Made by a program: the position numbers and the translations under genes. Below the pieces are notes generated by a model, which was given only the letters and a program-made list of their open reading frames with translations, did not search any database and was not told where the DNA came from. DNA of 63,148 bases, the filler included, from Collodictyon triciliatum (Eukaryota): the NCBI GenBank assembly GCA_043381765.1. It is 7 parts of 7 records of this genome, joined end to end, with 100 filler letters (N's around TTAATTAATTAA, not from the genome) between each part and the next. Parts side by side here need not be neighbours in the genome. Positions count along the whole stretch, not along the records: positions 1 to 11,093 come from JBHJMP010002484.1; 6 more parts are not named here. One strand, written 5' to 3'. Each line of letters starts with the position of its first letter. Within the stretch, counting starts at the first letter, position 1. Of the stretch, positions 1 through 63,148 are shown piece by piece.

Positions 1-330
1 TGATTTATTATTCTGGAGAGACTTAAGCATAGTACTTTAGTTTTTTTTTGGAAAAGGCTTATGGGGAAACAAATTTGTGGGATATCGAAGACAATGAGGT
101 AAGAAAAATTTGCTTTTGTGAGTGTAGATATTGTGATTCGTATTAAAGAAAAAAGAAGAGTCGAAAATAAAAATAACGAAGGTGACATAGAGAAAAGAAG
201 GTAATTTCATTAGAGACAGAGAAACACATAAGCAGGAATGCAAATAATTTTCAAATAAAAGAACGGGTTTACCTCTTCGTGAAATATATCACCAAATGTA
301 TAACTAACGTATATAGTTCTAATATGAAGA

Positions 331-1203
331 CCCAAATCTCTGCAATTATCGATGGCCATGGCATATTCCAAGCTGTTTCGATATAAAATCATCAGTCCGA
401 ATCCCTACAAACCGGAGAAGATGAGTCGTTGCGCCGAAACTATTGACATTATAGACTCACCGATAGTCAAAAGCTGGAAGCAAGCCCGCATACCTCAGCT
501 ACTCCCGAAATCATCACGCCCTACTGCTCAATATCTCCAACAGAGAGCTGTGGATGGGTGCGCGCGTAGTCCATGCAGAAACGACCTCTCCAGAATGCAC
601 CATGTGCCATAGTGGAGACGACTCTATCGAACACATATTTGCGAAGTGCTCTCTTGCTCAAAAAGTAACAGAATCTACTCACAAAATGCTCTCTGAGCTT
701 GATTATTCTCCCAACCGACTCAGCGCGTCCGACATCCTGTTTGGTGCACACTACCAAATGACCCACGACTCTATAATTCTCTGGACTCACAAGGGGACAT
801 ATGCTGTGGTCCTTATGGAGTGTGTGTGCATTATCTCGCTCTAATGATTCACCCGAACGAGAAATCAACGTATCGAGGCTGGAAAGCCTCGTGCAATACA
901 GCTTCCTGAACAACCTGCTGAAACACGCTCGCATTCTTCGCTAATTTGACCGCAAACGGAGAGAGATGTGGGAATGTGTCGTGCGATATCTCCCGCAGCA
1001 TATCCAACCCCTGCTGCTCACGCAACCAATCAACCAGTTGGGACGCCCACCTGACCAACTCGCTATCACTGATTTCTCTCCAGCGGTTGCATCTTCATAG
1101 TAGTGTCTTCTCCTACTCGCGTTTGCTCTCTACCATGCGCACCTGTCTCACCCCTTTGTATGGCATAACCTTGCTGCACTTTTAATCGAATAAAGGGAAA
1201 AAA
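331..1203 (+). mobile_element. 5'-truncated, frameshifted non-LTR retrotransposon (LINE) ORF2 C-terminus with 3' end
   Basis: zf-RVT-like motif CTMCHSGDDSIEHIFAKC followed by ILFG...LW.L..C; broken across three frames; ends in ATCGAATAAAGGGAAAAAA; a related copy lies at 28730-29400. Confidence 0.75.
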
Positions 1204-1385
1204 CATGCCTTGGAGTGAATGACATGATTGGAATATCTATTATTAGCAAAGTATAAAAAACTGAAAAAATATTATAGTGAATTGAAAACTGTTGAAAAAA
1301 AAATAAAATTAATCATAACATTCCAATATTGTAAGTTTCTAAAGAGAATGATATAATCATGATTTATGTTTGTTTAATGATTTAT

Positions 1386-4300
1386 TCATTGTGAAAAGGG
1401 GTCAGATAACCGTTTTCTTTTCTTCAGATTTTTCATCTTGACCAATTTTCCCTTGATTTCGCCACTTTTTAATAGAGGAATCACAAAAGCGATCGATGAA
1501 AAATAAAGCAGCCATATTGAGTTCATTCCAATAAGCAAAGCTGTAATCCACGATTGCGAGTCAAACAGAGTCGACATGAGCGAAAGGAAGAAGGACAAAA
1601 AAATAATGTAGAGGCTGGACAACTCCATTTGATTTTCGATTTTCGAGTGGTAAGGCTTGTATTCTTTTTGCATCCAAATTGAGCTCTAATAATTTGTGCT
1701 CGATTTAATTTTTCATTTTCAAAAAATTATCTCATATATTGCACCATATAAATGAATATTTAATTCACCTGAATAACAATGATGAGAAGCACGAAGAAAA
1801 CCGCTGGGCTTGTGTATGGAATCACACTGAGCACAAACGAAAAAGCGATGCGGCGTGCGATTATGACAAACTCCCAATACTTGAAGGTCTAAATAATATT
1901 AGTCTCATAAATAATTCAAAATTGATAATGAAAAGTGAAAGAAAATTGGATTCAGTACCTCTTTGTATGGCAAGTAAAGGAATCCATATCGCGCTCCTGG
2001 TTCGTATCCAGGTCTTTCTGCCATGATTTTCACTTTCCACAGTACAAAAGCAGGCAAACCAACCAAGAAAAGAACGAAAACCGGGACAGATATTGCAAGC
2101 AGTTTTTGATATTCATCCGAGGCTGGGCTGCATTGAATCCAGGGCTTGAAATTCAGATACCATTTATTCACACCTTCGTCATAAACGGTGCATCCAAAAA
2201 CACCAAACACCTCTCTTGCGACCGAGTAGTATATAAAAAACAGAAGATTCAATGCGATGAAAACGGCCTGCCAAAAAAATAATAATTTAGAATTACTAAA
2301 GATGAAGCTGAAACAATATGGAGATTTTACAATTAGATGTATTTTTTCATCCTTACTTTGTTCTGCTTGTGTCCATATCCGAAATAGTACGTGGCTGAGC
2401 CAACAATGATAAAGATCGGTATTCTCGAAAAACTGAACATCAGAGAAGCAAATACATCGTCTACTCCAAGGACACAGGAAAGGTTGGGAAATTGGATTGA
2501 GCCAATCGATGATGAGACATCAATAAAGCTGTTTGCATCTTCTGAAAGAACAAGTCCACTAGACACAATCGACAGTGTTTGCATGTGGAACATTATTATC
2601 CTGAGTTTCGCTGCAAGAAATATTCTGATTAATATGAGAAGAATCAAGTGAAATAATTTAGTTACATTTACCTGATTTTGATGTCTCTGTGAAATACAGA
2701 TAGCAAATGAGCATAAAGAATCCAATTGAACCAAGAACCAGAGTTGAATAAATCGTTCCTTTATCGCATTTCACACACGACCTTCCTTGATTTCTGTACC
2801 CATCCTGACATTTTGAGCAGGCATTACCTTCATAACCTTCCTGACATAGGTATAAAATTTCGACCGTCGTATTTGAATTCGAAATTTTCTCTGGAATCGA
2901 CACATCACATGACTCACGACGTGGACACGGTAGTATTGATTTCACAGAGGCAATGCTTGGTGAAGCATGACAGAATTTCAAGGACGTTCCATCAAGGCAA
3001 TCACATCCTCTTGGGCATTGAACGCAATTATTTCCAAAGCCGAAATATCCAGGCAAGCATTTACAAAATTCAAAATCATAGTATTCTGGATTCAAGTCAA
3101 CATCCAACTCAATCAGACCAGATTTCGAAATAATGGAAGGACAAAGGTAGCTTTTCGTTTCATCTTGGAGATTGAAATTTGTCGTAAAATTCATGAAATC
3201 AGGAAGAAAATTGGATGTTCCATGATTCATCGATGTTTTATTCAATCCCAGATACTCAAGCTTTGAAAAACCTATGTATGATTCAGGAATGCTCCCAAGA
3301 ATTGGATTTCCAGTGAGTTCAAGGGAAGTCCATCTCAATAGATTAGTAAGTACATCAAGCTTGGTGATGTTGTTGTTTTTCAAGCTTAATATTTTTATGT
3401 TGAGAACATAGTAAAAAAGTCTCCAATTCAGTTCCCCATAGACTTGGTTATCATCAAGCAAAAGGTTTTCATAGAAATAACTGTTATTGCCTGATGATGG
3501 TGAGATAAAATCAGCAACATTTCCTGAAAATGAATTGTTTCTCAGATCAATGGTGACTAGATTCGGCAGATTCCAGAATAAATCAGGCATGCTTCCGGAA
3601 AATTTGTTGTGAGATAAAACGAGTGATTTCAGTTCTGACAGTCCCTGAAAATAGGTTGGGACTGTACCGTTCATTTTGTTCCATGACAAGTCGATGTATT
3701 TAATTGAAGGCAATATCAAGTAATTGGGAATAGAACCAGTGATTTGGTTTTCACTCACATCCAGTCTTGTCAGATTCTTCATATTGAACATCGGTAACGT
3801 TCCTGACAACTTGTTTCGGAATAGTACTATTTCCTTGATGTTTTTGCAATATTTGAAATCTGGGACTCCTCCCTCCAGCTGATTATCATAAACAGAAAAA
3901 ATCTCCAGTTTTGTCAAATTTGAGAAGTTTGGGATTGTGCCTAAAATTACTCATTAATGTTTGAGGAAATATGAAAATCAAAAGAAAGGAAAAATGAATA
4001 GAAATCACCATTCAATCTGTTTCTATCAAGGACAATTATCTCAACATTTGGAATTCCATTAAATTTTGGTACTGTTCCTGTTTTATAAAGTCAGTTGTTC
4101 ATCAAAACACATGAAAAAATAATAATAAAAAAAAAGTACCATTCAATTTATTGCTGTGAAGATAAACCCATAAAACTTTTGGAATATCACCGAAATTTGG
4201 AACTATTCCTGTAATAAAAACTTAGTTTTTTTTAAAAATATGTAACATAAACATGACAACTACCTGTTAATTGATTGTCGTCAAGGTAAATCCTTAAAAT

Positions 4301-5810
4301 ATTTGGAATTCCATTGAAGTTTGGAACCGTTCCTGAAATAGAACGTTAGTATTATAAATAATAAATGAAATGAAAATATAAATTACCAGTCAATTGATTG
4401 CTGAGAAGATAAATTCTTTCAACTTGTGGAATTTCACTGAAGTTTGTAACCGTTCCTGTACTATAAAGTTAGTTTTGTACTTATAATATATGAAATAATA
4501 ATTAAACTTACCAGTCAATCGGTTGTTGTAAAGATAAATCCATAAAACATTAGGAATTCCACTGAAGTTCGGAACTGTTCCTGTAATATAAATTTAGTTT
4601 TGTACTTATAAACATGAAATAATTATTAAACGTACCAGTCAACTGGTTGTTGTAAAGATAAATTACTAAAATATTTGGAATTTCACTGAAGTTCGGAACT
4701 GTTCCTGTAATATAGAGTTAGTCTTATCAATAATTCATGAAATTTTTATCAAAATTTACCAGTTAACTGATTGCTGTAAATATAAATTATTTTAACATTC
4801 GGAATTCCACTAAAGTTTGGAACTGTTCCTGTAATATAAAGTTAGTTTTTTACTTAAAATATATTTAATAATAGTTAAACGTACCAGTCAATTGATTGCT
4901 GTGAAAATATATCTCTAAAATATTAGGAATTCCTCTGAAGTTTGGAATCGTTCCTGTAATTCGATTTTTATTAAAATTCAGATACTTAATACTTAAGAGA
5001 TTAAAGTCTGGAAGATTTCCGTAAATGAAGTTGTAGCTCATGTCCAAGGAATCCAATAATTGGAACTTCTCAAAAATTACAGAGGCAGCTTCAATATCAC
5101 CATTAAGATTGTTTCTTAACAAGTAGATTTTAACTATGGGACATGTGTTGCTCTATTAAAATTAAGAAAAATATGTTAACAATAAAATCAAGAGATATTA
5201 CTATCATTTCAAGAAATCACCTTATAAACCTCATCCGAACAACTCTGACTGCAGGATATTCCATGCCAATCACAAATAGGAATACTTTCATTCTTCCATC
5301 CAGTATTCAGAAACCAATTATCGCCGCCAAGCAAATCATAAAGTTGGACAAGGAGCTCGAATTGGGTCCCAGTATTTCCATCGGCCACATTTCGACTCTG
5401 TTTATTCTCCAACCCCCGTTCTCTGTTTCCACTTCGTTTTTGCGAATGAATTTCTTTGTAGAAATTGACCTTACTGGATATTAATTTTCTTTCATAATTC
5501 CATTCATCACCATGTCCATTTTCAAGCGAGTATTCTCCATCTTTGCAGCCATTCATCATCCCTGAAAAGTTATCCTCACTCTCTTTTAACAAAGGACATG
5601 TCTCATCGTAGTGGCTAAACAGAATTTGAAATGCATCTTCGACTTTCATGGAAAGTAATTCATCTCTTGAATATTGGCATCTGTTTTTCTTATTTGAGTC
5701 GAAAATGTATTTTATAAATATTCATAAATCAAAACATACCTTTGAAGTCGATGAATTGAGGATGTCGATGAAACAATGAAAACGATGGCAACGAAGGCAG
5801 CCAATATCAT
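1386..5810 (-). CDS. Multi-exon LRR receptor-like membrane protein, copy 1 (signal peptide, LRRNT cap, LRRs, Cys-rich region, multi-pass TM domain)
   Basis: ATG at 5810 gives MILAAFVAIVFIVSS; cap LYDLLGGDNWF..GW..CDWHGISC; LRRs of the NxLxGxIP type; Cys-rich CKCLPGYFG..CQEGYEGNACSKC; hydrophobic exons at 2350-2610, 1965-2265, ~1770-1885 and 1386-1685; GT-AG introns. Confidence 0.88.
4009..4828 (-). repeat. Array of 7 single-LRR 69-nt phase-1 micro-exons
   Basis: Exons at about 4760-4828, 4635-4703, 4512-4580, 4387-4455, 4264-4332, 4140-4208 and 4009-4077. Each is AG|G...TG or AG|GT-bounded and encodes GTVPNFxxIPxxxxIxLxxNxLx. Confidence 0.9.
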
Positions 5811-8800
5811 ATAATTTCTGGGTATATATTAAAGTTTGAGACTAATTTATCAAATATATTTATCACAGATTGAATTACGAAACGCACGTTCCAGGATTTT
5901 TGGGATATTTTATTCTCGATTCGAAGATATTATCGCGTCGGAAATCAGTTCTTTTTTCATCTGGTGAGTGCATTTCTATCCTATTGCCACCAACATCTCA
6001 GTAAGTTGAATATTATCAGTTCTGCTGATATTTTATTCACCAAACATAGGAATATTCAGCAAACTTGATTTTAAGAATATTCAGTACTAAATAAAGAAGT
6101 CTTCAAGTCGATGCTTAAATTTTACATCAATTTATCAAACATTATTGATTTTTCATGTGATATATAGTTGATAGAATGAAAAATACATATAATATATAAA
6201 AATTAATCAATAAAATATACCATTTTGGATAAAATGAGTGAATTTTTTTAGTGAACAAATTTATCTTCATAATTTGCTTTATAATTTTTTCTTTAATAGC
6301 CTTGTTTTTATTTTAAACTTCCCTTGTAACAGATCAGTCACAAATTCATTAACCAATTGTCTTTTCGTACATTCGTATATCTTGATTCAGCATTATGATC
6401 CTCTCTTATGTTAAATTTCATAAAAATAAACACCAAAATATTCTATTGTTCAACATCTCAAGATATCAACCGATAAGCTTAAACGTATGATTGCAAATAC
6501 AAATGAATCTTGATAGATAAGAATATCATGTGTTCGTGCTTCATATGAGTTGATTAACGACTGAAATGATTGAAAGAGAATGTAAATATTTGCATAAAAT
6601 CATTGTGACGGCTAAAAACTTTAGTCATTCCTAAAATTATTTATGTCAGTTCCAAATTGTAAGAAAAATGTTCTTTGATGTTGCATTTGAGTTAACTTTT
6701 ATTCATAATCATATAATTTTTCGTAAAGATAAGAACAATTCATTAGAATCATCTTATTTTTACCATATAATTACACAGAAATTAATCACACATTAAGAGC
6801 TGTTAAAACAGCCATATAATTAGATAAATGCTATTGATTAAATATAAGAACCCCTGTTTGCTTGACTATACCGAATAATTATTATATGAGAAAATAAAAT
6901 GATGTCGAATTAGAACATTATTTTCGATAAAAAAATTCTGGATTTAAAGTCTTAAATTGAATCAATAAAGTTTCTTTTGAGTTATCTGGATTATAGATTG
7001 TTTTACATATGCTTACTCATTAGGCATAATCATCTATGTATGGAAATGGCGTCTAAGTGATGAATCACATCCTTATATTCGGTAAATTTTCATTAAATGC
7101 TGATTAAAGTACTAATATATGTTTTGTGAGCGTTGGGTATCATTTCTAAGAGATTGAATTATTCGCAATTAGTTTCAATATTGGTTTGCATGTATTTATC
7201 TGTTTCATCATTATTTAATTCTCTATATGGAGGCTCTAAATTGTGGATTCAAACGAACCAACTCTCTTAAAATTTCAATTTTATGTCATTATCCATATTA
7301 ATATTATTCATTAAATCAAAACCAAAGCACTAATTAGTTATATCGATAAAAATTTGAATTTAATTTTCTTTTGACCATTAATCATTCTATGTCATATAAA
7401 TTCTATTTTTTTGATTGAGGAATTTTAAACCATGTGATTTTTAAGTTAGTTTGTTAACCGAGATAAAATCAGTGCTTATAAAAAGCTAAAACTCATAATG
7501 ATACAAAAAAAAGGGTGGATTGATTTTCTTCAATTAATAAGCACAATCATTTCAAGAGATATTATAGAACTGAAAATTTAGTCAATGAAGAATTTTAAAT
7601 GTCTATCAATACAGATAAATTGAACCCTCTTATTTGAATATTTGTTAAAAAAATGAAGAAAAGTATAGATTCAAGAATAAACTTGTATATACATTAATAT
7701 TTTTACCCAGCTATATTTTAACCAAATCAAAATAACCTGAACAATATCAATATATAATAATATGATAGAATCGTCACATATGAAAAAATTATAGAATAAT
7801 AATGTATGTATCTAACAAAATTAATAAATTATTCTATAAATAACCGAAATTTACGAATAATATTACGGATGCATAAAAAAGGATTCAACGAATATATTTG
7901 AACGATAGTAATATTGAATATAAAAAGGACGTGAATAATGCACCATATCCTTGGATAGTCGGGGCAACGCAAAAATGAATATCGGTACGCTTACTCATTA
8001 CCTCTGATTTATTTGGAATTGGAAGGGTAGGGTGGATTTTTTGGATTTGATAAATCGACATCTACTTAACCAAGAGAGAAAATTAAACTAATTTAGATGA
8101 TTTAACAACGATTAACTATTAAATAGGTTTATATATTGAGCGGTTAACCTACAAATCATTTCACTTGGAGAAACGAACAATGTCTAGTTAGTTGAGGGGT
8201 ATGGGTGTGAAGCTGTGGACAAAAGATTGCAGGTCAGTCAAGGGGATAGGTGGTATATCATTCAGCGGCAAACTGGTTTTTAGCGGGTATATGGTATGTG
8301 TTTTTCGATTTGGATATTAGAATGGTTCATATGTTGGTTAGTTGGTTTTTTAAATTCACATTTGATGCAAAGGCGTATCTATTGATTTAACAAAACCTAT
8401 TTTTCCCTTTATTCTATTAAAATTTTATTTAGACAGAATGTAAGATACGGATATCAAGATTCTGCAGATAACTAAGCTTCTCTAGTAGATGCGTAATTTA
8501 AAGAATTTTTCTGTAGATTTAGCATTCACAAGATGATACGTAATAAGATTATTACAAATACCAACGACATAGCGATGCAGATGTTTTAGACAGACATTTC
8601 ATCTCGATTAAAATTAATTAGAAAATATATAGCTGATAGTATTGTATTTACTGTAATTATTACAATACTGATTCCATGTATTTTATGTTAGGATTAAATC
8701 TATCAACTAAATAATGTAATAACTAGCATGGCCAGACTCCGATGATAATTCTTAATTTTATAGATTTTGTTGTATCATTATTAGTAATAGTTTTACAACT

Positions 8801-9399
8801 GAAATATTTTTAATTAAAATATTCGACTTTATATATGTTTTTTCTTTGGTAAATAGGTAATGTATTCAAATAAGATTAAACCTTCTAAACTCAAAAAGGA
8901 TACATGACTCTCGATCACAAAAATTTACAACGAATATTATTTTATTTATTTTTGGTCATGAATGAATGAACAAAGACATACTTACTTCCACACACGACAC
9001 GACCCAACACCCCCACCGTACGTTCTTAGAGCTTTACTTCAGACCATCGGGAAAANNNNNNNNNNNNNNNNNNNNNNNNNNNNNNNNNNNNNNNNNNNNN
9101 NNNNNNNNNNNNNNNNNNNNNNNNNNNNNNNNNNNNNNNNNNNNNNNNNNNNNNNNNNNNNNNNNNNNNNNNNNNNNNNNNNNNNNNNNNNNNNNNNNNN
9201 NNNNNNNNNNNNNNNNNNNNNNNNNNNNNNNNNNNNNNNNNNNNNNNNNNNNNNNNNNNNNNNNNNNNNNNNNNNNNNNNNNNNNNNNNNNNNNNNNNNN
9301 NNNNNNNNNAATTAAGAATGAAGTTTGGTTGATGATCTGCTGAAAATTAGGCTTTACACATGTACTTAAAATGTGCGTATTTGGTTTTTTCTATCATTG

Positions 9400-10560
9400 A
9401 ATATCAAACATTTGACGAATTTTCTGTGATACAAACTTAAATTTTTTCGTGCTTTTCAGTTATGAAAAGAATTAGAAGGGAAAATTAGACAAGAATCATA
9501 CTTTTTTAGTATCAGAATTTTGGTCAATCTGGCCCAAAGATTGCACTATTCTTTGTAATGCCCTCAAAGTTTTAATTATGAGTTTCTTTAATTATTGTAA
9601 AAAATTAGATTAATGGTACTTGAAACCTTGAGATAAATAAATTTCCTTTCGATACTATGAATTGGCTTGGTCAACTTACTGTATGACTTGTTTATCACCA
9701 AAAAATGAAAGCTCCAGAGTTTCTTGTACGATGAAATGGAATGACAGATTACCCCTTTCTGAAAGTTCGTGAAGTGCTATTATAAATGGGTTTTTTTTGA
9801 GTTCATCCTGAGAAATAATCAAAATATTTAAATTGTCGAAAATTTTGTCCTGGTCTTTCTTATGCAAGCACGACCTATACTACCAGCCAAACCACAGGAT
9901 GCAATCCTGATTACCGATTACTTCTATGCCACCCGGCAACCAAGTAGCGTCCATGCAAACGATTGCTAGCAAACCAAAGCCAACATCTCCACCGTCCTTC
10001 AAAAAATGGAATGGGAGAATTAAAAAAATAGTCGAAAATTTTGTCTTAATCATATATATATTTCGTTTCAATGAAACCCCCTCTAATATCGTTGAAATTA
10101 ACTCATGATGGGTTTTTCCAACTTGGTTATTTTTAATTCATACATCATTCAATATCATATATGCCTTATGAAAGGTAAACGTAAAAATTAACTAGGATAG
10201 CAAAGTATCAGAATCTAGCGTTTATTTAGTAATAAAAATACATGTAGAGATTTTCCCAAATATGTGTCATACCTGAATCTGGTTGATTAAAGTATGATTT
10301 TGAGTTTCAAGGAGTCAAGTTGAATGGATGAATATCTTCAGACTATAAGAATGGATAATTCATTATTTATGTTTCCAAAATTTTGGGTAATATTGTAGTT
10401 GCTAATTAAAAAATAAAGGTACATTTCTTCGGAGTCTGCAAAAATAATAAACAATATTCTTGCCGGTTCCGCTAATGCCTATGCTGAAGAAGTTATGCTG
10501 GTTTGCCGGCTGTTATACTTTATCTGTTACATACTAGACATATATAAATCAAGGATATTG
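9400..10560 (-). pseudogene. Degenerate coding-like region, partly similar to ~35100-35600 (+)
   Basis: Short broken ORFs. Motifs shared with the 35.1-35.6 kb region: AACTTCTTCA..CTCCGAAGAAAT and ATGATGTATGAATTAAAA. Confidence 0.3.
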
Positions 10561-10599
10561 GATTTGTAGTCGAATAGAATGAACGAATATAAGGAATCT

Positions 10600-10886
10600 G
10601 ATAGTAAAGGAGAGCAGGATAGTCGCGTGCGCTTTCGCTCCAGGGAGAATTTGGCCTCCGATCAAATTGAAGTCAGAGTCCTTGGTAGTCGCACCTCTTA
10701 AAGGTTGCAATTATTCTCGACCCTATCGGGTGCATATTGATGAGCCACAAATCCAGATTCCATACGCTGCTGGCCTGAACCCCTTAACCGACTCGTGTCA
10801 CTGCTTTCAACCAAGATGCAACAACTACGGTGTCCTGTAAAATTTCTTAAAAGCCCCTTCATTCACTTGTATCGAATAAAGGAAAA
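10600..10886 (+). mobile_element. Probable short 3' remnant of a related LINE
   Basis: GC-richer island ending in ATCGAATAAAGGAAAA, the same terminus as the LINE fragment ending near 1200. Confidence 0.35.
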
Positions 10887-11093
10887 TATGTATAAACGAG
10901 GGATTTATTTTTTCCACCAATAGGCGAATCCCATGAAAAAAGCCGAGTTGAGAAGAGAAAAGCAAACAGTTCAAAAACCAACCTGGAAGCAAATCCAAGA
11001 TCTAAGAGACGTTCTTAAAGTCTACGTTTGAAGGATCTCCATCGAAGTGATCTTACTGTGGGCAGAGCAACCAGAGATTCAATCCCCCCGAAG

Positions 11094-11193
11094 NNNNNNN
11101 NNNNNNNNNNNNNNNNNNNNNNNNNNNNNNNNNNNNNTTAATTAATTAANNNNNNNNNNNNNNNNNNNNNNNNNNNNNNNNNNNNNNNNNNNN
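11094..11193. other. Artificial assembly linker (N44-TTAATTAATTAA-N44)
   Basis: The same 100-nt spacer with six-frame stops recurs at 22286, 33475, 44658, 55840 and 61463. Confidence 0.97.
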
Positions 11194-11315
11194 CCGCCTG
11201 CAAGTCTGTCTGAGCGGACAGTATTTTTGCACGGGGTCGAGCAAGTCGTTTACAACAAGAACAAGGCCCGCAGGCTAACAGATGCGCTCGCCTCCTCCTT
11301 GAAAGCGAACAAACT

Positions 11316-12425
11316 TTGGGAAGAGTCCATCCAATTGCGAATACCGGGCAGCGAAAGCTTTTGCCTCATTGCTTCCGCACTACAAAAAACGCCCGAAAGC
11401 TTCTGGAACTGAGGCAGGTAAGTTTGAGCGATATTACGATCAGCTTCAGCAGAAGTAAACCAACACAAAACTTGGCGATGCTCTGTCAACTACCGCTGGA
11501 CGTGTGGCCGCAACTCATTCGTGAGGAGCTGAAGCCGTTCAGACCGACCCACGTGGAGATCAAAAAGGACAAAGGCTTCTTCACAGACATGGCCGTGGTG
11601 AAGCTTCTTTGTCACAAGAACCAGCTCCCTTCAAAGTTTACGGTCATGGGAAAGAAGTGTTCAAAGCGCATCCTCAAAGAGCTTCCGCCAGCTGCGAATA
11701 ACGAACGACAAGTAAAAGCCCCGCAAAAGAATGCACCTGCCAAGCAGACAAGCAGCAACGGGGTCAAGGAAGCCAAGGCCAGGCAACAACAGAGTTCGCA
11801 AGACTCACAGCAGATACGCTCATACAGCGACAGCGACGATGACATGGAAGGAAATCTCGGTTCCTCTTCAGAATCTTCGCACTCGATCCATCCATCGCCA
11901 ACATCGGACAAGCCCGCACATCGCAAGACCCAAGAGCAGCGCATCTCCAAACCCCGAAAGAAATCCCCCCTTAAACTACCCATTCAGACTGACGTGAATA
12001 TGGTTAGCATAGGAAGCCTCAAGGCAGTCTTCGTTACTTACCAGAAAGGATACTCCAAAGCAAATGCAACACAAGAACCAGCACCCACCAAAGATAGTCC
12101 TTTTACCCTGCCCCAACCCGTCGCACCGAGAACCAAGGAGCTAGAGCAAATGCCACAAGTCGAATCCAAGCTTGAAACTCCACACACCAAAGACAGTTCG
12201 AGTAAGCAGGAGCGTATGTTTCTAAAACCACAAATACATATCTATGCCCTGGTTAAGCAAAGTCCACTGCCGGCTACGCATGGTTCCGAAACCAGGGGAC
12301 GGTCAAGCGCCACTTCCGCTAATACCAGACATACAACGATGTATCGCTTTTTGTCAGAGTCGCCCAGCAAGAAACGCAAGGAAAGTGACCCGTTGTCCCC
12401 TCAAAAGACTCATCCTGTGGAATGA
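11316..12425 (+). mobile_element. Intronless GC-richer ORF, probably retrotransposon ORF1-like
   Basis: 369-aa basic, Ser/Pro-rich ORF with no introns; frameshifted at its 5' end. The overlapping downstream frame reads KRLILWNEIG, resembling the WNxxG start of APE endonucleases. Confidence 0.4.
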
Positions 12426-12629
12426 AATAGGATGTACGGGTTGTCTGAGAATGATGGATGAAAGGACTCGTCGGAATCGATTTGAGAAGTAACTGCCATG
12501 TGCGTACTTTCATCGACCTGACAACTCTATCCGCTCTTTTACAAGTCTCGAATACAACCAGAAATCGCGTTGGAGCTGAACCACCTCGGGTAGAATAATA
12601 TTCGTGTGAAAACACTTTTTCTCCTTTCT

Positions 12630-12746
12630 ATTTTCCTTTTCTTTTTCTTTTTCTTTTTCTTTTTCTTTTTCTTTTTCTTTTTCTTTTTCTTTTTCTTTTT
12701 CTTTTTCTTTTTCTTTTTCTTTTTCTTTTTCTTTTTCTTTTTCTTT
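12630..12746. repeat. (TTTTTC)n microsatellite
   Basis: Direct inspection. Confidence 0.95.
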
Positions 12747-15419
12747 CCACCCAAAACACAAAAACTCCAACCACACAATCCGGAATTTACCACTGTCCCG
12801 CCCACAACTCATTTTTGTCCTAGAGGCGAAGGCAGTTTCTTCTTTCCTCTCGATTAAGTTTTGAAATGTAACAAAGAATGCCAGAAAGAGTAAATATCAT
12901 CAAAGTCGGTAGTCTCATAATCTTTAACGAAACTAAACAAAAATCTAATTTTTCTTTGACATTTTCAAAATTGAAATTCTTCCAATAATTATCTTTATCT
13001 GCAATTATATGTATTTTTTTTTTTTACTTTTTGAAACAAAATAAAATCTCTTTGAATCGAAAAAAGGAGAGTAAACTAAATATGAATCAATTGTATGCAA
13101 TCATACTATATTTTAAAGGGATTTGATTAATACTGCTGTATACTAGACCCCAAAAAAAAAAATTACAGAAAAATGCACTGGCTTCGCTTAAGTCTACATG
13201 CCTTATTAATTCAAAGCTTCATTTTTATTAAATTTTCAAGACCGAGATGTAATTTTTGTGGCATGCGAAATTTCCTTATGACCACGATAAAATCAACCCT
13301 AATGCTTTATAAAGAGTATATCAGTGCAAGCCGACAACGAACAAAGCATATGATTCTTTTACAATACAACTATATAATTTTTAACACAAATACTCATTTG
13401 ATGAGTTTTAATTTTCCATTTATCGAAATTTTGAAAGAAAAGTATTATTTTATGAAATTACAACCTAAATAAATTAGGTATTTAATTTAATAGGAAAATG
13501 CTAAACCATTTACAATATTCTTATGATTTGAATTTATTGACCTGATTACTCGTACATCTATTTACACAGCTTATGGAAGATATGCAACGGGGCTATCTTC
13601 ACAGTTATGAATCGATATGAATTGTATATACTTCAAACAAAATAATGCTAAAAACAATAGAAACTTAAAAATGATTTGAAAGAATCAAACTTCAAAAATA
13701 GCAAAAATAAAAAAATCAAATTGAAATTCAATTATTAGGGCATAAGCACTATAAAAACTAAATGCTTAAAAGTAAAAACTAAATCAATAACTTTTTATCT
13801 CGTTCATTATTGGATATCTAGCGATACATTTTGCGCATGAATAAGCATTCTGTGTTTCGTCTTGCCCATGGAATGTATCTAGTTGATTGTCTTGTGCAAA
13901 GTTAACTTTTTTTTCACGCAATATAATTCTTCGCATTCACGTATTATACCAGGATATTCCAAAAGATATTATTGGAAATAGACCTGTGTGCTCGAATTGT
14001 AAAATATACGCTCAACAACAATTTCATCATTCGTATATTATAGAAGACGTGTTGGAGGAACCATCAAATAATACAACCTTACCTGACCATATATACCTCA
14101 TTCCAGAGTGTATCCCTTTCAGTTTTTGTATTTTTATTCGAAATTATGACAAAATAAACCATTATTGAATTGAAAGTAAAACTAGTCTTAGTACCAGATG
14201 ATAGAACTGTAATTAGAAGCTGTGATATTAAATAAATCACGAGGAGCATCAGGTATTCGTATCATTTATGCTCTTGGATATCCGCCCTGACTTCTAATCT
14301 CTGTCTCCTTTGTCTTATATTTCTTCGATCTCATCCACCTATGGGTCTATTTTGGCGACTCTCTTCATTTCGTGAGATGTTTCTTCCTGTCTATTTTTTC
14401 GCCGTAAATTTGCATTTATTTTACTCTCTTACATTCCCAGCTACTGACTATATCTTGTGATTTTATCACAATTAATCTTGAAAACTACTCTCATTTTCTC
14501 TTCGTCTTACTATTCTATTGATTGCATACATACTCTTTTGTCTTACGCCCTCTTCATCAATACCTTTTGTTCTTTTCGCCTACACTTTTCTCACATGCTG
14601 AAACTTGACCTTGTATAATCTTACAATTAAGCAAAATTCATTTTATAAACTCTCATTGTGATACAAACTTATTATTCATTCCACAACACCCGTGGCAATA
14701 AAAGTACCGTTTATGGCATTTTCATAGAGAAAAATCAAAGATATCACTTCTCATACTCAGTTATTGTGGAATATATTTCCTTTGATATTAAAAAGAAAAA
14801 AAAGAAAAGAGAAATTCCACCTTGCAGAAATCCAAAGGAATAAAAAATAAGGCGATAGTTGGTCTGTAGGGCTCAGAGCGATTTTCAGTATTAAAGGAAA
14901 GCTGTTGAACCTAAATTTATATCACCTTTTATGGCTGCCTGGGGAATATTATTCCTTTTCAAATGAAAACAATCATAAAAAATTGTAACAAACCCTTTAC
15001 TTCGAGTTGGGTAAAAAAAAAAGCTAATAACATCTTATCATCACTTACAATTTCTCTTTTCTTTCAGATATATATCTCACATGCACTACACATTGTCTGC
15101 TTTGTAATATCACATGATTAAAATAACCTCAAAATACTATGTTTTGGGCTTCGTTTTCTTCATCTTGCTAATTGAATGACAGATACATATACAGCAGACG
15201 AGTATGATTTTATTTGAAAACGAGCGGAAATAGAGTTTGTAATTTTGTGGTTTTCATATTAATTTTATTCCTGGATGAAAAATCTCATATTCAATCCTCT
15301 TTTTATTATTTATGCTGGAACATCCAAAGTTTCCTGTGAGCCTCTGTCAGTCTTTGTGAGCGTATGTGAGTCTTTCTGACGGAGCTTAAAGCTATGCAAT
15401 TTATCCCCTATGAGACACT

Positions 15420-18783
<3,364 letters not shown>

Positions 18784-19380
18784 CGGTTCTTTCTGGTTGT
18801 GGGTCTGGGCGATAGAATTGCAAGGCTATGTAAAAAAAAAGTCAGAATGGCTCTCGAACCGCATTGCGTGTTTTGGCAGATGCTTGTGTGGGTTGGGACA
18901 GCTTGTCTCGTGTTTTTTATCCCACCTGGAGGGACTTGATGTCCCCGAACCCAGAGAGGATGATATATCTATTCCCATAAAAGGTAATAGATGAGAAGCA
19001 AAGGTTGAACCACAAACGCGGGCATTCCAGAAAAGTGAAATGTTAATATTTACCTATTCAATATTATAATTGATGATTTAGTATATAAGTAGCCTTTAAA
19101 TGGATATAATACAGCAATTATAACCGTGATATTATATATTCCACTTATATATTGCAATTCAGTTAAATTAGGTATGATTCAGATTTTCCCTTTTACGGTT
19201 GCGTTTTTTCAATAGCTTTCCCAACTTCGATCACCATAAAAAAACAGATGAGAAAAAAAGGGAGTCGGGCTGACTCGTGCTGGATAAGTAGAAGCAAAGC
19301 GCACGAGAATGGTCGAGCATCTCTTATTGTGCACACATACAAACAAAGAACTCATTCTGTCACCGGCTTACAACTAGCAG

Positions 19381-21413
19381 ATGGACTGCTTTACCAACCC
19401 TCTACACTCTGTCTTTGGCACTCTCCGTGCAGTCCGTAGCTATGTGATCTCTGGTGTTTTTCTTGGGGCCGTGTTGTGTTGCGCTTTGCTTTTTGAGGCC
19501 TACGACCGACTCACCCGCCCGTCACGCCCGACCACCCCAGAAAACAAGGAAAGATCCTCCCGGAGTTCTTGTCACAAGCAACAAAACCACAGTCAGTCCT
19601 ACCTCAGAGTTCAGAAGGGAGGTCATCATCACCGCGTGCCAACCATTATCAACGAGCATGGGTACCAGATGGATATCCACCGCATCCAGACTGAAGATGG
19701 CCATATTCTGGGACTACAGCGGATTCATCCAAGGCAAAGCGTGGCAAGAAAGATTGTGGTGATTTTGCAGCATGGACTACTACAGTCATCTGCTGTGTAT
19801 GTTATGAATGAAGAGAAAAGCCTAGGATTTGTGTTGGCCGATCAAGGGTATGTGTATTTTATTATTTTTTTTTACATTTTATAATAGATTTTTCTTATTC
19901 ATATCAATACCATTAATTTTCCCTCTCTTTTTAATTTTTTTTTGTTGTTTTGTTTTTGTTGTATTGCACGAATCACTCATTTTCATTTGTAAATTCAAGA
20001 ACGGGTTCAATTTATTGGGCCAGGAGTCCCTCCATTTTTCTCTATAACCTATTTTTTTTTCCAAACTGAAAAATAGAATGGATGTTTGGTTATCCAATAC
20101 GCGAACAAATATCCACTGCACCCATTCAAAAATCAAGAAAACCCACCAAAGCTACTGGGACTATACTATCGATGACCTCGGAAAGTACGACTTCCCTGCT
20201 GTTATCCGATTCGTTTTGAAAAAGACTGGCGCAAAGAAGGTGGTTTACATTGGACATAGCCAGGTATAGCATATCAAATAAATAAATAAATAAATATGAA
20301 CTCCAGTCACACAATTAATCAATCAATCAGTGGTATATTTATTTTATACTAGTTATCTTATGTTCTAAAAAAAGGATCTCACATTACAGGGGGTGACAAA
20401 AGCTATTGCTGGATTGAATTTTCATCCTAATCTTAACAAGAAGCTTCAGTTACTGGTTGCTCTGAATCCAGGTGTCTATGTTCGACCCATGTCTAACTTT
20501 GTTGTTGATAAACTTGCAAAAACAGAGACAAATACATTCTTTGGTATAATGGGTAATCTATTAATTAATTGCAGCTATTTGATAGAAATGAAGAGAACTA
20601 TATTTTCCTCTTTCCCTTGTAATTTACCTGCTTTTTTTTTAAAAAAAAAGGTATATATACAAGGTCCTTATAATTTACAACTATTTCAGAGTTTTGATTT
20701 TGTAGGCAACGGAGAGTTTCTCCCTATGATGGAAACTGTTCGAAAATGGGTTCCGGAGGGTATATTCTCAATATTTGCGTACAGGTAAAGCTATAGTATA
20801 TGCATATTTAGATAATGATATATATGAAATTTTGTAATTGTGCAGAAACCTAACATTTCGTCTTATTTATTCATTTACAGTATGAGTAGCTTCATGTTTG
20901 GGTGGAATGATGTGAATTGGAACACGAAACAAAAGCCCATGTTCTTCTCTCATACACCTGCTGGTGCTTCTGTTGCAAATGTGGCTCACTGGTTTGAATT
21001 TTTTAACACCATAAATTCGCTTTATATGCTTGTGTATTGAAAGTGTTTGCAAACAGTGTAAATATCATTGTAGTCATTTTGATAACTCAGTATCTTCAAT
21101 TTTTTTATTTTAACAGCATGTTAGATATCATATATGTTAGTATGATGTTTTTTTTTATTCTGTATTTTTGTGAAATTGGCCTTCATATGCATAATCCAGA
21201 GAAACTATTATGCGTAGTATCTTCAATAGAATAACATTTATATTGATAGGTTCCAAATATACCAATCAAATAAATTTCAAATGTTTGATTACGGGGAGAA
21301 TGAAAATTTGAAGCGTTATGGACGGGATAGCCCTCCCGAATACGATCTTGGAAAAGTCCAGGTTGAGTTAAGAAACGATTATAGACTTTTCTTTCTTTCA
21401 TTCATTCATTCAT

Positions 21414-21509
<96 letters not shown>

Positions 21510-22108
21510 TGAAACGAAATTTGGGTGAATTTGTGGGGGTGTAGAGAGAAGTATTATCTTATCATCGGCGGTTTAATGCGTTATGAAAGCTTGATACCTA
21601 AATCACCATGGATTTTACATAGTGCCCAGTCGCTTTGATATATGGAGGGAAAGACTTCCTTGTTGACAGCGAGAGAGTTGCCCAGGAGCTAAAGACTGTT
21701 GTATATAAACAAAAGATTGACGATTATGAAGTATGCTCATTGTATTCAGTGTGGAATTCCCTTCAGTTTTCTTACCCCTGGTATTTGATTCTTGACACGC
21801 TCGTTCTAAACCGCAATGTTTATCCACCTAGCATATGGATGCATTATGGTCTACCTGTGCGGTGGACAGGGTCTACCCCAAACGTTAGAAACACTGTTAT
21901 CGTTTTCACGTATCCATACATGACCCTGCATCGAAAAAGAGGAGGTGACTGATCTCATTAAACCACAGTCATAGAGTTTATCCTCCAACACGACACCCAA
22001 CTGAGCACCACCAGAGAAGAATGCAAACACGACAACGTGGAAGACGGCTCTGAGTCGGATGCAAACGAGGCGACCCACGACCCCACCGAAGAGCCCGAGG
22101 ATGTCTGA
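19381..22108 (+). CDS. Alpha/beta-hydrolase lipase (lysosomal acid lipase / sterol esterase-like), multi-exon
   Basis: TEDGHILGLQRI, LQHGLLQSS, LGFVLADQG|..VWLSNTR, YDFPAVI, nucleophile motif GHSQ|G split by an intron, DYE|HMDALW, N-terminal TM segment, TGA at 22106-22108. Confidence 0.9.
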
Positions 22109-22169
22109 CTGAACCGCCCAACCAGATAGCCATCAAGCCACACGCGCTCAGCCCTACACTCACCTGGCA

Positions 22170-22285
22170 TCCATCTTTTCTTTTCTTTTCTTTTCTTTTC
22201 TTTTCTTTTCTTTTCTTTTCTTTTCTTTTCTTTTCTTTTCTTTTCTTTTCTTTTCTTTTCTTTTCTTTTCTTTTCTTTTCTTTTC
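22170..22285. repeat. (TTTTC)n microsatellite at contig end
   Basis: Direct inspection. Confidence 0.9.
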
Positions 22286-22385
22286 NNNNNNNNNNNNNNN
22301 NNNNNNNNNNNNNNNNNNNNNNNNNNNNNTTAATTAATTAANNNNNNNNNNNNNNNNNNNNNNNNNNNNNNNNNNNNNNNNNNNN

Positions 22386-25300
22386 TTGAACCATCAGGAG
22401 AAATCGCGATACTCTTGACATATCCTTCATGACCAGTTATCGTTCTAATGAAGGAACCATCGATGAGATTCCAAATTTTGATTGTTTTATCGTCACTTCC
22501 TGAGACAATTTTTGAACCATCAGGAGAAATCGCGATACTCTTGACATATCCTTCATGACCAGTTATCGTTCTAATGAAGGAACCATCGATGAGATTCCAA
22601 ATTTTGATTGTTTTATCGTCACTTCCTGAGACAATTTTTGAACCATCAGGAGAAATCGCGATACTCTTGACATATCCTTCATGACCAGTTATCGTTCTAA
22701 TGAAGGAACCATCGATGAGATTCCAAATTTTGATTGTTTTATCGTCACTTCCTGAGACTATCAACGATCCATCAGGAGTTATAGAGACAGTTTGAATGTA
22801 ACTCGTATGACCATTTAATGTGCGAATCAAAGTTCCATCAGAAAAATTCCAGATTTTGACAGTTTTATCAGCGCTCCCTGAGACAATTTTCGAGCCATCA
22901 TTAGATATGGTAACACTAAAAATGTAGCTCGTATGTCCATTAATTGTGCGAATTAAAGCACCATCAGAGAGATTCCAAATTTTGATTGTTTTATCATCGC
23001 TCCCTGAAATAATTTTTGAATTATCAGGAGAAATGACAATACAGTATACATATCCAGTATGACCAATCAATGAGCGAATTAAAGTTGCATCAGAAAGATT
23101 CCAAACCTTGATTTTTCTATCTGCACTGCCTGATATAATTTCCAGGTCATTGTAAGTAATGCTAACACTATAAATCCAAAATGTATGACCACTTAGTGTG
23201 CGAACTAAGGCTCCGTCATCTAAATTCCAAATTTTAATTATACTATCAGCTCCACTTGAGATAATCTTGGTGCAATCATTCGTGACAGAAATACTATTGA
23301 TGTAACCAGAATGACCAATCAAGCTCCGAATTAAACTGCCATCAGAAAGATTCCAAATTTTGATCGTTTTGTCCCAGCTTCCAGAGACAATTTTGGTGCA
23401 ATCTTTTGTCACAACAATACTGTAAATAAAACCAGTGTGACTAATTAATGAGCGAATTAAAGTTCCATCAGATATTTTCCAAACTTTAATTGTATTGTCC
23501 CAACTTCCAGAAACAATTTTGGTACCATCAGGAGTAATAGAAACAGTTTGAACATATCCTGTGTGTCCTGTTAAGGTGTAAATCAAAGCTCCATCAGAAA
23601 GATTCCAAATTTTGATTCTACTGTCGTCACCTCCGGAAACAATTTTAGAACCATCTGGTGTAATCGCAATGCTTCGGACACTACTAGAATGACCATACCA
23701 ATAGAATATAGCATTTGATGAATAAAGGCTCCAAACTCTAATTGTGTTATCTTGTCCTCCAGATACAATTCTATAACTATCAGGAGAAACAGCAACGCTA
23801 AAAACACTACCGACATGACCGGTCCATGTGCGAATCAAGGCACCGTCAGAAAAATTCCAAAGTTTTAATGTACCATCACCACTTCCAGATACAATTTTAG
23901 AACCATCGGAAGTCAAAGCAGTACTAAAAATACCACTAGTATGACCATTTAATGTGCGAATCAAAGATCCATCAGAAAGGTTCCAAAACTTGATTGTGCT
24001 ATCATAGCTCCCAGAAATCACCTCCAAACTATCTGGTGTAATAATGATAACACTTATATAGCTGTCATGTCCGCTCAAAGTACTGATTAATTCTCCATTT
24101 GAAAGATTCCATATTATAATATCAGAATCTGCACCTCCTGAAACAATTTTTGAATTATCAGGGGATATAGCAACGGTATAAATATAGCTCGTATGACCTA
24201 TCAAAGTGCGAATTAAATTTCCATCAGAAAGATTCCAAGTTTTTATTGTTTTGTCATAGCTGACTGATACAATTTTTGAACCATCAGGAGTTATAGTGAC
24301 CCCACTGATATAACTCGTATGCCCATTAATTGTGCGAATTAAAAATCCATCAGATAGATTCCAAGTTTTTATTGTTTTGTCATAGCTGACGGATACAATT
24401 TTTGAACCATCAGGAGTTATAGTGACCCCACTGATATAACTCGTATGCCCATTAATGGTGCGAATCATAGTTCCATCAGAAATATTCCAGATTTTGATAC
24501 TTTTATCGTAACCAGCAGATAAAATCTTCGAACTATCAGGGGTAATTGTGACAGAAGTAATATAATTGCCAAGGTCAGCTAATGTGAGAATCAAGGTTCC
24601 ATCATATAGATCCCAAATTTTGATTGTACCATCGGCACTTCCAGAAACAATTTTAGAGCTATCAGAGGTTATAACGATACTTCGAACATGATTTTCATGC
24701 CCTATTAATGTATAAATCAAACTCTTATCGGTGATATTCCAAACTTTGATTGTTCCATCCTCACAACCAGAAGCAATTTTAGAACCATCAAGTGTTACAG
24801 CTACACTGATGACAAAATCTGAGTGACTAATTAATGAGTTTGTCAAAGCTCCGTTAGAAAGCTTCCAAATTTTTATTGTTCCATCCCAACTACTAGAAAC
24901 AATGTTTGAACCATCAAAACTTATGGCAACACTTGCAACGTAGCTAGTGTGTCCTGTAAGGGTTTTAATCAAATTTCCATCAGATAGATTCCAGATTTTT
25001 ATTGTTCCATCCCAACTACTAGAAACAATGTTTGAACCATCAAAACTTATGGCAACACTTGCAACGTAGCTAGTGTGTCCTGTCAGGGTTTTAATCAAAT
25101 ATCCATTAAAAAGATTCCATATTTTGATTGTTTTATCCCAACTTCCAGAAACTATTTTTGAACCATCAGGAGTTATAGAAATGCACTCAATATGATTTAC
25201 ATGACCCGTTATTGTGAAAACTAAGTTTCCATCTGAAAAATTCCAGATGAAAATTGATCTATCCCAACTACCAGAAACTATTCTCGAGCCATCTGGAGTT

Positions 25301-27540
25301 ACGGAAATAGAGCTGACATGGCTTGTGTGACCAATTAATGTACGAATCAATGTTCCATCCAAAATATTCCAAATCATAACCGACCTATCCCAACTACCAG
25401 AAACAATTTTCGAACCATCAGGAGTAACGGTGACACAGGTGACGTAATTTTTGTGACCAATTAATTTTAGAAATATATTTCCGCTATATAAGTACCAAAT
25501 ATTAATTGTTTTATCATAGCTTCCAGAAATAATTTTTGAACCATCAGGAGTAACTGTTATGCAGGTTACAGGGTTTAAATGACCAATTAATGTGCGAATT
25601 AAGGCTCCATCAGAAAAATTCCAGATCTTTATTGTTTTATCAAAGCCTCCAGAGACAATTTTTGAACCATCAGGAGTAACAGCTACACTGAGTACATAAC
25701 TAGAATGGCCATGGAGTGATCGAATCAAAGCTATATCCATGAGATTCCAAATTTTGATTATTTTATCACCGCCTCCCGAAACTATTTTTGAACCATCAGG
25801 AGTAACAGCAACACTGTTAACATGTTCACTATTCTCCGTCATTGTGCGAATCAAAGCTCCATTTGAAAGATTCCATATTATGATATTTTCATCTTGACTT
25901 CCTGAGACAATTTTTGAGCCATCAGGAGTAACAGCAACACTTCCAACACTACTAGTATGGCCAGTCAATGTGCGAATCAAAGCCCCATCAGAAAGATTCC
26001 AAATCTTTATTGTTTTATCATCACCTCCTGAAACAATTTTTGAGCCATCAGCAGAAACAAAAACACAATTAACGACACCTGAGTGACCAGTCCAAGCATC
26101 GATCAGATTTCCATCAGAAAGATCCCAGATTTTTATGGCTTTATCAGAGCTTCCAGACACGATTTTTGAACCGTCGGGTGTAACAGCGACGCAAATAACA
26201 CCAAAAGTTTCATCGCTTAATGATAGATTTAAATTCCCATCCGAAAGATTCCAAATTTTGATTGTTCTGTCATCACTTCCTGAAACAATTTTTTTGCTAT
26301 CAGGGGTGGTTGCAACACTACGAATAGAATCTGTATGGCCATTCAATGTCCGAATAAGTGTTCCATTAGCTGCATACCATATATTGATTTGTTTATCATC
26401 ACCAACAGACACAATCTTTTCGCCATCAGGAGTGGTTGCAACACAACGAATAGAATCTGTATGGCCATTCAATGTCCGAATAAGTGTTCCATTAGATGCA
26501 TACCATATATTGACTTGTTTATCATCACCAACAGACACAATCTTTTTGCCATCAGGGGTGGTTGCAACACTTCGAATATTATATGCATGGCCACTCCAAT
26601 TTTGTATCAAATTACCATCCGAAAGATTCCAAACTTTGATTGTTCTATCAACACTCCCAGAAACTACCTTTGAAGCATTATCTAGAATAGAAATGCTTTT
26701 GACGTGATTAGTATGTCCTGTAAAAGTGCGAACCAAACTCCCATCATGAATGTTCCATACTTTAGTTGTGTTGTCACTACTTCCAGAAACAATTTTTGAG
26801 CCATCAGGAGTAACAGCAACACTTATAACAAAACCGGCATGACCAGTCAATGTGCGAATTAAAGCTCCACTAGGAATACTCCAGACTTTAACAGTTTTAT
26901 CGTTACTTCCAGAAACAATTTTTGAGCCATCAGGAATAAAAGAAACACTTTTAACTTCAGCATTATGACCAGTCAATGTGCGAATCAAAGCTCCGTCAGA
27001 AAGATTCCAGATTTTGATTGTTTTATCACCACTTCCAGAGACAATTTTAGAACTCTCGAGAGTAACAGCAACACTGGATACGGCATTATTATGACCAGTC
27101 AATGTGCGAATCAGAGCCCCGTCAGAAAGATTCCAGATTTTGATTGTTTTATCACCACTTCCAGAGACAATTTTTGAAATATCAAGAGTAACAGCAACAC
27201 TGTAAACACCATCATTATGACCAGTCAATGTGCGAATCAAAGCTCCATCAAGGACATTCCAAATTCTGATTGTATTATCGGCACTCCCAGAAATGATTTT
27301 AGCATCATCAAGAGTAACAGCAACACAAAAAACACCGCTTGAATGACCAGTCAATGTGCGAATCAGAGCCCCGTCAGAAAGATTCCAGATTTTGATTGTA
27401 TTATCCTCCCCTCCTGAAACAATTTTTGAGCCATCATGTGTGACTGTAAGGCTGTCAACAGAATTAGTTTGAACAGCTAGTGTCTTAATCAGGTATATTT
27501 GCTGTTCCTTGATACCACATACTTCGATATAGAGCATCAA
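22386..27540 (-). CDS. Very long WD40-repeat protein (~41 repeats of 42 aa), 3'-truncated by contig end
   Basis: One uninterrupted ORF of more than 1700 aa made of GH...V.SVA.TPDGSKIVSGS.DKTIKIWNLSDG units. The start is uncertain. Confidence 0.93.
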
Positions 27541-28729
27541 TCCTATTGAGGCAAAAATTAATTATTGAAATCAAAGTTATAATACTTGCTTCCGCGACAT
27601 TTACTTTATTTTAATTCTAGAGGTATATAAAATCAAGTGGTTTATTGAACAAGGAAAAAATCAATATTGAATATATAAATCAAGTGCATCCCATAACTAC
27701 ACATACGTACCAAGCAGAAAAATAGATTTGACAGCAGAGTTTGAGTAGATCTTCATCTAAATATATATTTGTTGATTTTCATTTAAAATTTTTAAATTTT
27801 CACTAAATAATATTTGTGCTTCAATAATTTCTCTGATGATTCATGTATGAATATTTTGCTAAAAACTTTTTGGACCATGTCCACGTATTAGAAATGATTC
27901 AAATTAAAAGATTAAAAATAACCTCGAGAGATTAAAAATAAACGTACATAATAGTCTTATATTAATATTCATTAATTCAATTATGAGCTATCTTCATTAG
28001 ATTAATTGCATCAAACAGGTATTTAAATCTTCAACATTTTAATTTTTAGACCACATATTTTATATTCTGAACGAAGATTGAATTAATTTATGTAAATTTG
28101 TTGTAATTTTTTTTTACTTAAATGAGATAATTTTCCAAAAAAATTAAAATCATCAAAATTTAATAGATGCATAAAAATGCTGCTGCTAGTTCTTATAAAT
28201 CCAGGTTACCCCTTTAATCGAATATAAGAAAAATCAGGACATGATTAAAATATGATTTATTAACGATTTTGTATTTCCATTGAACCTTCACAAGCATTAA
28301 TGAAATACATAAGGCTTAATACCAGAGAAATAAACAGTGCCATTCATGAAAGTCAATTAAAAATCATATGTCAGCGTTTCTTTTTTCCAATCTTTCATTT
28401 TACAAAAACTTCAGTCACAAATTTCGGGAGTCTCATTCCCTATCATTATTTAGAATAAGCGAATGCTGACTTTTTTGTCTTCTCTGCATGAAATATTAAA
28501 ATAATTAGAAAATACACACCAAAACTATCTCAGTTTATAGCCTTTGGCATATTGATTCAAAAAATACAAAATCCCATTAATTCAAATAATATTGTGTAGA
28601 CTAGTAAAATCGAAGAAAATAAAGAAAAGGTACCCTCGAAGACAGAAGAAAGTAGATTCTAAATTGGTCGATTGACCTTGTGAGTAGCAGTAGTTGAACA
28701 TGTAGTGGGAGATATCTTACGATAAGTTC

Positions 28730-29400
28730 TCACATATCTCTTCGCTTGCGGTCTGAGTAGTGAAGAATGCGAGCGTGTTTCAGCAGGCTGTTCAGGAAGC
28801 TGTATTGCACGAGGTTTTCCAGCCTCGATACATTGATTTCTCGTTCGGGCGAATCATTAGAGCGAGAGAATGCACGCACACTCCATAAGGACCACAGCAT
28901 ATGTCCCCTTGTGACTGTCCAGAGTATTCTAGAGTCGTGAGTCATTTGGTATTGTGCGCCAAACAGGATGTCAGACGCGCTGAGACGGTTGAGAGCATAA
29001 TCAAGCTCAGAGAGCATCTTGTGGGTAGACTCTGTCACTTTTTGGGCAAGGGAGCACTTCACAAATGTGTGTTCGATAGAGTCATCTCCACTATGTCACA
29101 TGGTGCATTCTGGAGAGTTCGTTGCTGCATGGACTACACGCACACCTATCCACAGCTCTCTGTTGGAGATATTGAGCAGTAGGGCGCGGTGTTTCGGGAG
29201 TAACTGAGGTATACGGGCTTGCTTCCAGCTTTTGACTATCGGCGGGTCTATAATGCCTATAGTTTCGGCCCAACGACTCATCTTCTCCGGTTTGTAGGGA
29301 TTCGGACTGATGATTTTATATCGAAACAGCTTGGAATAGGCCATGGCCATCGAGAAATGCGGAGAGTCGGGTGTAATGGACCGCCTTTGGTTCTTCAGAC
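28730..29400 (-). mobile_element. Second degenerate copy of the LINE ORF2 C-terminal fragment
   Basis: Translation nearly identical to the 352-960 region (MAMAYSKLFRYKIISPNPYKPEKMSR; CSLAQKVTESTHKMLSELDY). Confidence 0.78.
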
Positions 29401-30366
29401 GAAAGAAATTTTTCTCTCAACATATAATTCATATTTTATCAATTCATATGAAATATGGATTGTTTGTTACCGATGTCGAAGACTCGCGAGCAATTATGAG
29501 GTGTGTACTAGCCATAGGAACAACAGCCTATTGATAACAAGCCTCTGATTTTGGTAGAAAAAACTGTTTGCAGACATAAGCTTGTTTTCATTTTCTCGTA
29601 TCTGTCGTCATGTATTACTTATCTATAATTTTTATTTTACACGGTTCTGGATATCGTCATTTTGCATTATTGGATTTTGCTAACATATAATTAAAGATTG
29701 ATAATGCCTGACCAGAATCAAGAATTGCACTTTTTTAAATGATAGCTTAAGCTTTCCCAAATGACCATGATATCTAAAATATTTTAAAAAAATATATATT
29801 AGGATTTGGGGCTTTCGGTCGGCCAATAGCTAAACCCACCAAAAGAAATGGAGCGCATTGTGGAATCATGCAAGGCCAAGTGGATTATTTCTTTGATGAG
29901 AACGGAAATCCTGGCAGGCCTACCGATTTTGTGACACATATACACCTATCAGAATATTATCCAAGCCAACATCTCCACCATCCTGCCCAAAATTGAAAGG
30001 AAGAATAAAAAAAAAATCAGAATATTATCCAAACCTCATTATGCAAACGTATGCATTGCATTCATAATATATCTTCTGTTGATGTCTAAACCCCCGTCGA
30101 ATATTTGCAAAAGGGAAGGAGTAAAATGAGCATATATAAACAAATGTTAAACACAGACGGAAAGTAGAGGAAAGAGGGTATCTTGGCGACATCGCGGCAC
30201 TTGTGGTGTACCTTCACCAGTCTCTTTGGTGATTTGATCTCATAGCTCAAAGGCAATCACAAAATCGTCCAACTGCAACTTTGGGCTCTGCCCCGTTCTA
30301 CTTCCCTGTGGATTTTGCCCTTTTCGTTTATTCTCAAATTCTTCATTTTAAATCATTTTATTTACT

Positions 30367-30495
30367 TGACTAAAAGGAGTATACCAACTTTCGATTGGTA
30401 AACCTGGTGTGCTAGTATCTAAGGTCTCGTCACTTTTTTTTCGCAGAGGTCGTGTAGTAGTGAAGGCTGCCAGGAGAGACCCGACAGCCTGAGTT
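30367..30495 (-). ncRNA. Candidate Fanzor omegaRNA scaffold
   Basis: Lies at the 3' end of the Fanzor ORF. 11-bp hairpin at 30464-30490, GAAA-loop hairpin at 30382-30400, and GGTCTC/GAGACC long-range complementarity. Confidence 0.6.
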
Positions 30496-32368
30496 TTTTA
30501 AAGAGAGGTGCATGCATTTTTCGAAGAATTGAAAGAACTTTCTTGAGTATATTTTTAGCGCTGTTAAAGTCCCTTGTCGAAAATGCACTTTGTTTGGTTT
30601 CTGAGCGATTGCATTCTTTACAAATGAGACATCTATGCACCTTTTTGTTTTTCCTTTCAGTTTCATATATTCCAGTTCTTTTTCGTAGTTGCAGCACATC
30701 CTGGAGGTTCTAAATTCATCTACGCTAGCTGCTCCAAAATGTTTGGATAGTATTTTTCGTAAACCTCTTCAGATTGTTGGCATAGAATGTTTCATCAGAG
30801 GCTTTCTGCTCCAGCATCCATACGCCAGTACAACATCCTTGCCAATTGTCTTTTAAATTCGGTTCATAAACAACTGTTCACTTCTTTTTGTATTAGCATA
30901 CTGTCTCCAGCTCATCTTTCGAAAAGCTACATGTTTATAAAATCTGGAAAATTCTATCTGGCATCTTGATTTCATAGACACATATTTTCGAAAATTATCA
31001 TAATCGACCGTGCATGAATAATGTTTACTCAGTTCTGCCTCTAAATCGATTAAAGATACTCTTGGTGTCTCAAACCGCTGATTCTCTTCAAAAGTCATTT
31101 GACCAAAAGAATAGCACTTTAATCAGTTGTCATGTATATCCCTGAATAATTGTACTTTTTTTTCTTGTGCAAGAGTATTTTGTGATTTTTAAAGAGATTT
31201 GGTATCAAGTCTTGTTTGGTGTGCCGTGTAACGTAATTTCTTACCTGTCTCATCCACCATGTAAACCAAATAAAACTTGCCTGCGTCCACTCCAACTATT
31301 TTTTTATTTTTGTCGCTAATAAAGATAACTGCTCTTCGGAAAGTTCATCTATATACATACATTCTTGGGTCTGTCGATTTAATTTTGAATTTTGAAATAG
31401 ATTTCTTTTCTAACAATAATGACACCGCCAAGCCATCTGTTTGTATCGTGTATGTAAAATTGTAGTCTCCTTGATGAAAACTCCTCTTCTTCATTTCAAA
31501 GAAGGTCAACTCCATAGGGTCTCTTTGCATCCTGATATACTCTTCATTAATAATGTTTTTCCAAATAATACTAATAGACCTATCAAACATGCAGTATCTA
31601 GAGTAATATGAAATGGTATATTGGTAGTTCTTATAGAGATTGGTTGAAGCAGTTTGGTTCCAACGTCCTAAAAAATGCGATTCATGTAAATCACATATGC
31701 AATACACTTGTTTGGATTGACTTTGGCGTCATATTCGATACCATTTACAATATCGCTGTGAATGATACGATACAAATGTATTTTAGCCCATTATTTATAT
31801 TGTTCCGGTATTACGAGTTTATTGAAGATGGCTTTTTTAACTTTCGTAACTCTGCCTTTTTAATAGCTTCCGTAATATTCTCATCTTTAGGAACTGTTTG
31901 ATTTATAAAGCGCAGAAACCTCTTTACATAATGCTCCTTAATTTTATTATGATAAGCTGTTAACATTTGATTCACCAAGTACGGCAATACATGAGACAGT
32001 CCAATCAATAGAAAGCGTTCTTCTTGGGACAAAAGGAATTCGAAAATCAGAGATAAAAAGTCATCATGTCATCTCTCATATCTGGTTGTTTTAATCTTGC
32101 GGGTCTATCTTGTGAAACAATTCCGACTGTCTATAAAGCGTACAAAAAACATTTCATCGATTGTTGGGAGCTTTTGTGATTTCAATATGTAACATCTTGC
32201 AAACAGATAAGTGTCGATAACCAAATTATGACACAATAAAACCGTATCGTTGATTTTGTCATAGTCATCCGCATTCTTCACGATCGACTTTAGAGATGTT
32301 TTCACATTTCGATAGTCTGGTTTTACAGACTTTATATTCTCAAACTCAAGACGTTTTCTTTTCTTCAT
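30419..32368 (-). pseudogene. Fanzor1 (eukaryotic TnpB-like RuvC nuclease), disrupted by frameshifts and stops
   Basis: YTIQTDGLAVSLL; RuvC-I IVGVDAG (D at 31285-31287); VVLAYGCWS; RuvC-II VDEFRTSRMCC; Zn finger CLICKEC; RuvC-III RDFNSAKNI; no evident introns; about 620-650 codons. Confidence 0.85.
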
Positions 32369-33309
32369 GTGAAAGTCTTTGTTTTACTTTTTCCTTTAGA
32401 AAACTACCGAATTTTCAATCTTAATAAAACTTTAATCAATTAGGCATTTAATAAAAAAAATACCTGCATAAAATCAATTCAGGTAAAGTGAAGCATCTAC
32501 CGAGACTTTCAAAATGTGCACATTGTGGCAAACAGACACATAAAGTTTTTTTTTAAGTGATTTGAGACAAGATACTGAGAGCCGATTCGGCGAGTTCGAA
32601 AGGACGGCCGTATAGCGATTGCGACTGGAAGTCAACATATCGGCTCCAAACAACATGATTACCGCTGCAAGTGTGGATAGTATGCTTTTTGAAATGCATG
32701 GTTGGTGGCAGGTTTATAGGGTGGGTTCTTTCTGGGCCAAGGCAAGGGATTGTTTGTAATCTTGAATTTTAATTATAATACTACATAAATGAACAATAAA
32801 AAAAAATTTTTTTTTATTCTTCCTTTCAATTTTGTGCAGGACCGAGGGGGGATGAAATGAACAATAAAATATAATTTGATTACATGAATAGAATGAGATT
32901 ATTAAGTATTATTTAAATTTTATTATATTATTCTAATCATACTATTATATTATTCAGGTTGTTTCTTGGATTCGTCAAAGCTTCTGCTATCGTCAATCCA
33001 GATTTAAATTGATGGTTGTCTGTGCAATAAATTGGATTATATGGGTACACTTTCCTTGTATAAAAAGTGTTATGCCTTGAAAGGGATAAAACCAAGTTCG
33101 TCACAACCTTTGTAATGAAGTTTATCCATTTACAGGCTGAATGAGACCGAAGAGAAAAAACAAAAAGAAAAAGAAAAAGAAAAAACAAAATGAAAAAAGA
33201 AAAAAGAAACGGGCGAATGAATCAGAGCAACTAATACTGAGCACTATATTCATACTTATCTTGCTACCCGTGGGTCGATGACTTCAACTTGAGGCCTTTC
33301 TATATTCCC

Positions 33310-33474
<165 letters not shown>

Positions 33475-33574
33475 NNNNNNNNNNNNNNNNNNNNNNNNNN
33501 NNNNNNNNNNNNNNNNNNTTAATTAATTAANNNNNNNNNNNNNNNNNNNNNNNNNNNNNNNNNNNNNNNNNNNN

Positions 33575-33650
<76 letters not shown>

Positions 33651-36600
33651 GCCACCGATCAGTACAAGGCCAAGCAAACTGAATGACCCAACATGAAAAC
33701 ATAGCTTCATTTTCTTCAAAAAGCGAAAGTTTAAACCTACGCAAGTTTTTTGTATTTTCCAAAAGCCAAAAGAGCTGATCGAGGGTGGGATAGTCTATCA
33801 AATGCTAGGAAATAATACTCATTATAAAAGAAACAAAAACGGACAAAAGATTAGTCTATAGTAAAACTAAAAATTATTGACTCTGTTCTTGCCTTGTTTA
33901 ATACCTGGGTTCTGTTGTTGCTTACCATCCCACAACTCAAAACTCTCATGAAACTCATTTATATAACCAAAAATCAAGAATTCAAGTATTCTAATTTTAT
34001 GTGCCAATTTGTTAGGGCTCTCATTAATACAGCAATTCGCAAGCCAAGGGGAACCGGGACTATTCGAGTCAGGGAGCATCCTGTTGCAGAGAATTTTTGC
34101 CCACTCACCCAGAATACCTAAACTTCCCAATTTTATATATATATATTCTTTATTTTATCACAATAGCTATAGCTTTAGTTTTATAATATCATTCATAGTA
34201 TACAGTGGACTCCAATCACATCTCGTGCAGCTTGTGACACATTTCATGGACATAATGGAGACTGGGTCTTTGGTCGCCCTGCTGCCCACACCACGCTCAC
34301 TTTTACGGACTCTTCCAAAGACGCAGCCTTGAAGTACATCTCATTTAGTCAGATATTTGCTTTCATGCCGGTTATTTTGATCTATCTGCTTTTCTTTTCT
34401 CAACTCAGCCTATTTTGTGGGATTCGTATATTAGTGAAAACCCCCCTTTTCTCATATGTAATAATTACATCCACTCTTCCATCTAAATTTTTATTTTTCC
34501 ATGAAGCGAAAATGTAGTAAATACAATATGCCTGGAAGTTTACTATCAATATTACAAATTAAGCTTCTCGTCGTTTCTTGTGCCTGAGAGACTGCTGATG
34601 AGTTAAGGAAAGTGAACAATTATCCTTCAATCTCCCTTTACTATAATTGTTAAGTTATATCAATCACGGTCCATATCAAAATAAATGTCAATATTTACTT
34701 TTATTTGTCATGTTTATATAAATAATGCCTTTATAACCCACACTGCCCATAGGATAGAGAAAATGGTTGGGCTGTGGCCAAAGAGAGGATAAGTTCATTT
34801 TTAATGGCTGCATCCCCTACGACTGAAGCTGTTCATTTGGCACCGATGAGGTATTAATGAAACCTTTTAACCATTATTATCCATCGAAGAAGCAAAAATT
34901 TTATACTTACCATATGACATAATTTTTTTAAAAATAATTGAATTAATCCGCGACATTAATAGATCACTCGAATACTCGCCACTGCCGAAGAGGAGAATGA
35001 AATCTGCATGATTAAAAGCGGGTATATATATTTGCTGTTATTGATATTTGCTATCGCATTCTTATACCGATTCACTTCAATTTCAAAAATCGTTTTCGTT
35101 TTCTAAATCACACATAATATCCGGCAGATCATAAGCAATAGCTGACATACTCGTACAACTTCTTCAACCAAGGCCTTAGTGGAATTGGTAAGGCTCCGAA
35201 GAAATATACTTGACTTACAATTGAATTTGTTACTACATCATAACTCGATTTTTTGAAAACTTAAACAAATAATAATACATTCCTAACAGTCTGAATATAA
35301 CTGTCCTTTCAACGCGGCACCTGTATTCACAAAATCAAGCTTTAATCAGCCGAATTCAAGTATGATACACTTTACATGACTTAATGCGCAAGTCCTTTGA
35401 TTTTATAATTCAAAGTAAGCGATAATGTCTGTTGTTATTTTTTTTATTTTTTTTTGTTATTTTGGTGAATTTTTACATCTACTTCTCACTGGGAGTGGAT
35501 GAGATTGGATGATGTATGAATTAAAAGAAACGATGTTCAAAAAAACAAGGGTGATTAATTTTCGACATTAAAAGATTTAAAGAGAATTATGATAGATTTA
35601 TTTTTAATCCATACAAAATTATGGCTACTGGATTAATATAATGATACAGGGTTGGCTCTAACAATTTCTTTTCATAGTAGTACCTGACGAACTAGTAAGA
35701 AGGGCTCATTTTTCCCTGTCTCACTGACACGGGTCTTTGCGCTCGCATTTTTTGGTCCCATTCAAGCCATTCTGTAAATTTTGGTCGTTTCATTTTTTTT
35801 GAAGAATATCTATATCATTTATATTATTAATCGAATTCTTAGCATCATGAATAAATTTGTATTTAATGAAACTCATAACTAAAATATTAACTGCACATTT
35901 CAATGAATAGTGCTACCTTAAGGCCAGATTTCACCAGCATTCTGATAGTAGAACAATATGGTTCTGATCAAATTTTATTTTACAAGAAACCTGGTACGTA
36001 TTACTCCTGAAAACAAAAAGTAAGATTATAATAGTAAATTTCATCTGACACCAAATTGATCACATGATTGATACTCAACGATAGAAAACAAAATCGCACA
36101 CACTGGATTTAAATTAGTCTAGCAGAAATATAGATAATATCAATCAAACAAACTTCTTTCTGTGCCAATACCCTTTTTTTTCGGTAAAGTGTTGAACCTA
36201 GCTTCTTCATGGACTAACTTAAAAAATCGCACTGTTTTATTCAATATATCATATTTAACATTAATTACTCATCTTCAATCGGAAACTGTTCGAACTAAAG
36301 TCATGAACAAAACTCAGATACAGTTAAAATGGATGGGACAAAGGACAAAATCCGTGGGAAAGGGAACTGTTTCGATCTACTACTTGGAGGAGGGGGTGGG
36401 GTGGTGGATTGGCGGCTCCTAGTTTTTCCGATAGTCTGAAGTAAAGGTCTAAGAACATGCGGTGGGGGTATTGGGTTGGGTTGTGTGTGGAAGTAAGTAT
36501 GTCTTTGTCCAGTCATTCATTACCAAAAATAAAAAAAAATTTATTTATTTGTAAATTTCTCTAATCAAGAGTCATGTATCCTTTTTTGTGGTAAGGAGAG

Positions 36601-39600
36601 TTAATCTTATTTGAAAACATTACCTATTTACCAAAGAAAATAACTTGTATAAATATGAATCATTTTTAATTAAAAATATCTCACTTGTAAAACTATTATG
36701 ATGATAGTATAAAATCCTAAAAATTAAGAATCATCATGGGTCTGACAATGCTAGTTATTTTATTATTCAGTTGATAGATTCAATTAGCATGAAATAAATG
36801 GAATCAATATTGTAATACTTACAATGAATACAATAATATAATCTATATATTCACTAATGAAGTTTGATCAAGATATATTGTCTGTTTAAAGCATCTGCAT
36901 CGCCATGTCGTTTGTATTTGTAATAATCTTATTATGTATCGCCTCATGAATACCAAATCAAAAAAAAAAAGCTTTAAATCACGTATCTACTAGAGAAGCT
37001 TAGTTATCTGCATACTCTTGAAATCCGTATTTTACATTCCCCCTAAACGCACTTTGAATAGAATAAAGGGAAAAATAGGTTTTTATTAATTTAATAAATT
37101 ACTGTTGCATGAAGTGTCAGTTTAAAAAAAAAANNNNNNNNNNNNNNNNNNNNNNNNNNNNNNNNNNNNNNNNNNNNNNNNNNNNNNNNNNNNNNNNNNN
37201 NNNNNNNNNNNNNNNNNNNNNNNNNNNNNNNNNNNNNNNNNNNNNNNNNNNNNNNNNNNNNNNNNNNNNNNNNNNNNNNNNNNNNNNNNNNNNNNNNNNN
37301 NNNNNNNNNNNNNNNNNNNNNNNNNNNNNNNNNNNNNNNNNNNNNNNNNNNNNNNNNNNNNNNNNNNNNNNNNNNNNNNNNNNNNNNNNNNNNNNNNNNN
37401 NNNNNNNNNNNNNNNNNNNNNNNNNNNNNNNNNNNNNNNNNNNNNNNNNNNNNNNNNNNNNNNNNNNNNNNNNNNNNNNNNNNNNNNNNNNNNNNNNNNN
37501 NNNNNNNNNNNNNNNNNNNNNNNNNNNNNNNNNNNNNNNNNNNNNNNNNNNNNNNNNNNNNNNNNNNNNNNNNNNNNNNNNNNNNNNNNNNNNNNNNNNN
37601 NNNNNNNNNNNNNNNNNNNNNNNNNNNNNNNNNNNNNNNNNNNNNNNNNNNNNNNNNNNNNNNNNNNNNNNNNNNNNNNNNNNNNNNNNNAAAAAAAAAT
37701 CCTTTTTATTCATATATTATTTTCGAATATTTTTTTGATTTATAGAATGATTTATTTATTTTATTCATTACATACAATATGGGTTCTAAGGTTTTTTGAT
37801 ATTGATGATTATATCATTTTATTAAATCTTGATATTTCGCTTTATTCCTATTCGGTCAAAATATGGCCGAGTACAAGTAGTAATGCATATACAATTTTAT
37901 TGATAATATATTCTTTTTTATCAAATATTCAAATACGAGGATTCAATTTGTCTGCATTGAAAGAAATGTAAACTAATTGAATAGCTAAACTTTCAGTTCT
38001 ATAACATCTCTTTAAATGATTGTGATTGTAAATTGAATAATATCAATAAGTTTTTTATTTTTGTATCATAAAATGAGTTTTTCTTTTTATAAACACTAAT
38101 TTTATCTTGGGTTCCAAATAAACTTAACAATCACATAGTTTAGAACTCCTCAATGAAATATAGGATTTACATAAACATAAAATGATTAATAGTCAAAAGA
38201 ATGTAATATCATATTTTTATCGATATAACTTATCAGTGCTTTGGTTTTAATTAGTATAGCTGGTTTTGATTTGATGAATAACATCAATATGGAAACTGAC
38301 ATAAGATGGTATTTTTAGGGGAGTTTGTTGATTTGAATCCACAATTGAGAGCCTCCTTATAGAGAATGAAATAATCATGATGAAACAGATAAATATATGC
38401 AAATTTATACTGAAACTGATCACGAATCATTGAACCTATTAGAGATGATACCTGGCTCTCACAAAACATATTATGTATTTCAATCAGTTGTTAATCAAAA
38501 TTTACTGAATATTAGGATGTGACTCATCGCTTGACCGCCATTTCTATACACATATGGTTGTGCTTTAAGAGTAAGCAGAGTTCTAGAACAATTAATAATC
38601 CAGCTAACTGAAGAAAGGTTTCAAATACTAAATTAAAGACTTTTAAATCCGGAACAAATTTTATCGAAAGCCATGTTCAAGGGTGATATCATTTTGTTTT
38701 CTCATATAATAATTATTCGATATTGTCAAGCAAACAGGGTTTCTTTAATAATTGATTCAATATAAATTATCTAATAATATGGCTGTTTTAACCTCTGATT
38801 GTTTGATTAACTATCGTGTAATTATATCGTTAACACTAGGATGATTCAAATAAATGTTTCTTCTTATCTTTACATTTTTCATTATGATAATGAAGAACAA
38901 TTTATACGAATCCAACAATAATGAACATTTTTCTTACAATTTGGAGCTCACATAAATAATTTTAGGAATGACTAAAGTTCTAGCCGTCACAATGATTTTA
39001 TGCAGATAATTAGATTCTCTTTTAATTATTTTAGTCATTAATCAACTCATATGAAGCACAAACTCATGATATTCTTATCTATCAAAATTCATTTATATTT
39101 AAAATTATGCGTTTTAGGTTATCGGTGAATATCTCGAGATGTTGGATAATTGAATCATTTGTGTGGTTTATTTTGAAAATGAAAGATAAGAGAGGATTAT
39201 AAATATTGAATCAAGATATATGAATGTACGAAAAGACAAGTGGTTTACGGATATGAGATTGATATATCAGAAGGAAAGTTTAAAATATAAATAAGACAAT
39301 TAATGTAAAAAATCATCAAATCCAATAATGAAAATAAATTTGTACACTGAAAAATTCATTCATTTTTTCGTACGCAATATTTTTGTGTTGATTAAAAATT
39401 TTTATAAATAATTTATGTTTTTTTCGTTCTATCAACTTTATATCGCATGAAAAATCTATAGTATTTGATTAAATGATACACAATTTAAGCTTCAATGTGA
39501 GAAATCCTTTATTTAATACTGAATATTCTTGAAATCAAGTTTGCTGAATATTCCTATGTTTGGTGAATAAAATATCAGCTGAACTGACTATATATAATTT

Positions 39601-39792
39601 TATACTGAGAAATTGGTTGCAATACGTAGGAATGTACTCACTAAACAAAAAAAGAACTGATTTCCGATGCGATAATGTCTTCGAATCGAGAAGAACATCT
39701 ATCAAAAATTCTGCAACGTGCGTCTCATATTTCAATCTTAAATAAATACATTTGTGGATTAGGCTCAATTTTAAATATATCCCAGAAATTCG

Positions 39793-42700
39793 ATGCTTTT
39801 GGTTGCCTTTGTTTCCATCGTTTTCATTGTTTCATCGGCATCCTCAATTCATCCACGTCAAAGGTACATTTTGATTTATGAATATTTGTAAAATACACTT
39901 TCGACTCAAATAAGGAAAACAGATGCCAGTATTCAAGAGATGAGTTGCTTTCCATGAAAGTCGAAGATGCATTCCAAATTCTGTTGAGCTACTACGATGA
40001 GAACTGCCCTATGTTAAAAGAGAGTGAGGATAACTTTTCAGGGTTGATGAATGGCTGGAAAGATGGAGAATACTCGCTAGAAAATGGACATGGTGATGAA
40101 TGGAATTATGGAAGAAAATTAACATCTAGTAAGGTCGACTACTACAAAGAAATTCATTCGCCAAAACGAAGTAGAAACAGAGAGCGGTGGCTGGAGAACG
40201 ACGAGAATCGAAGTGTGACCGATATAAAAACTGGGACCCAATACGAACTCCTTGTCCAACTCTATGATTTACTTGGCGGCGATAATTGGTTTCAGAACAC
40301 TGGATGGAAGAGTGAAAGTATTCCGATTTGTGATTGGTATGGGATTTCGTGTCATCAGAGCTGTTCGGATGAAGACTATAAGGTATTTTTGAAATGATAA
40401 TAATCTCTTTTGATTTCATTTTTAATAATTTTCTTTATTTTTGTAGAGCGATACATGCCCCATACTTGGTGTCTACTTGCCAGAAAACAATCTTAATGGT
40501 GACATTGAAGCTGCTTCTGTAATTTTTGAGAAGCTCCAATTGTTGGATTTCTTGGATATGAGCTACAACTTCATTTACGGAAATCTTCCAGACTTAAATC
40601 TTTTAGTCATTACATATTTGAATCTCTTTGTGAATCGAATTACCGGAACGATTCCAGACTTCCAAGGAATGCCGAATATTGAACATTTTGAGATTGATGG
40701 GAATGAACTGGAAGGAACAATACCAGATTTTTCTGGAATTCAATTAATCACAACGTTGATATTTGGTGCTAGTGAAAAAATTACAGGTATGGAGTGATCT
40801 TTTAATATTTTTTATTTAGGATTGTAAAATAGTTTTCTTTCCAGGAACTCTGCCTGATTTCTCGGCGTTGCCAAATGTTAGGATTCTTGGATTTTATCAC
40901 TGCAATATTCATGGTTTGTTTTTTATTTGAGTTAATTTTGATGGTGTAGAACCCTTTCTTATTTTTTTAATACAGGAACAATTCCGAATTTTCGCGAAAT
41001 TCCAAAAATAGAAACTATTGGTCTTTACAACAATCGAATGACTGGTAAGCTTTAACTATGTCTTAATATATTAAGTTTTTGAATTACTAATTTTTAATAC
41101 AGGAACTGTTCCAAATTTCAGCGAAATTCCAAATCTTAAAAATATAATTTTACACAGCAATTGGTTGACAGGTAATCTTTATGATTATTTTATAATTTGT
41201 ACATGAATTACTAACTTTATAACACAGGGATCGTTCCAAACTTTTGTGGCATTCCAAACGTTGAAGATCTATATCTTTATGATAATCGACTAACGGGTGA
41301 TTTCTATTGTCTCATGTATTATTGATGAAAAACTAACTTTATATCACAGGAACGGTTCCAAACTTCAGTGGAATTCCAAATGTTATAGATATTTCTATTT
41401 CCGACAATCAATTCAATGGTAAATATTGTAAACTTTTCATATATGTTCGGTGAAAACTAATATAATAATACAGGAACGGTTCCCAACTTTTGCGGCATTA
41501 TAAAAGTTAAAAAAATTACTATTTTCGACAATCGACTGACTGGTGAGAATCTGATAATTTTATGTATTATTGATGAAAAACTAACTTTATATCACAGGAA
41601 CGGTTCCAAACTTCAGTGGAATTCCAAATGTTGAAATAATTGATATTTCTGACAATCAATTAAATGGTAAATATTTATGATTAAATCATGTTATGTCGCG
41701 GGAAATAATAATTTTATATCATAGGGACGATTCCAAACTTCAGTGAAATTCCGAATCTTATATGGATTGGTCTCTCTGGAAATTTTTTGAATGGTTAATA
41801 TTCATGATTAAATCATGTTATGTCACGGGAAATAATAATTTTATATCATAGGGACGATTCCAAACTTCAGTGAAATTCCTAATCTTTTATGGATTAGTCT
41901 CTCTGGAAATGATTTGAGTGGTAAATTTTATCACTTTTTCATGTATTGTTGATAAGAAACTAACCTTTTATTACAGGCACGATTCCTAACTTTAGCACTA
42001 TTCCAAATATTAAATGGATTTATCTTTTCAACAATCAATTAACAGGTAATTTTTATTATTATTTCACTTAATATTGATGAAAGACTAATTTAATACTACA
42101 GGAACGATTCCAAACTTCTGTAAAACTCCAGAAATTTTAGAGATTTCTCTCCCTGAGAATGATTTGAGTGGTATATTTAAAGATTACTTCATATATTCAA
42201 TTTGAATAGAGTAAAGGTAAATATTCTTTCATACATCATTCACCAAAAATTAAATTTATATTAAAGGAACCATTCCAAACTTTAGTGGAGTTTTAAAGGT
42301 TGAAATAATTACTATATTTGGTAATCAATTGACAGGTAATTTTATTTTTATTTCACGTAATATTGATAAGAACTAACACAGTATAATAGGGACGATTCCA
42401 AACTTCAGTGAAACTCCTAATCTTTCATGGATTTCTCTTTCTAGAAATCAATTGAATGGTAAATTTTAACACTTTCAAGTATTTTTCAAGTAAGCTAAAT
42501 TTATATTATAGGAACGGTTCCAAATTTTGATGGAATTTTTATGATTGCAATAATTGGTCTTTACGGTAATCAATTGACAGGTATGCAATATGATGTTTCC
42601 TTGTAATTATATTATAATCTAACTCAACATTATAGGAACGGTTCCGAATTTTAATAGAATTCCAAATCTTGAAAAAATATACCTCGACAGAAACAGATTG

Positions 42701-44657
42701 AATGGTGATATCTACTTATTTTCCCTTTCTATTTCTTAGATTTTCATATTTTCTCAAACATTAATGAGTAATTTTAGGCGCAATTCCAAACTTATCAAAT
42801 TTGGGGAAACTGGAGATTTTCTCTGTTTATGAGAATCAGTTGGAGGGAGAGGTTCCAGATTTCAAAGATTGCATAAAAATCAAGGAAATAATACTGTTCC
42901 GAAATAAGTTGACAGGCACATTGCCTATGTTCAATCTGAATAATCTGATAAGACTGGATGTGAGCGAAAACCAAGTCAGTGGCTCTATACCTGATAACTG
43001 GATATTGCCTTCAATTAAATACATCGACTTGTCTTGGAATAAAATGAACGGCACAGTCCCAACCTATTTTCAGGGACTGTCAGAGCTGAAATCACTTGTT
43101 TTGTCTCACAATAAATTCTCTGGAAGCATGCCTGATTTATTCTGGAGTCTGTCGAATCTAGTGACGATTGATTTGAGAAATAACTCATTTTCAGGAGACG
43201 TTGGTGCTTTTATTGTTCCAGCTTCAGGAAGTAATGAAAATATTGATTATTTCTATGAAACTCTTTTGCTTGATGACAACCAACTCTATGGCGAATTAAA
43301 TTGGATGATTTTTAGTTACATTTTCAGCATAAAAACCCTGAGCTTGAAAAACAACAACATCACTAAACTTGATGACCTTACAAATATTTTGAGATGGAAT
43401 TCCTTTGACCTCACTGGAAATCCGATTGTTGGGAGCATTCCTGAATCATACATCGGATTTTCAAAGCTTGAGTATCTGGGATTGAATGAAACATCGATGA
43501 ATCACGGAGCAGCTAATTTTCTTCCTGATTTTATGAATTTCACGACATCTTTCAATCTCCAAGATGAAACAAAACGCTACCTTTGTCCTTCCATTATTTC
43601 GAATTCTGGTCTGATAGAGTTAGAGGTTGACTTGAATCCAGAATACTATGACTTCGAATTTTGTAAATGCTTGCCTGGATATTTCGGCTTTGGAAATAAT
43701 TGCGTTCAATGTCCAAGAGGATGTGATTGCCTTGATGGAACGTCCTTGAAATTCTGTCATGCTTCACCAAGCATCACCTCTGTGAAATCAATATTTCCAT
43801 GTCCACGTCGCGAGTCATGTGATGTGTCGATTCCAGAGAAAAATTCGAATTCAAGTGTGACGGTGGAAATCATAAACCTGTGTCAAGAGGGTTATGAAAG
43901 CAATGCCTGTTCAAAATGTCAGAATGGATACGGAAATCAAGGGAGGTCGTGTGTGAAATGCGATAAAGGAACGATTTACTCTACTCTGATTCTTGGTTCG
44001 ATTGGATTCTTTATGTTCATTTGCTATCTGTATTTCACAGAGACATCAAAATCAGGTAAATGTTACTAATTATTTCACTGTTATGATTCCTATATTAATC
44101 AGAATATTTCATTCAGCGAAACTCAGGATAATAATGTTCCACATGCAAACACTGTCGATTGTGTCTAGTGGAATAGTTCTCTCAGAAGATGCAAATAGCT
44201 TCGTTGATGTCTCATCATCCATCGGCTCAATCCAAATTCCCAACCTTTCCTGTGTCCTTGGAGTGGACGATGTGTTTGTTTCCCTGATTTTTAGTTTTGC
44301 AAGAATACCAATCTTTATCATCGTTGGCTCAGCCACGTACTATTTCGGATATGGGCACAAGCAGAACAAAGTAAGGATGAAAATACATTCCACTGTTAAT
44401 TGTTCGTAATTTATTCAGTTTCATCTTTAGTAGTACTAAATTAATTTATTTTATTTTTTGGCAGGCTGTTTTCATCACCTTGAATCTTCTATTTTTTATA
44501 TACTACTCAGTTGCAAGAGAGGTGTTTGGTGTTTTTGGATGCACCGTTTATGACGAAGGTGTGAATAAATGGTATCTGAATTTCAAGCCCTGGATTCAAT
44601 GCAGCCCAGCTTCAGATGAATATCAAAAACTGCTCGCAATAACTGTCCCAGTTTTCG
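39793..44657 (+). CDS. Multi-exon LRR receptor-like membrane protein, copy 2 (3'-truncated)
   Basis: ATG at 39793 gives MLLVAFVSIVFIVSS; same exon structure and highly similar large exons as copy 1; ends at the linker inside the TM domain. Confidence 0.88.
40845..42704 (+). repeat. Array of 15 single-LRR 69-nt phase-1 micro-exons
   Basis: Exons start at about 40845, 40976, 41104, 41228, 41350, 41474, 41597, 41725, 41852, 41977, 42102, 42267, 42390, 42512 and 42636. All are open and AG/GT-bounded. Confidence 0.9.
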
Positions 44658-44757
44658 NNNNNNNNNNNNNNNNNNNNNNNNNNNNNNNNNNNNNNNNNNN
44701 NTTAATTAATTAANNNNNNNNNNNNNNNNNNNNNNNNNNNNNNNNNNNNNNNNNNNN

Positions 44758-44816
<59 letters not shown>

Positions 44817-44937
44817 AAAAAACAAAAAACAGATAAACAAAAAACAGAAAAACAGAAAAACAGAAAAACAGAAAAACAGAAAAACAGAAAAACAGAAAAA
44901 CAGAAAAACAAAAAAAAAACTATGTTAGGAACAACCC

Positions 44938-47621
44938 ATGTTCAACTTTGTGCGAAGGACTCGAGCATTCCAGTCAATCGGGGTAGGATAAAATCAAATA
45001 TTGAATGGTCATATATTCCGCTATGAATGCACAGCCTCGCACCAACATCATCAGAAATCGTTCGAATATTTACATTTTCCTCTCTGCTTACTGAATGTCA
45101 TCTCCTTGTGTATATGTGTATACATACGTAAAGCTGCCCTCCCCAATTCATCTCAGGAACCAAAAAAGGTCTGTCAACTCAAACACACTCGTGCAATCAT
45201 ACCAACCATGGAATCAAGTGCAACACTTTGATTCTCTTTGTCGAATGGCCAGAAAAGCAATCCAATGCGCTTTTGACCTATGTCCGATTGAATCATAGAT
45301 ACATGCACAGCAGCTTGGACAGTGGTTCAAAATCAACGACTTTGGTGGATTCGTTTCAGAGGTTTCATAATTACTTGCGGATCAGCCTCACAGAAAAGTG
45401 TAATCTACGCTGCCAATACTGCATGCCTGAAGAGGGTGTCAACGTATATACTCATTTACGCATCTTTTCAGTGATTTTGAAATGAAGTTGTGATATTTCG
45501 ATGTTATCATTATTTCTTTGGGGAAAAATAGAATGACAGATATCAGAACCATCACATAACATAATTGTTTTGTGGATTAATATTCGGCTCTGTGGTTATA
45601 GCTCCAACCGAAGGACCATATCTTGAGTGCTGATGAAATAGTATATTTAGCTAGGTGTTTCGCATCTCAAGGTATTCATTCTTTCACTTCACCCTAAATA
45701 CATTTGCCCTTCTTCTTTTTTTCTTCTTCTCCTTGTCATACACTTCCTCATCTTTCAACAAATATTTTAATCTACGGGCGAATATGAAAGAAAAGGAAAG
45801 CAAGAAAGTATGGCATTGATCGTTTGATTCAAAATGACGCTCAATCACTGACTTTGAATCCAAACCTGATCCTCAGGTGTCTCAAAAATAAGGCTCACAG
45901 GGGGCGAACCAACAGTGCGAAGAGATGTGCTGAGCATTATCGAGCAGCTGGTAATGAGCGACATCCTCGTTTTCTCTCACAAGATGTTTTCCTTCTCCAA
46001 CTCAATATCTGCGTCTGTATGTAAATTAATCTTGATCTTAATAAAATAAATAATAAAATACAGAAAGGAATCGATGGAATTAATACTGTCGCTATGACAT
46101 CTAATGGAATCGCTCTGGCAAAAATGCTACCATCTTTCAAGGAAGCAGGTGTGTTGGCATTTGCTGCCAGTTTCTCTTCGAGTAAATAATTTACACTTTG
46201 TTTCGATGATATGAATGACTCTTATTCAGTGGTATTGATTATGTATGAAAAGAAAATAATCGGGATTATGAAACCGATTTTCCTATGGTCTAGGGTTGAC
46301 TCACTTGAACATAAGCCTGGATACTTTGATTCCTGCAAAGTTTGAATTCATTACCCGCCGTCCAGGCTTCCACAAAGTGATGGAGTCTATTGATAAAGCA
46401 TTGGAGGTTGTTGCTATGTTTTTTTTCTCTCTCTCTCTCTTTAATTGAATGTGCAATCATTCTTATAATAAAATGTTGACTAGGGAGAGAATCCAAACCA
46501 TATTTCAGTCATTTTTCTTCGCACTCTTTTCAATTCCTGCAGGCAGAATCATGATTTAGATGCTATTGACCTCATCAAATTTAATACTCGGGGGTTGATA
46601 GATTTCCATGAATCCTTTAAAAGTGAACGTCGTTGTGATGAAAGGTCTGAATGATGATGAAATGGTGGATTTTGTTCATTTTACCAAAGACCGAAACCTG
46701 GAAGTTCGTTTTATTGAATACATGCCATTCGACGGAAATAAATGGAATGATAAAAAAGTACAGCTTTTATTATTTTAAACAATATCTGCATCCGCGCTAC
46801 ATTGTCACATTTTCACATTATTATTCTGATGTACATGACTTCAGTGGACTTTTCTTAACTTCGCCATGCACTCATCCCAGTTGGTTCCTTATTCTAAAAT
46901 GCTGGAAAGAATAAAAGCATCGGGTTTAGAGTTGGTAAGAGTGAGAGATGAACTGAACGACACAGCAAAAAACTACAAAGTGGAAGGTTATAAAGGAAGG
47001 TAATACTGCTAGGATAGAAATAGCGATTACTCGGATAATATTCCATGACTATTTCGATAATAGCAATGTGTTAGTTAATACATGATACATATCGGCTCAC
47101 TGCCTTTTTGGTTTTATGATTTTATTCTTTATTTAGAGTGGGATTCATTTCATCCATGACTGAGCACTTTTGTGGGACTTGCAACAGAATTAGACTCACA
47201 GCAGACGGGAATTTGAAAGGTTTTTTTTATAGAAAATTTTGCAGAGCTTTTAACATTTATAGATAAAAAAAAAGAAGAATTTTTGTGGCAATATCGTACA
47301 CGTATCAGAGTATTTGAAAGAAGGAAATGATGCTAACAAGTCTAAATGCCAATAAGTTTGTCTGTTTGGCAACGAAGAAGTGTCCCTTCGAGACGTTATC
47401 CGGAATCCAAACCACACAACACAAGGTTCTTGTTTAAATAACACCATTTATTTTGATGGGTGAACATTTCTTTTCGTACGCAATTTTATTGAAAAAAGGG
47501 ATTACATTTAGAATTGACAGACATAATATCAGCAGCTGTCAAACGAAAGAAACCAAAGCACGGTGGTATGTATGATATTGCAAAATCTGAAAACCGACCC
47601 ATGATTTTGATTGGCGGTTAA
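44938..47621 (+). CDS. MOCS1: GTP 3',8-cyclase (MOCS1A/MoaA/CNX2), multi-exon
   Basis: [19 protein letters not shown] radical SAM motif, [38 protein letters not shown]-terminal RPMILIGG*; presequence-like N-terminus [11 protein letters not shown]. Confidence 0.93.
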
Positions 47622-47982
47622 GAACAATCTTATCGTACTTTGTATCTGAGTTGAAATGGATGTGTAGAGAAAAGGGGTCATGAAAATTTCCATAGCAATA
47701 AATATTAGTCAATCAAATGAAATAAAATTGAAATAATTTCTTAATAAAAGAAAAAAAGATAATGGTGGTGGTGATTATCTGAAGCTTATTTGCACATCGA
47801 AATTTGTAAGATAAAATCATGAAGAATCTTTGAACTTTGTGAAAACAAAACAAAATGGTGATACAAATTATATCTGCAATCACATGCAGTTTTTCTATAC
47901 GAATGCAAAGTACCAAACAAAAAGAACTGAAGGAAATAGCCATTTTCAAGGACGCACAGAAATCAACCAAAAAAAAATCTAG

Positions 47983-49584
47983 TGAAACGCAACAGACTCG
48001 GGTTGGTGAATGAAAATTCGGCATCATCGGTCCGCAGATTCATTCTGTTTCGCAAGTCCTCGCCTCAAATCGGGATTAGTGTCTTCTGCAATCCCAAAAT
48101 ACGTCCGAGTGTGGTAGAAGCAGAAGTTTGTGGAGTCCGTTTCTATACCACAAAAACAAAGGAACTGACGCACGTGGATTATGAAGGAAAAGTTTGAGCA
48201 TTGTCTCACATTTGCTGACTAGTCGGAATGTCCTTTTTTTTTTTTCTTCATTTTTTTAATTCTTTGTTCTTTGTTCAAAAAAATCAATTCATATATAACG
48301 CACTCCAATCTGATGAAAACAGAAGATTATCTGCGTTAATTGGAAGAAAAAAACAAGCCAATTAAATGGTTACTTATGCGAATGCAGCGCAATTGAATTA
48401 AACGAAGCATGCCTTTCTTTCAACACGATTAGATTAACATGGTTGATATTGCACACAAAAACACCACGCTTCGCACGGCAGAGGCTTCTGGGAGAGTTCT
48501 CTTGAATAAGGAGGCTTTTCACTTGGTCAAGTCGAATGCTTTAAAGAAGGGCGATGTGATTAGCGTAGCAAAGGTTCTTACAAAGTTGCCCATGAGAGAC
48601 CCAAACTGAAAACCTCTTTTATTTTGCAAATTATTTTTTTATTTTTAAAAGGGGGAAAAAAAAGAAAGAGACGAGACGAATGTAAAATAGAGTAAAACCA
48701 CACATGATTTCAAATGTAGATTGCAGCCATTATGGGAGCCAAGCAAACCAGCAATCTTATTCCTTTGTGCCACGCTGTTTCGTTAAGTTCTGTAAGTATA
48801 TCACACAGGATTTAAACAGAAAAAAAAAGTCTAATATTCAAAATTAATAAAGTAATTAATTTATTATTATTATTATTGCTTGTATGAACATATGTTTATT
48901 TTACCTGCATTACATCAAGCTCGCCTCTGAATTATCTTGACTTTGTGTCTGAAAAGATTACTCCATCTGTCCTATTTACATATAGCTATCATTCACGCAA
49001 CCATTCTTTCATTGCTGTTCTCTCATTCTCTTTTTGTTTGACTCCGGATATCCAATCTCATTGAACTGTGAATTCGGCACATGATTTAGAAGCCATCTGT
49101 CATCTCACACACAAACACAGACACAGACACAAACACAAACACAAACACAAACACTCTTTTGCGGCGACCGTGCTGTGCATAGGTGACTTGTGCAGTTGGT
49201 CTTGATGACTCGGACCATTCTGTTGTTGTTCGCTGCAGGGCACAAACGGCTGGGCAGACTGGGGTGGAGATGGAGGCTCTGACAGCCGCGTCGGTTGCCT
49301 GCCTCACAATCTACGACATGGTGAAGGTATGTCTCCCAGCTGCTGCTGCTCTCTTTGACTCTCCCCGGGTGCAGTCTTGGGAATACCATCGCTCACTTTC
49401 ATAGCACGACTTGGAATATTTCTCTTGTGAAATGCATATATATATAATTAGAACTAATAATCATTATTGGTTCTACAAGGCTGTCTCAAAGGAGAGTGTG
49501 ATTGCAAATATACGGTTGGACTCCAAGACTGGTGGCAAAAGCGGCGATTATATTCGTGCGGGATACACAATTAGCTCTGATTAA
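47983..49584 (+). CDS. MOCS1: Cyclic pyranopterin monophosphate synthase (MOCS1B/MoaC/CNX3), multi-exon, no evident ATG of its own
   Basis: [70 protein letters not shown] at 49582-49584. Confidence 0.9.
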
Positions 49585-49903
49585 TAAACGTATCCTCTTC
49601 TGGGTTCGTCAAAATAGTTCAAACAAGATTTCTCTGGGGGAATGGCTGCTACATGACTTTGGTGCGAGTTTGGTCGAAGAGAGATATGTAATGCACATCT
49701 CAAACCAGTGAAGCATCGCCGCGCAACCCAAAATCAAAGAATTGAACAGAACGAGACTATATGACATAAAGGAATTATCGTGTTGGACGCACCCACTCGA
49801 ATTGAAGGCCCAAATATGAACTCTAATCTATTATAGAGCCGGTCAGTTTCGCACGGTCCGGTGACATTTATTTCTTCCTTTGCAGTCTCCCTGTTGTTTT
49901 TTT

Positions 49904-50293
49904 TTAAACGCCTGAGACGGTTGGGGTGTTGACTTGAGGGCCTGTGAATTTTTTTAAAGAGGTAAAGGCTGTTGAGAGATTGCGGGCAAAGCGAATGGGC
50001 GCAGAAATCTTTTTTTTTAAAAAAAAAAAAACAGCAAATAGAAGAATAAAAACTAAATTTTCCATCGCATGAAAATTTAAAAAAAGAAAAAAGGCGACAA
50101 AGAGAGAAAAGGAAAGATATTATTCACTAAGGAGTAATATATAATCGGTCGGGAGTATGAAGATGTCTTTTGCATTTCTTCACTGACCTGCAGGTCGAGG
50201 TACGAACTCTGGTAAGACTTGATTCATTGAATTTGCCTCGTAGATGCGTCCGTCTTTCATGACATGAGAAAGCTGCAAGCAAGTAGACGATTT

Positions 50294-50386
<93 letters not shown>

Positions 50387-53300
50387 TTTCGATTGTGATT
50401 TGAGAGGAATGGAAAGAATTCTATCAATCGATGGACCAAAAGAGCATACATATTGCACATTGAAGATGTCATCCAATGGGCTTTTGCTGGCAGGATAAAT
50501 GACAAGATCACCAAGTTTGCCGACTTCAAGAGAGCCGATATACTGCGATTTTGTGAAGGAAATGCAAAGGTTAAAAAAAAGACATTCAGATGATTTCCTT
50601 CGACGAGTCAACCGAATGGGTGTATTCAGATGTGCTGGTTATCAACCAACATATATATCCATCTGGCTGGATGCTAAAACTCGAGGCAGAGAACCTTGTC
50701 AAGTCCAAGCTGTCTCGCTCCTTCGAGGGAAGCCGTCTTCAAGACTTGAAGCGGAGACATTCCACCTTGGTACATCATAAACATCTCCCAATGGTACGCG
50801 ATGCCCTGTGGATGTATTTAGATAAGCTCACGCAATAGTGTAAAATATGTGCACACCTCATTCGAAAAGGATGATGAAGTCTGGGTTTGATGAGTATAGA
50901 CACATCAAGTCTTCCTGCGACAACATAACGAAATGTGCAAAGCAAACGCATACGAAGCAGACAAACCTGTTGCTGGCCATGCGCACCGCAACCAACGGGG
51001 ACGCCCAACTCGCTTAGTGCGCGAACAGAAGCCGTCACCTTGAAGTGGTAGTAATCTTCTGGGGCCTATGTTGTAAAGATTTTCTGTCAGATTTGATTTC
51101 CAGTTCACTTGGTATAGTTAAACAATTGATAGATAACACAATTATTATCATTTTTGAAAGAGAGAAAAGAGAACAAAGAAAAGAACTTATGGATGATTAA
51201 TGCCTTAGCAGCAACGCGACGAACAGAGCGCGGATAGAGGCTGCTGAGAGGAACAAACTGCGTCAGTCTCTCGTTGGCATACACCTCATCCACCTGATAC
51301 CAATAGTGTTCTCCCCTTAAATCACCATAGCAGACGCCCTAGTAAAGAGATGTAAACATTCCCACTCCGGACATCAATAAACACACGAATTACGAGAGAA
51401 GGACAGCGTGGTAGTGGATACTACCGACAAAGGTTTTTTTGTAAAAGAAAATAATCAAAACAGCATAACCCTGTCAATCACACCAAATAACTTTCTTCAA
51501 ATCAAACCAACATCTCAAGTAAATATGCCCTTTAAACTGAAAGAAGGAAGCGAAAAGAAAAATCACAAGGGTTGGGTTGTATCCAGTTCCACTGCGAGAA
51601 AAGAGTTCCTTCACATCGTTGTAAAGCGGTGCCACGGGCAAATTATGCTCGACAGTTGTGTGCCCATCCACAAGCATGTTCAGATTCCATTGGAAGTTCA
51701 TTCCTCCCTCTGGAACGACAGCCTAGACGCAACAATCATTTTTTGAAACACATAAATACATTTTTTCAAACTTAAAAGCGTACAAACTTTATATAAAAAA
51801 AATAGATAAACGAACGACTAGAACTAATAACTTCATTCATAAACTTTTCATTACAGGAAGTGCGAGTTTAAATTTTGCACCGCCTTTTTTTATATAAAAA
51901 AATATCAAATTGTATATGACGCTGTATCGAAGTCTTCAATATGATGGCAAAATCAAACCATGGATAGGTTTCGAGCAACTTCGATAATGCGTTGGCGTGC
52001 AGAGCGACATGGCTGTTGGTATGACTTGACAGACCAGGCACCGTAGGACTTCAGGCGCTTCATTGCTGATGTGACCCAAAGAAGAATTAAAAAAAACAAA
52101 ATTATGCGGAAATATAAAAGCTGCCAAAGGGGGGAAAAAAGTACTTGGAGATTCAGAAATGGTAAGGGTATTTATTTGCCAATCCATTATCTATTATTGA
52201 AAGAATACCTCTTTCAGCGTCCCGGATACTATTGATTTCGCATCGAATATCACCTCCAGCTCCATAAATAATAGTGCCGGTACTGGAAATAAATGCATAT
52301 ATAAGAAAGTTAATTGCTTTGGTTTTGATGGAAATCAACTGCGTCTGGATGTGCTCATTATCAATCACAACCACCGAAACAGTGGCTGAGAAAGGAGAAT
52401 AGAGTGCCTATGAAAGAAAATGTGGAGGAATAAACGTTAAGACTGAAAGGTGACAAAGAAAAAGAAACCTGAAGAGACGCGGCCCTGTTTTCTTTCCAGA
52501 ACGAACGAGCTCTGCATCTGCGAAGGTAGCCAAGGTATCAGATGATGGATTATGAAGGGTGGTGACTCCAAAAGCAAGATTGGCCAGATATTCCCAGCTT
52601 GAACGGACTGTATATCTACGCCAGATAAAAATGTATCACAGACAGTTTAGTGCGAGCAGATGAATGAATCTTTAAATGTATGTGATGCAGACAATCATTT
52701 CAAAGAGTGTTTTGTGCATGTGCGTGATTCTTGATGCCTTTCTTGCGCGCCAGTATGCTCGTATTTGGTTACTACCTGCTAGTTCCGCTCCAGTGCGCGT
52801 GTGTGTCAATATATCCTGGAGAGACAGAACCGCCAGCGACGTCCAGGATTTTGGCGTTGGGAGGAATGCTCACTTGTTGGCGCGGTCCAAGTGCCGTGAT
52901 GACTCCGTTTTCAATCACGATTCTGCCGTTGGCGATGACATCACTCTTTGAGTTCAATGTGATGATATTGGCATTGTCGATGACTATGGGAGTTGACGAC
53001 AGGCCGGTGGTGGATGTGACAGACAAATCGGTGACTCTACCATGGCAATTTAAGTTCAGAGTCATGTATACGTTTAATTATTTTGCTTTTATTTTTAATA
53101 AAGGCTCGTAGAGTAATGTAAAAAACAAAAACAAAAAAGTTTGATTGAAATATTTACTTAAACTCGGAACATGGCAAAGAGATTAGAAAATTAGTGGTAA
53201 TTATTGATGGCCTTATTTTAAGCGCTTTTTTTCCTTCAAAAACTTACCGAATATATGGTTTTGCACATTGGAGATTGTACTCATTAGAGTCACTTGAACC

Positions 53301-53632
53301 ACTCTGGCAGGCACGAATGACATCAGATACTGTGACCTCGAATAAATCTTTTCCGAGAAGCCAACGCAGAGTCTTTCCATCGTTGGAGAATCGTACAACT
53401 TCGCCTCCTGTACGATACGAGGTTAAGTATAATAATAGTAATCAAAACCGTGGTCATTATAATGAAGGAAAATATACTGAATGCGGTGTTTCTGCTGCCT
53501 CATATAAAAAATCCAAAAGCAAATACTTCACTTAATTACCATTCTCTGAGAGTCGAATTACCCCGGGCGATGCGATTGCTAAGTTGCGGTTGGTATAAAA
53601 AATGTAAGTCTTTTGATGTCAGAATGAGTAAC

Positions 53633-53686
<54 letters not shown>

Positions 53687-55440
53687 AACACGAGAAAACA
53701 TAAATATAATTATGACTATGTAACATACAAAGGTATTAGTAATATATATATATATATATGTATAAAAAAAAGCAACTGCTGTGGTTAGAGGAAAAAGCTT
53801 TGCATAAATATGGATAGCAGTTGATTATTGAGTTCATCATGAGGCAAGTAGATTTAATCTCACATGGACGAGAAGTGTAGTCACCAGTCCAAGAGGGGTT
53901 GAAAGTGGTCAAGTAAACTTCATAGAATTCAAGGAAGGCGATGTACTGCAATATAAATTATGATATGACAATTATTTTTGCTGTATTTTGTTTGTTTATT
54001 TATTTATGTATTTATTTATTTGTTTGTTTGTTTGTTTTCCATTTATATTTATGCGTGTTTTTACCTGCTTATCAGTTGATGCAGTGATTTCCGGTGCATA
54101 TGAACTGGTAGCAATTTTAGATGTACTTCCAGTGCTGATGATGTATTCAAAAACCTATAAAAAAAAAAAGGGGATATGATAATAACATTAAAATGTACAA
54201 GGATGTCATCAGAATGATTTCACTCTGAAAATCCCTAAAAGAAGACGTCCACATACATATCCATACTGGCTGACTATGAGACTGCTTGAGGTGAGCGAAA
54301 ACCTTGCAAAGTCACCACTTGTAACACGAACAGGGGTTCTAGCACCTTTTTATTTTATTTTATTTTATTTTGATTTGCGTTACTTTTCTGTACAGCTATT
54401 AGAAAAAAGATGAGATTGAAAATGAAAATTGAACCAACAAACAGGCCACAGCAAACATCGGAAAGACTTGGACAGCACAAGAAAAGTGATGAAGGAATCG
54501 AATTACTTTCTTACCCAAAATCGTTTCGCCACTCCTAATCAAATCCACGGTATAAATACCAGAGCCGAGGCCGTACTTGGGCCCACTTAGATAGTCAGAA
54601 GGCAAGCGTGTAAACACAACTTTGCTATCATCAGGAGAAAACGACGGCTCTATGTAGCGACCTGGGGTAGTTGTCACAGCGATGGGCCTGCCCATCAGAT
54701 GAATTAAAGAGAATCGGGGATAAGAAATAGGGATAAGAAATGAAGATGACACAAAGGAGACAAAGAAGAAAATATGCAAGTGAACCCTTTAGACTTTTTT
54801 GATTTTTCTTTGAATAAAAGTCTGTACGCGCTGCTTCCGATTTGATATATTTCGACGCGCCCGAATTCTGTATCGCTCCATCGCACTTGAACGACATAAC
54901 GCCCAGAATTTGACAGCTTTGGAGAGAATTCAAGTATGTCCTCAGGGATAGATGTCAGAAGACCTGGAACTCCGTTTGGCAAAGTTTTGACTGTATATTG
55001 ATGTTGCATTTTGTTACCAGTTCTTTGTTTAGAGGAATGGTTTGTCTAGAAAATAGGTAGTGGATTGAAAGTTCATAAAGCAATCCTTTTTTGAAGCATG
55101 ATATAGCAGCAAAGGGCGGGAAAGTATGTGAAATGATGATACCATAAGTGCGAGCAAGTGCTGTGAAGACAACTTGCGACCCACGAGCATCCACATCAGC
55201 ATAGGAGACTACTTTCGTGCTGAATTGTGACCCAGTGCTGTAATAGAGGCGAATGAAACATTTCAGGGAGAAGCCACAGAAAAAAAAAAAGGACAAGAAC
55301 AAATAACTAAAAAAGGAAACTAGAAAATGGAGCATCGTCGGAGCAAATAGCATTTGTAGAAAATTTGAAGTCGGACCTTGGATCAATTTGAGGACGAACA
55401 GTCTGGGCCAGAGGGATACTGCATGAAATGAGTTTGATGG
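49904..55440 (-). CDS. Amidohydrolase with N-terminal TolB/PD40-like beta-propeller, multi-exon, 5'-truncated
   Basis: PGYIDTHAHW, FGVTTLHNP, DGHTTVEHNLP, GAHGQQQ, GSLEVGKLGDLVIY, VMKDGRIYEA; propeller motifs PSFSPDDSKVVF and FSPKLSNSG; likely last exon GPQVNTPTVSGV*. Confidence 0.82.
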
Positions 55441-55514
55441 CAAAGTTTAGTTCATTTAGCAGGATGAGGAATCTAGTCATTCATTCCACATATCTTGGCT
55501 CTTTTTTAAAAAAT

Positions 55515-55839
55515 GTTTTTTTGTTTTTTTTTTGTGTTTTTGTTTTCTTTTGTTTTCTTTTGTTTTTCTTTTGTTTTTCTTTTGTTTTTCTTTTTTTGTT
55601 TTCTTTTTTGTTTTCTTTTTTGTTTTCTTTTTTGTTTTCTTTTTTGTTTTCTTTTTTGTTTTCTTTTTTGTTTTCTTTTTGTTTTTTTTTTGTGTTTTTG
55701 TTTTCTTTTGTTTTCTTTTGTTTTCTTTTGTTTTCTTTTGTTTTTCTTTTGTTTTTCTTTTTTTGTTTTCTTTTTGTTTTCTTTTTGTTTTCTTTTTGTT
55801 TTCTTTTTTGTTTTCTTTTTTGTTTTCTTTTTTGTTTTC
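55515..55839. repeat. T-rich degenerate (TTTTGTTTTC)n repeat at contig end
   Basis: Direct inspection. Confidence 0.85.
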
Positions 55840-55943
55840 NNNNNNNNNNNNNNNNNNNNNNNNNNNNNNNNNNNNNNNNNNNNTTAATTAATTAANNNNN
55901 NNNNNNNNNNNNNNNNNNNNNNNNNNNNNNNNNNNNNNNCTCT

Positions 55944-56020
<77 letters not shown>

Positions 56021-56136
56021 TCGTCGTTCTCCTATAAACTTTCACACATATTCCTTTTTTTTTTTTTCAAACAAAACCTTCCTTTTCGTTCAAGGAATAC
56101 ATTATTTCTCAAAGCTTACTGTTTGTGACAAAATAG

Positions 56137-58890
56137 AGCCGATGTTGCTAAAGTCGATCCTGTTGCCTCTGGCTTCATCCTCTTGTTTGGAAAGTGCATC
56201 GATGCTTTGACGGATCCTTTCGTCGGCCAACTGAGCGATCGAACAGTTTCTCGTTGGGGTCGACGCCGTCCTTGGATCATATTCGGGTCGATTCCTTTCG
56301 GTGAGCGCTTTGCCGTTATGTCCAAAGTGCTATAAGTTTCTTGTAATCATTTTGGACAAGTGGCGTCGCTTCTTTTCTTTTTCTTTATTCATTCTATATA
56401 ATGAGCACCGTTTGTCTTATTTTCAATTCTTCTAAAATGAGGGTGCCATTAGGGTTCTTCTACTTTTTGTTGTGGGTAGTACCTTCCGACGATCCTGGCG
56501 TGAACGTGGCATATTACTTTGTCGTCAGTGTCATACTTGATGCCCTTGGAACTGTCGTTTATGTTCCGTATTCATCCCTCTTGACAGACCTTGCAGACTC
56601 CTATGATGAGCGCACAGCATTGACTGGACTACGTCAGGTTGGCTGATATGATATATTCGTAGCTTAAGAATGCCATATCTTAATTATGTGGTATACAATC
56701 AAAAACACACACACATATATATCCATAGTTTCCCAATATTCCTATCATGTTCACCCATTGGTATTTCTTTTTCTCATTTACGAATGCATAACAACAGGTC
56801 TTTGGGCTTCTTGGGACCATCTTCGGCACCCTTGGCCATGCGGTGATACTCTTGGCAACCAGTAGCGGCGATACACTAGAGGTTTCTTTATCCAAAATAC
56901 CTTTTGTAATATTTTTGAATAAAACTTCCTCGCTGCAGACCTTAAATTCGAAAAATTGGATGACAAAGAGTGGGAAAGCATTCTTATGTCTAATTTTAAT
57001 TCACCTTTTTGAATAATTTTAATTTAGCATACCAAAAAAGGATATCTTATCAGCGGTGTGGTATTTGGAATTCTTATTGTAATCCCACTCTTGATTGTCG
57101 GCTTCTTCGTTGAGGAGCGCCCATCAGATACCGGTAGTAAGATCCAGGTAAAAAAAAAACAACGTATTTTCTTGATATATCGTAAAGTGTTAGTATAAAG
57201 ATTGCCTCATATGCCCCATCTGAAGAGTATGATGTTGATAGCTGTTCGCAAATACTCAAGCTGATAAAAAGAAGAAAAGAAAAGAATCAATTAAATTAAC
57301 TACTCAAGTGATTCCACTGACACCATATGTTTTATATCTGCGAAACAGTTTTGTTCGTTCTTATGTTCTTATAAGTTTTGATATCATCTCATAACAATGT
57401 TTCGTGTATACAATAGACTAAAGAATCAATCTCTGAATTTGCTTCCCGCTTCATCGCTGAAGTGAAATACTTGCTCAAAAATCGAGCTTATGTTATCCTA
57501 GTCGGGGTTTACTTATTCTCTTTCATGGTGAATCAGTTTTTCCAGGTACTACAATAATCATTTCTGCATCCGGATCAAGTATTGCTTGTTGACTATGTAG
57601 CTGTTGAATATACTTTTTTTTTATTGTAGTAAACAGTGATGAAGTGATTCAGATATTGCTTGATATTCTAGGGTTCCTTTTTGCTTTGGATCGAAAATGT
57701 TCTAGAAGAGGACAAAGGTGCTATTATTCTATTGATGATTGCCACAGTCTGTTCAGTCATCATCATTATCAGTGCTGCTCGAATGTCCAAAAAGTATTTT
57801 ACTCCAACCAATCAGTGAAAATAACTACACATTGCTCTTTCAAACATATAGATATAATGGATAGAATGAAGTGCGAAATTTTTTTGAGTGCAAACGAAAA
57901 GAAGAACGGTTTTTAATATCCACTGAATTGTGAATACTTCCCTTATACTAATTTACAGATATGGGAAAAAAACTACATATTTTTTCTTCGCTGGTGTTGC
58001 CTTGCCTGTGATGATGTGCACTCTCCTGGTGAAGAAAGGTCAGCTAGGTGCTGTGTTGGTTATGATTCCTCTCATCACCTTCAACAGCGCTACTTCTCTT
58101 CTGTTGCCCTTGGCTATGGTAAGTTTCGTTATTCAAGCCAGCACGAATATTCTCAAACATATCGATATTTGAACCCAGCCAGAGATGATATCCTTAATCG
58201 TATTGTTCTTTACTCAAAGCTACCAGATGTGATTGATAAGGACGAACTCGACTCTCACGTTCGTCGAGAGGGTTCTTTCTTTTCATTCTTCCTAATGGCC
58301 CAGAAAGTAGCACAAGCGTTGGCACTGGCCATCATTAACTTTTCAATTGGGGCCGCCGGGTATCATTCATATTATTTGCTACTCTATTACTAATAGTTAT
58401 ATACCTTCATGAGCCAGAAAAGTAGGGAATTAATTCGAAGTACCAAATAGATACAAACAACCTGAAGATGACGATGAAGAAGTGGACCAACCTGATGCAG
58501 TCAAAACTACATTGCGCTTGCTCGTAGGCCCCATCCCGTGTATATGTGGGTTGATCGCATTGTCTCTAGTTCGCATATATCCAATTACGAAGCAGGTTGG
58601 TGGTCGTTTCCTTTTTTTTTTTCTTTTCTTACTCCAACTCTTGGAAAACACAATTGCAGTTTTACAAAGTCAACCGATATAATTCAGAGAATGTGCCATG
58701 AATGGAAACTCAATTCGCAAAAGACATGAAAAGTAATGACTAAGAAAAGAACCTGGAAAGATGTTTGTTTCTCATTATAATCATTATTATTATTATTTTT
58801 TTTTATTATTTTGCGGCTCCCGACATATAGGTGGCAGAGGACGTTAAAGCTCAGCTCGCGAGACGCCAGGAGATGCCTGATCAGTTATAG
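56137..58890 (+). CDS. MFS transporter, GPH/MelB/MFSD2-like, multi-exon, 5'-truncated
   Basis: DALTDPFVGQLSDRTVSRWGRRRPWI, VPYSSLLTDL..DERTALTGLR, LPDVIDKDEL..RREGSFFSFF..QK, YPITK; TAG at 58888-58890. Confidence 0.88.
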
Positions 58891-59527
58891 ATATTGGAAA
58901 GAGGAGGAGCAAGGGTCAATAGCCAAATTTCATCACTGGGTTAGGATAGCTCAGCTTGTGCTCAGTAACCCGTCAGTCCGCTTCTTGAATCAGCTGCGTA
59001 TATCGAGAGATTCTGCCGGAGATGGCAGCTTAACCACAACTCCCAATAAACAAACCTATCCAAACAAGGTGATGCCGCCAGTCAATATATTAGCCCTCCG
59101 GTGCTCCTTGATGGTAGATTTTGTCGAAATCTGTTTGACTGTCAGGTCCTCTTAGTTTACTTTACTTTGTAACATCCGCAAATATCGACCGAGGCATCAC
59201 AGATTCTTTCTAACGACGAAAGCCAAACCTCAGCGAGCGAGCCGGTCGCTGCACCAATCCAATTTAGATGAACTATTTTGGAATATATAATATATAATAT
59301 ATATTTAAATTGTCTCTAATTTACAGTTTTGTATCCGTAAATATGTATTTTTTAAATCTTGTATGTAAATTGTGTAGATTCCAAAATCCGTTCACCTGTA
59401 TTTGGACATGCTGTAGTGTTGCAGAGCGATCAACAAAGCAATTCCATTCAAACAATCTCCAAAACGGCCGATCAACTTTGATCACTTTCATCAAAAGTCC
59501 TTCTGCAACAATCTTCTGTCTCATCAC

Positions 59528-59665
59528 AAAAACCAAAAACCAAAAACCAAAAACCAAAAACCAAAAACCAAAAAACCAAAAAACCAAAAAACCAAAAAAC
59601 CAAAAAACCAAAAAACCAAAAAACCAAAAAACCAAAAAACCAAAAAACCAAAAAACCAAAAAACC
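59528..59665. repeat. (AAAAACC/AAAAAACC)n simple repeat
   Basis: Direct inspection. Confidence 0.9.
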
Positions 59666-59800
59666 ACGAACACAAGGTGGGGTTGATTGTCTCAGCTCTG
59701 CTTGATTGTTCACAACGTCGAGTTTAATATTTACATTTATATATTAGCGACTAAAAGCTAGACCCAACGAAAGAAAGGAGGAGACGAGTTTGAAAATACG

Positions 59801-61300
59801 ATGGCACAGAAAGAATCGTTTACAATCGCCACCAACTCAGAAGCTTCGTTCAATGAAGCCATCAAGTTCAAAGGCTTGGCTGGTTTGTGACACTTCAGTA
59901 GTCTTTTTTTTTTTTTTGCTCCTAAATAAGTGAATTATTCACATGTATTTAGCTATCCCTGAACATTCACTTCCTTTCATCTGGTTCAATTCAAGATTTG
60001 TCAGTTCCCATAGAAAGTTTAAATTAAAATGAATACCCTTATATTACTATCCCCACGACAAAATAGAAGATTGTAGAAAATAGAAAAATTAATACAGTTA
60101 ATTAATATTAAATTCCATATTTCATGCATTTATTCCTATCCTTAATCGATCAATGAAAAAAAAATCAGTGGTTGATGTCCATGCGAATTGGTGTGGGCCA
60201 TGTAGAGCTATGAATTCAACAATAAAGAAGCTTTATTTTGAATATTCTGAAAGGCCCATAAGATTCATCACAGTAAGTGCGATGGAAGAACGATTCTGGT
60301 TCATTTACGGCGCTCGTCCATAGAAAATATATGCAAAATCAAATATTACGAGCATTTAACATCAATCGATATATCTCTTTGTGTCATTGCTTGCAAGATG
60401 TTTTGTTACCTTTTTCTACTGCATGAATATGCCGATTTATTTTGTCCTATGATAATAAGTGCGTAATAATAGGCTTTGGTTCTACGTCGATACTTATGTA
60501 TATTCTTGTTTAATGTCTCTAGGCAGATGCAGACAATATCCCCGCTTTCAACCAGTATGCCAAAAAGTCCATGCCTGTGTTCAAGTTTTACAAAGTACGA
60601 AAATAAGCAAATTCAGTTTGACCAATCTAACTATACTTTTGAGTTTCCATAATAAACAAATTATACATTTGTTTATCACCAAGAACGTCATTTAGCTTCG
60701 GTATGTTTTATTAGGACGGAGAGTTGTTTGAAACGGTGCTGGGTGCAAACGCACCAAAAATATGGTCACTGGTAGTCGATAACCTGCCTCCCCTTGAAGT
60801 AAAAGAAACTGAGCAGGTTGAGACCTTAAAATATAGCACTAAAAAGAAACAACACTGACAGGAATACCCCATCAACATATTCATGCGCGTTAAATCACAT
60901 CCACTGCTTTCTTTAATATCCAGCACAAGCTTTTTATTTACATCACTCACTGATTCGATCAGAGATAAATTTTTCTCAAATGGTTCTCAATAATAATGCG
61001 CTCATAAATAGGGACAAGCCGCTGAAGCAAAAGCAGGTAAGAAAACTGGTGAGAGACCGAACTAGTCAAACGCCAACGGAACATAACTGCTTTCTAATCA
61101 CATAATATTCTCACCTCTGCAGTCCATGTCCCTCTACTTCACTAAACACTCTTCTATTCAGTCACTATTTATTGCAAAGTTCAACACAATTTTTATGCAG
61201 CCGAAGAGAAACCAGCCAATGCCGAGCCAAAGGAATCTGCAGCACAAGAGACCGCCTCAACAGAAGCACCGAAGGAAGCCCCAGCAGCAGAAGAATCTAA
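59801..61300 (+). CDS. Thioredoxin-domain protein (NME8 / dynein light chain-like) with Ala/Glu/Pro-rich tail
   Basis: GLA|VVDVHANWCGPCRAM, RFIT|ADAD, PVFKFYK|DGELFETVLGANAP. Confidence 0.8.
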
Positions 61301-61335
61301 AGTAGACCTAGCTCTTATTTAATTACATCACCTTT

Positions 61336-61462
<127 letters not shown>

Positions 61463-61759
61463 NNNNNNNNNNNNNNNNNNNNNNNNNNNNNNNNNNNNNN
61501 NNNNNNTTAATTAATTAANNNNNNNNNNNNNNNNNNNNNNNNNNNNNNNNNNNNNNNNNNNNAAAAAAATAACACTTAAAAAATCAAAGCAAAAAAAATA
61601 AAATTTTTAAATTGTTTTTTTTTTTTTTTTTTTTTTTTACGAAACGCATACTGTAATTCTTTTAAGATATCTCTTTGGCTGTCAACACCTAAGATATCCT
61701 CGAACTAATTTTTCTACCCTTTTGATATTTTCTCGCGCATTAATTTCTTGTTTGTGCAG

Positions 61760-62408
61760 ACAAGCTCTTGGAAATTTTTGAAGAAATATGGAACAGAGCA
61801 GGACCGATGGTTTTGATTCATCCAAATTACATCAGTATTACACTTAAGTTTCCTTTCATTTTAATGGTATATTAAGCGCACATATTTATACAGAGAGAAG
61901 ATGAGGCTCCACAAAGTATGAATCAAATAACTGGATTAAATACGATGTGTATATAAAAATTGAAGCTGAAAAATCAACACGCACGTTTAATGACTGTTAA
62001 GATGTTGATGTTACTGTGTACCAGCTCCATATCGATGAGCTAGAAGCCTCCATTCAAGAATTGACCTCAAAAAAGGCAGCTGCAGAGGATGAAGTGCAGC
62101 TTACTTTTCACCTCATCATATAATCACAATATTAACACCTTAGAAATTCAACGATCTAAGTGGCGAAGATGATTCTGTAACCACTATTCTCATCCAATGT
62201 ACTGGAACGAATACTTCCTTTTTTAAAAAAAAACAAAAAAATAACCCCGACTCTAGGTTAACATTATTCGAAAACAATCAACAGAGCAGCTAAAGAGCCT
62301 ACAATTGCAAATCAACTTTTCCAAGGTTTTTATGCACTTCAAGTTACAAAATATACTTTGGCCGTTGGGATGTTTGATCTACACTTCGCACGTTTATACC
62401 ACCATATG

Positions 62409-62507
<99 letters not shown>

Positions 62508-63032
62508 TCCAAAGGAAAAGATGAAATCCATGGAAGTTGAAAAAGCTAACCTAGAGGCTGAAAGAGATGAAGCGAATGCCATCTGCACCGAATCAAAAAA
62601 ACTGAATGTAATAGCTTTGTTCTTTGGATATTCAAAAATCATCAGAACATCTTTTGTGTAATATGATTTATGATATCTATTCCATCTAAAGGAACGACTA
62701 CAGGCTGAAATGAAAAGACTCGAAGTAAACTCCAAAATTTAAATGAAACCTTCGTATTTTACAACCACTGAATCATGGTGCAAAAAGGAATTCCCATTGG
62801 CTAATTCTTGAAAAAAAAATATACAAAAATTTATCAGGATTTGTTGGGAGATTATCAAGTAAAAATGTCTGTCTCTTCAAAAACGTTGGAGGAAAAAATT
62901 CAGCAACTCGAAGGCAAGCTGGAAAATCAGAATATGAGTTCTGAAGAAACCTTGAGAAAAATGAAAGAGGAAAATGAAGCTGAGATAGAATCATTGTGCT
63001 CCAAACATTTAGAGGCTGTAGAAAATATTAAG
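61760..63032 (+). CDS. Partial multi-exon coiled-coil protein
   Basis: Short GT-AG exons with heptad-like E/K/L sequence (EKMKSMEVEKANLEAERDE; KTLEEKIQQLEGKLENQ). Confidence 0.6.
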
Positions 63033-63052
63033 GTGTGTTTTTTGTCTTAATC

Positions 63053-63148
<96 letters not shown>

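Follow-up and report, generated by a model that had tools for sequence, protein, structure and literature searches.

A tandem array of single-repeat exons differs in number and content between two related leucine-rich repeat genes of Collodictyon triciliatum

Our results show that two related genes of C. triciliatum, here called A and B, are colinear on both sides of a tandem array of exons that each code for one leucine-rich repeat (LRR), and that the arrays themselves differ in both number and content. With equal-length symmetric exons, seven in one gene and 15 in the other, between colinear flanks, the pair belongs to the kind of system in which an LRR array built of one-repeat exons turns over. 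We consider it probable that cassettes were gained and lost by unequal crossing-over over evolutionary time, with selection acting on the binding face.

Anatomy of the two genes

The window, meaning the whole stretch of 63,148 nt that was analysed, consists of seven pieces with a 100-nt spacer (N/TTAATTAATTAA/N) between each and the next; since A and B are on separate scaffolds joined by such spacers, they are not neighbours. Gene A (5810-1386, minus strand) is a complete gene that has an intact frame of 1177 amino acids, GT-AG borders in 14 of 14 introns, and LRR, Cys-rich and membrane parts only (Table 1). Pfam models LRR_8, LRR_4 and LRR_1 match its large exon above cut-off and DUF7630 below it (E 0.0056). 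The predicted protein would have a signal peptide, a long LRR arm, a Cys-rich stalk, a membrane domain of roughly nine helices and a short tail. A single LINE-like fragment was seen about 350 nt beyond the stop codon of gene A.

Table 1. Positions of the features of genes A and B in the window
Feature	Position	Strand	Remark
Artificial spacer, first of six, 100 nt	11094..11193		Places A and B on separate scaffolds
Gene A exon 1, signal-peptide-like hydrophobic start	5740..5810	-	Hydropathy peak at residue 1
Gene A exon 2, N-terminal region and LRR N-cap	5221..5680	-	Pfam LRRNT_2 E 0.0035, below cut-off
Gene A exon 3, three fixed LRRs and fused cassette-type repeat A0	4885..5152	-	
Cassette A1, 69 nt, one LRR	4760..4828	-	
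Cassette A2, 69 nt	4636..4704	-	
Cassette A3, 69 nt	4512..4580	-	
Cassette A4, 69 nt	4387..4455	-	
Cassette A5, 69 nt	4264..4332	-	
Cassette A6, 69 nt	4140..4208	-	
Cassette A7	4009..4077	-	Sole A cassette with a B partner (B15)
Gene A large exon, fixed LRRs, Cys-rich stalk and first membrane helix	2672..3940	-	
Gene A membrane-domain exons	2610-2357, 2267-1959, 1888-1769, 1685-1386 (stop)	-	
AT-rich DNA upstream of A, homologous to upstream of B	5811..9055	-	79-82% identity including gaps, two blocks
DNA upstream of gene B, homologous to upstream of A	36423..39792	+	
Gene B exons 1-3	39793..40786	+	End of exon 3: two LRRs (one of 24 residues) missing in A
Gene B array, 15 cassettes B1-B15	40845..42704	+	
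Gene B fixed LRR, Cys-rich and membrane exons	42778..44657	+	Truncated at scaffold end 44657

The seven stand-alone cassettes of gene A are 69-nt, phase-1 exons bounded by AG and GT, each coding for one 23-residue LRR and preceded by an intron of 54-62 nt; an eighth repeat of the same type, A0 (4953-4885), lies within exon 3 without an intron. Across both genes, in which introns measure 53-96 nt, all 22 stand-alone exons have this length and phase and keep frame and splice sites. A preliminary description had counted seven cassettes in A against 15 in B, a count borne out by exon coordinates, splice bounds and phase, and every cassette motif that it listed was found in the array of gene A. Over the whole interval there are 8 LRRs in A vs 17 in B. 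The 24-residue unit of B is common to relatives P0005, P0009 and P0012, and the Cys-bearing unit that follows it to P0008, P0009 and P0012; both are absent in A. In all, A would have lost three LRRs near the N-terminus that are present in B and in distant relatives.

Related transcripts of runs X2 and X12 have joints at introns 1686-1768 and 1889-1958 of gene A, and one cassette-to-cassette junction is also spliced in related transcripts (contigs, runs). This support comes from contigs of four runs, with low depth over the array and 33 joints beyond those listed; shares were small in 8 of the 12 runs. Because no listed contig piece spans the array, its unit order stands without an independent check. 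A loose end in X3 at 4046 did not fit the 69-nt register and was left out of the analysis.

The flanking exons of A and B are colinear at 83-94% nucleotide identity, and all five orthologous introns that were compared beyond the array have kept their places. The preliminary description called these exons highly similar, which is correct with the qualification that a dS of 0.32 (dN 0.07, 815 codons) means an old split. It also called the transmembrane (TM) exon almost identical; this agrees with 182 of 193 nt in the second TM exon, and the claim reaches no further into that exon, since gene B ends at 44657, inside its membrane domain, and only these 193 nt can be compared. We considered and rejected that the TM exons had recently undergone gene conversion, as their dS of 0.23 and dN/dS of 0.11 point to purifying selection. 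The best reading is that A and B would be two members of a multigene surface-protein family, which split together with 7 kb or more of surrounding sequence at dS of about 0.3.

Turnover of the array

The internal cassettes have no one-to-one partners in the other gene. Only the last pair matches, A7 and B15 being reciprocal best hits (81% nucleotide identity) with 62 of 68 ungapped positions identical in their downstream introns, just as the preliminary description had stated. The best B match of each of the seven A units is B5 or B7 and nothing else, at an identity of 0.70-0.78. In 21 windows of orthologous flank the median is 0.88, a difference that upholds the earlier proposal that the array turns over faster than the rest of the gene. 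When the exposed codons are masked, the best A-in-B identity becomes 0.74-0.81 and overlaps the upstream non-coding median of 0.79; therefore, one old ortholog of an A unit may exist among B5 and B7. Units also group by gene rather than by position, the check that had been proposed, with three changes of gene label vs about six in shuffles (4-6 of 500 shuffles were as low). The unit tree likewise groups by gene save for A7 with B15, although only 2 of its 17 inner branches are well supported. The introns before A1, A3 and A4 are 84-89% identical to each other, and those of B8/B9 and B5/B7 95% and 85%, respectively, compared with 79% for the best intron match across genes.

Unequal crossing-over could account for this pattern. 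The middle of the LRR arm would be a tandem repeat of a 69-nt exon and a 55-nt intron, in which the 3' end of the intron and the scaffold half of the exon would form a conserved stretch where misaligned repeats could cross over; because each exon corresponds to one entire repeat in phase 1, adding or removing units in register leaves the reading frame intact. All six identical tracts of 22 nt or longer between units end at exon nt 10-35, and the first exposed codon begins at nt 36. Recombination tests gave p values of 0.013-0.030 for B units and 0.05-0.67 for A units, and the test on exons only was negative (p 0.98). As for the order of events, we infer that in lineage A a deletion may have removed N-terminal LRRs and most old cassettes, fusing one cassette into exon 3, and that a B5/B7-like unit would then have been re-amplified to seven copies at about the time when A and B split. 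Lineage B would have retained older units and added B5/B7 and B8/B9. Regrowth of the A array from a B5/B7-like unit is the most likely course, judging from the relationships among units.

The A array might instead have been imported en bloc, by crossover or conversion with a third paralog, which we regard as unlikely but deserving of weight. Silent divergence between A and B is indeed higher beside the array (50/235 in the adjacent LRRs vs 65/443 in the rest of the gene, p 0.03), but the step is modest and has no sharp edge. Silent differences of A0-A6 among themselves (86/296) slightly exceed those same 50/235 of the flanking LRRs, as an import would allow, and this level also fits a radiation near the A/B split. 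Further family members exist, since one TM exon occurs in at least three versions in run X2, and both X2 and X12 splice in a cassette absent from A and B. However, an array whose units are without exception nearest to B5 or B7 is what regrowth of a unit shared with B predicts.

The predicted binding face and competing explanations

The pattern of variable sites can be read directly from the cassettes. Five of 22 positions have the highest entropy (14, 18, 19, 16 and 13), and they make up the predicted binding face; the same positions are conserved in the fixed LRRs. In seven disjoint cassette pairs, which were selected by similarity, exposed residues differ at 19/35 sites vs 30/119 for other sites (p 0.002) and 7/50 for exposed sites of the fixed 3' LRRs (p 1e-4), and exposed pN is 0.36 vs an overall pS of 0.20 (p 0.013). 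One exposed position is Tyr in seven of the eight A units; therefore, the face of A is not uniformly hypervariable. Selection would hold the scaffold and the fixed LRRs while tolerating or favouring change at five residues of the concave face. Paralogs would thus offer different binding surfaces on one membrane anchor.

Neutral tandem turnover under relaxed constraint, with exposed residues simply drifting, is rather improbable as an alternative. Exposed dN/dS is 1.0 among A units, a value that relaxed constraint also yields, and the samples are small. On the other hand, in these small and non-independent sets exposed dN/dS reaches 1.6 among B units and 1.4 across genes, vs 0.18 for exposed sites of the fixed 3' LRRs, and the frame and splice sites of every stand-alone cassette are intact. 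In brown-algal ROCO genes of Ectocarpus and Saccharina, passages of two studies describe positively selected sites at N-6, N-4, N-2 and N-1 (PMC3341825; PMC11378527), the same four positions that are most variable here (14, 16, 18 and 19), which weighs against drift.

We find it hard to credit that A and B represent a single locus in the form of strongly diverged alleles or homeologs, even if separate scaffolds with upstream homology for kilobases resemble uncollapsed haplotypes. Non-coding divergence of about 20% and a dS of 0.3 are far above ordinary allelic levels. Moreover, the 2409-2596 stretch occurs in three versions in X2 alone, and neither of the two that are not A matches B across the six listed sites in 2495-2554.

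Little credence can be given to the idea that the cassettes are a regulated diversity generator, in which exons would be skipped or somatic recombination would be programmed within a clone. Omission of any cassette leaves the frame intact, since all are frame-neutral, and splice variants are described in parts of a study of brown-algal ROCO arrays (PMC11378527). However, a search of both strands of the window found no orphan, inverted or intronic LRR exon that could serve as donor, since all 24 strong nhmmer hits are coding units of the two arrays. Near-identical young copies are absent (the closest cassettes are 88-91% identical, the best exon pair 91%), the splice sites are ordinary and signs of mutual exclusion are lacking. 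The layout of constant and variable regions that the preliminary description had proposed thus holds only as an evolutionary outcome, and neither cassettes this divergent nor a window free of orphan donors carries it beyond that; skipping or rearrangement was not seen either, in contigs of low depth over the array.

An assembly collapse of a longer, B-colinear array, named in the preliminary description as what would refute the seven-cassette count, is so improbable as to be nearly negligible even in a fragmented, gapped assembly with no listed read or contig across the array, because identity between A and B exons nowhere exceeds 84% and exact repeats in the A array reach 31 nt at most, so that collapse cannot create the sequences of A; hidden perfect duplicates in the A array are its sole possible remaining form.

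Known systems, the membrane domain and meaning

The variable lymphocyte receptors (VLRs) of jawless fish likewise have constant ends that enclose variable LRR modules, whose varying residues lie on the concave face. VLR assembly is a somatic process in which non-coding donor cassettes are inserted into an incomplete germline gene, whereas A is a complete gene and its modules are spliced exons. Closer parallels come from brown algae and ciliates. In Tetrahymena, passages of the published account describe highly similar inparalogs with differing exon number, ascribed to unequal crossing-over; there, 90-bp phase-2 exons occur in thousands of genes, with LINE-like REP elements beside the repeat units. 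Unlike those units, the array introns of A and B hold no LINE-like element. In ROCO type I genes of Ectocarpus and Saccharina, sections of one study report exons that begin at the GxxP boundary and hold a single LRR each, and recent Ectocarpus duplicates that are near-identical outside the LRR domain but have 13 vs 17 LRR exons (PMC3341825). The Ectocarpus exons have 72 nt and 24 residues and belong to a GTPase gene, while those of A and B have 69 nt and 23 residues, are separated by 55-nt introns and belong to a predicted surface protein. Non-coding and inverted LRR exons in introns, as well as splice variants, are on record for Ectocarpus; the former have no counterpart in the window, and the latter were not seen in the contigs of four runs. 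The ROC-COR GTPase domain of the Ectocarpus LRR-ROCO proteins is missing from the complete model of A, and a Pfam scan of seven exon pieces of gene A found no GTPase domain.

Fungal Pkd2-type proteins with the PF06011 'TRP' domain have, according to passages of one report, a signal peptide, an N-terminal domain outside the cell and a membrane domain predicted to have nine helices (10.1101/2022.08.11.503631). The outside part of PF06011 'TRP'/fungal Pkd2 proteins is Ig-like, in contrast to the LRR and Cys-rich parts of the A/B family. PF06011 was found in 6 of 40 family members at E <=0.01 (best 2.7e-7); relative P0019 scored 19.1 against a Pfam cut-off of 28.5, and the window's own TM exons gave no PF06011 match in the Pfam scan. 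An Atlas neighbour, 'TRP C-terminal domain', scored 0.94, and the Cys-rich part gave Atlas leads below 0.9 only. The predicted model of P0019 has ten long helices after the stalk, one of them probably cytoplasmic. Taken together, these models suggest a membrane domain of roughly nine helices with a weak likeness to PF06011. As regards a seven-helix GPCR fold, for the whole 576-residue model of a relative Foldseek found no match at E <=0.001 and VIA gave a best Z of 6.7, to unrelated bundles; among solved structures, fold search thus identified no significant relative of the membrane domain, a result that argues against no particular fold. Relatives in EukProt number nine (transcripts), and two scans of metagenome contigs revealed no related locus, none of their 82 and 342 pattern matches being confirmed. 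Literature searches for LRRs in the Diphylleia genome, for DUF7630 and for 69-nt LRR exons found no relevant paper, and passages of a paper on choanoflagellate GPCRs do not include this LRR family.

The contrast between paralog arrays is already known from the portions cited of the Ectocarpus ROCO and Tetrahymena work, and the A/B pair does not amount to a new diversity-generating system. What differs here is the carrier, an extracellular LRR arm with a Cys-rich stalk and the membrane domain described above. With this pair, the known cases of one-repeat-exon turnover in an LRR arm extend to a new carrier protein and to a lineage that is apparently independent, in support of the idea that variable ligands repeatedly give rise to such a layout. 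The pair also exposes the turnover directly, dated against a silent-site clock. It is likely that these proteins would recognise a variety of external ligands, whether prey, virus, parasite or self, and would signal through the membrane domain. It would be a long shot that this predatory free-living protist holds a surface-LRR/Pkd2-like repertoire whose face is rapidly renewed by cassette exchange or skipping to give many receptors per clone. The findings point to the family with LRRs, a Cys-rich stalk and a PF06011-like membrane domain as candidate protist sensors.

The two loci and their surroundings

The preliminary description held that two LRR genes of C. triciliatum differ in a central array and are similar elsewhere, and our analysis shows that this observation is real and was described correctly. 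The first scaffold piece of the window carries gene A and the fourth carries gene B, so that their distance and opposite orientation are meaningless. The seven pieces are sorted by size (11093, 11092, 11089, 11083 and 11082 nt for the first five) and, because the six spacers between them are artificial, gene neighbourhood cannot be inferred across a spacer. Its short introns with GT-AG borders mark the DNA as eukaryotic. Sequencing runs with small shares of the window stretch were mostly freshwater and subsurface metagenomes.

The exon annotation bears out the counts of 7 and 15 cassettes (stand-alone exons of a single LRR) proposed for A and B; the motifs listed for A are present and its last cassette matches the last one of B. 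Over the variable interval, LRRs total 8 in A, including a cassette-type repeat (A0) with which exon 3 ends in a fusion, versus 17 in B. Joints in two runs, X2 and X12, both presumed to be RNA, correspond to predicted introns 1686-1768 and 1889-1958. These runs also contain a 69-nt unit absent from A and B, read by hand as VFEVYLSSNQL, which the next cassette follows directly; this indicates splicing of cassette introns in a relative, but is no evidence of exon skipping. In record 9 of X12 (window 1687-1959), a related transcript passes from 1959 to 1687 through 35 letters of other sequence and omits the 120-nt exon 1888-1769, possibly as a splice variant or a paralog in the membrane domain.

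Among the remaining features, the first of two copies of a frameshifted fragment has a zf-RVT domain (E 4e-6), of a kind typical for non-LTR retrotransposon ends, and lies ~350 nt beyond the stop of gene A. The WD40 frame includes near-identical repeats at the scaffold end and, being intronless, is unusual for a genome rich in introns. Of the pieces that resemble a molybdenum-cofactor synthesis gene, the first gave no match in a Pfam scan.

Coordinates of genes and other features in the window
Feature	Position	Strand	Remarks
Gene A	5810-1386	-	15 exons, open 1177-residue protein
Gene A cassettes	4828-4009	-	7 exons, each exactly 69 nt, phase 1, one 23-residue plant-type LRR
Gene B	39793-44657	+	15 cassettes of the same 69-nt kind; broken off by scaffold end inside the membrane domain
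Fragment copies (zf-RVT in the first)	330-1039, 28662-29372		89% identical to each other, frameshifted
WD40-repeat frame	22386-27561	-	intronless, ~1700 codons, 126-nt repeats
Molybdenum-cofactor-synthesis-like pieces	45132-49404	+	CxxxCxxC near 45400, MoaC-like stretch near 49200
Lipase exon (Abhydro_lipase)	19378-19851	+	
MFS_2 transporter exon	56347-56643	+	
Artificial spacers (100 nt)	start 11094, 22286, 33475, 44658, 55840, 61463		join size-sorted scaffolds

Divergence of the pair and turnover of the arrays

Outside the arrays, identity is 83-94% in the six exon pairs that A and B have in common (aligned positions), 76-92% in five orthologous introns and 79-82% in two blocks upstream (gaps counted), with dS 0.32 and dN 0.07 over 815 flanking codons. 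In the membrane part, dS of 0.23 and dN/dS of 0.11 attribute the near identity of the protein to purifying selection and rule out recent copying as its cause. Run X2 holds three versions of one membrane-domain exon, and neither of the two that differ from A matches B over the six listed sites in 2495-2554; therefore, the family has several members that are about 90% identical. A and B are more likely paralogs than alleles. Upstream of both (5811-10437 and 35191-39792) are kilobases of AT-rich DNA, ~80% identical, in which no open frame without gaps reaches 150 codons and which include a purine/pyrimidine-skewed patch near 8980-9055.

Between A and B, no cassette exons are more than 84% and no array introns more than 79% identical; intron pairs within a gene reach up to 84-89% (A) and 85-95% (B). 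All 7 units of A (cassette plus upstream intron) are nearest to B5 or B7, with identities of 0.70-0.78 against a median of 0.88 for flank windows (n=21, p 2e-4), a generous comparison since those windows are mostly coding. When exposed codons were masked, the best identity of A units in B was 0.74-0.81, close to that of the upstream DNA (0.79). Cassettes group by gene and not by position in a tree of 20 units, built without B1 and B12 and without A0 and B00, which lack an upstream intron; it needs 3 label changes versus about 6 in shuffles, although good support is confined to 2 of 17 inner branches. The sole cross-gene pair is A7 and B15 (support 90/87).

That the 7-cassette array is an assembly collapse of a longer colinear one is very unlikely, since the longest exact repeat within it is 31 nt and a collapsed B-like array cannot explain A. 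Gene B has a 24-residue LRR common to three distant relatives near the start of the arm, followed by a Cys-bearing LRR seen in three relatives; A lacks both and is thus the derived form. Silent differences amount to 86/296 among A0-A6 (pairs not independent), slightly more than the 50/235 between A and B in neighbouring fixed LRRs, a level that itself exceeds the 65/443 in the rest of the gene. These levels fit an array regrown around the split, or one imported from a third paralog.

Identical tracts of at least 22 nt between units all (6/6) end at exon nucleotides 10-35, ahead of the exposed codons, and most exceed their exon offset, hence taking in the end of the preceding intron as well. 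Such a conserved segment lends itself to unequal crossing-over, and a layout of whole repeats in phase 1 keeps the frame upon gain or loss of a unit. Mosaicism tests gave a mixed picture, with p 0.013-0.030 among 12 B units (all but B1, B11 and B15), 0.05-0.67 among 7 A units and 0.98 when the 22 exons were tested alone. A cassette profile search on both strands of the window found 24 strong matches, all within the two arrays and none elsewhere, indicating that a local donor pool is absent.

Variable residues and the protein family

The most variable 5 of 22 cassette positions (14, 18, 19, 16 and 13) are x positions of the LxxLxLxxN strand, whose x residues point to the concave side in solved LRRs. 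In seven disjoint close cassette pairs, picked by similarity, 19/35 exposed sites differ versus 30/119 sites elsewhere in the cassettes; 7/50 exposed sites of the fixed 3' LRRs differ between A and B. For exposed sites, dN/dS is 1.0 among A units, 1.6 among B units and 1.4 between the genes; the scaffold gives 0.3. These sequence comparisons suggest diversifying selection on the exposed residues. Position 16 is Tyr in 7/8 A units and takes six different residues in B.

A profile-free search with the last LRR and Cys-rich part returned 265 representatives at E <=0.001, of which 32 reached 1e-30 or lower. Close relatives share an LRR arm, a Cys-rich stalk, a membrane domain and, in most cases, a short tail; those apparently full-length have roughly 16 to 31 LRRs. 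The AlphaFold model of one relative, P0019 (pLDDT 90), has ten long helices past the stalk, and a solved-structure search with it gave no significant match. Weak matches among 40 family members were to DUF7630 (18/40) and PF06011 (6/40), the latter being the family of fission-yeast Pkd2. For this Pkd2, a nine-helix domain is predicted behind an extracellular domain (10.1101/2022.08.11.503631). We infer that the A/B-type protein is most likely a ligand-sensing membrane protein, perhaps a channel. Relatives P0009 and P0031 carry an extra N-terminal NIDO, and P0152 has PF14312 repeats and several LRR N-caps, so the N-terminus of the family is modular too.

Comparison with known LRR-exon genes

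The pair behaves like the ROCO genes of Ectocarpus and the LRR-exon inparalogs of Tetrahymena. Two duplicated Ectocarpus ROCO genes are nearly identical outside their LRR domains, which comprise 13 and 17 exons of one repeat each, and four concave sites are under selection (PMC3341825); another report confirmed these sites and described splice variants (PMC11378527). In Tetrahymena, inparalogs differ in how many 90-bp LRR exons they have, a variation attributed to unequal crossing-over (PMC6564038). Unlike those of Ectocarpus, A and B are not ROCO genes, and they are not VLR-like either. Our literature search found no paper on the A/B family or on 69-nt LRR exons. A and B represent a known kind of array that turns over in evolution, carried by a receptor type as yet unstudied.

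Follow-up and report, generated by a model that had tools for sequence, protein, structure and literature searches.

A length-variable array of single-LRR exons in a receptor-like gene, compared in two diverged copies

Modular LRR genes in other lineages

Lamprey and hagfish build their VLRs somatically: flanking donor cassettes, which have no splice sites, are put together into an incomplete germline gene. The glycoprotein-hormone receptors and LGRs combine small in-phase exons, of roughly one LRR each, with a Cys-rich hinge and a multi-helix membrane domain; for the vertebrate glycoprotein-hormone receptors, LRR exons together with a membrane domain were reported by Koo et al. 1991, as cited in PMC11378527. 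In human NLRs, which are cytosolic sensors, each 171-bp exon encodes two ribonuclease-inhibitor-type LRRs, and in NLRP3 the skipping of one such exon is a splicing event proven by experiment (PMC6642158). Arrays with one exon per LRR are described for the ROCO genes of the brown algae Ectocarpus and Saccharina (Zambounis et al. 2012, PMC3341825; Teng et al. 2024, PMC11378527). A sequence-only reading of the present locus had named the Ectocarpus case as a precedent, and this precedent is confirmed. The algal LRR exons are 72 nt long and in phase 2, and multiple LRR-exon splice variants are reported for the Ectocarpus ROCO genes (PMC11378527). Finally, Tetrahymena has thousands of LRR genes with 90-bp phase-2 exons (Xiong et al. 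2019, PMC6564038); the youngest of these arrays are described as having long introns and an association with a LINE-like element.

Exon structure and encoded proteins

The window, i.e. the whole stretch of DNA that was analysed (63,148 nucleotides, concatenated contigs), contains two genes of the same architecture on different contigs, gene A with its cassette array in the centre and a second copy, gene B. Their features are the following:

39793-44657, + strand: gene A, incomplete at the contig end
39793-39863, +: exon 1 (71 nt, the same length as exon 1 of gene B), ATG and a hydrophobic signal-peptide-like segment, open frame
39923-40382, +: exon 2 (460 nt, as in gene B), N-terminal region with an LRR N-terminal cap-like Cys motif at its end
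40447-40786, +: exon 3, first LRRs, without internal introns, phase-1 end, Pfam LRR_4 and LRR_1
40845-42704, +: cassette array of gene A, 15 exons of 69 nt with one 23-residue LRR each, phase-1 introns
40845-40913, +: cassette 1 (A1)
40976-41044, +: cassette 2 (A2)
41103-41171, +: cassette 3 (A3)
41228-41296, +: cassette 4 (A4)
41350-41418, +: cassette 5 (A5)
41474-41542, +: cassette 6 (A6)
41598-41666, +: cassette 7 (A7)
41725-41793, +: cassette 8 (A8)
41852-41920, +: cassette 9 (A9)
41977-42045, +: cassette 10 (A10)
42102-42170, +: cassette 11 (A11)
42267-42335, +: cassette 12 (A12)
42390-42458, +: cassette 13 (A13)
42512-42580, +: cassette 14 (A14)
42636-42704, +: cassette 15 (A15)
41575-41926, +: youngest duplication in the array, cassettes 7-9, a 127-bp exon-plus-intron unit present 2.8 times
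42171-42266, +: long intron after cassette 11, 96 nt, atypical, without CTRAY
42778-44055, +: large exon, 9 fixed membrane-proximal LRRs, Cys-rich stalk and first membrane helix
44117-44370 and 44465-44657, +: exons 20-21, membrane domain, ending with the contig at 44657
5810-1386, - strand: gene B, complete, 15 exons, 1177 aa
4009-4953, -: cassette array of gene B, 8 LRRs of 23 residues, 7 of them separate 69-nt phase-1 exons

All 15 cassettes of gene A are 69 nt long, with AG upstream and GT downstream, and all their introns are in phase 1, because the last base of each exon is the first G of a split Gly codon. Spliced together with the flanking exons they gave 1210 codons without a stop, and all 20 introns of this model were GT..AG. 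The fifteen 69-nt phase-1 LRR exons claimed from sequence alone were thus borne out in their coordinates, splice sites and open frame. When this stretch was shuffled 200 times, it yielded 0.77 open AG-N69-GT segments on average and never more than 4, against 15 in the actual sequence. Tandem Repeats Finder (TRF) independently returned periods of 124 and 127 bp in gene A, corresponding to exon plus intron. Across the whole window, on both strands, LRR-like 69-nt exons occurred in two places only, the gene A array and 4009-4953 (-).

The consensus of the gene A cassettes is GTxPNFxxIPxLxxIxLxxNxLx, and all 23 cassettes of both genes match G-T-[IV]-P-N-F-x-x-I-P-x-[LVI]-x-x-[IL]-x-[LI]-x-x-N-x-L-x, repeated every 23 residues; the gene A protein has 18 consecutive 23-residue spacings. 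Individual cassettes were recovered by nhmmer with E values from 1e-6 to 7e-19 in gene A and from 2e-13 to 3e-19 in gene B. Single cassettes are too short for the Pfam thresholds, so none of the 10 tested (of 15) reached E <= 0.01, and one gave LRR_8 at E 0.078. Cassette 1 (GTLPDFSALPNVRILGFYHCNIH) has 41-55% nucleotide identity to the other cassettes and counterparts, by eye, in the distant homologues P0001 and P0132; it reads as an old, divergent LRR that lies outside any recent hypervariable set.

Of the cassette introns of gene A, 13 are 53-62 nt long, while the one that follows cassette 11 has 96 nt and the one that follows cassette 15 has 73 nt. The two genes together have 23 cassette introns, 14 of which carry a CTRAY branch-point motif at 16-17 nt from their 3' end; the other nine lack it there, including those after A1, A7, A8, A11, A13 and A15. 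The second half of the 96-nt intron starts with GTAAAT and resembles a whole short intron, and this intron is a candidate for the scar of a lost exon.

Upstream of the array, the LRRNT_2 match in exon 2 was weak (E 0.006; 17.3 bits, under the 20.7-bit Pfam cut-off), and the cassette profile also matched exon 3 at 40646-40710 (E 4.5e-9). The exons flanking the array scored 57.7, 56 and 47.2 bits for LRR_1, LRR_8 and LRR_4, respectively. These three families were matched in the large exon, with DUF7630 weakly, and the exon has 36-42% identity to the transcriptome proteins P0001-P0004 across 99% of its length. The contig linker N44-TTAATTAATTAA-N44 begins at 44658. In gene B, all 14 introns of the spliced model were GT..AG and the frame was open through to the stop codon. 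Its first cassette (4953-4885) is fused with exon 3, with no intron between them, and TRF found a period of 124 with 7.3 copies in its array. Residues 1-19 of the protein have a Kyte-Doolittle mean of 2.28, and past the ectodomain there are 7 or more hydrophobic segments.

Protein A (residues 25-1209) aligned with P0132 (40-1184) at 36.8% identity with 10 gap openings, and this alignment crosses the cassette block (residues 291-635). Consecutive 23-residue spacings ranged from 0 to 18 among 20 homologues, i.e. the number of LRRs varies in the family. The AlphaFold2 model of the homologue P0218 had a pLDDT of 81.8; its residues 1-258 matched plant LRR-receptor ectodomains (VIA Z 20.6-21.9, rmsd 2.3-2.9 Å over 217-229 residues), and Foldseek gave E about 1e-8 for the LRR domain of the family against such ectodomains. 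A curved LRR solenoid is therefore predicted, on the model of P0218 rather than on the cassette block. Nine long helices lie between residues 357 and 683 of this model; the structure-search matches were all occupied by its LRR part, not its membrane domain. At or above the Pfam cut-offs we found only LRR families, plus NIDO in P0001, whereas DUF7630, 7TM_transglut, EptA_B_N and TMEM208_SND2 appeared only below them. Neither 7tm_1 nor another curated membrane-domain family was detected by Pfam in P0001, P0003, P0004, P0218 or the gene B exons. Some stretches of the gene have matches of 85-100% identity in freshwater metagenome contigs, so related variants occur in nature. The joints inside the array in low-depth metagenome contigs each rest on a single contig and are not interpretable.

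The product of gene A looks like a surface receptor, in which a signal-like segment is followed by an LRR ectodomain, then by a Cys-rich stalk and lastly by a multi-pass membrane domain. This agrees with the surface receptor proposed earlier, given the hydrophobic N-terminus and the plant-receptor-like fold of the homologue model. The protein would be located at the surface and might bind ligands through the concave face.

Divergence of the two copies and variability of the cassettes

The flanks of A and B are 80.9-82.1% identical over stretches of about 0.7-3.0 kb, and the homology reaches into upstream non-coding DNA (A 35191-40680 versus B 10437-4919), with a non-coding divergence of about 18%. 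Orthologous introns are identical at 299 of 361 positions (83%), a value that we used as benchmark. Both copies are constrained genes, since their flanking exons have a dS of 0.34 with omega of 0.10-0.30; in particular, omega was 0.19 in the LRR part and 0.17 in the Cys-rich part of the large exon, and 0.10 in exons 20-21 (membrane domain). The copies could be paralogues, homeologues or the sequences of two strains, and for this reason their split is given no timescale.

The cassettes followed a different course, with 15 in A versus 8 in B. The only orthologous pair is the last one, A15/B8 (exon 81%, intron 86%, tree support 98/100); interior cassettes had no one-to-one orthology in the colinearity check. 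In the colinear register A8-14/B1-7, exons were 67.7% and introns 64.8% identical, no better than all cassettes against all (69.7% and 65.7%, respectively), nor was any other offset better. Identities above the 83% benchmark marked duplicates made at or after the split, i.e. the introns A7/A8 (95%), B3/B4 (89%), B1/B4 (88%) and A4/A6 (85%) and the exons A8/A9 (91%), and within B1-7 the mean identity was 78.3% for exons and 71.7% for introns. The unit at 41575-41926 had a TRF period of 127 with 85% matches and a tree branch support of 98/99. Several of the 124-127 bp exon-plus-intron units are, by these identities, younger than the A/B split.

The cassette tree left 13 of its 20 inner branches unresolved and had A and B cassettes intermingled (6 changes each versus a shuffled mean of 6.8), so an independent expansion in each copy rests on the identity values and the introns, not on clades. 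The interior pair A7/B2 is a counter-example, with exons 84% identical, above the flank value; the introns beside it are 66% (downstream) and 73% (upstream) identical. Taken together, the difference in cassette number, the duplicates after the split and the lost orthology point to turnover of the array in the germline, with exon-intron units being duplicated or undergoing unequal crossing-over. A dynamic array, as suggested earlier, is thus upheld against flanks that are about 81% identical.

Shannon entropy across the 15 cassettes was 2.28-2.57 bits at positions 13, 14, 16, 18 and 19 (the x of LxxLxLxxN) and 0-0.57 bits at G1, T2, P4, N5, F6, I15 and N20, in agreement with the conserved scaffold and variable beta-strand that had been read from the sequence. 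The repeats of one LRR protein in general vary strongly at the x positions, which alone is no sign of a diversification system. The label of hypervariable cassettes does not extend to cassette 1.

For selection we used the 9 closest non-overlapping cassette pairs, selected by us and covering 18 of the 23 cassettes (A1, A2, A3, A10 and B7 excluded). Omega was 0.22 in the scaffold, which is indicative of purifying selection. At the exposed positions of the concave face, based on 45 codon comparisons, it was 0.87 with class-specific dS and 1.30 with pooled dS (bootstrap 0.82-2.34), versus 0.12 over 45 codons at the exposed positions of the 9 fixed LRRs between A and B. The rate at the exposed positions of the cassettes is elevated over that in the fixed LRRs, but its interval includes 1 and does not establish positive selection. 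The concave-face residues of the cassettes would evolve close to neutrality, whether by drift or by diversification.

Probable germline turnover and its alternatives

In our judgement the 15 mini-exons are probably ordinary exons of one receptor-like gene, whose LRR block is variable in length and turned over in the germline. The predicted protein would run from a signal peptide through an N-terminal cap, LRRs and a Cys-rich stalk to about 7-9 membrane helices, with the cassettes as the central, length-variable block of the ectodomain. The repeated DNA unit of 124-127 bp would consist of the 69-nt exon and an intron of ~55 nt, and over evolutionary time the germline would have acquired and lost such units, and perhaps homogenised them. 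Neighbouring units most likely underwent tandem duplication or unequal crossing-over, and gene conversion may also have acted. Because the units are symmetric (phase 1-1, length divisible by three), each event would keep the frame and add or remove one turn of the LRR solenoid. The nine LRRs next to the membrane are conserved, as are the stalk and the membrane domain. All 15 exons are probably spliced constitutively, as we assume.

A repertoire made by alternative splicing, in which cassettes are skipped or chosen and one gene yields many concave-face isoforms, is unlikely. Its formal prerequisite is present in the phase 1-1 symmetry of all 15 exons, the nine cassette introns without CTRAY indicate splice signals that are not uniform, and there are precedents in the Ectocarpus ROCO variants (PMC11378527) and in NLRP3 (PMC6642158). 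However, the GT..AG signals are canonical at all 15 exons, and the full spliced product is colinear with full-length transcriptome homologues, so the form with all cassettes is a normal member of the family. Moreover, P0012/P0013, the sole comparable pair of isoforms from the same gene, differ outside the LRR array, and in-frame skipping at noise level is to be expected in any such gene and is no proof of function. Less improbable, though still doubtful, is that A and B represent a single locus, as alleles or as variants from different strains, and that 15 versus 8 cassettes is a standing structural polymorphism of a population or mixed culture. The homology continuing into the upstream non-coding DNA, a window that chains separate contigs, and the natural variants among the metagenome contigs would all fit, but a dS of 0.34 and a non-coding divergence of about 18% are far above usual allelic divergence.

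The copying or recombination of cassettes in individual cells, as in VLRs, is extremely improbable. The architecture is modular and prone to recombination, and the conserved 5' halves of the cassettes (GTxPNFxxIPN) offer homology for it, whereas the germline gene is complete and open and each cassette has its own splice sites. The 23-cassette nhmmer profile found no spare, truncated, intronic or antisense cassettes elsewhere on either strand of the 63-kb window (about 11 kb per contig), a search that took in the upstream regions of gene A (~6 kb) and gene B (~5 kb). Somatic rearrangement is thus not supported, the gene being intact and neither contig holding spare or cryptic cassettes. A mis-assembled array or a decaying pseudogene is very improbable as well. 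It would fit a fragmented assembly in which microsatellites terminate the contigs and gene A is cut short by a contig end, but cassette exons that are 41-91% identical are easily assembled uniquely, the 1210 codons have no stop, the splice sites are intact, the scaffold omega is 0.22, and gene B has the same organisation independently.

Comparison with known systems

The locus can be set beside several described systems. As in VLRs, LRR modules are the units of diversity, and a hagfish VLR was among the structural matches of the homologue (Z 18.6); unlike VLRs, the germline gene is complete and its contigs (about 11 kb each) hold no donor cassettes. A VLR-type somatic assembly was rejected on the complete open genes A and B and the lack of extra cassettes on their contigs. 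With the LGRs the locus shares an LRR ectodomain from a run of small in-phase exons, a Cys-rich hinge and a multi-helix membrane domain, and the ectodomains of LGR4 and LGR5 matched the LRR part of the homologue (Z 18.3-18.6). The LGRs have a rhodopsin-type 7TM signature, which Pfam did not find in P0001, P0003, P0004, P0218 or the gene B exons, and the LRRs here are of the plant-like GxIPxx type; LGR receptors are conserved, whereas the present array is turning over. The best structural matches of the P0218 model were the ectodomains of plant GSO1, TDR/PXY, PEPR1, PSKR, FLS2 and MIK2. The family has the GxIPxx motif in common with them and may also have an LRRNT_2-like cap, the match to which stayed below the Pfam cut-off. 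In contrast to plant LRR receptors, the repeat has 23 instead of 24 residues, the C-terminus is a multi-pass membrane domain, and the host is a eukaryote of protist-like character whose DNA is AT-rich and whose introns are ~55 nt long. Pfam found no protein kinase domain in the proteins of the genes and homologues; membership in the plant LRR receptor kinases was rejected on this and on the hydrophobic segments after the ectodomain of B.

As in human NLRs, the LRR exons are strictly modular, with the same border in each repeat and in-frame skipping possible, but here each exon holds one LRR and splicing is predicted from the gene alone. The tandem LRR exons of a single length, the single intron phase and the exon-plus-intron units detectable as DNA repeats are also described for Tetrahymena, from which the 69-nt phase-1 exons and introns of ~55 nt differ. 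Its lineage-specific expansions are attributed to unequal crossing-over (PMC6564038), as is likewise proposed here. Inspection by eye of the ORF lists upstream of gene A noticed no transposon.

The locus shares with the ROCO genes of brown algae, as far as these are described, one exon of constant length per LRR that runs from the G of GxxPxx to the end of LxxLxLxxNxLx, symmetric phases, duplicated exon-intron units, loci that are not colinear and variation on the concave face. It differs in exon length and phase (69 nt and phase 1 versus 72 nt and phase 2) and in encoding a secreted-type LRR/Cys-rich/multi-pass membrane protein instead of a ROC-COR GTPase. Pfam detected no ROC/COR domain in the window exons or in P0001, P0003, P0004 and P0218, and ROCO membership was rejected on the missing ROC-COR module and the membrane domain at the C-terminus. 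Unlike in Ectocarpus ROCO loci, nhmmer found no inactivated or antisense LRR exons in introns in the window, and where positive selection and splice variants are reported for the algal genes, the exposed omega here has an interval that includes 1. An immune-like or prey-recognition role is speculation, and a new kind of immune system is not supported by the data. With phase 1-1 exons of 69 nt throughout (15 of 15 in A, 7 of 7 separate exons in B), introns duplicated together with them (TRF 124-127 bp; A7/A8, B3/B4 and A4/A6) and gain or loss specific to each copy (only A15/B8 orthologous, the colinear register no better than random ones), the array is by its sequence a further case of symmetric-exon LRR arrays built by the duplication of exon-intron units, of which brown algae and ciliates provide earlier examples.

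Gene models and the two cassette arrays

The window is not one stretch of chromosome: its pieces are separate contigs joined by six linkers of the form N44-TTAATTAATTAA-N44, and thus distances between features on different pieces are meaningless. Five of the pieces measured approximately 11.08-11.09 kb, and most piece ends were microsatellites or homopolymers. The main array was located in the fourth piece, where the surrounding GC content was 32-34% and gene A was embedded in AT-rich eukaryotic sequence with introns of approximately 55 nt. No RNA families were found in the window using Rfam.

Features of the window (positions along the whole window)
1-11093, 11194-22285, 22386-33474, 33575-44657, 44758-55839, 55940-61462 and 61563-63148: the seven pieces
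11094-11193, 22286-22385, 33475-33574, 44658-44757, 55840-55939 and 61463-61562: linkers
9056-9309 and 37134-37690: additional N runs inside pieces
39793-39863, 39923-40382 and 40447-40786 (+): gene A, exons upstream of the array, GT..AG borders present in the sequence
40845-42704 (+): gene A, array of 15 cassettes (A1-A15)
42778-44055, 44117-44370 and 44465-44657 (+): gene A, exons downstream of the array, GT..AG borders present in the sequence
5810-1386 (-): gene B
4009-4953 (-): gene B, array with cassettes B1-B8
22330-27561 (-): intron-free open frame of 1743 residues, cut by the contig end, almost wholly WD40 repeats
45100-49400 (+): multi-exon molybdenum-cofactor biosynthesis gene
15920-16354 (-): open frame with a poly-Asn/His run, ~90 residues
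19378-19884 (+): lipase-type alpha/beta-hydrolase exon (Abhydro_lipase, E 9e-19)

Over the 1000 residues tested, the WD40 frame had 23 stretches assigned to WD40 by Pfam. Close to its end, several blocks of 42 residues are perfect repeats, which makes the frame another fast-duplicating repeat gene. The molybdenum-cofactor gene combined a radical-SAM CxxxCxxC motif near 45400-45470, recognised by eye in the ORF list, with a MoaC domain at 49183-49404 (Pfam E 2.5e-15), while its MoaA-like exon 46602-46778, the single exon tested, matched no Pfam family. This suggests a MoaA-MoaC fusion, presumably of the eukaryotic MOCS1 type.

The spliced model of gene A comprised 1210 open codons without a stop, with GT..AG borders in 20 out of 20 introns. 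Because the contig stops at 44657 with the frame still open, the truncation of gene A comes from the assembly rather than from biology. Pfam assigned LRR_1, LRR_8 and LRR_4 domains to the flanking exons, with sub-threshold matches to an LRRNT_2 cap and, in the Cys-rich part, to DUF7630. Residues 25-1209 of protein A aligned with residues 40-1184 of P0132, a full-length relative, at 36.8% identity over 1188 columns with 10 gap openings.

By pattern scan and reading of 40500-43100 we found exactly 15 segments of 69 nt, at the positions where the sequence-only reading had placed 15 exons with phase-1 introns. That structure was borne out: each segment (a cassette, encoding one 23-residue LRR) lies between an AG and a GT, and all are open in one and the same phase. 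Every exon ends in the G that opens a Gly codon finished by the next exon, and therefore all the introns are in phase 1. When the stretch was shuffled 200 times, there were on average 0.77 open AG-N69-GT segments and never more than 4, as compared to the 15 observed. The cassette introns of gene A were short (thirteen of 53-62 nt, one of 96 nt and the last of 73 nt), 14 out of the 23 cassette introns of both genes carried CTRAY 16-17 nt from the 3' end, and Tandem Repeats Finder recovered the exon plus intron as a 124-127-bp repeat. The 96-nt intron, which follows cassette 11 (42171-42266, +), lacks CTRAY, and its second half starts with GTAAAT and resembles a complete short intron. A cassette exon may once have been lost here, leaving this intron as a scar.

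The LRR nature of the cassettes follows from their consensus, from the similarity of their profile to an in-exon LRR at 40646-40710 (E 4.5e-9) and from colinear alignment with relatives; taken singly, the 22-residue cassettes are not long enough to reach Pfam significance (0 of the 10 tested). N-x-S/T sequons (NFS or NFT) occupied cassette positions 5-7 in 8 out of 15 cassettes of gene A and 4 out of 8 of gene B, position 7 being Cys instead in three A cassettes; the ectodomain of A had 22 such sequons in total.

A whole-window scan together with a nucleotide cassette profile identified the second array, in the first contig. Gene B is complete, with 15 exons, GT..AG borders in 14 out of 14 introns and 1177 residues: a hydrophobic signal-like segment at the N-terminus, the ectodomain, a Cys-rich region with 15 Cys and then at least 7 hydrophobic segments. 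It has eight cassette-type 23-residue LRRs, seven of them as separate 69-nt phase-1 exons and the first joined to exon 3 without an intron. No further cassette-like sequence, whether intact, degenerate, intronic or antisense, was found by the nucleotide profile on either strand of the window. When 4885-5152 (-) of gene B was compared with 40447-40913 (+) of gene A, the latter had two more in-exon LRRs and a divergent cassette 1. Counterparts of these additional LRRs were judged by eye to be present in the distant relatives P0001 and P0132, and gene B has thus probably lost them.

Turnover of cassettes and evolution of the concave face

Outside the arrays, genes A and B were 80.9-82.1% identical over approximately 0.7-3.0 kb, upstream non-coding DNA included, and the five orthologous introns were 83% identical (299/361). 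In the flanking coding regions dS was approximately 0.34, and omega was 0.30 in the N-terminal part, 0.19 in the nine fixed, membrane-proximal LRRs of exon 42778-44055, 0.17 in the Cys-rich part and 0.10 in the membrane part. As seen from these flanking values, both genes are constrained.

Inside the arrays, pairing between the two copies was limited to the last cassettes, A15 and B8 (exon 81%, intron 86%, tree support 98/100). The colinear register of A8-14 with B1-7 (exon 67.7%, intron 64.8%) was not better than any other, the all-against-all values being 69.7% and 65.7%. A contrary pair was that of the interior exons A7 and B2, which were 84% identical, though with adjoining introns at 66% and 73%. 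The maximum-likelihood tree of the 23 units is also contrary evidence: it left 13 out of 20 inner branches unresolved and did not split A from B (6 changes for each, as compared to a mean of 6.8 after shuffling). A simple deletion model, in which gene B would be gene A minus 40680-41760 according to BLAST joins, was rejected, as the remaining interior cassettes are not orthologous.

Several pairs within an array were closer than the 83% neutral benchmark, and these duplications therefore date to the A/B split or later. In particular, the introns after A7 and A8 were 95% identical and exons A8 and A9 91% (a 127-bp unit in 2.8 copies), followed by the introns of B3/B4 (89%), B1/B4 (88%) and A4/A6 (85%) and the exons of B3/B4 (88%) and A5/A7 (87%). 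Mean identity within a copy was 78.3% for exons and 71.7% for introns in B, and 67.0% and 63.7% in A. Since introns were duplicated along with the exons, the unit of change is the exon-intron module. Such a pattern speaks for unequal crossing-over or tandem duplication, perhaps accompanied by gene conversion; the cassettes are unlikely to come from retro-copying. Synonymous codon choice in the conserved 5' half of the cassettes was more uniform than the background of the two genes themselves (Thr2 as ACG in 10 out of 14 A cassettes, against 21%; Asn5 as AAC in 10 out of 14, against 31%), consistent with shared descent or with homogenisation.

Across the cassettes, entropy peaked at positions 13, 14, 16, 18 and 19, which are the x positions of LxxLxLxxN and line the concave beta-sheet of LRRs, and also at 8 and 21.

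Omega by class of cassette codon (Nei-Gojobori counts on the nine closest non-overlapping pairs, covering 18 of the 23 cassettes, with A1, A2, A3, A10 and B7 left out; pooled dS = 0.36; intervals from a bootstrap over pairs)
Scaffold codons: 0.22 with class-specific dS; 0.22 (0.13-0.33) with pooled dS
Other x positions: 0.94 with class-specific dS; 0.64 (0.27-1.31) with pooled dS
Exposed positions: 0.87 with class-specific dS; 1.30 (0.82-2.34) with pooled dS

As a control, the exposed positions of the nine fixed LRRs gave an omega of 0.12 between A and B (45 codons); compared with this value, the concave face of the cassettes has escaped the constraint acting on the membrane-proximal LRRs, and it evolves near neutrality. 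The fast concave-face rates of the sequence-only reading are thus upheld relative to the controls, but not as an omega above 1 (interval 0.82-2.34).

Protein family and predicted structure

The 433-residue large exon aligned over 99% of its length with the transcriptome-derived eukaryotic proteins P0001-P0004 at 36-42% identity, and an exhaustive profile-free search added more full-length relatives, including P0124, P0125, P0128 and P0132. The relatives have a common layout of LRR, Cys-rich and multi-helix parts, with a NIDO domain additionally in P0001. Consecutive 23-residue LRR spacings ranged from 0 to 18 among 20 relatives, with 18 in A and 11 in B, which makes the cassette block the length-variable part of the family. 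In the wider family, one transcriptome gene is represented by two isoforms, P0012 and P0013, which were 91% identical overall and identical in their LRR, Cys-rich and membrane parts; they differed in an N-terminal non-LRR repeat region (~residues 87-370), placing the variation in that relative outside the LRR array.

An AlphaFold2 model of the relative P0218, based on an 18-sequence alignment (pLDDT 81.8), predicted an LRR solenoid, a beta-rich Cys stalk and nine long helices within residues 357-683. The best matches of its LRR part were plant receptor-kinase ectodomains (Foldseek E ~1e-8; VIA Z 20.6-21.9), in structure searches with a 730-residue homologue model whose matches were all LRR and covered residues 1-263. 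The membrane domain (P0218 residues 357-683; gene B 2672-1386, -) had conserved motifs such as DVFGxFGC and GFLYxxY. No Pfam family matched the membrane domain of the family, and a receptor class without a curated family for this domain is an unstudied one. With the membrane domain of P0004 as query, a word-based search returned that query alone. A near-length search returned one protein of 294 aa, P0134, at 62% identity.

Scans of metagenome contigs found no related genomic loci, and no RNA run was listed as containing 39882-44400. In four metagenome runs (three freshwater, one subsurface) searched with 37700-44657, the matching contigs were low in depth, only 151-366 nt long and 85-100% identical to the query. 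Inside the array there were a few joints, each seen in a single contig, with skips of 658 and 130 nt and with returns of 611 and 94 nt. Their sides were short and 85% alike, and they are indistinguishable from paralogues or other organisms.

Origin of the cassette variation and comparison with other LRR-exon systems

The most likely account, and one that we hold with good confidence, is germline evolutionary turnover of a symmetric exon-intron module in a receptor-like gene. The module would be duplicated, lost and perhaps converted in the germline, and the variable part of the ectodomain would change in length and in concave surface as a result, while the remainder of the protein would stay conserved. 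The receptor-like surface protein envisaged from the sequence alone has the support of sequence-based inference, and the proposed cassette shuffling finds support in its evolutionary sense; alternative splicing of the cassettes, the other route proposed there, would be a candidate mechanism. Somatic diversification was not supported, as the gene is complete and open and no cassettes lie outside the two arrays in the window; VLR-like assembly and an assembly artefact were rejected. No new diversification mechanism is shown here, and the structure itself is real and cleanly documented.

We regard it as improbable that the block is a purpose-built, diversifiable recognition module of an uncharacterised receptor family (LRR, Cys-rich stalk, multi-pass membrane domain) in a free-living freshwater protist, with a regulated or population-level repertoire on a new chassis. 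Such a module would combine frequent cassette recombination within and between copies with in-frame skipping of symmetric exons, giving individuals and populations a concave-face repertoire for variable ligands, for example prey, pathogens or mates, and the conserved membrane-proximal LRRs and membrane domain would serve as a constant signalling chassis. If true, this would be an innate-immune-like or allorecognition system independent of those of animals, plants and brown algae; a role in immune or prey recognition is speculation. In its internal rate contrast, the gene bears the signature of a "variable head on a constant chassis" receptor, one that is clean and can be tested. Should regulated choice among cassettes, or a high allelic diversity of them, come to light in transcript or population data, the gene would offer a tractable model for the diversification of recognition receptors in a unicellular eukaryote. 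As matters are now, the gene is a well-documented case of a known mechanism of evolution.

LRRs encoded by uniform exons have been described in other lineages, as far as the consulted parts of these sources go. The LRR exons of brown-algal ROCO genes are 72 nt long and in phase 2, with exon shuffling, positive selection and splice variants reported (PMC3341825, PMC11378527); Tetrahymena has thousands of LRR genes with exons of exactly 90 bp, in phase 2, which expanded by unequal crossing-over (PMC6564038). Human NLR genes have strictly modular 171-bp exons, one of which is skipped in NLRP3 (PMC6642158), and in gonadotropin-receptor genes the exon for the membrane domain is preceded by in-phase LRR exons (cited within PMC11378527). 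Neither this family nor an LRR array of 69-nt phase-1 exons turned up in a full-text literature search limited to main texts, which is weak evidence of absence. The design principle is common to all these cases, and the register of the LRR exons is the same as in brown-algal ROCO genes, in the parts of those sources consulted. However, the 69-nt length and phase 1 found here differ, which points to convergent evolution of the gene design and not to common descent. Unlike the known cases, the protein of genes A and B has no ROC-COR and no kinase, and bears an uncharacterised multi-pass membrane domain; its arrays also have no intronic or antisense dead exons, unlike a known case. Our results bring to three the microbial or algal lineages in which LRR domains consist of uniform symmetric exons, duplicated as units of exon and intron, and they add a protein architecture that is new among them.
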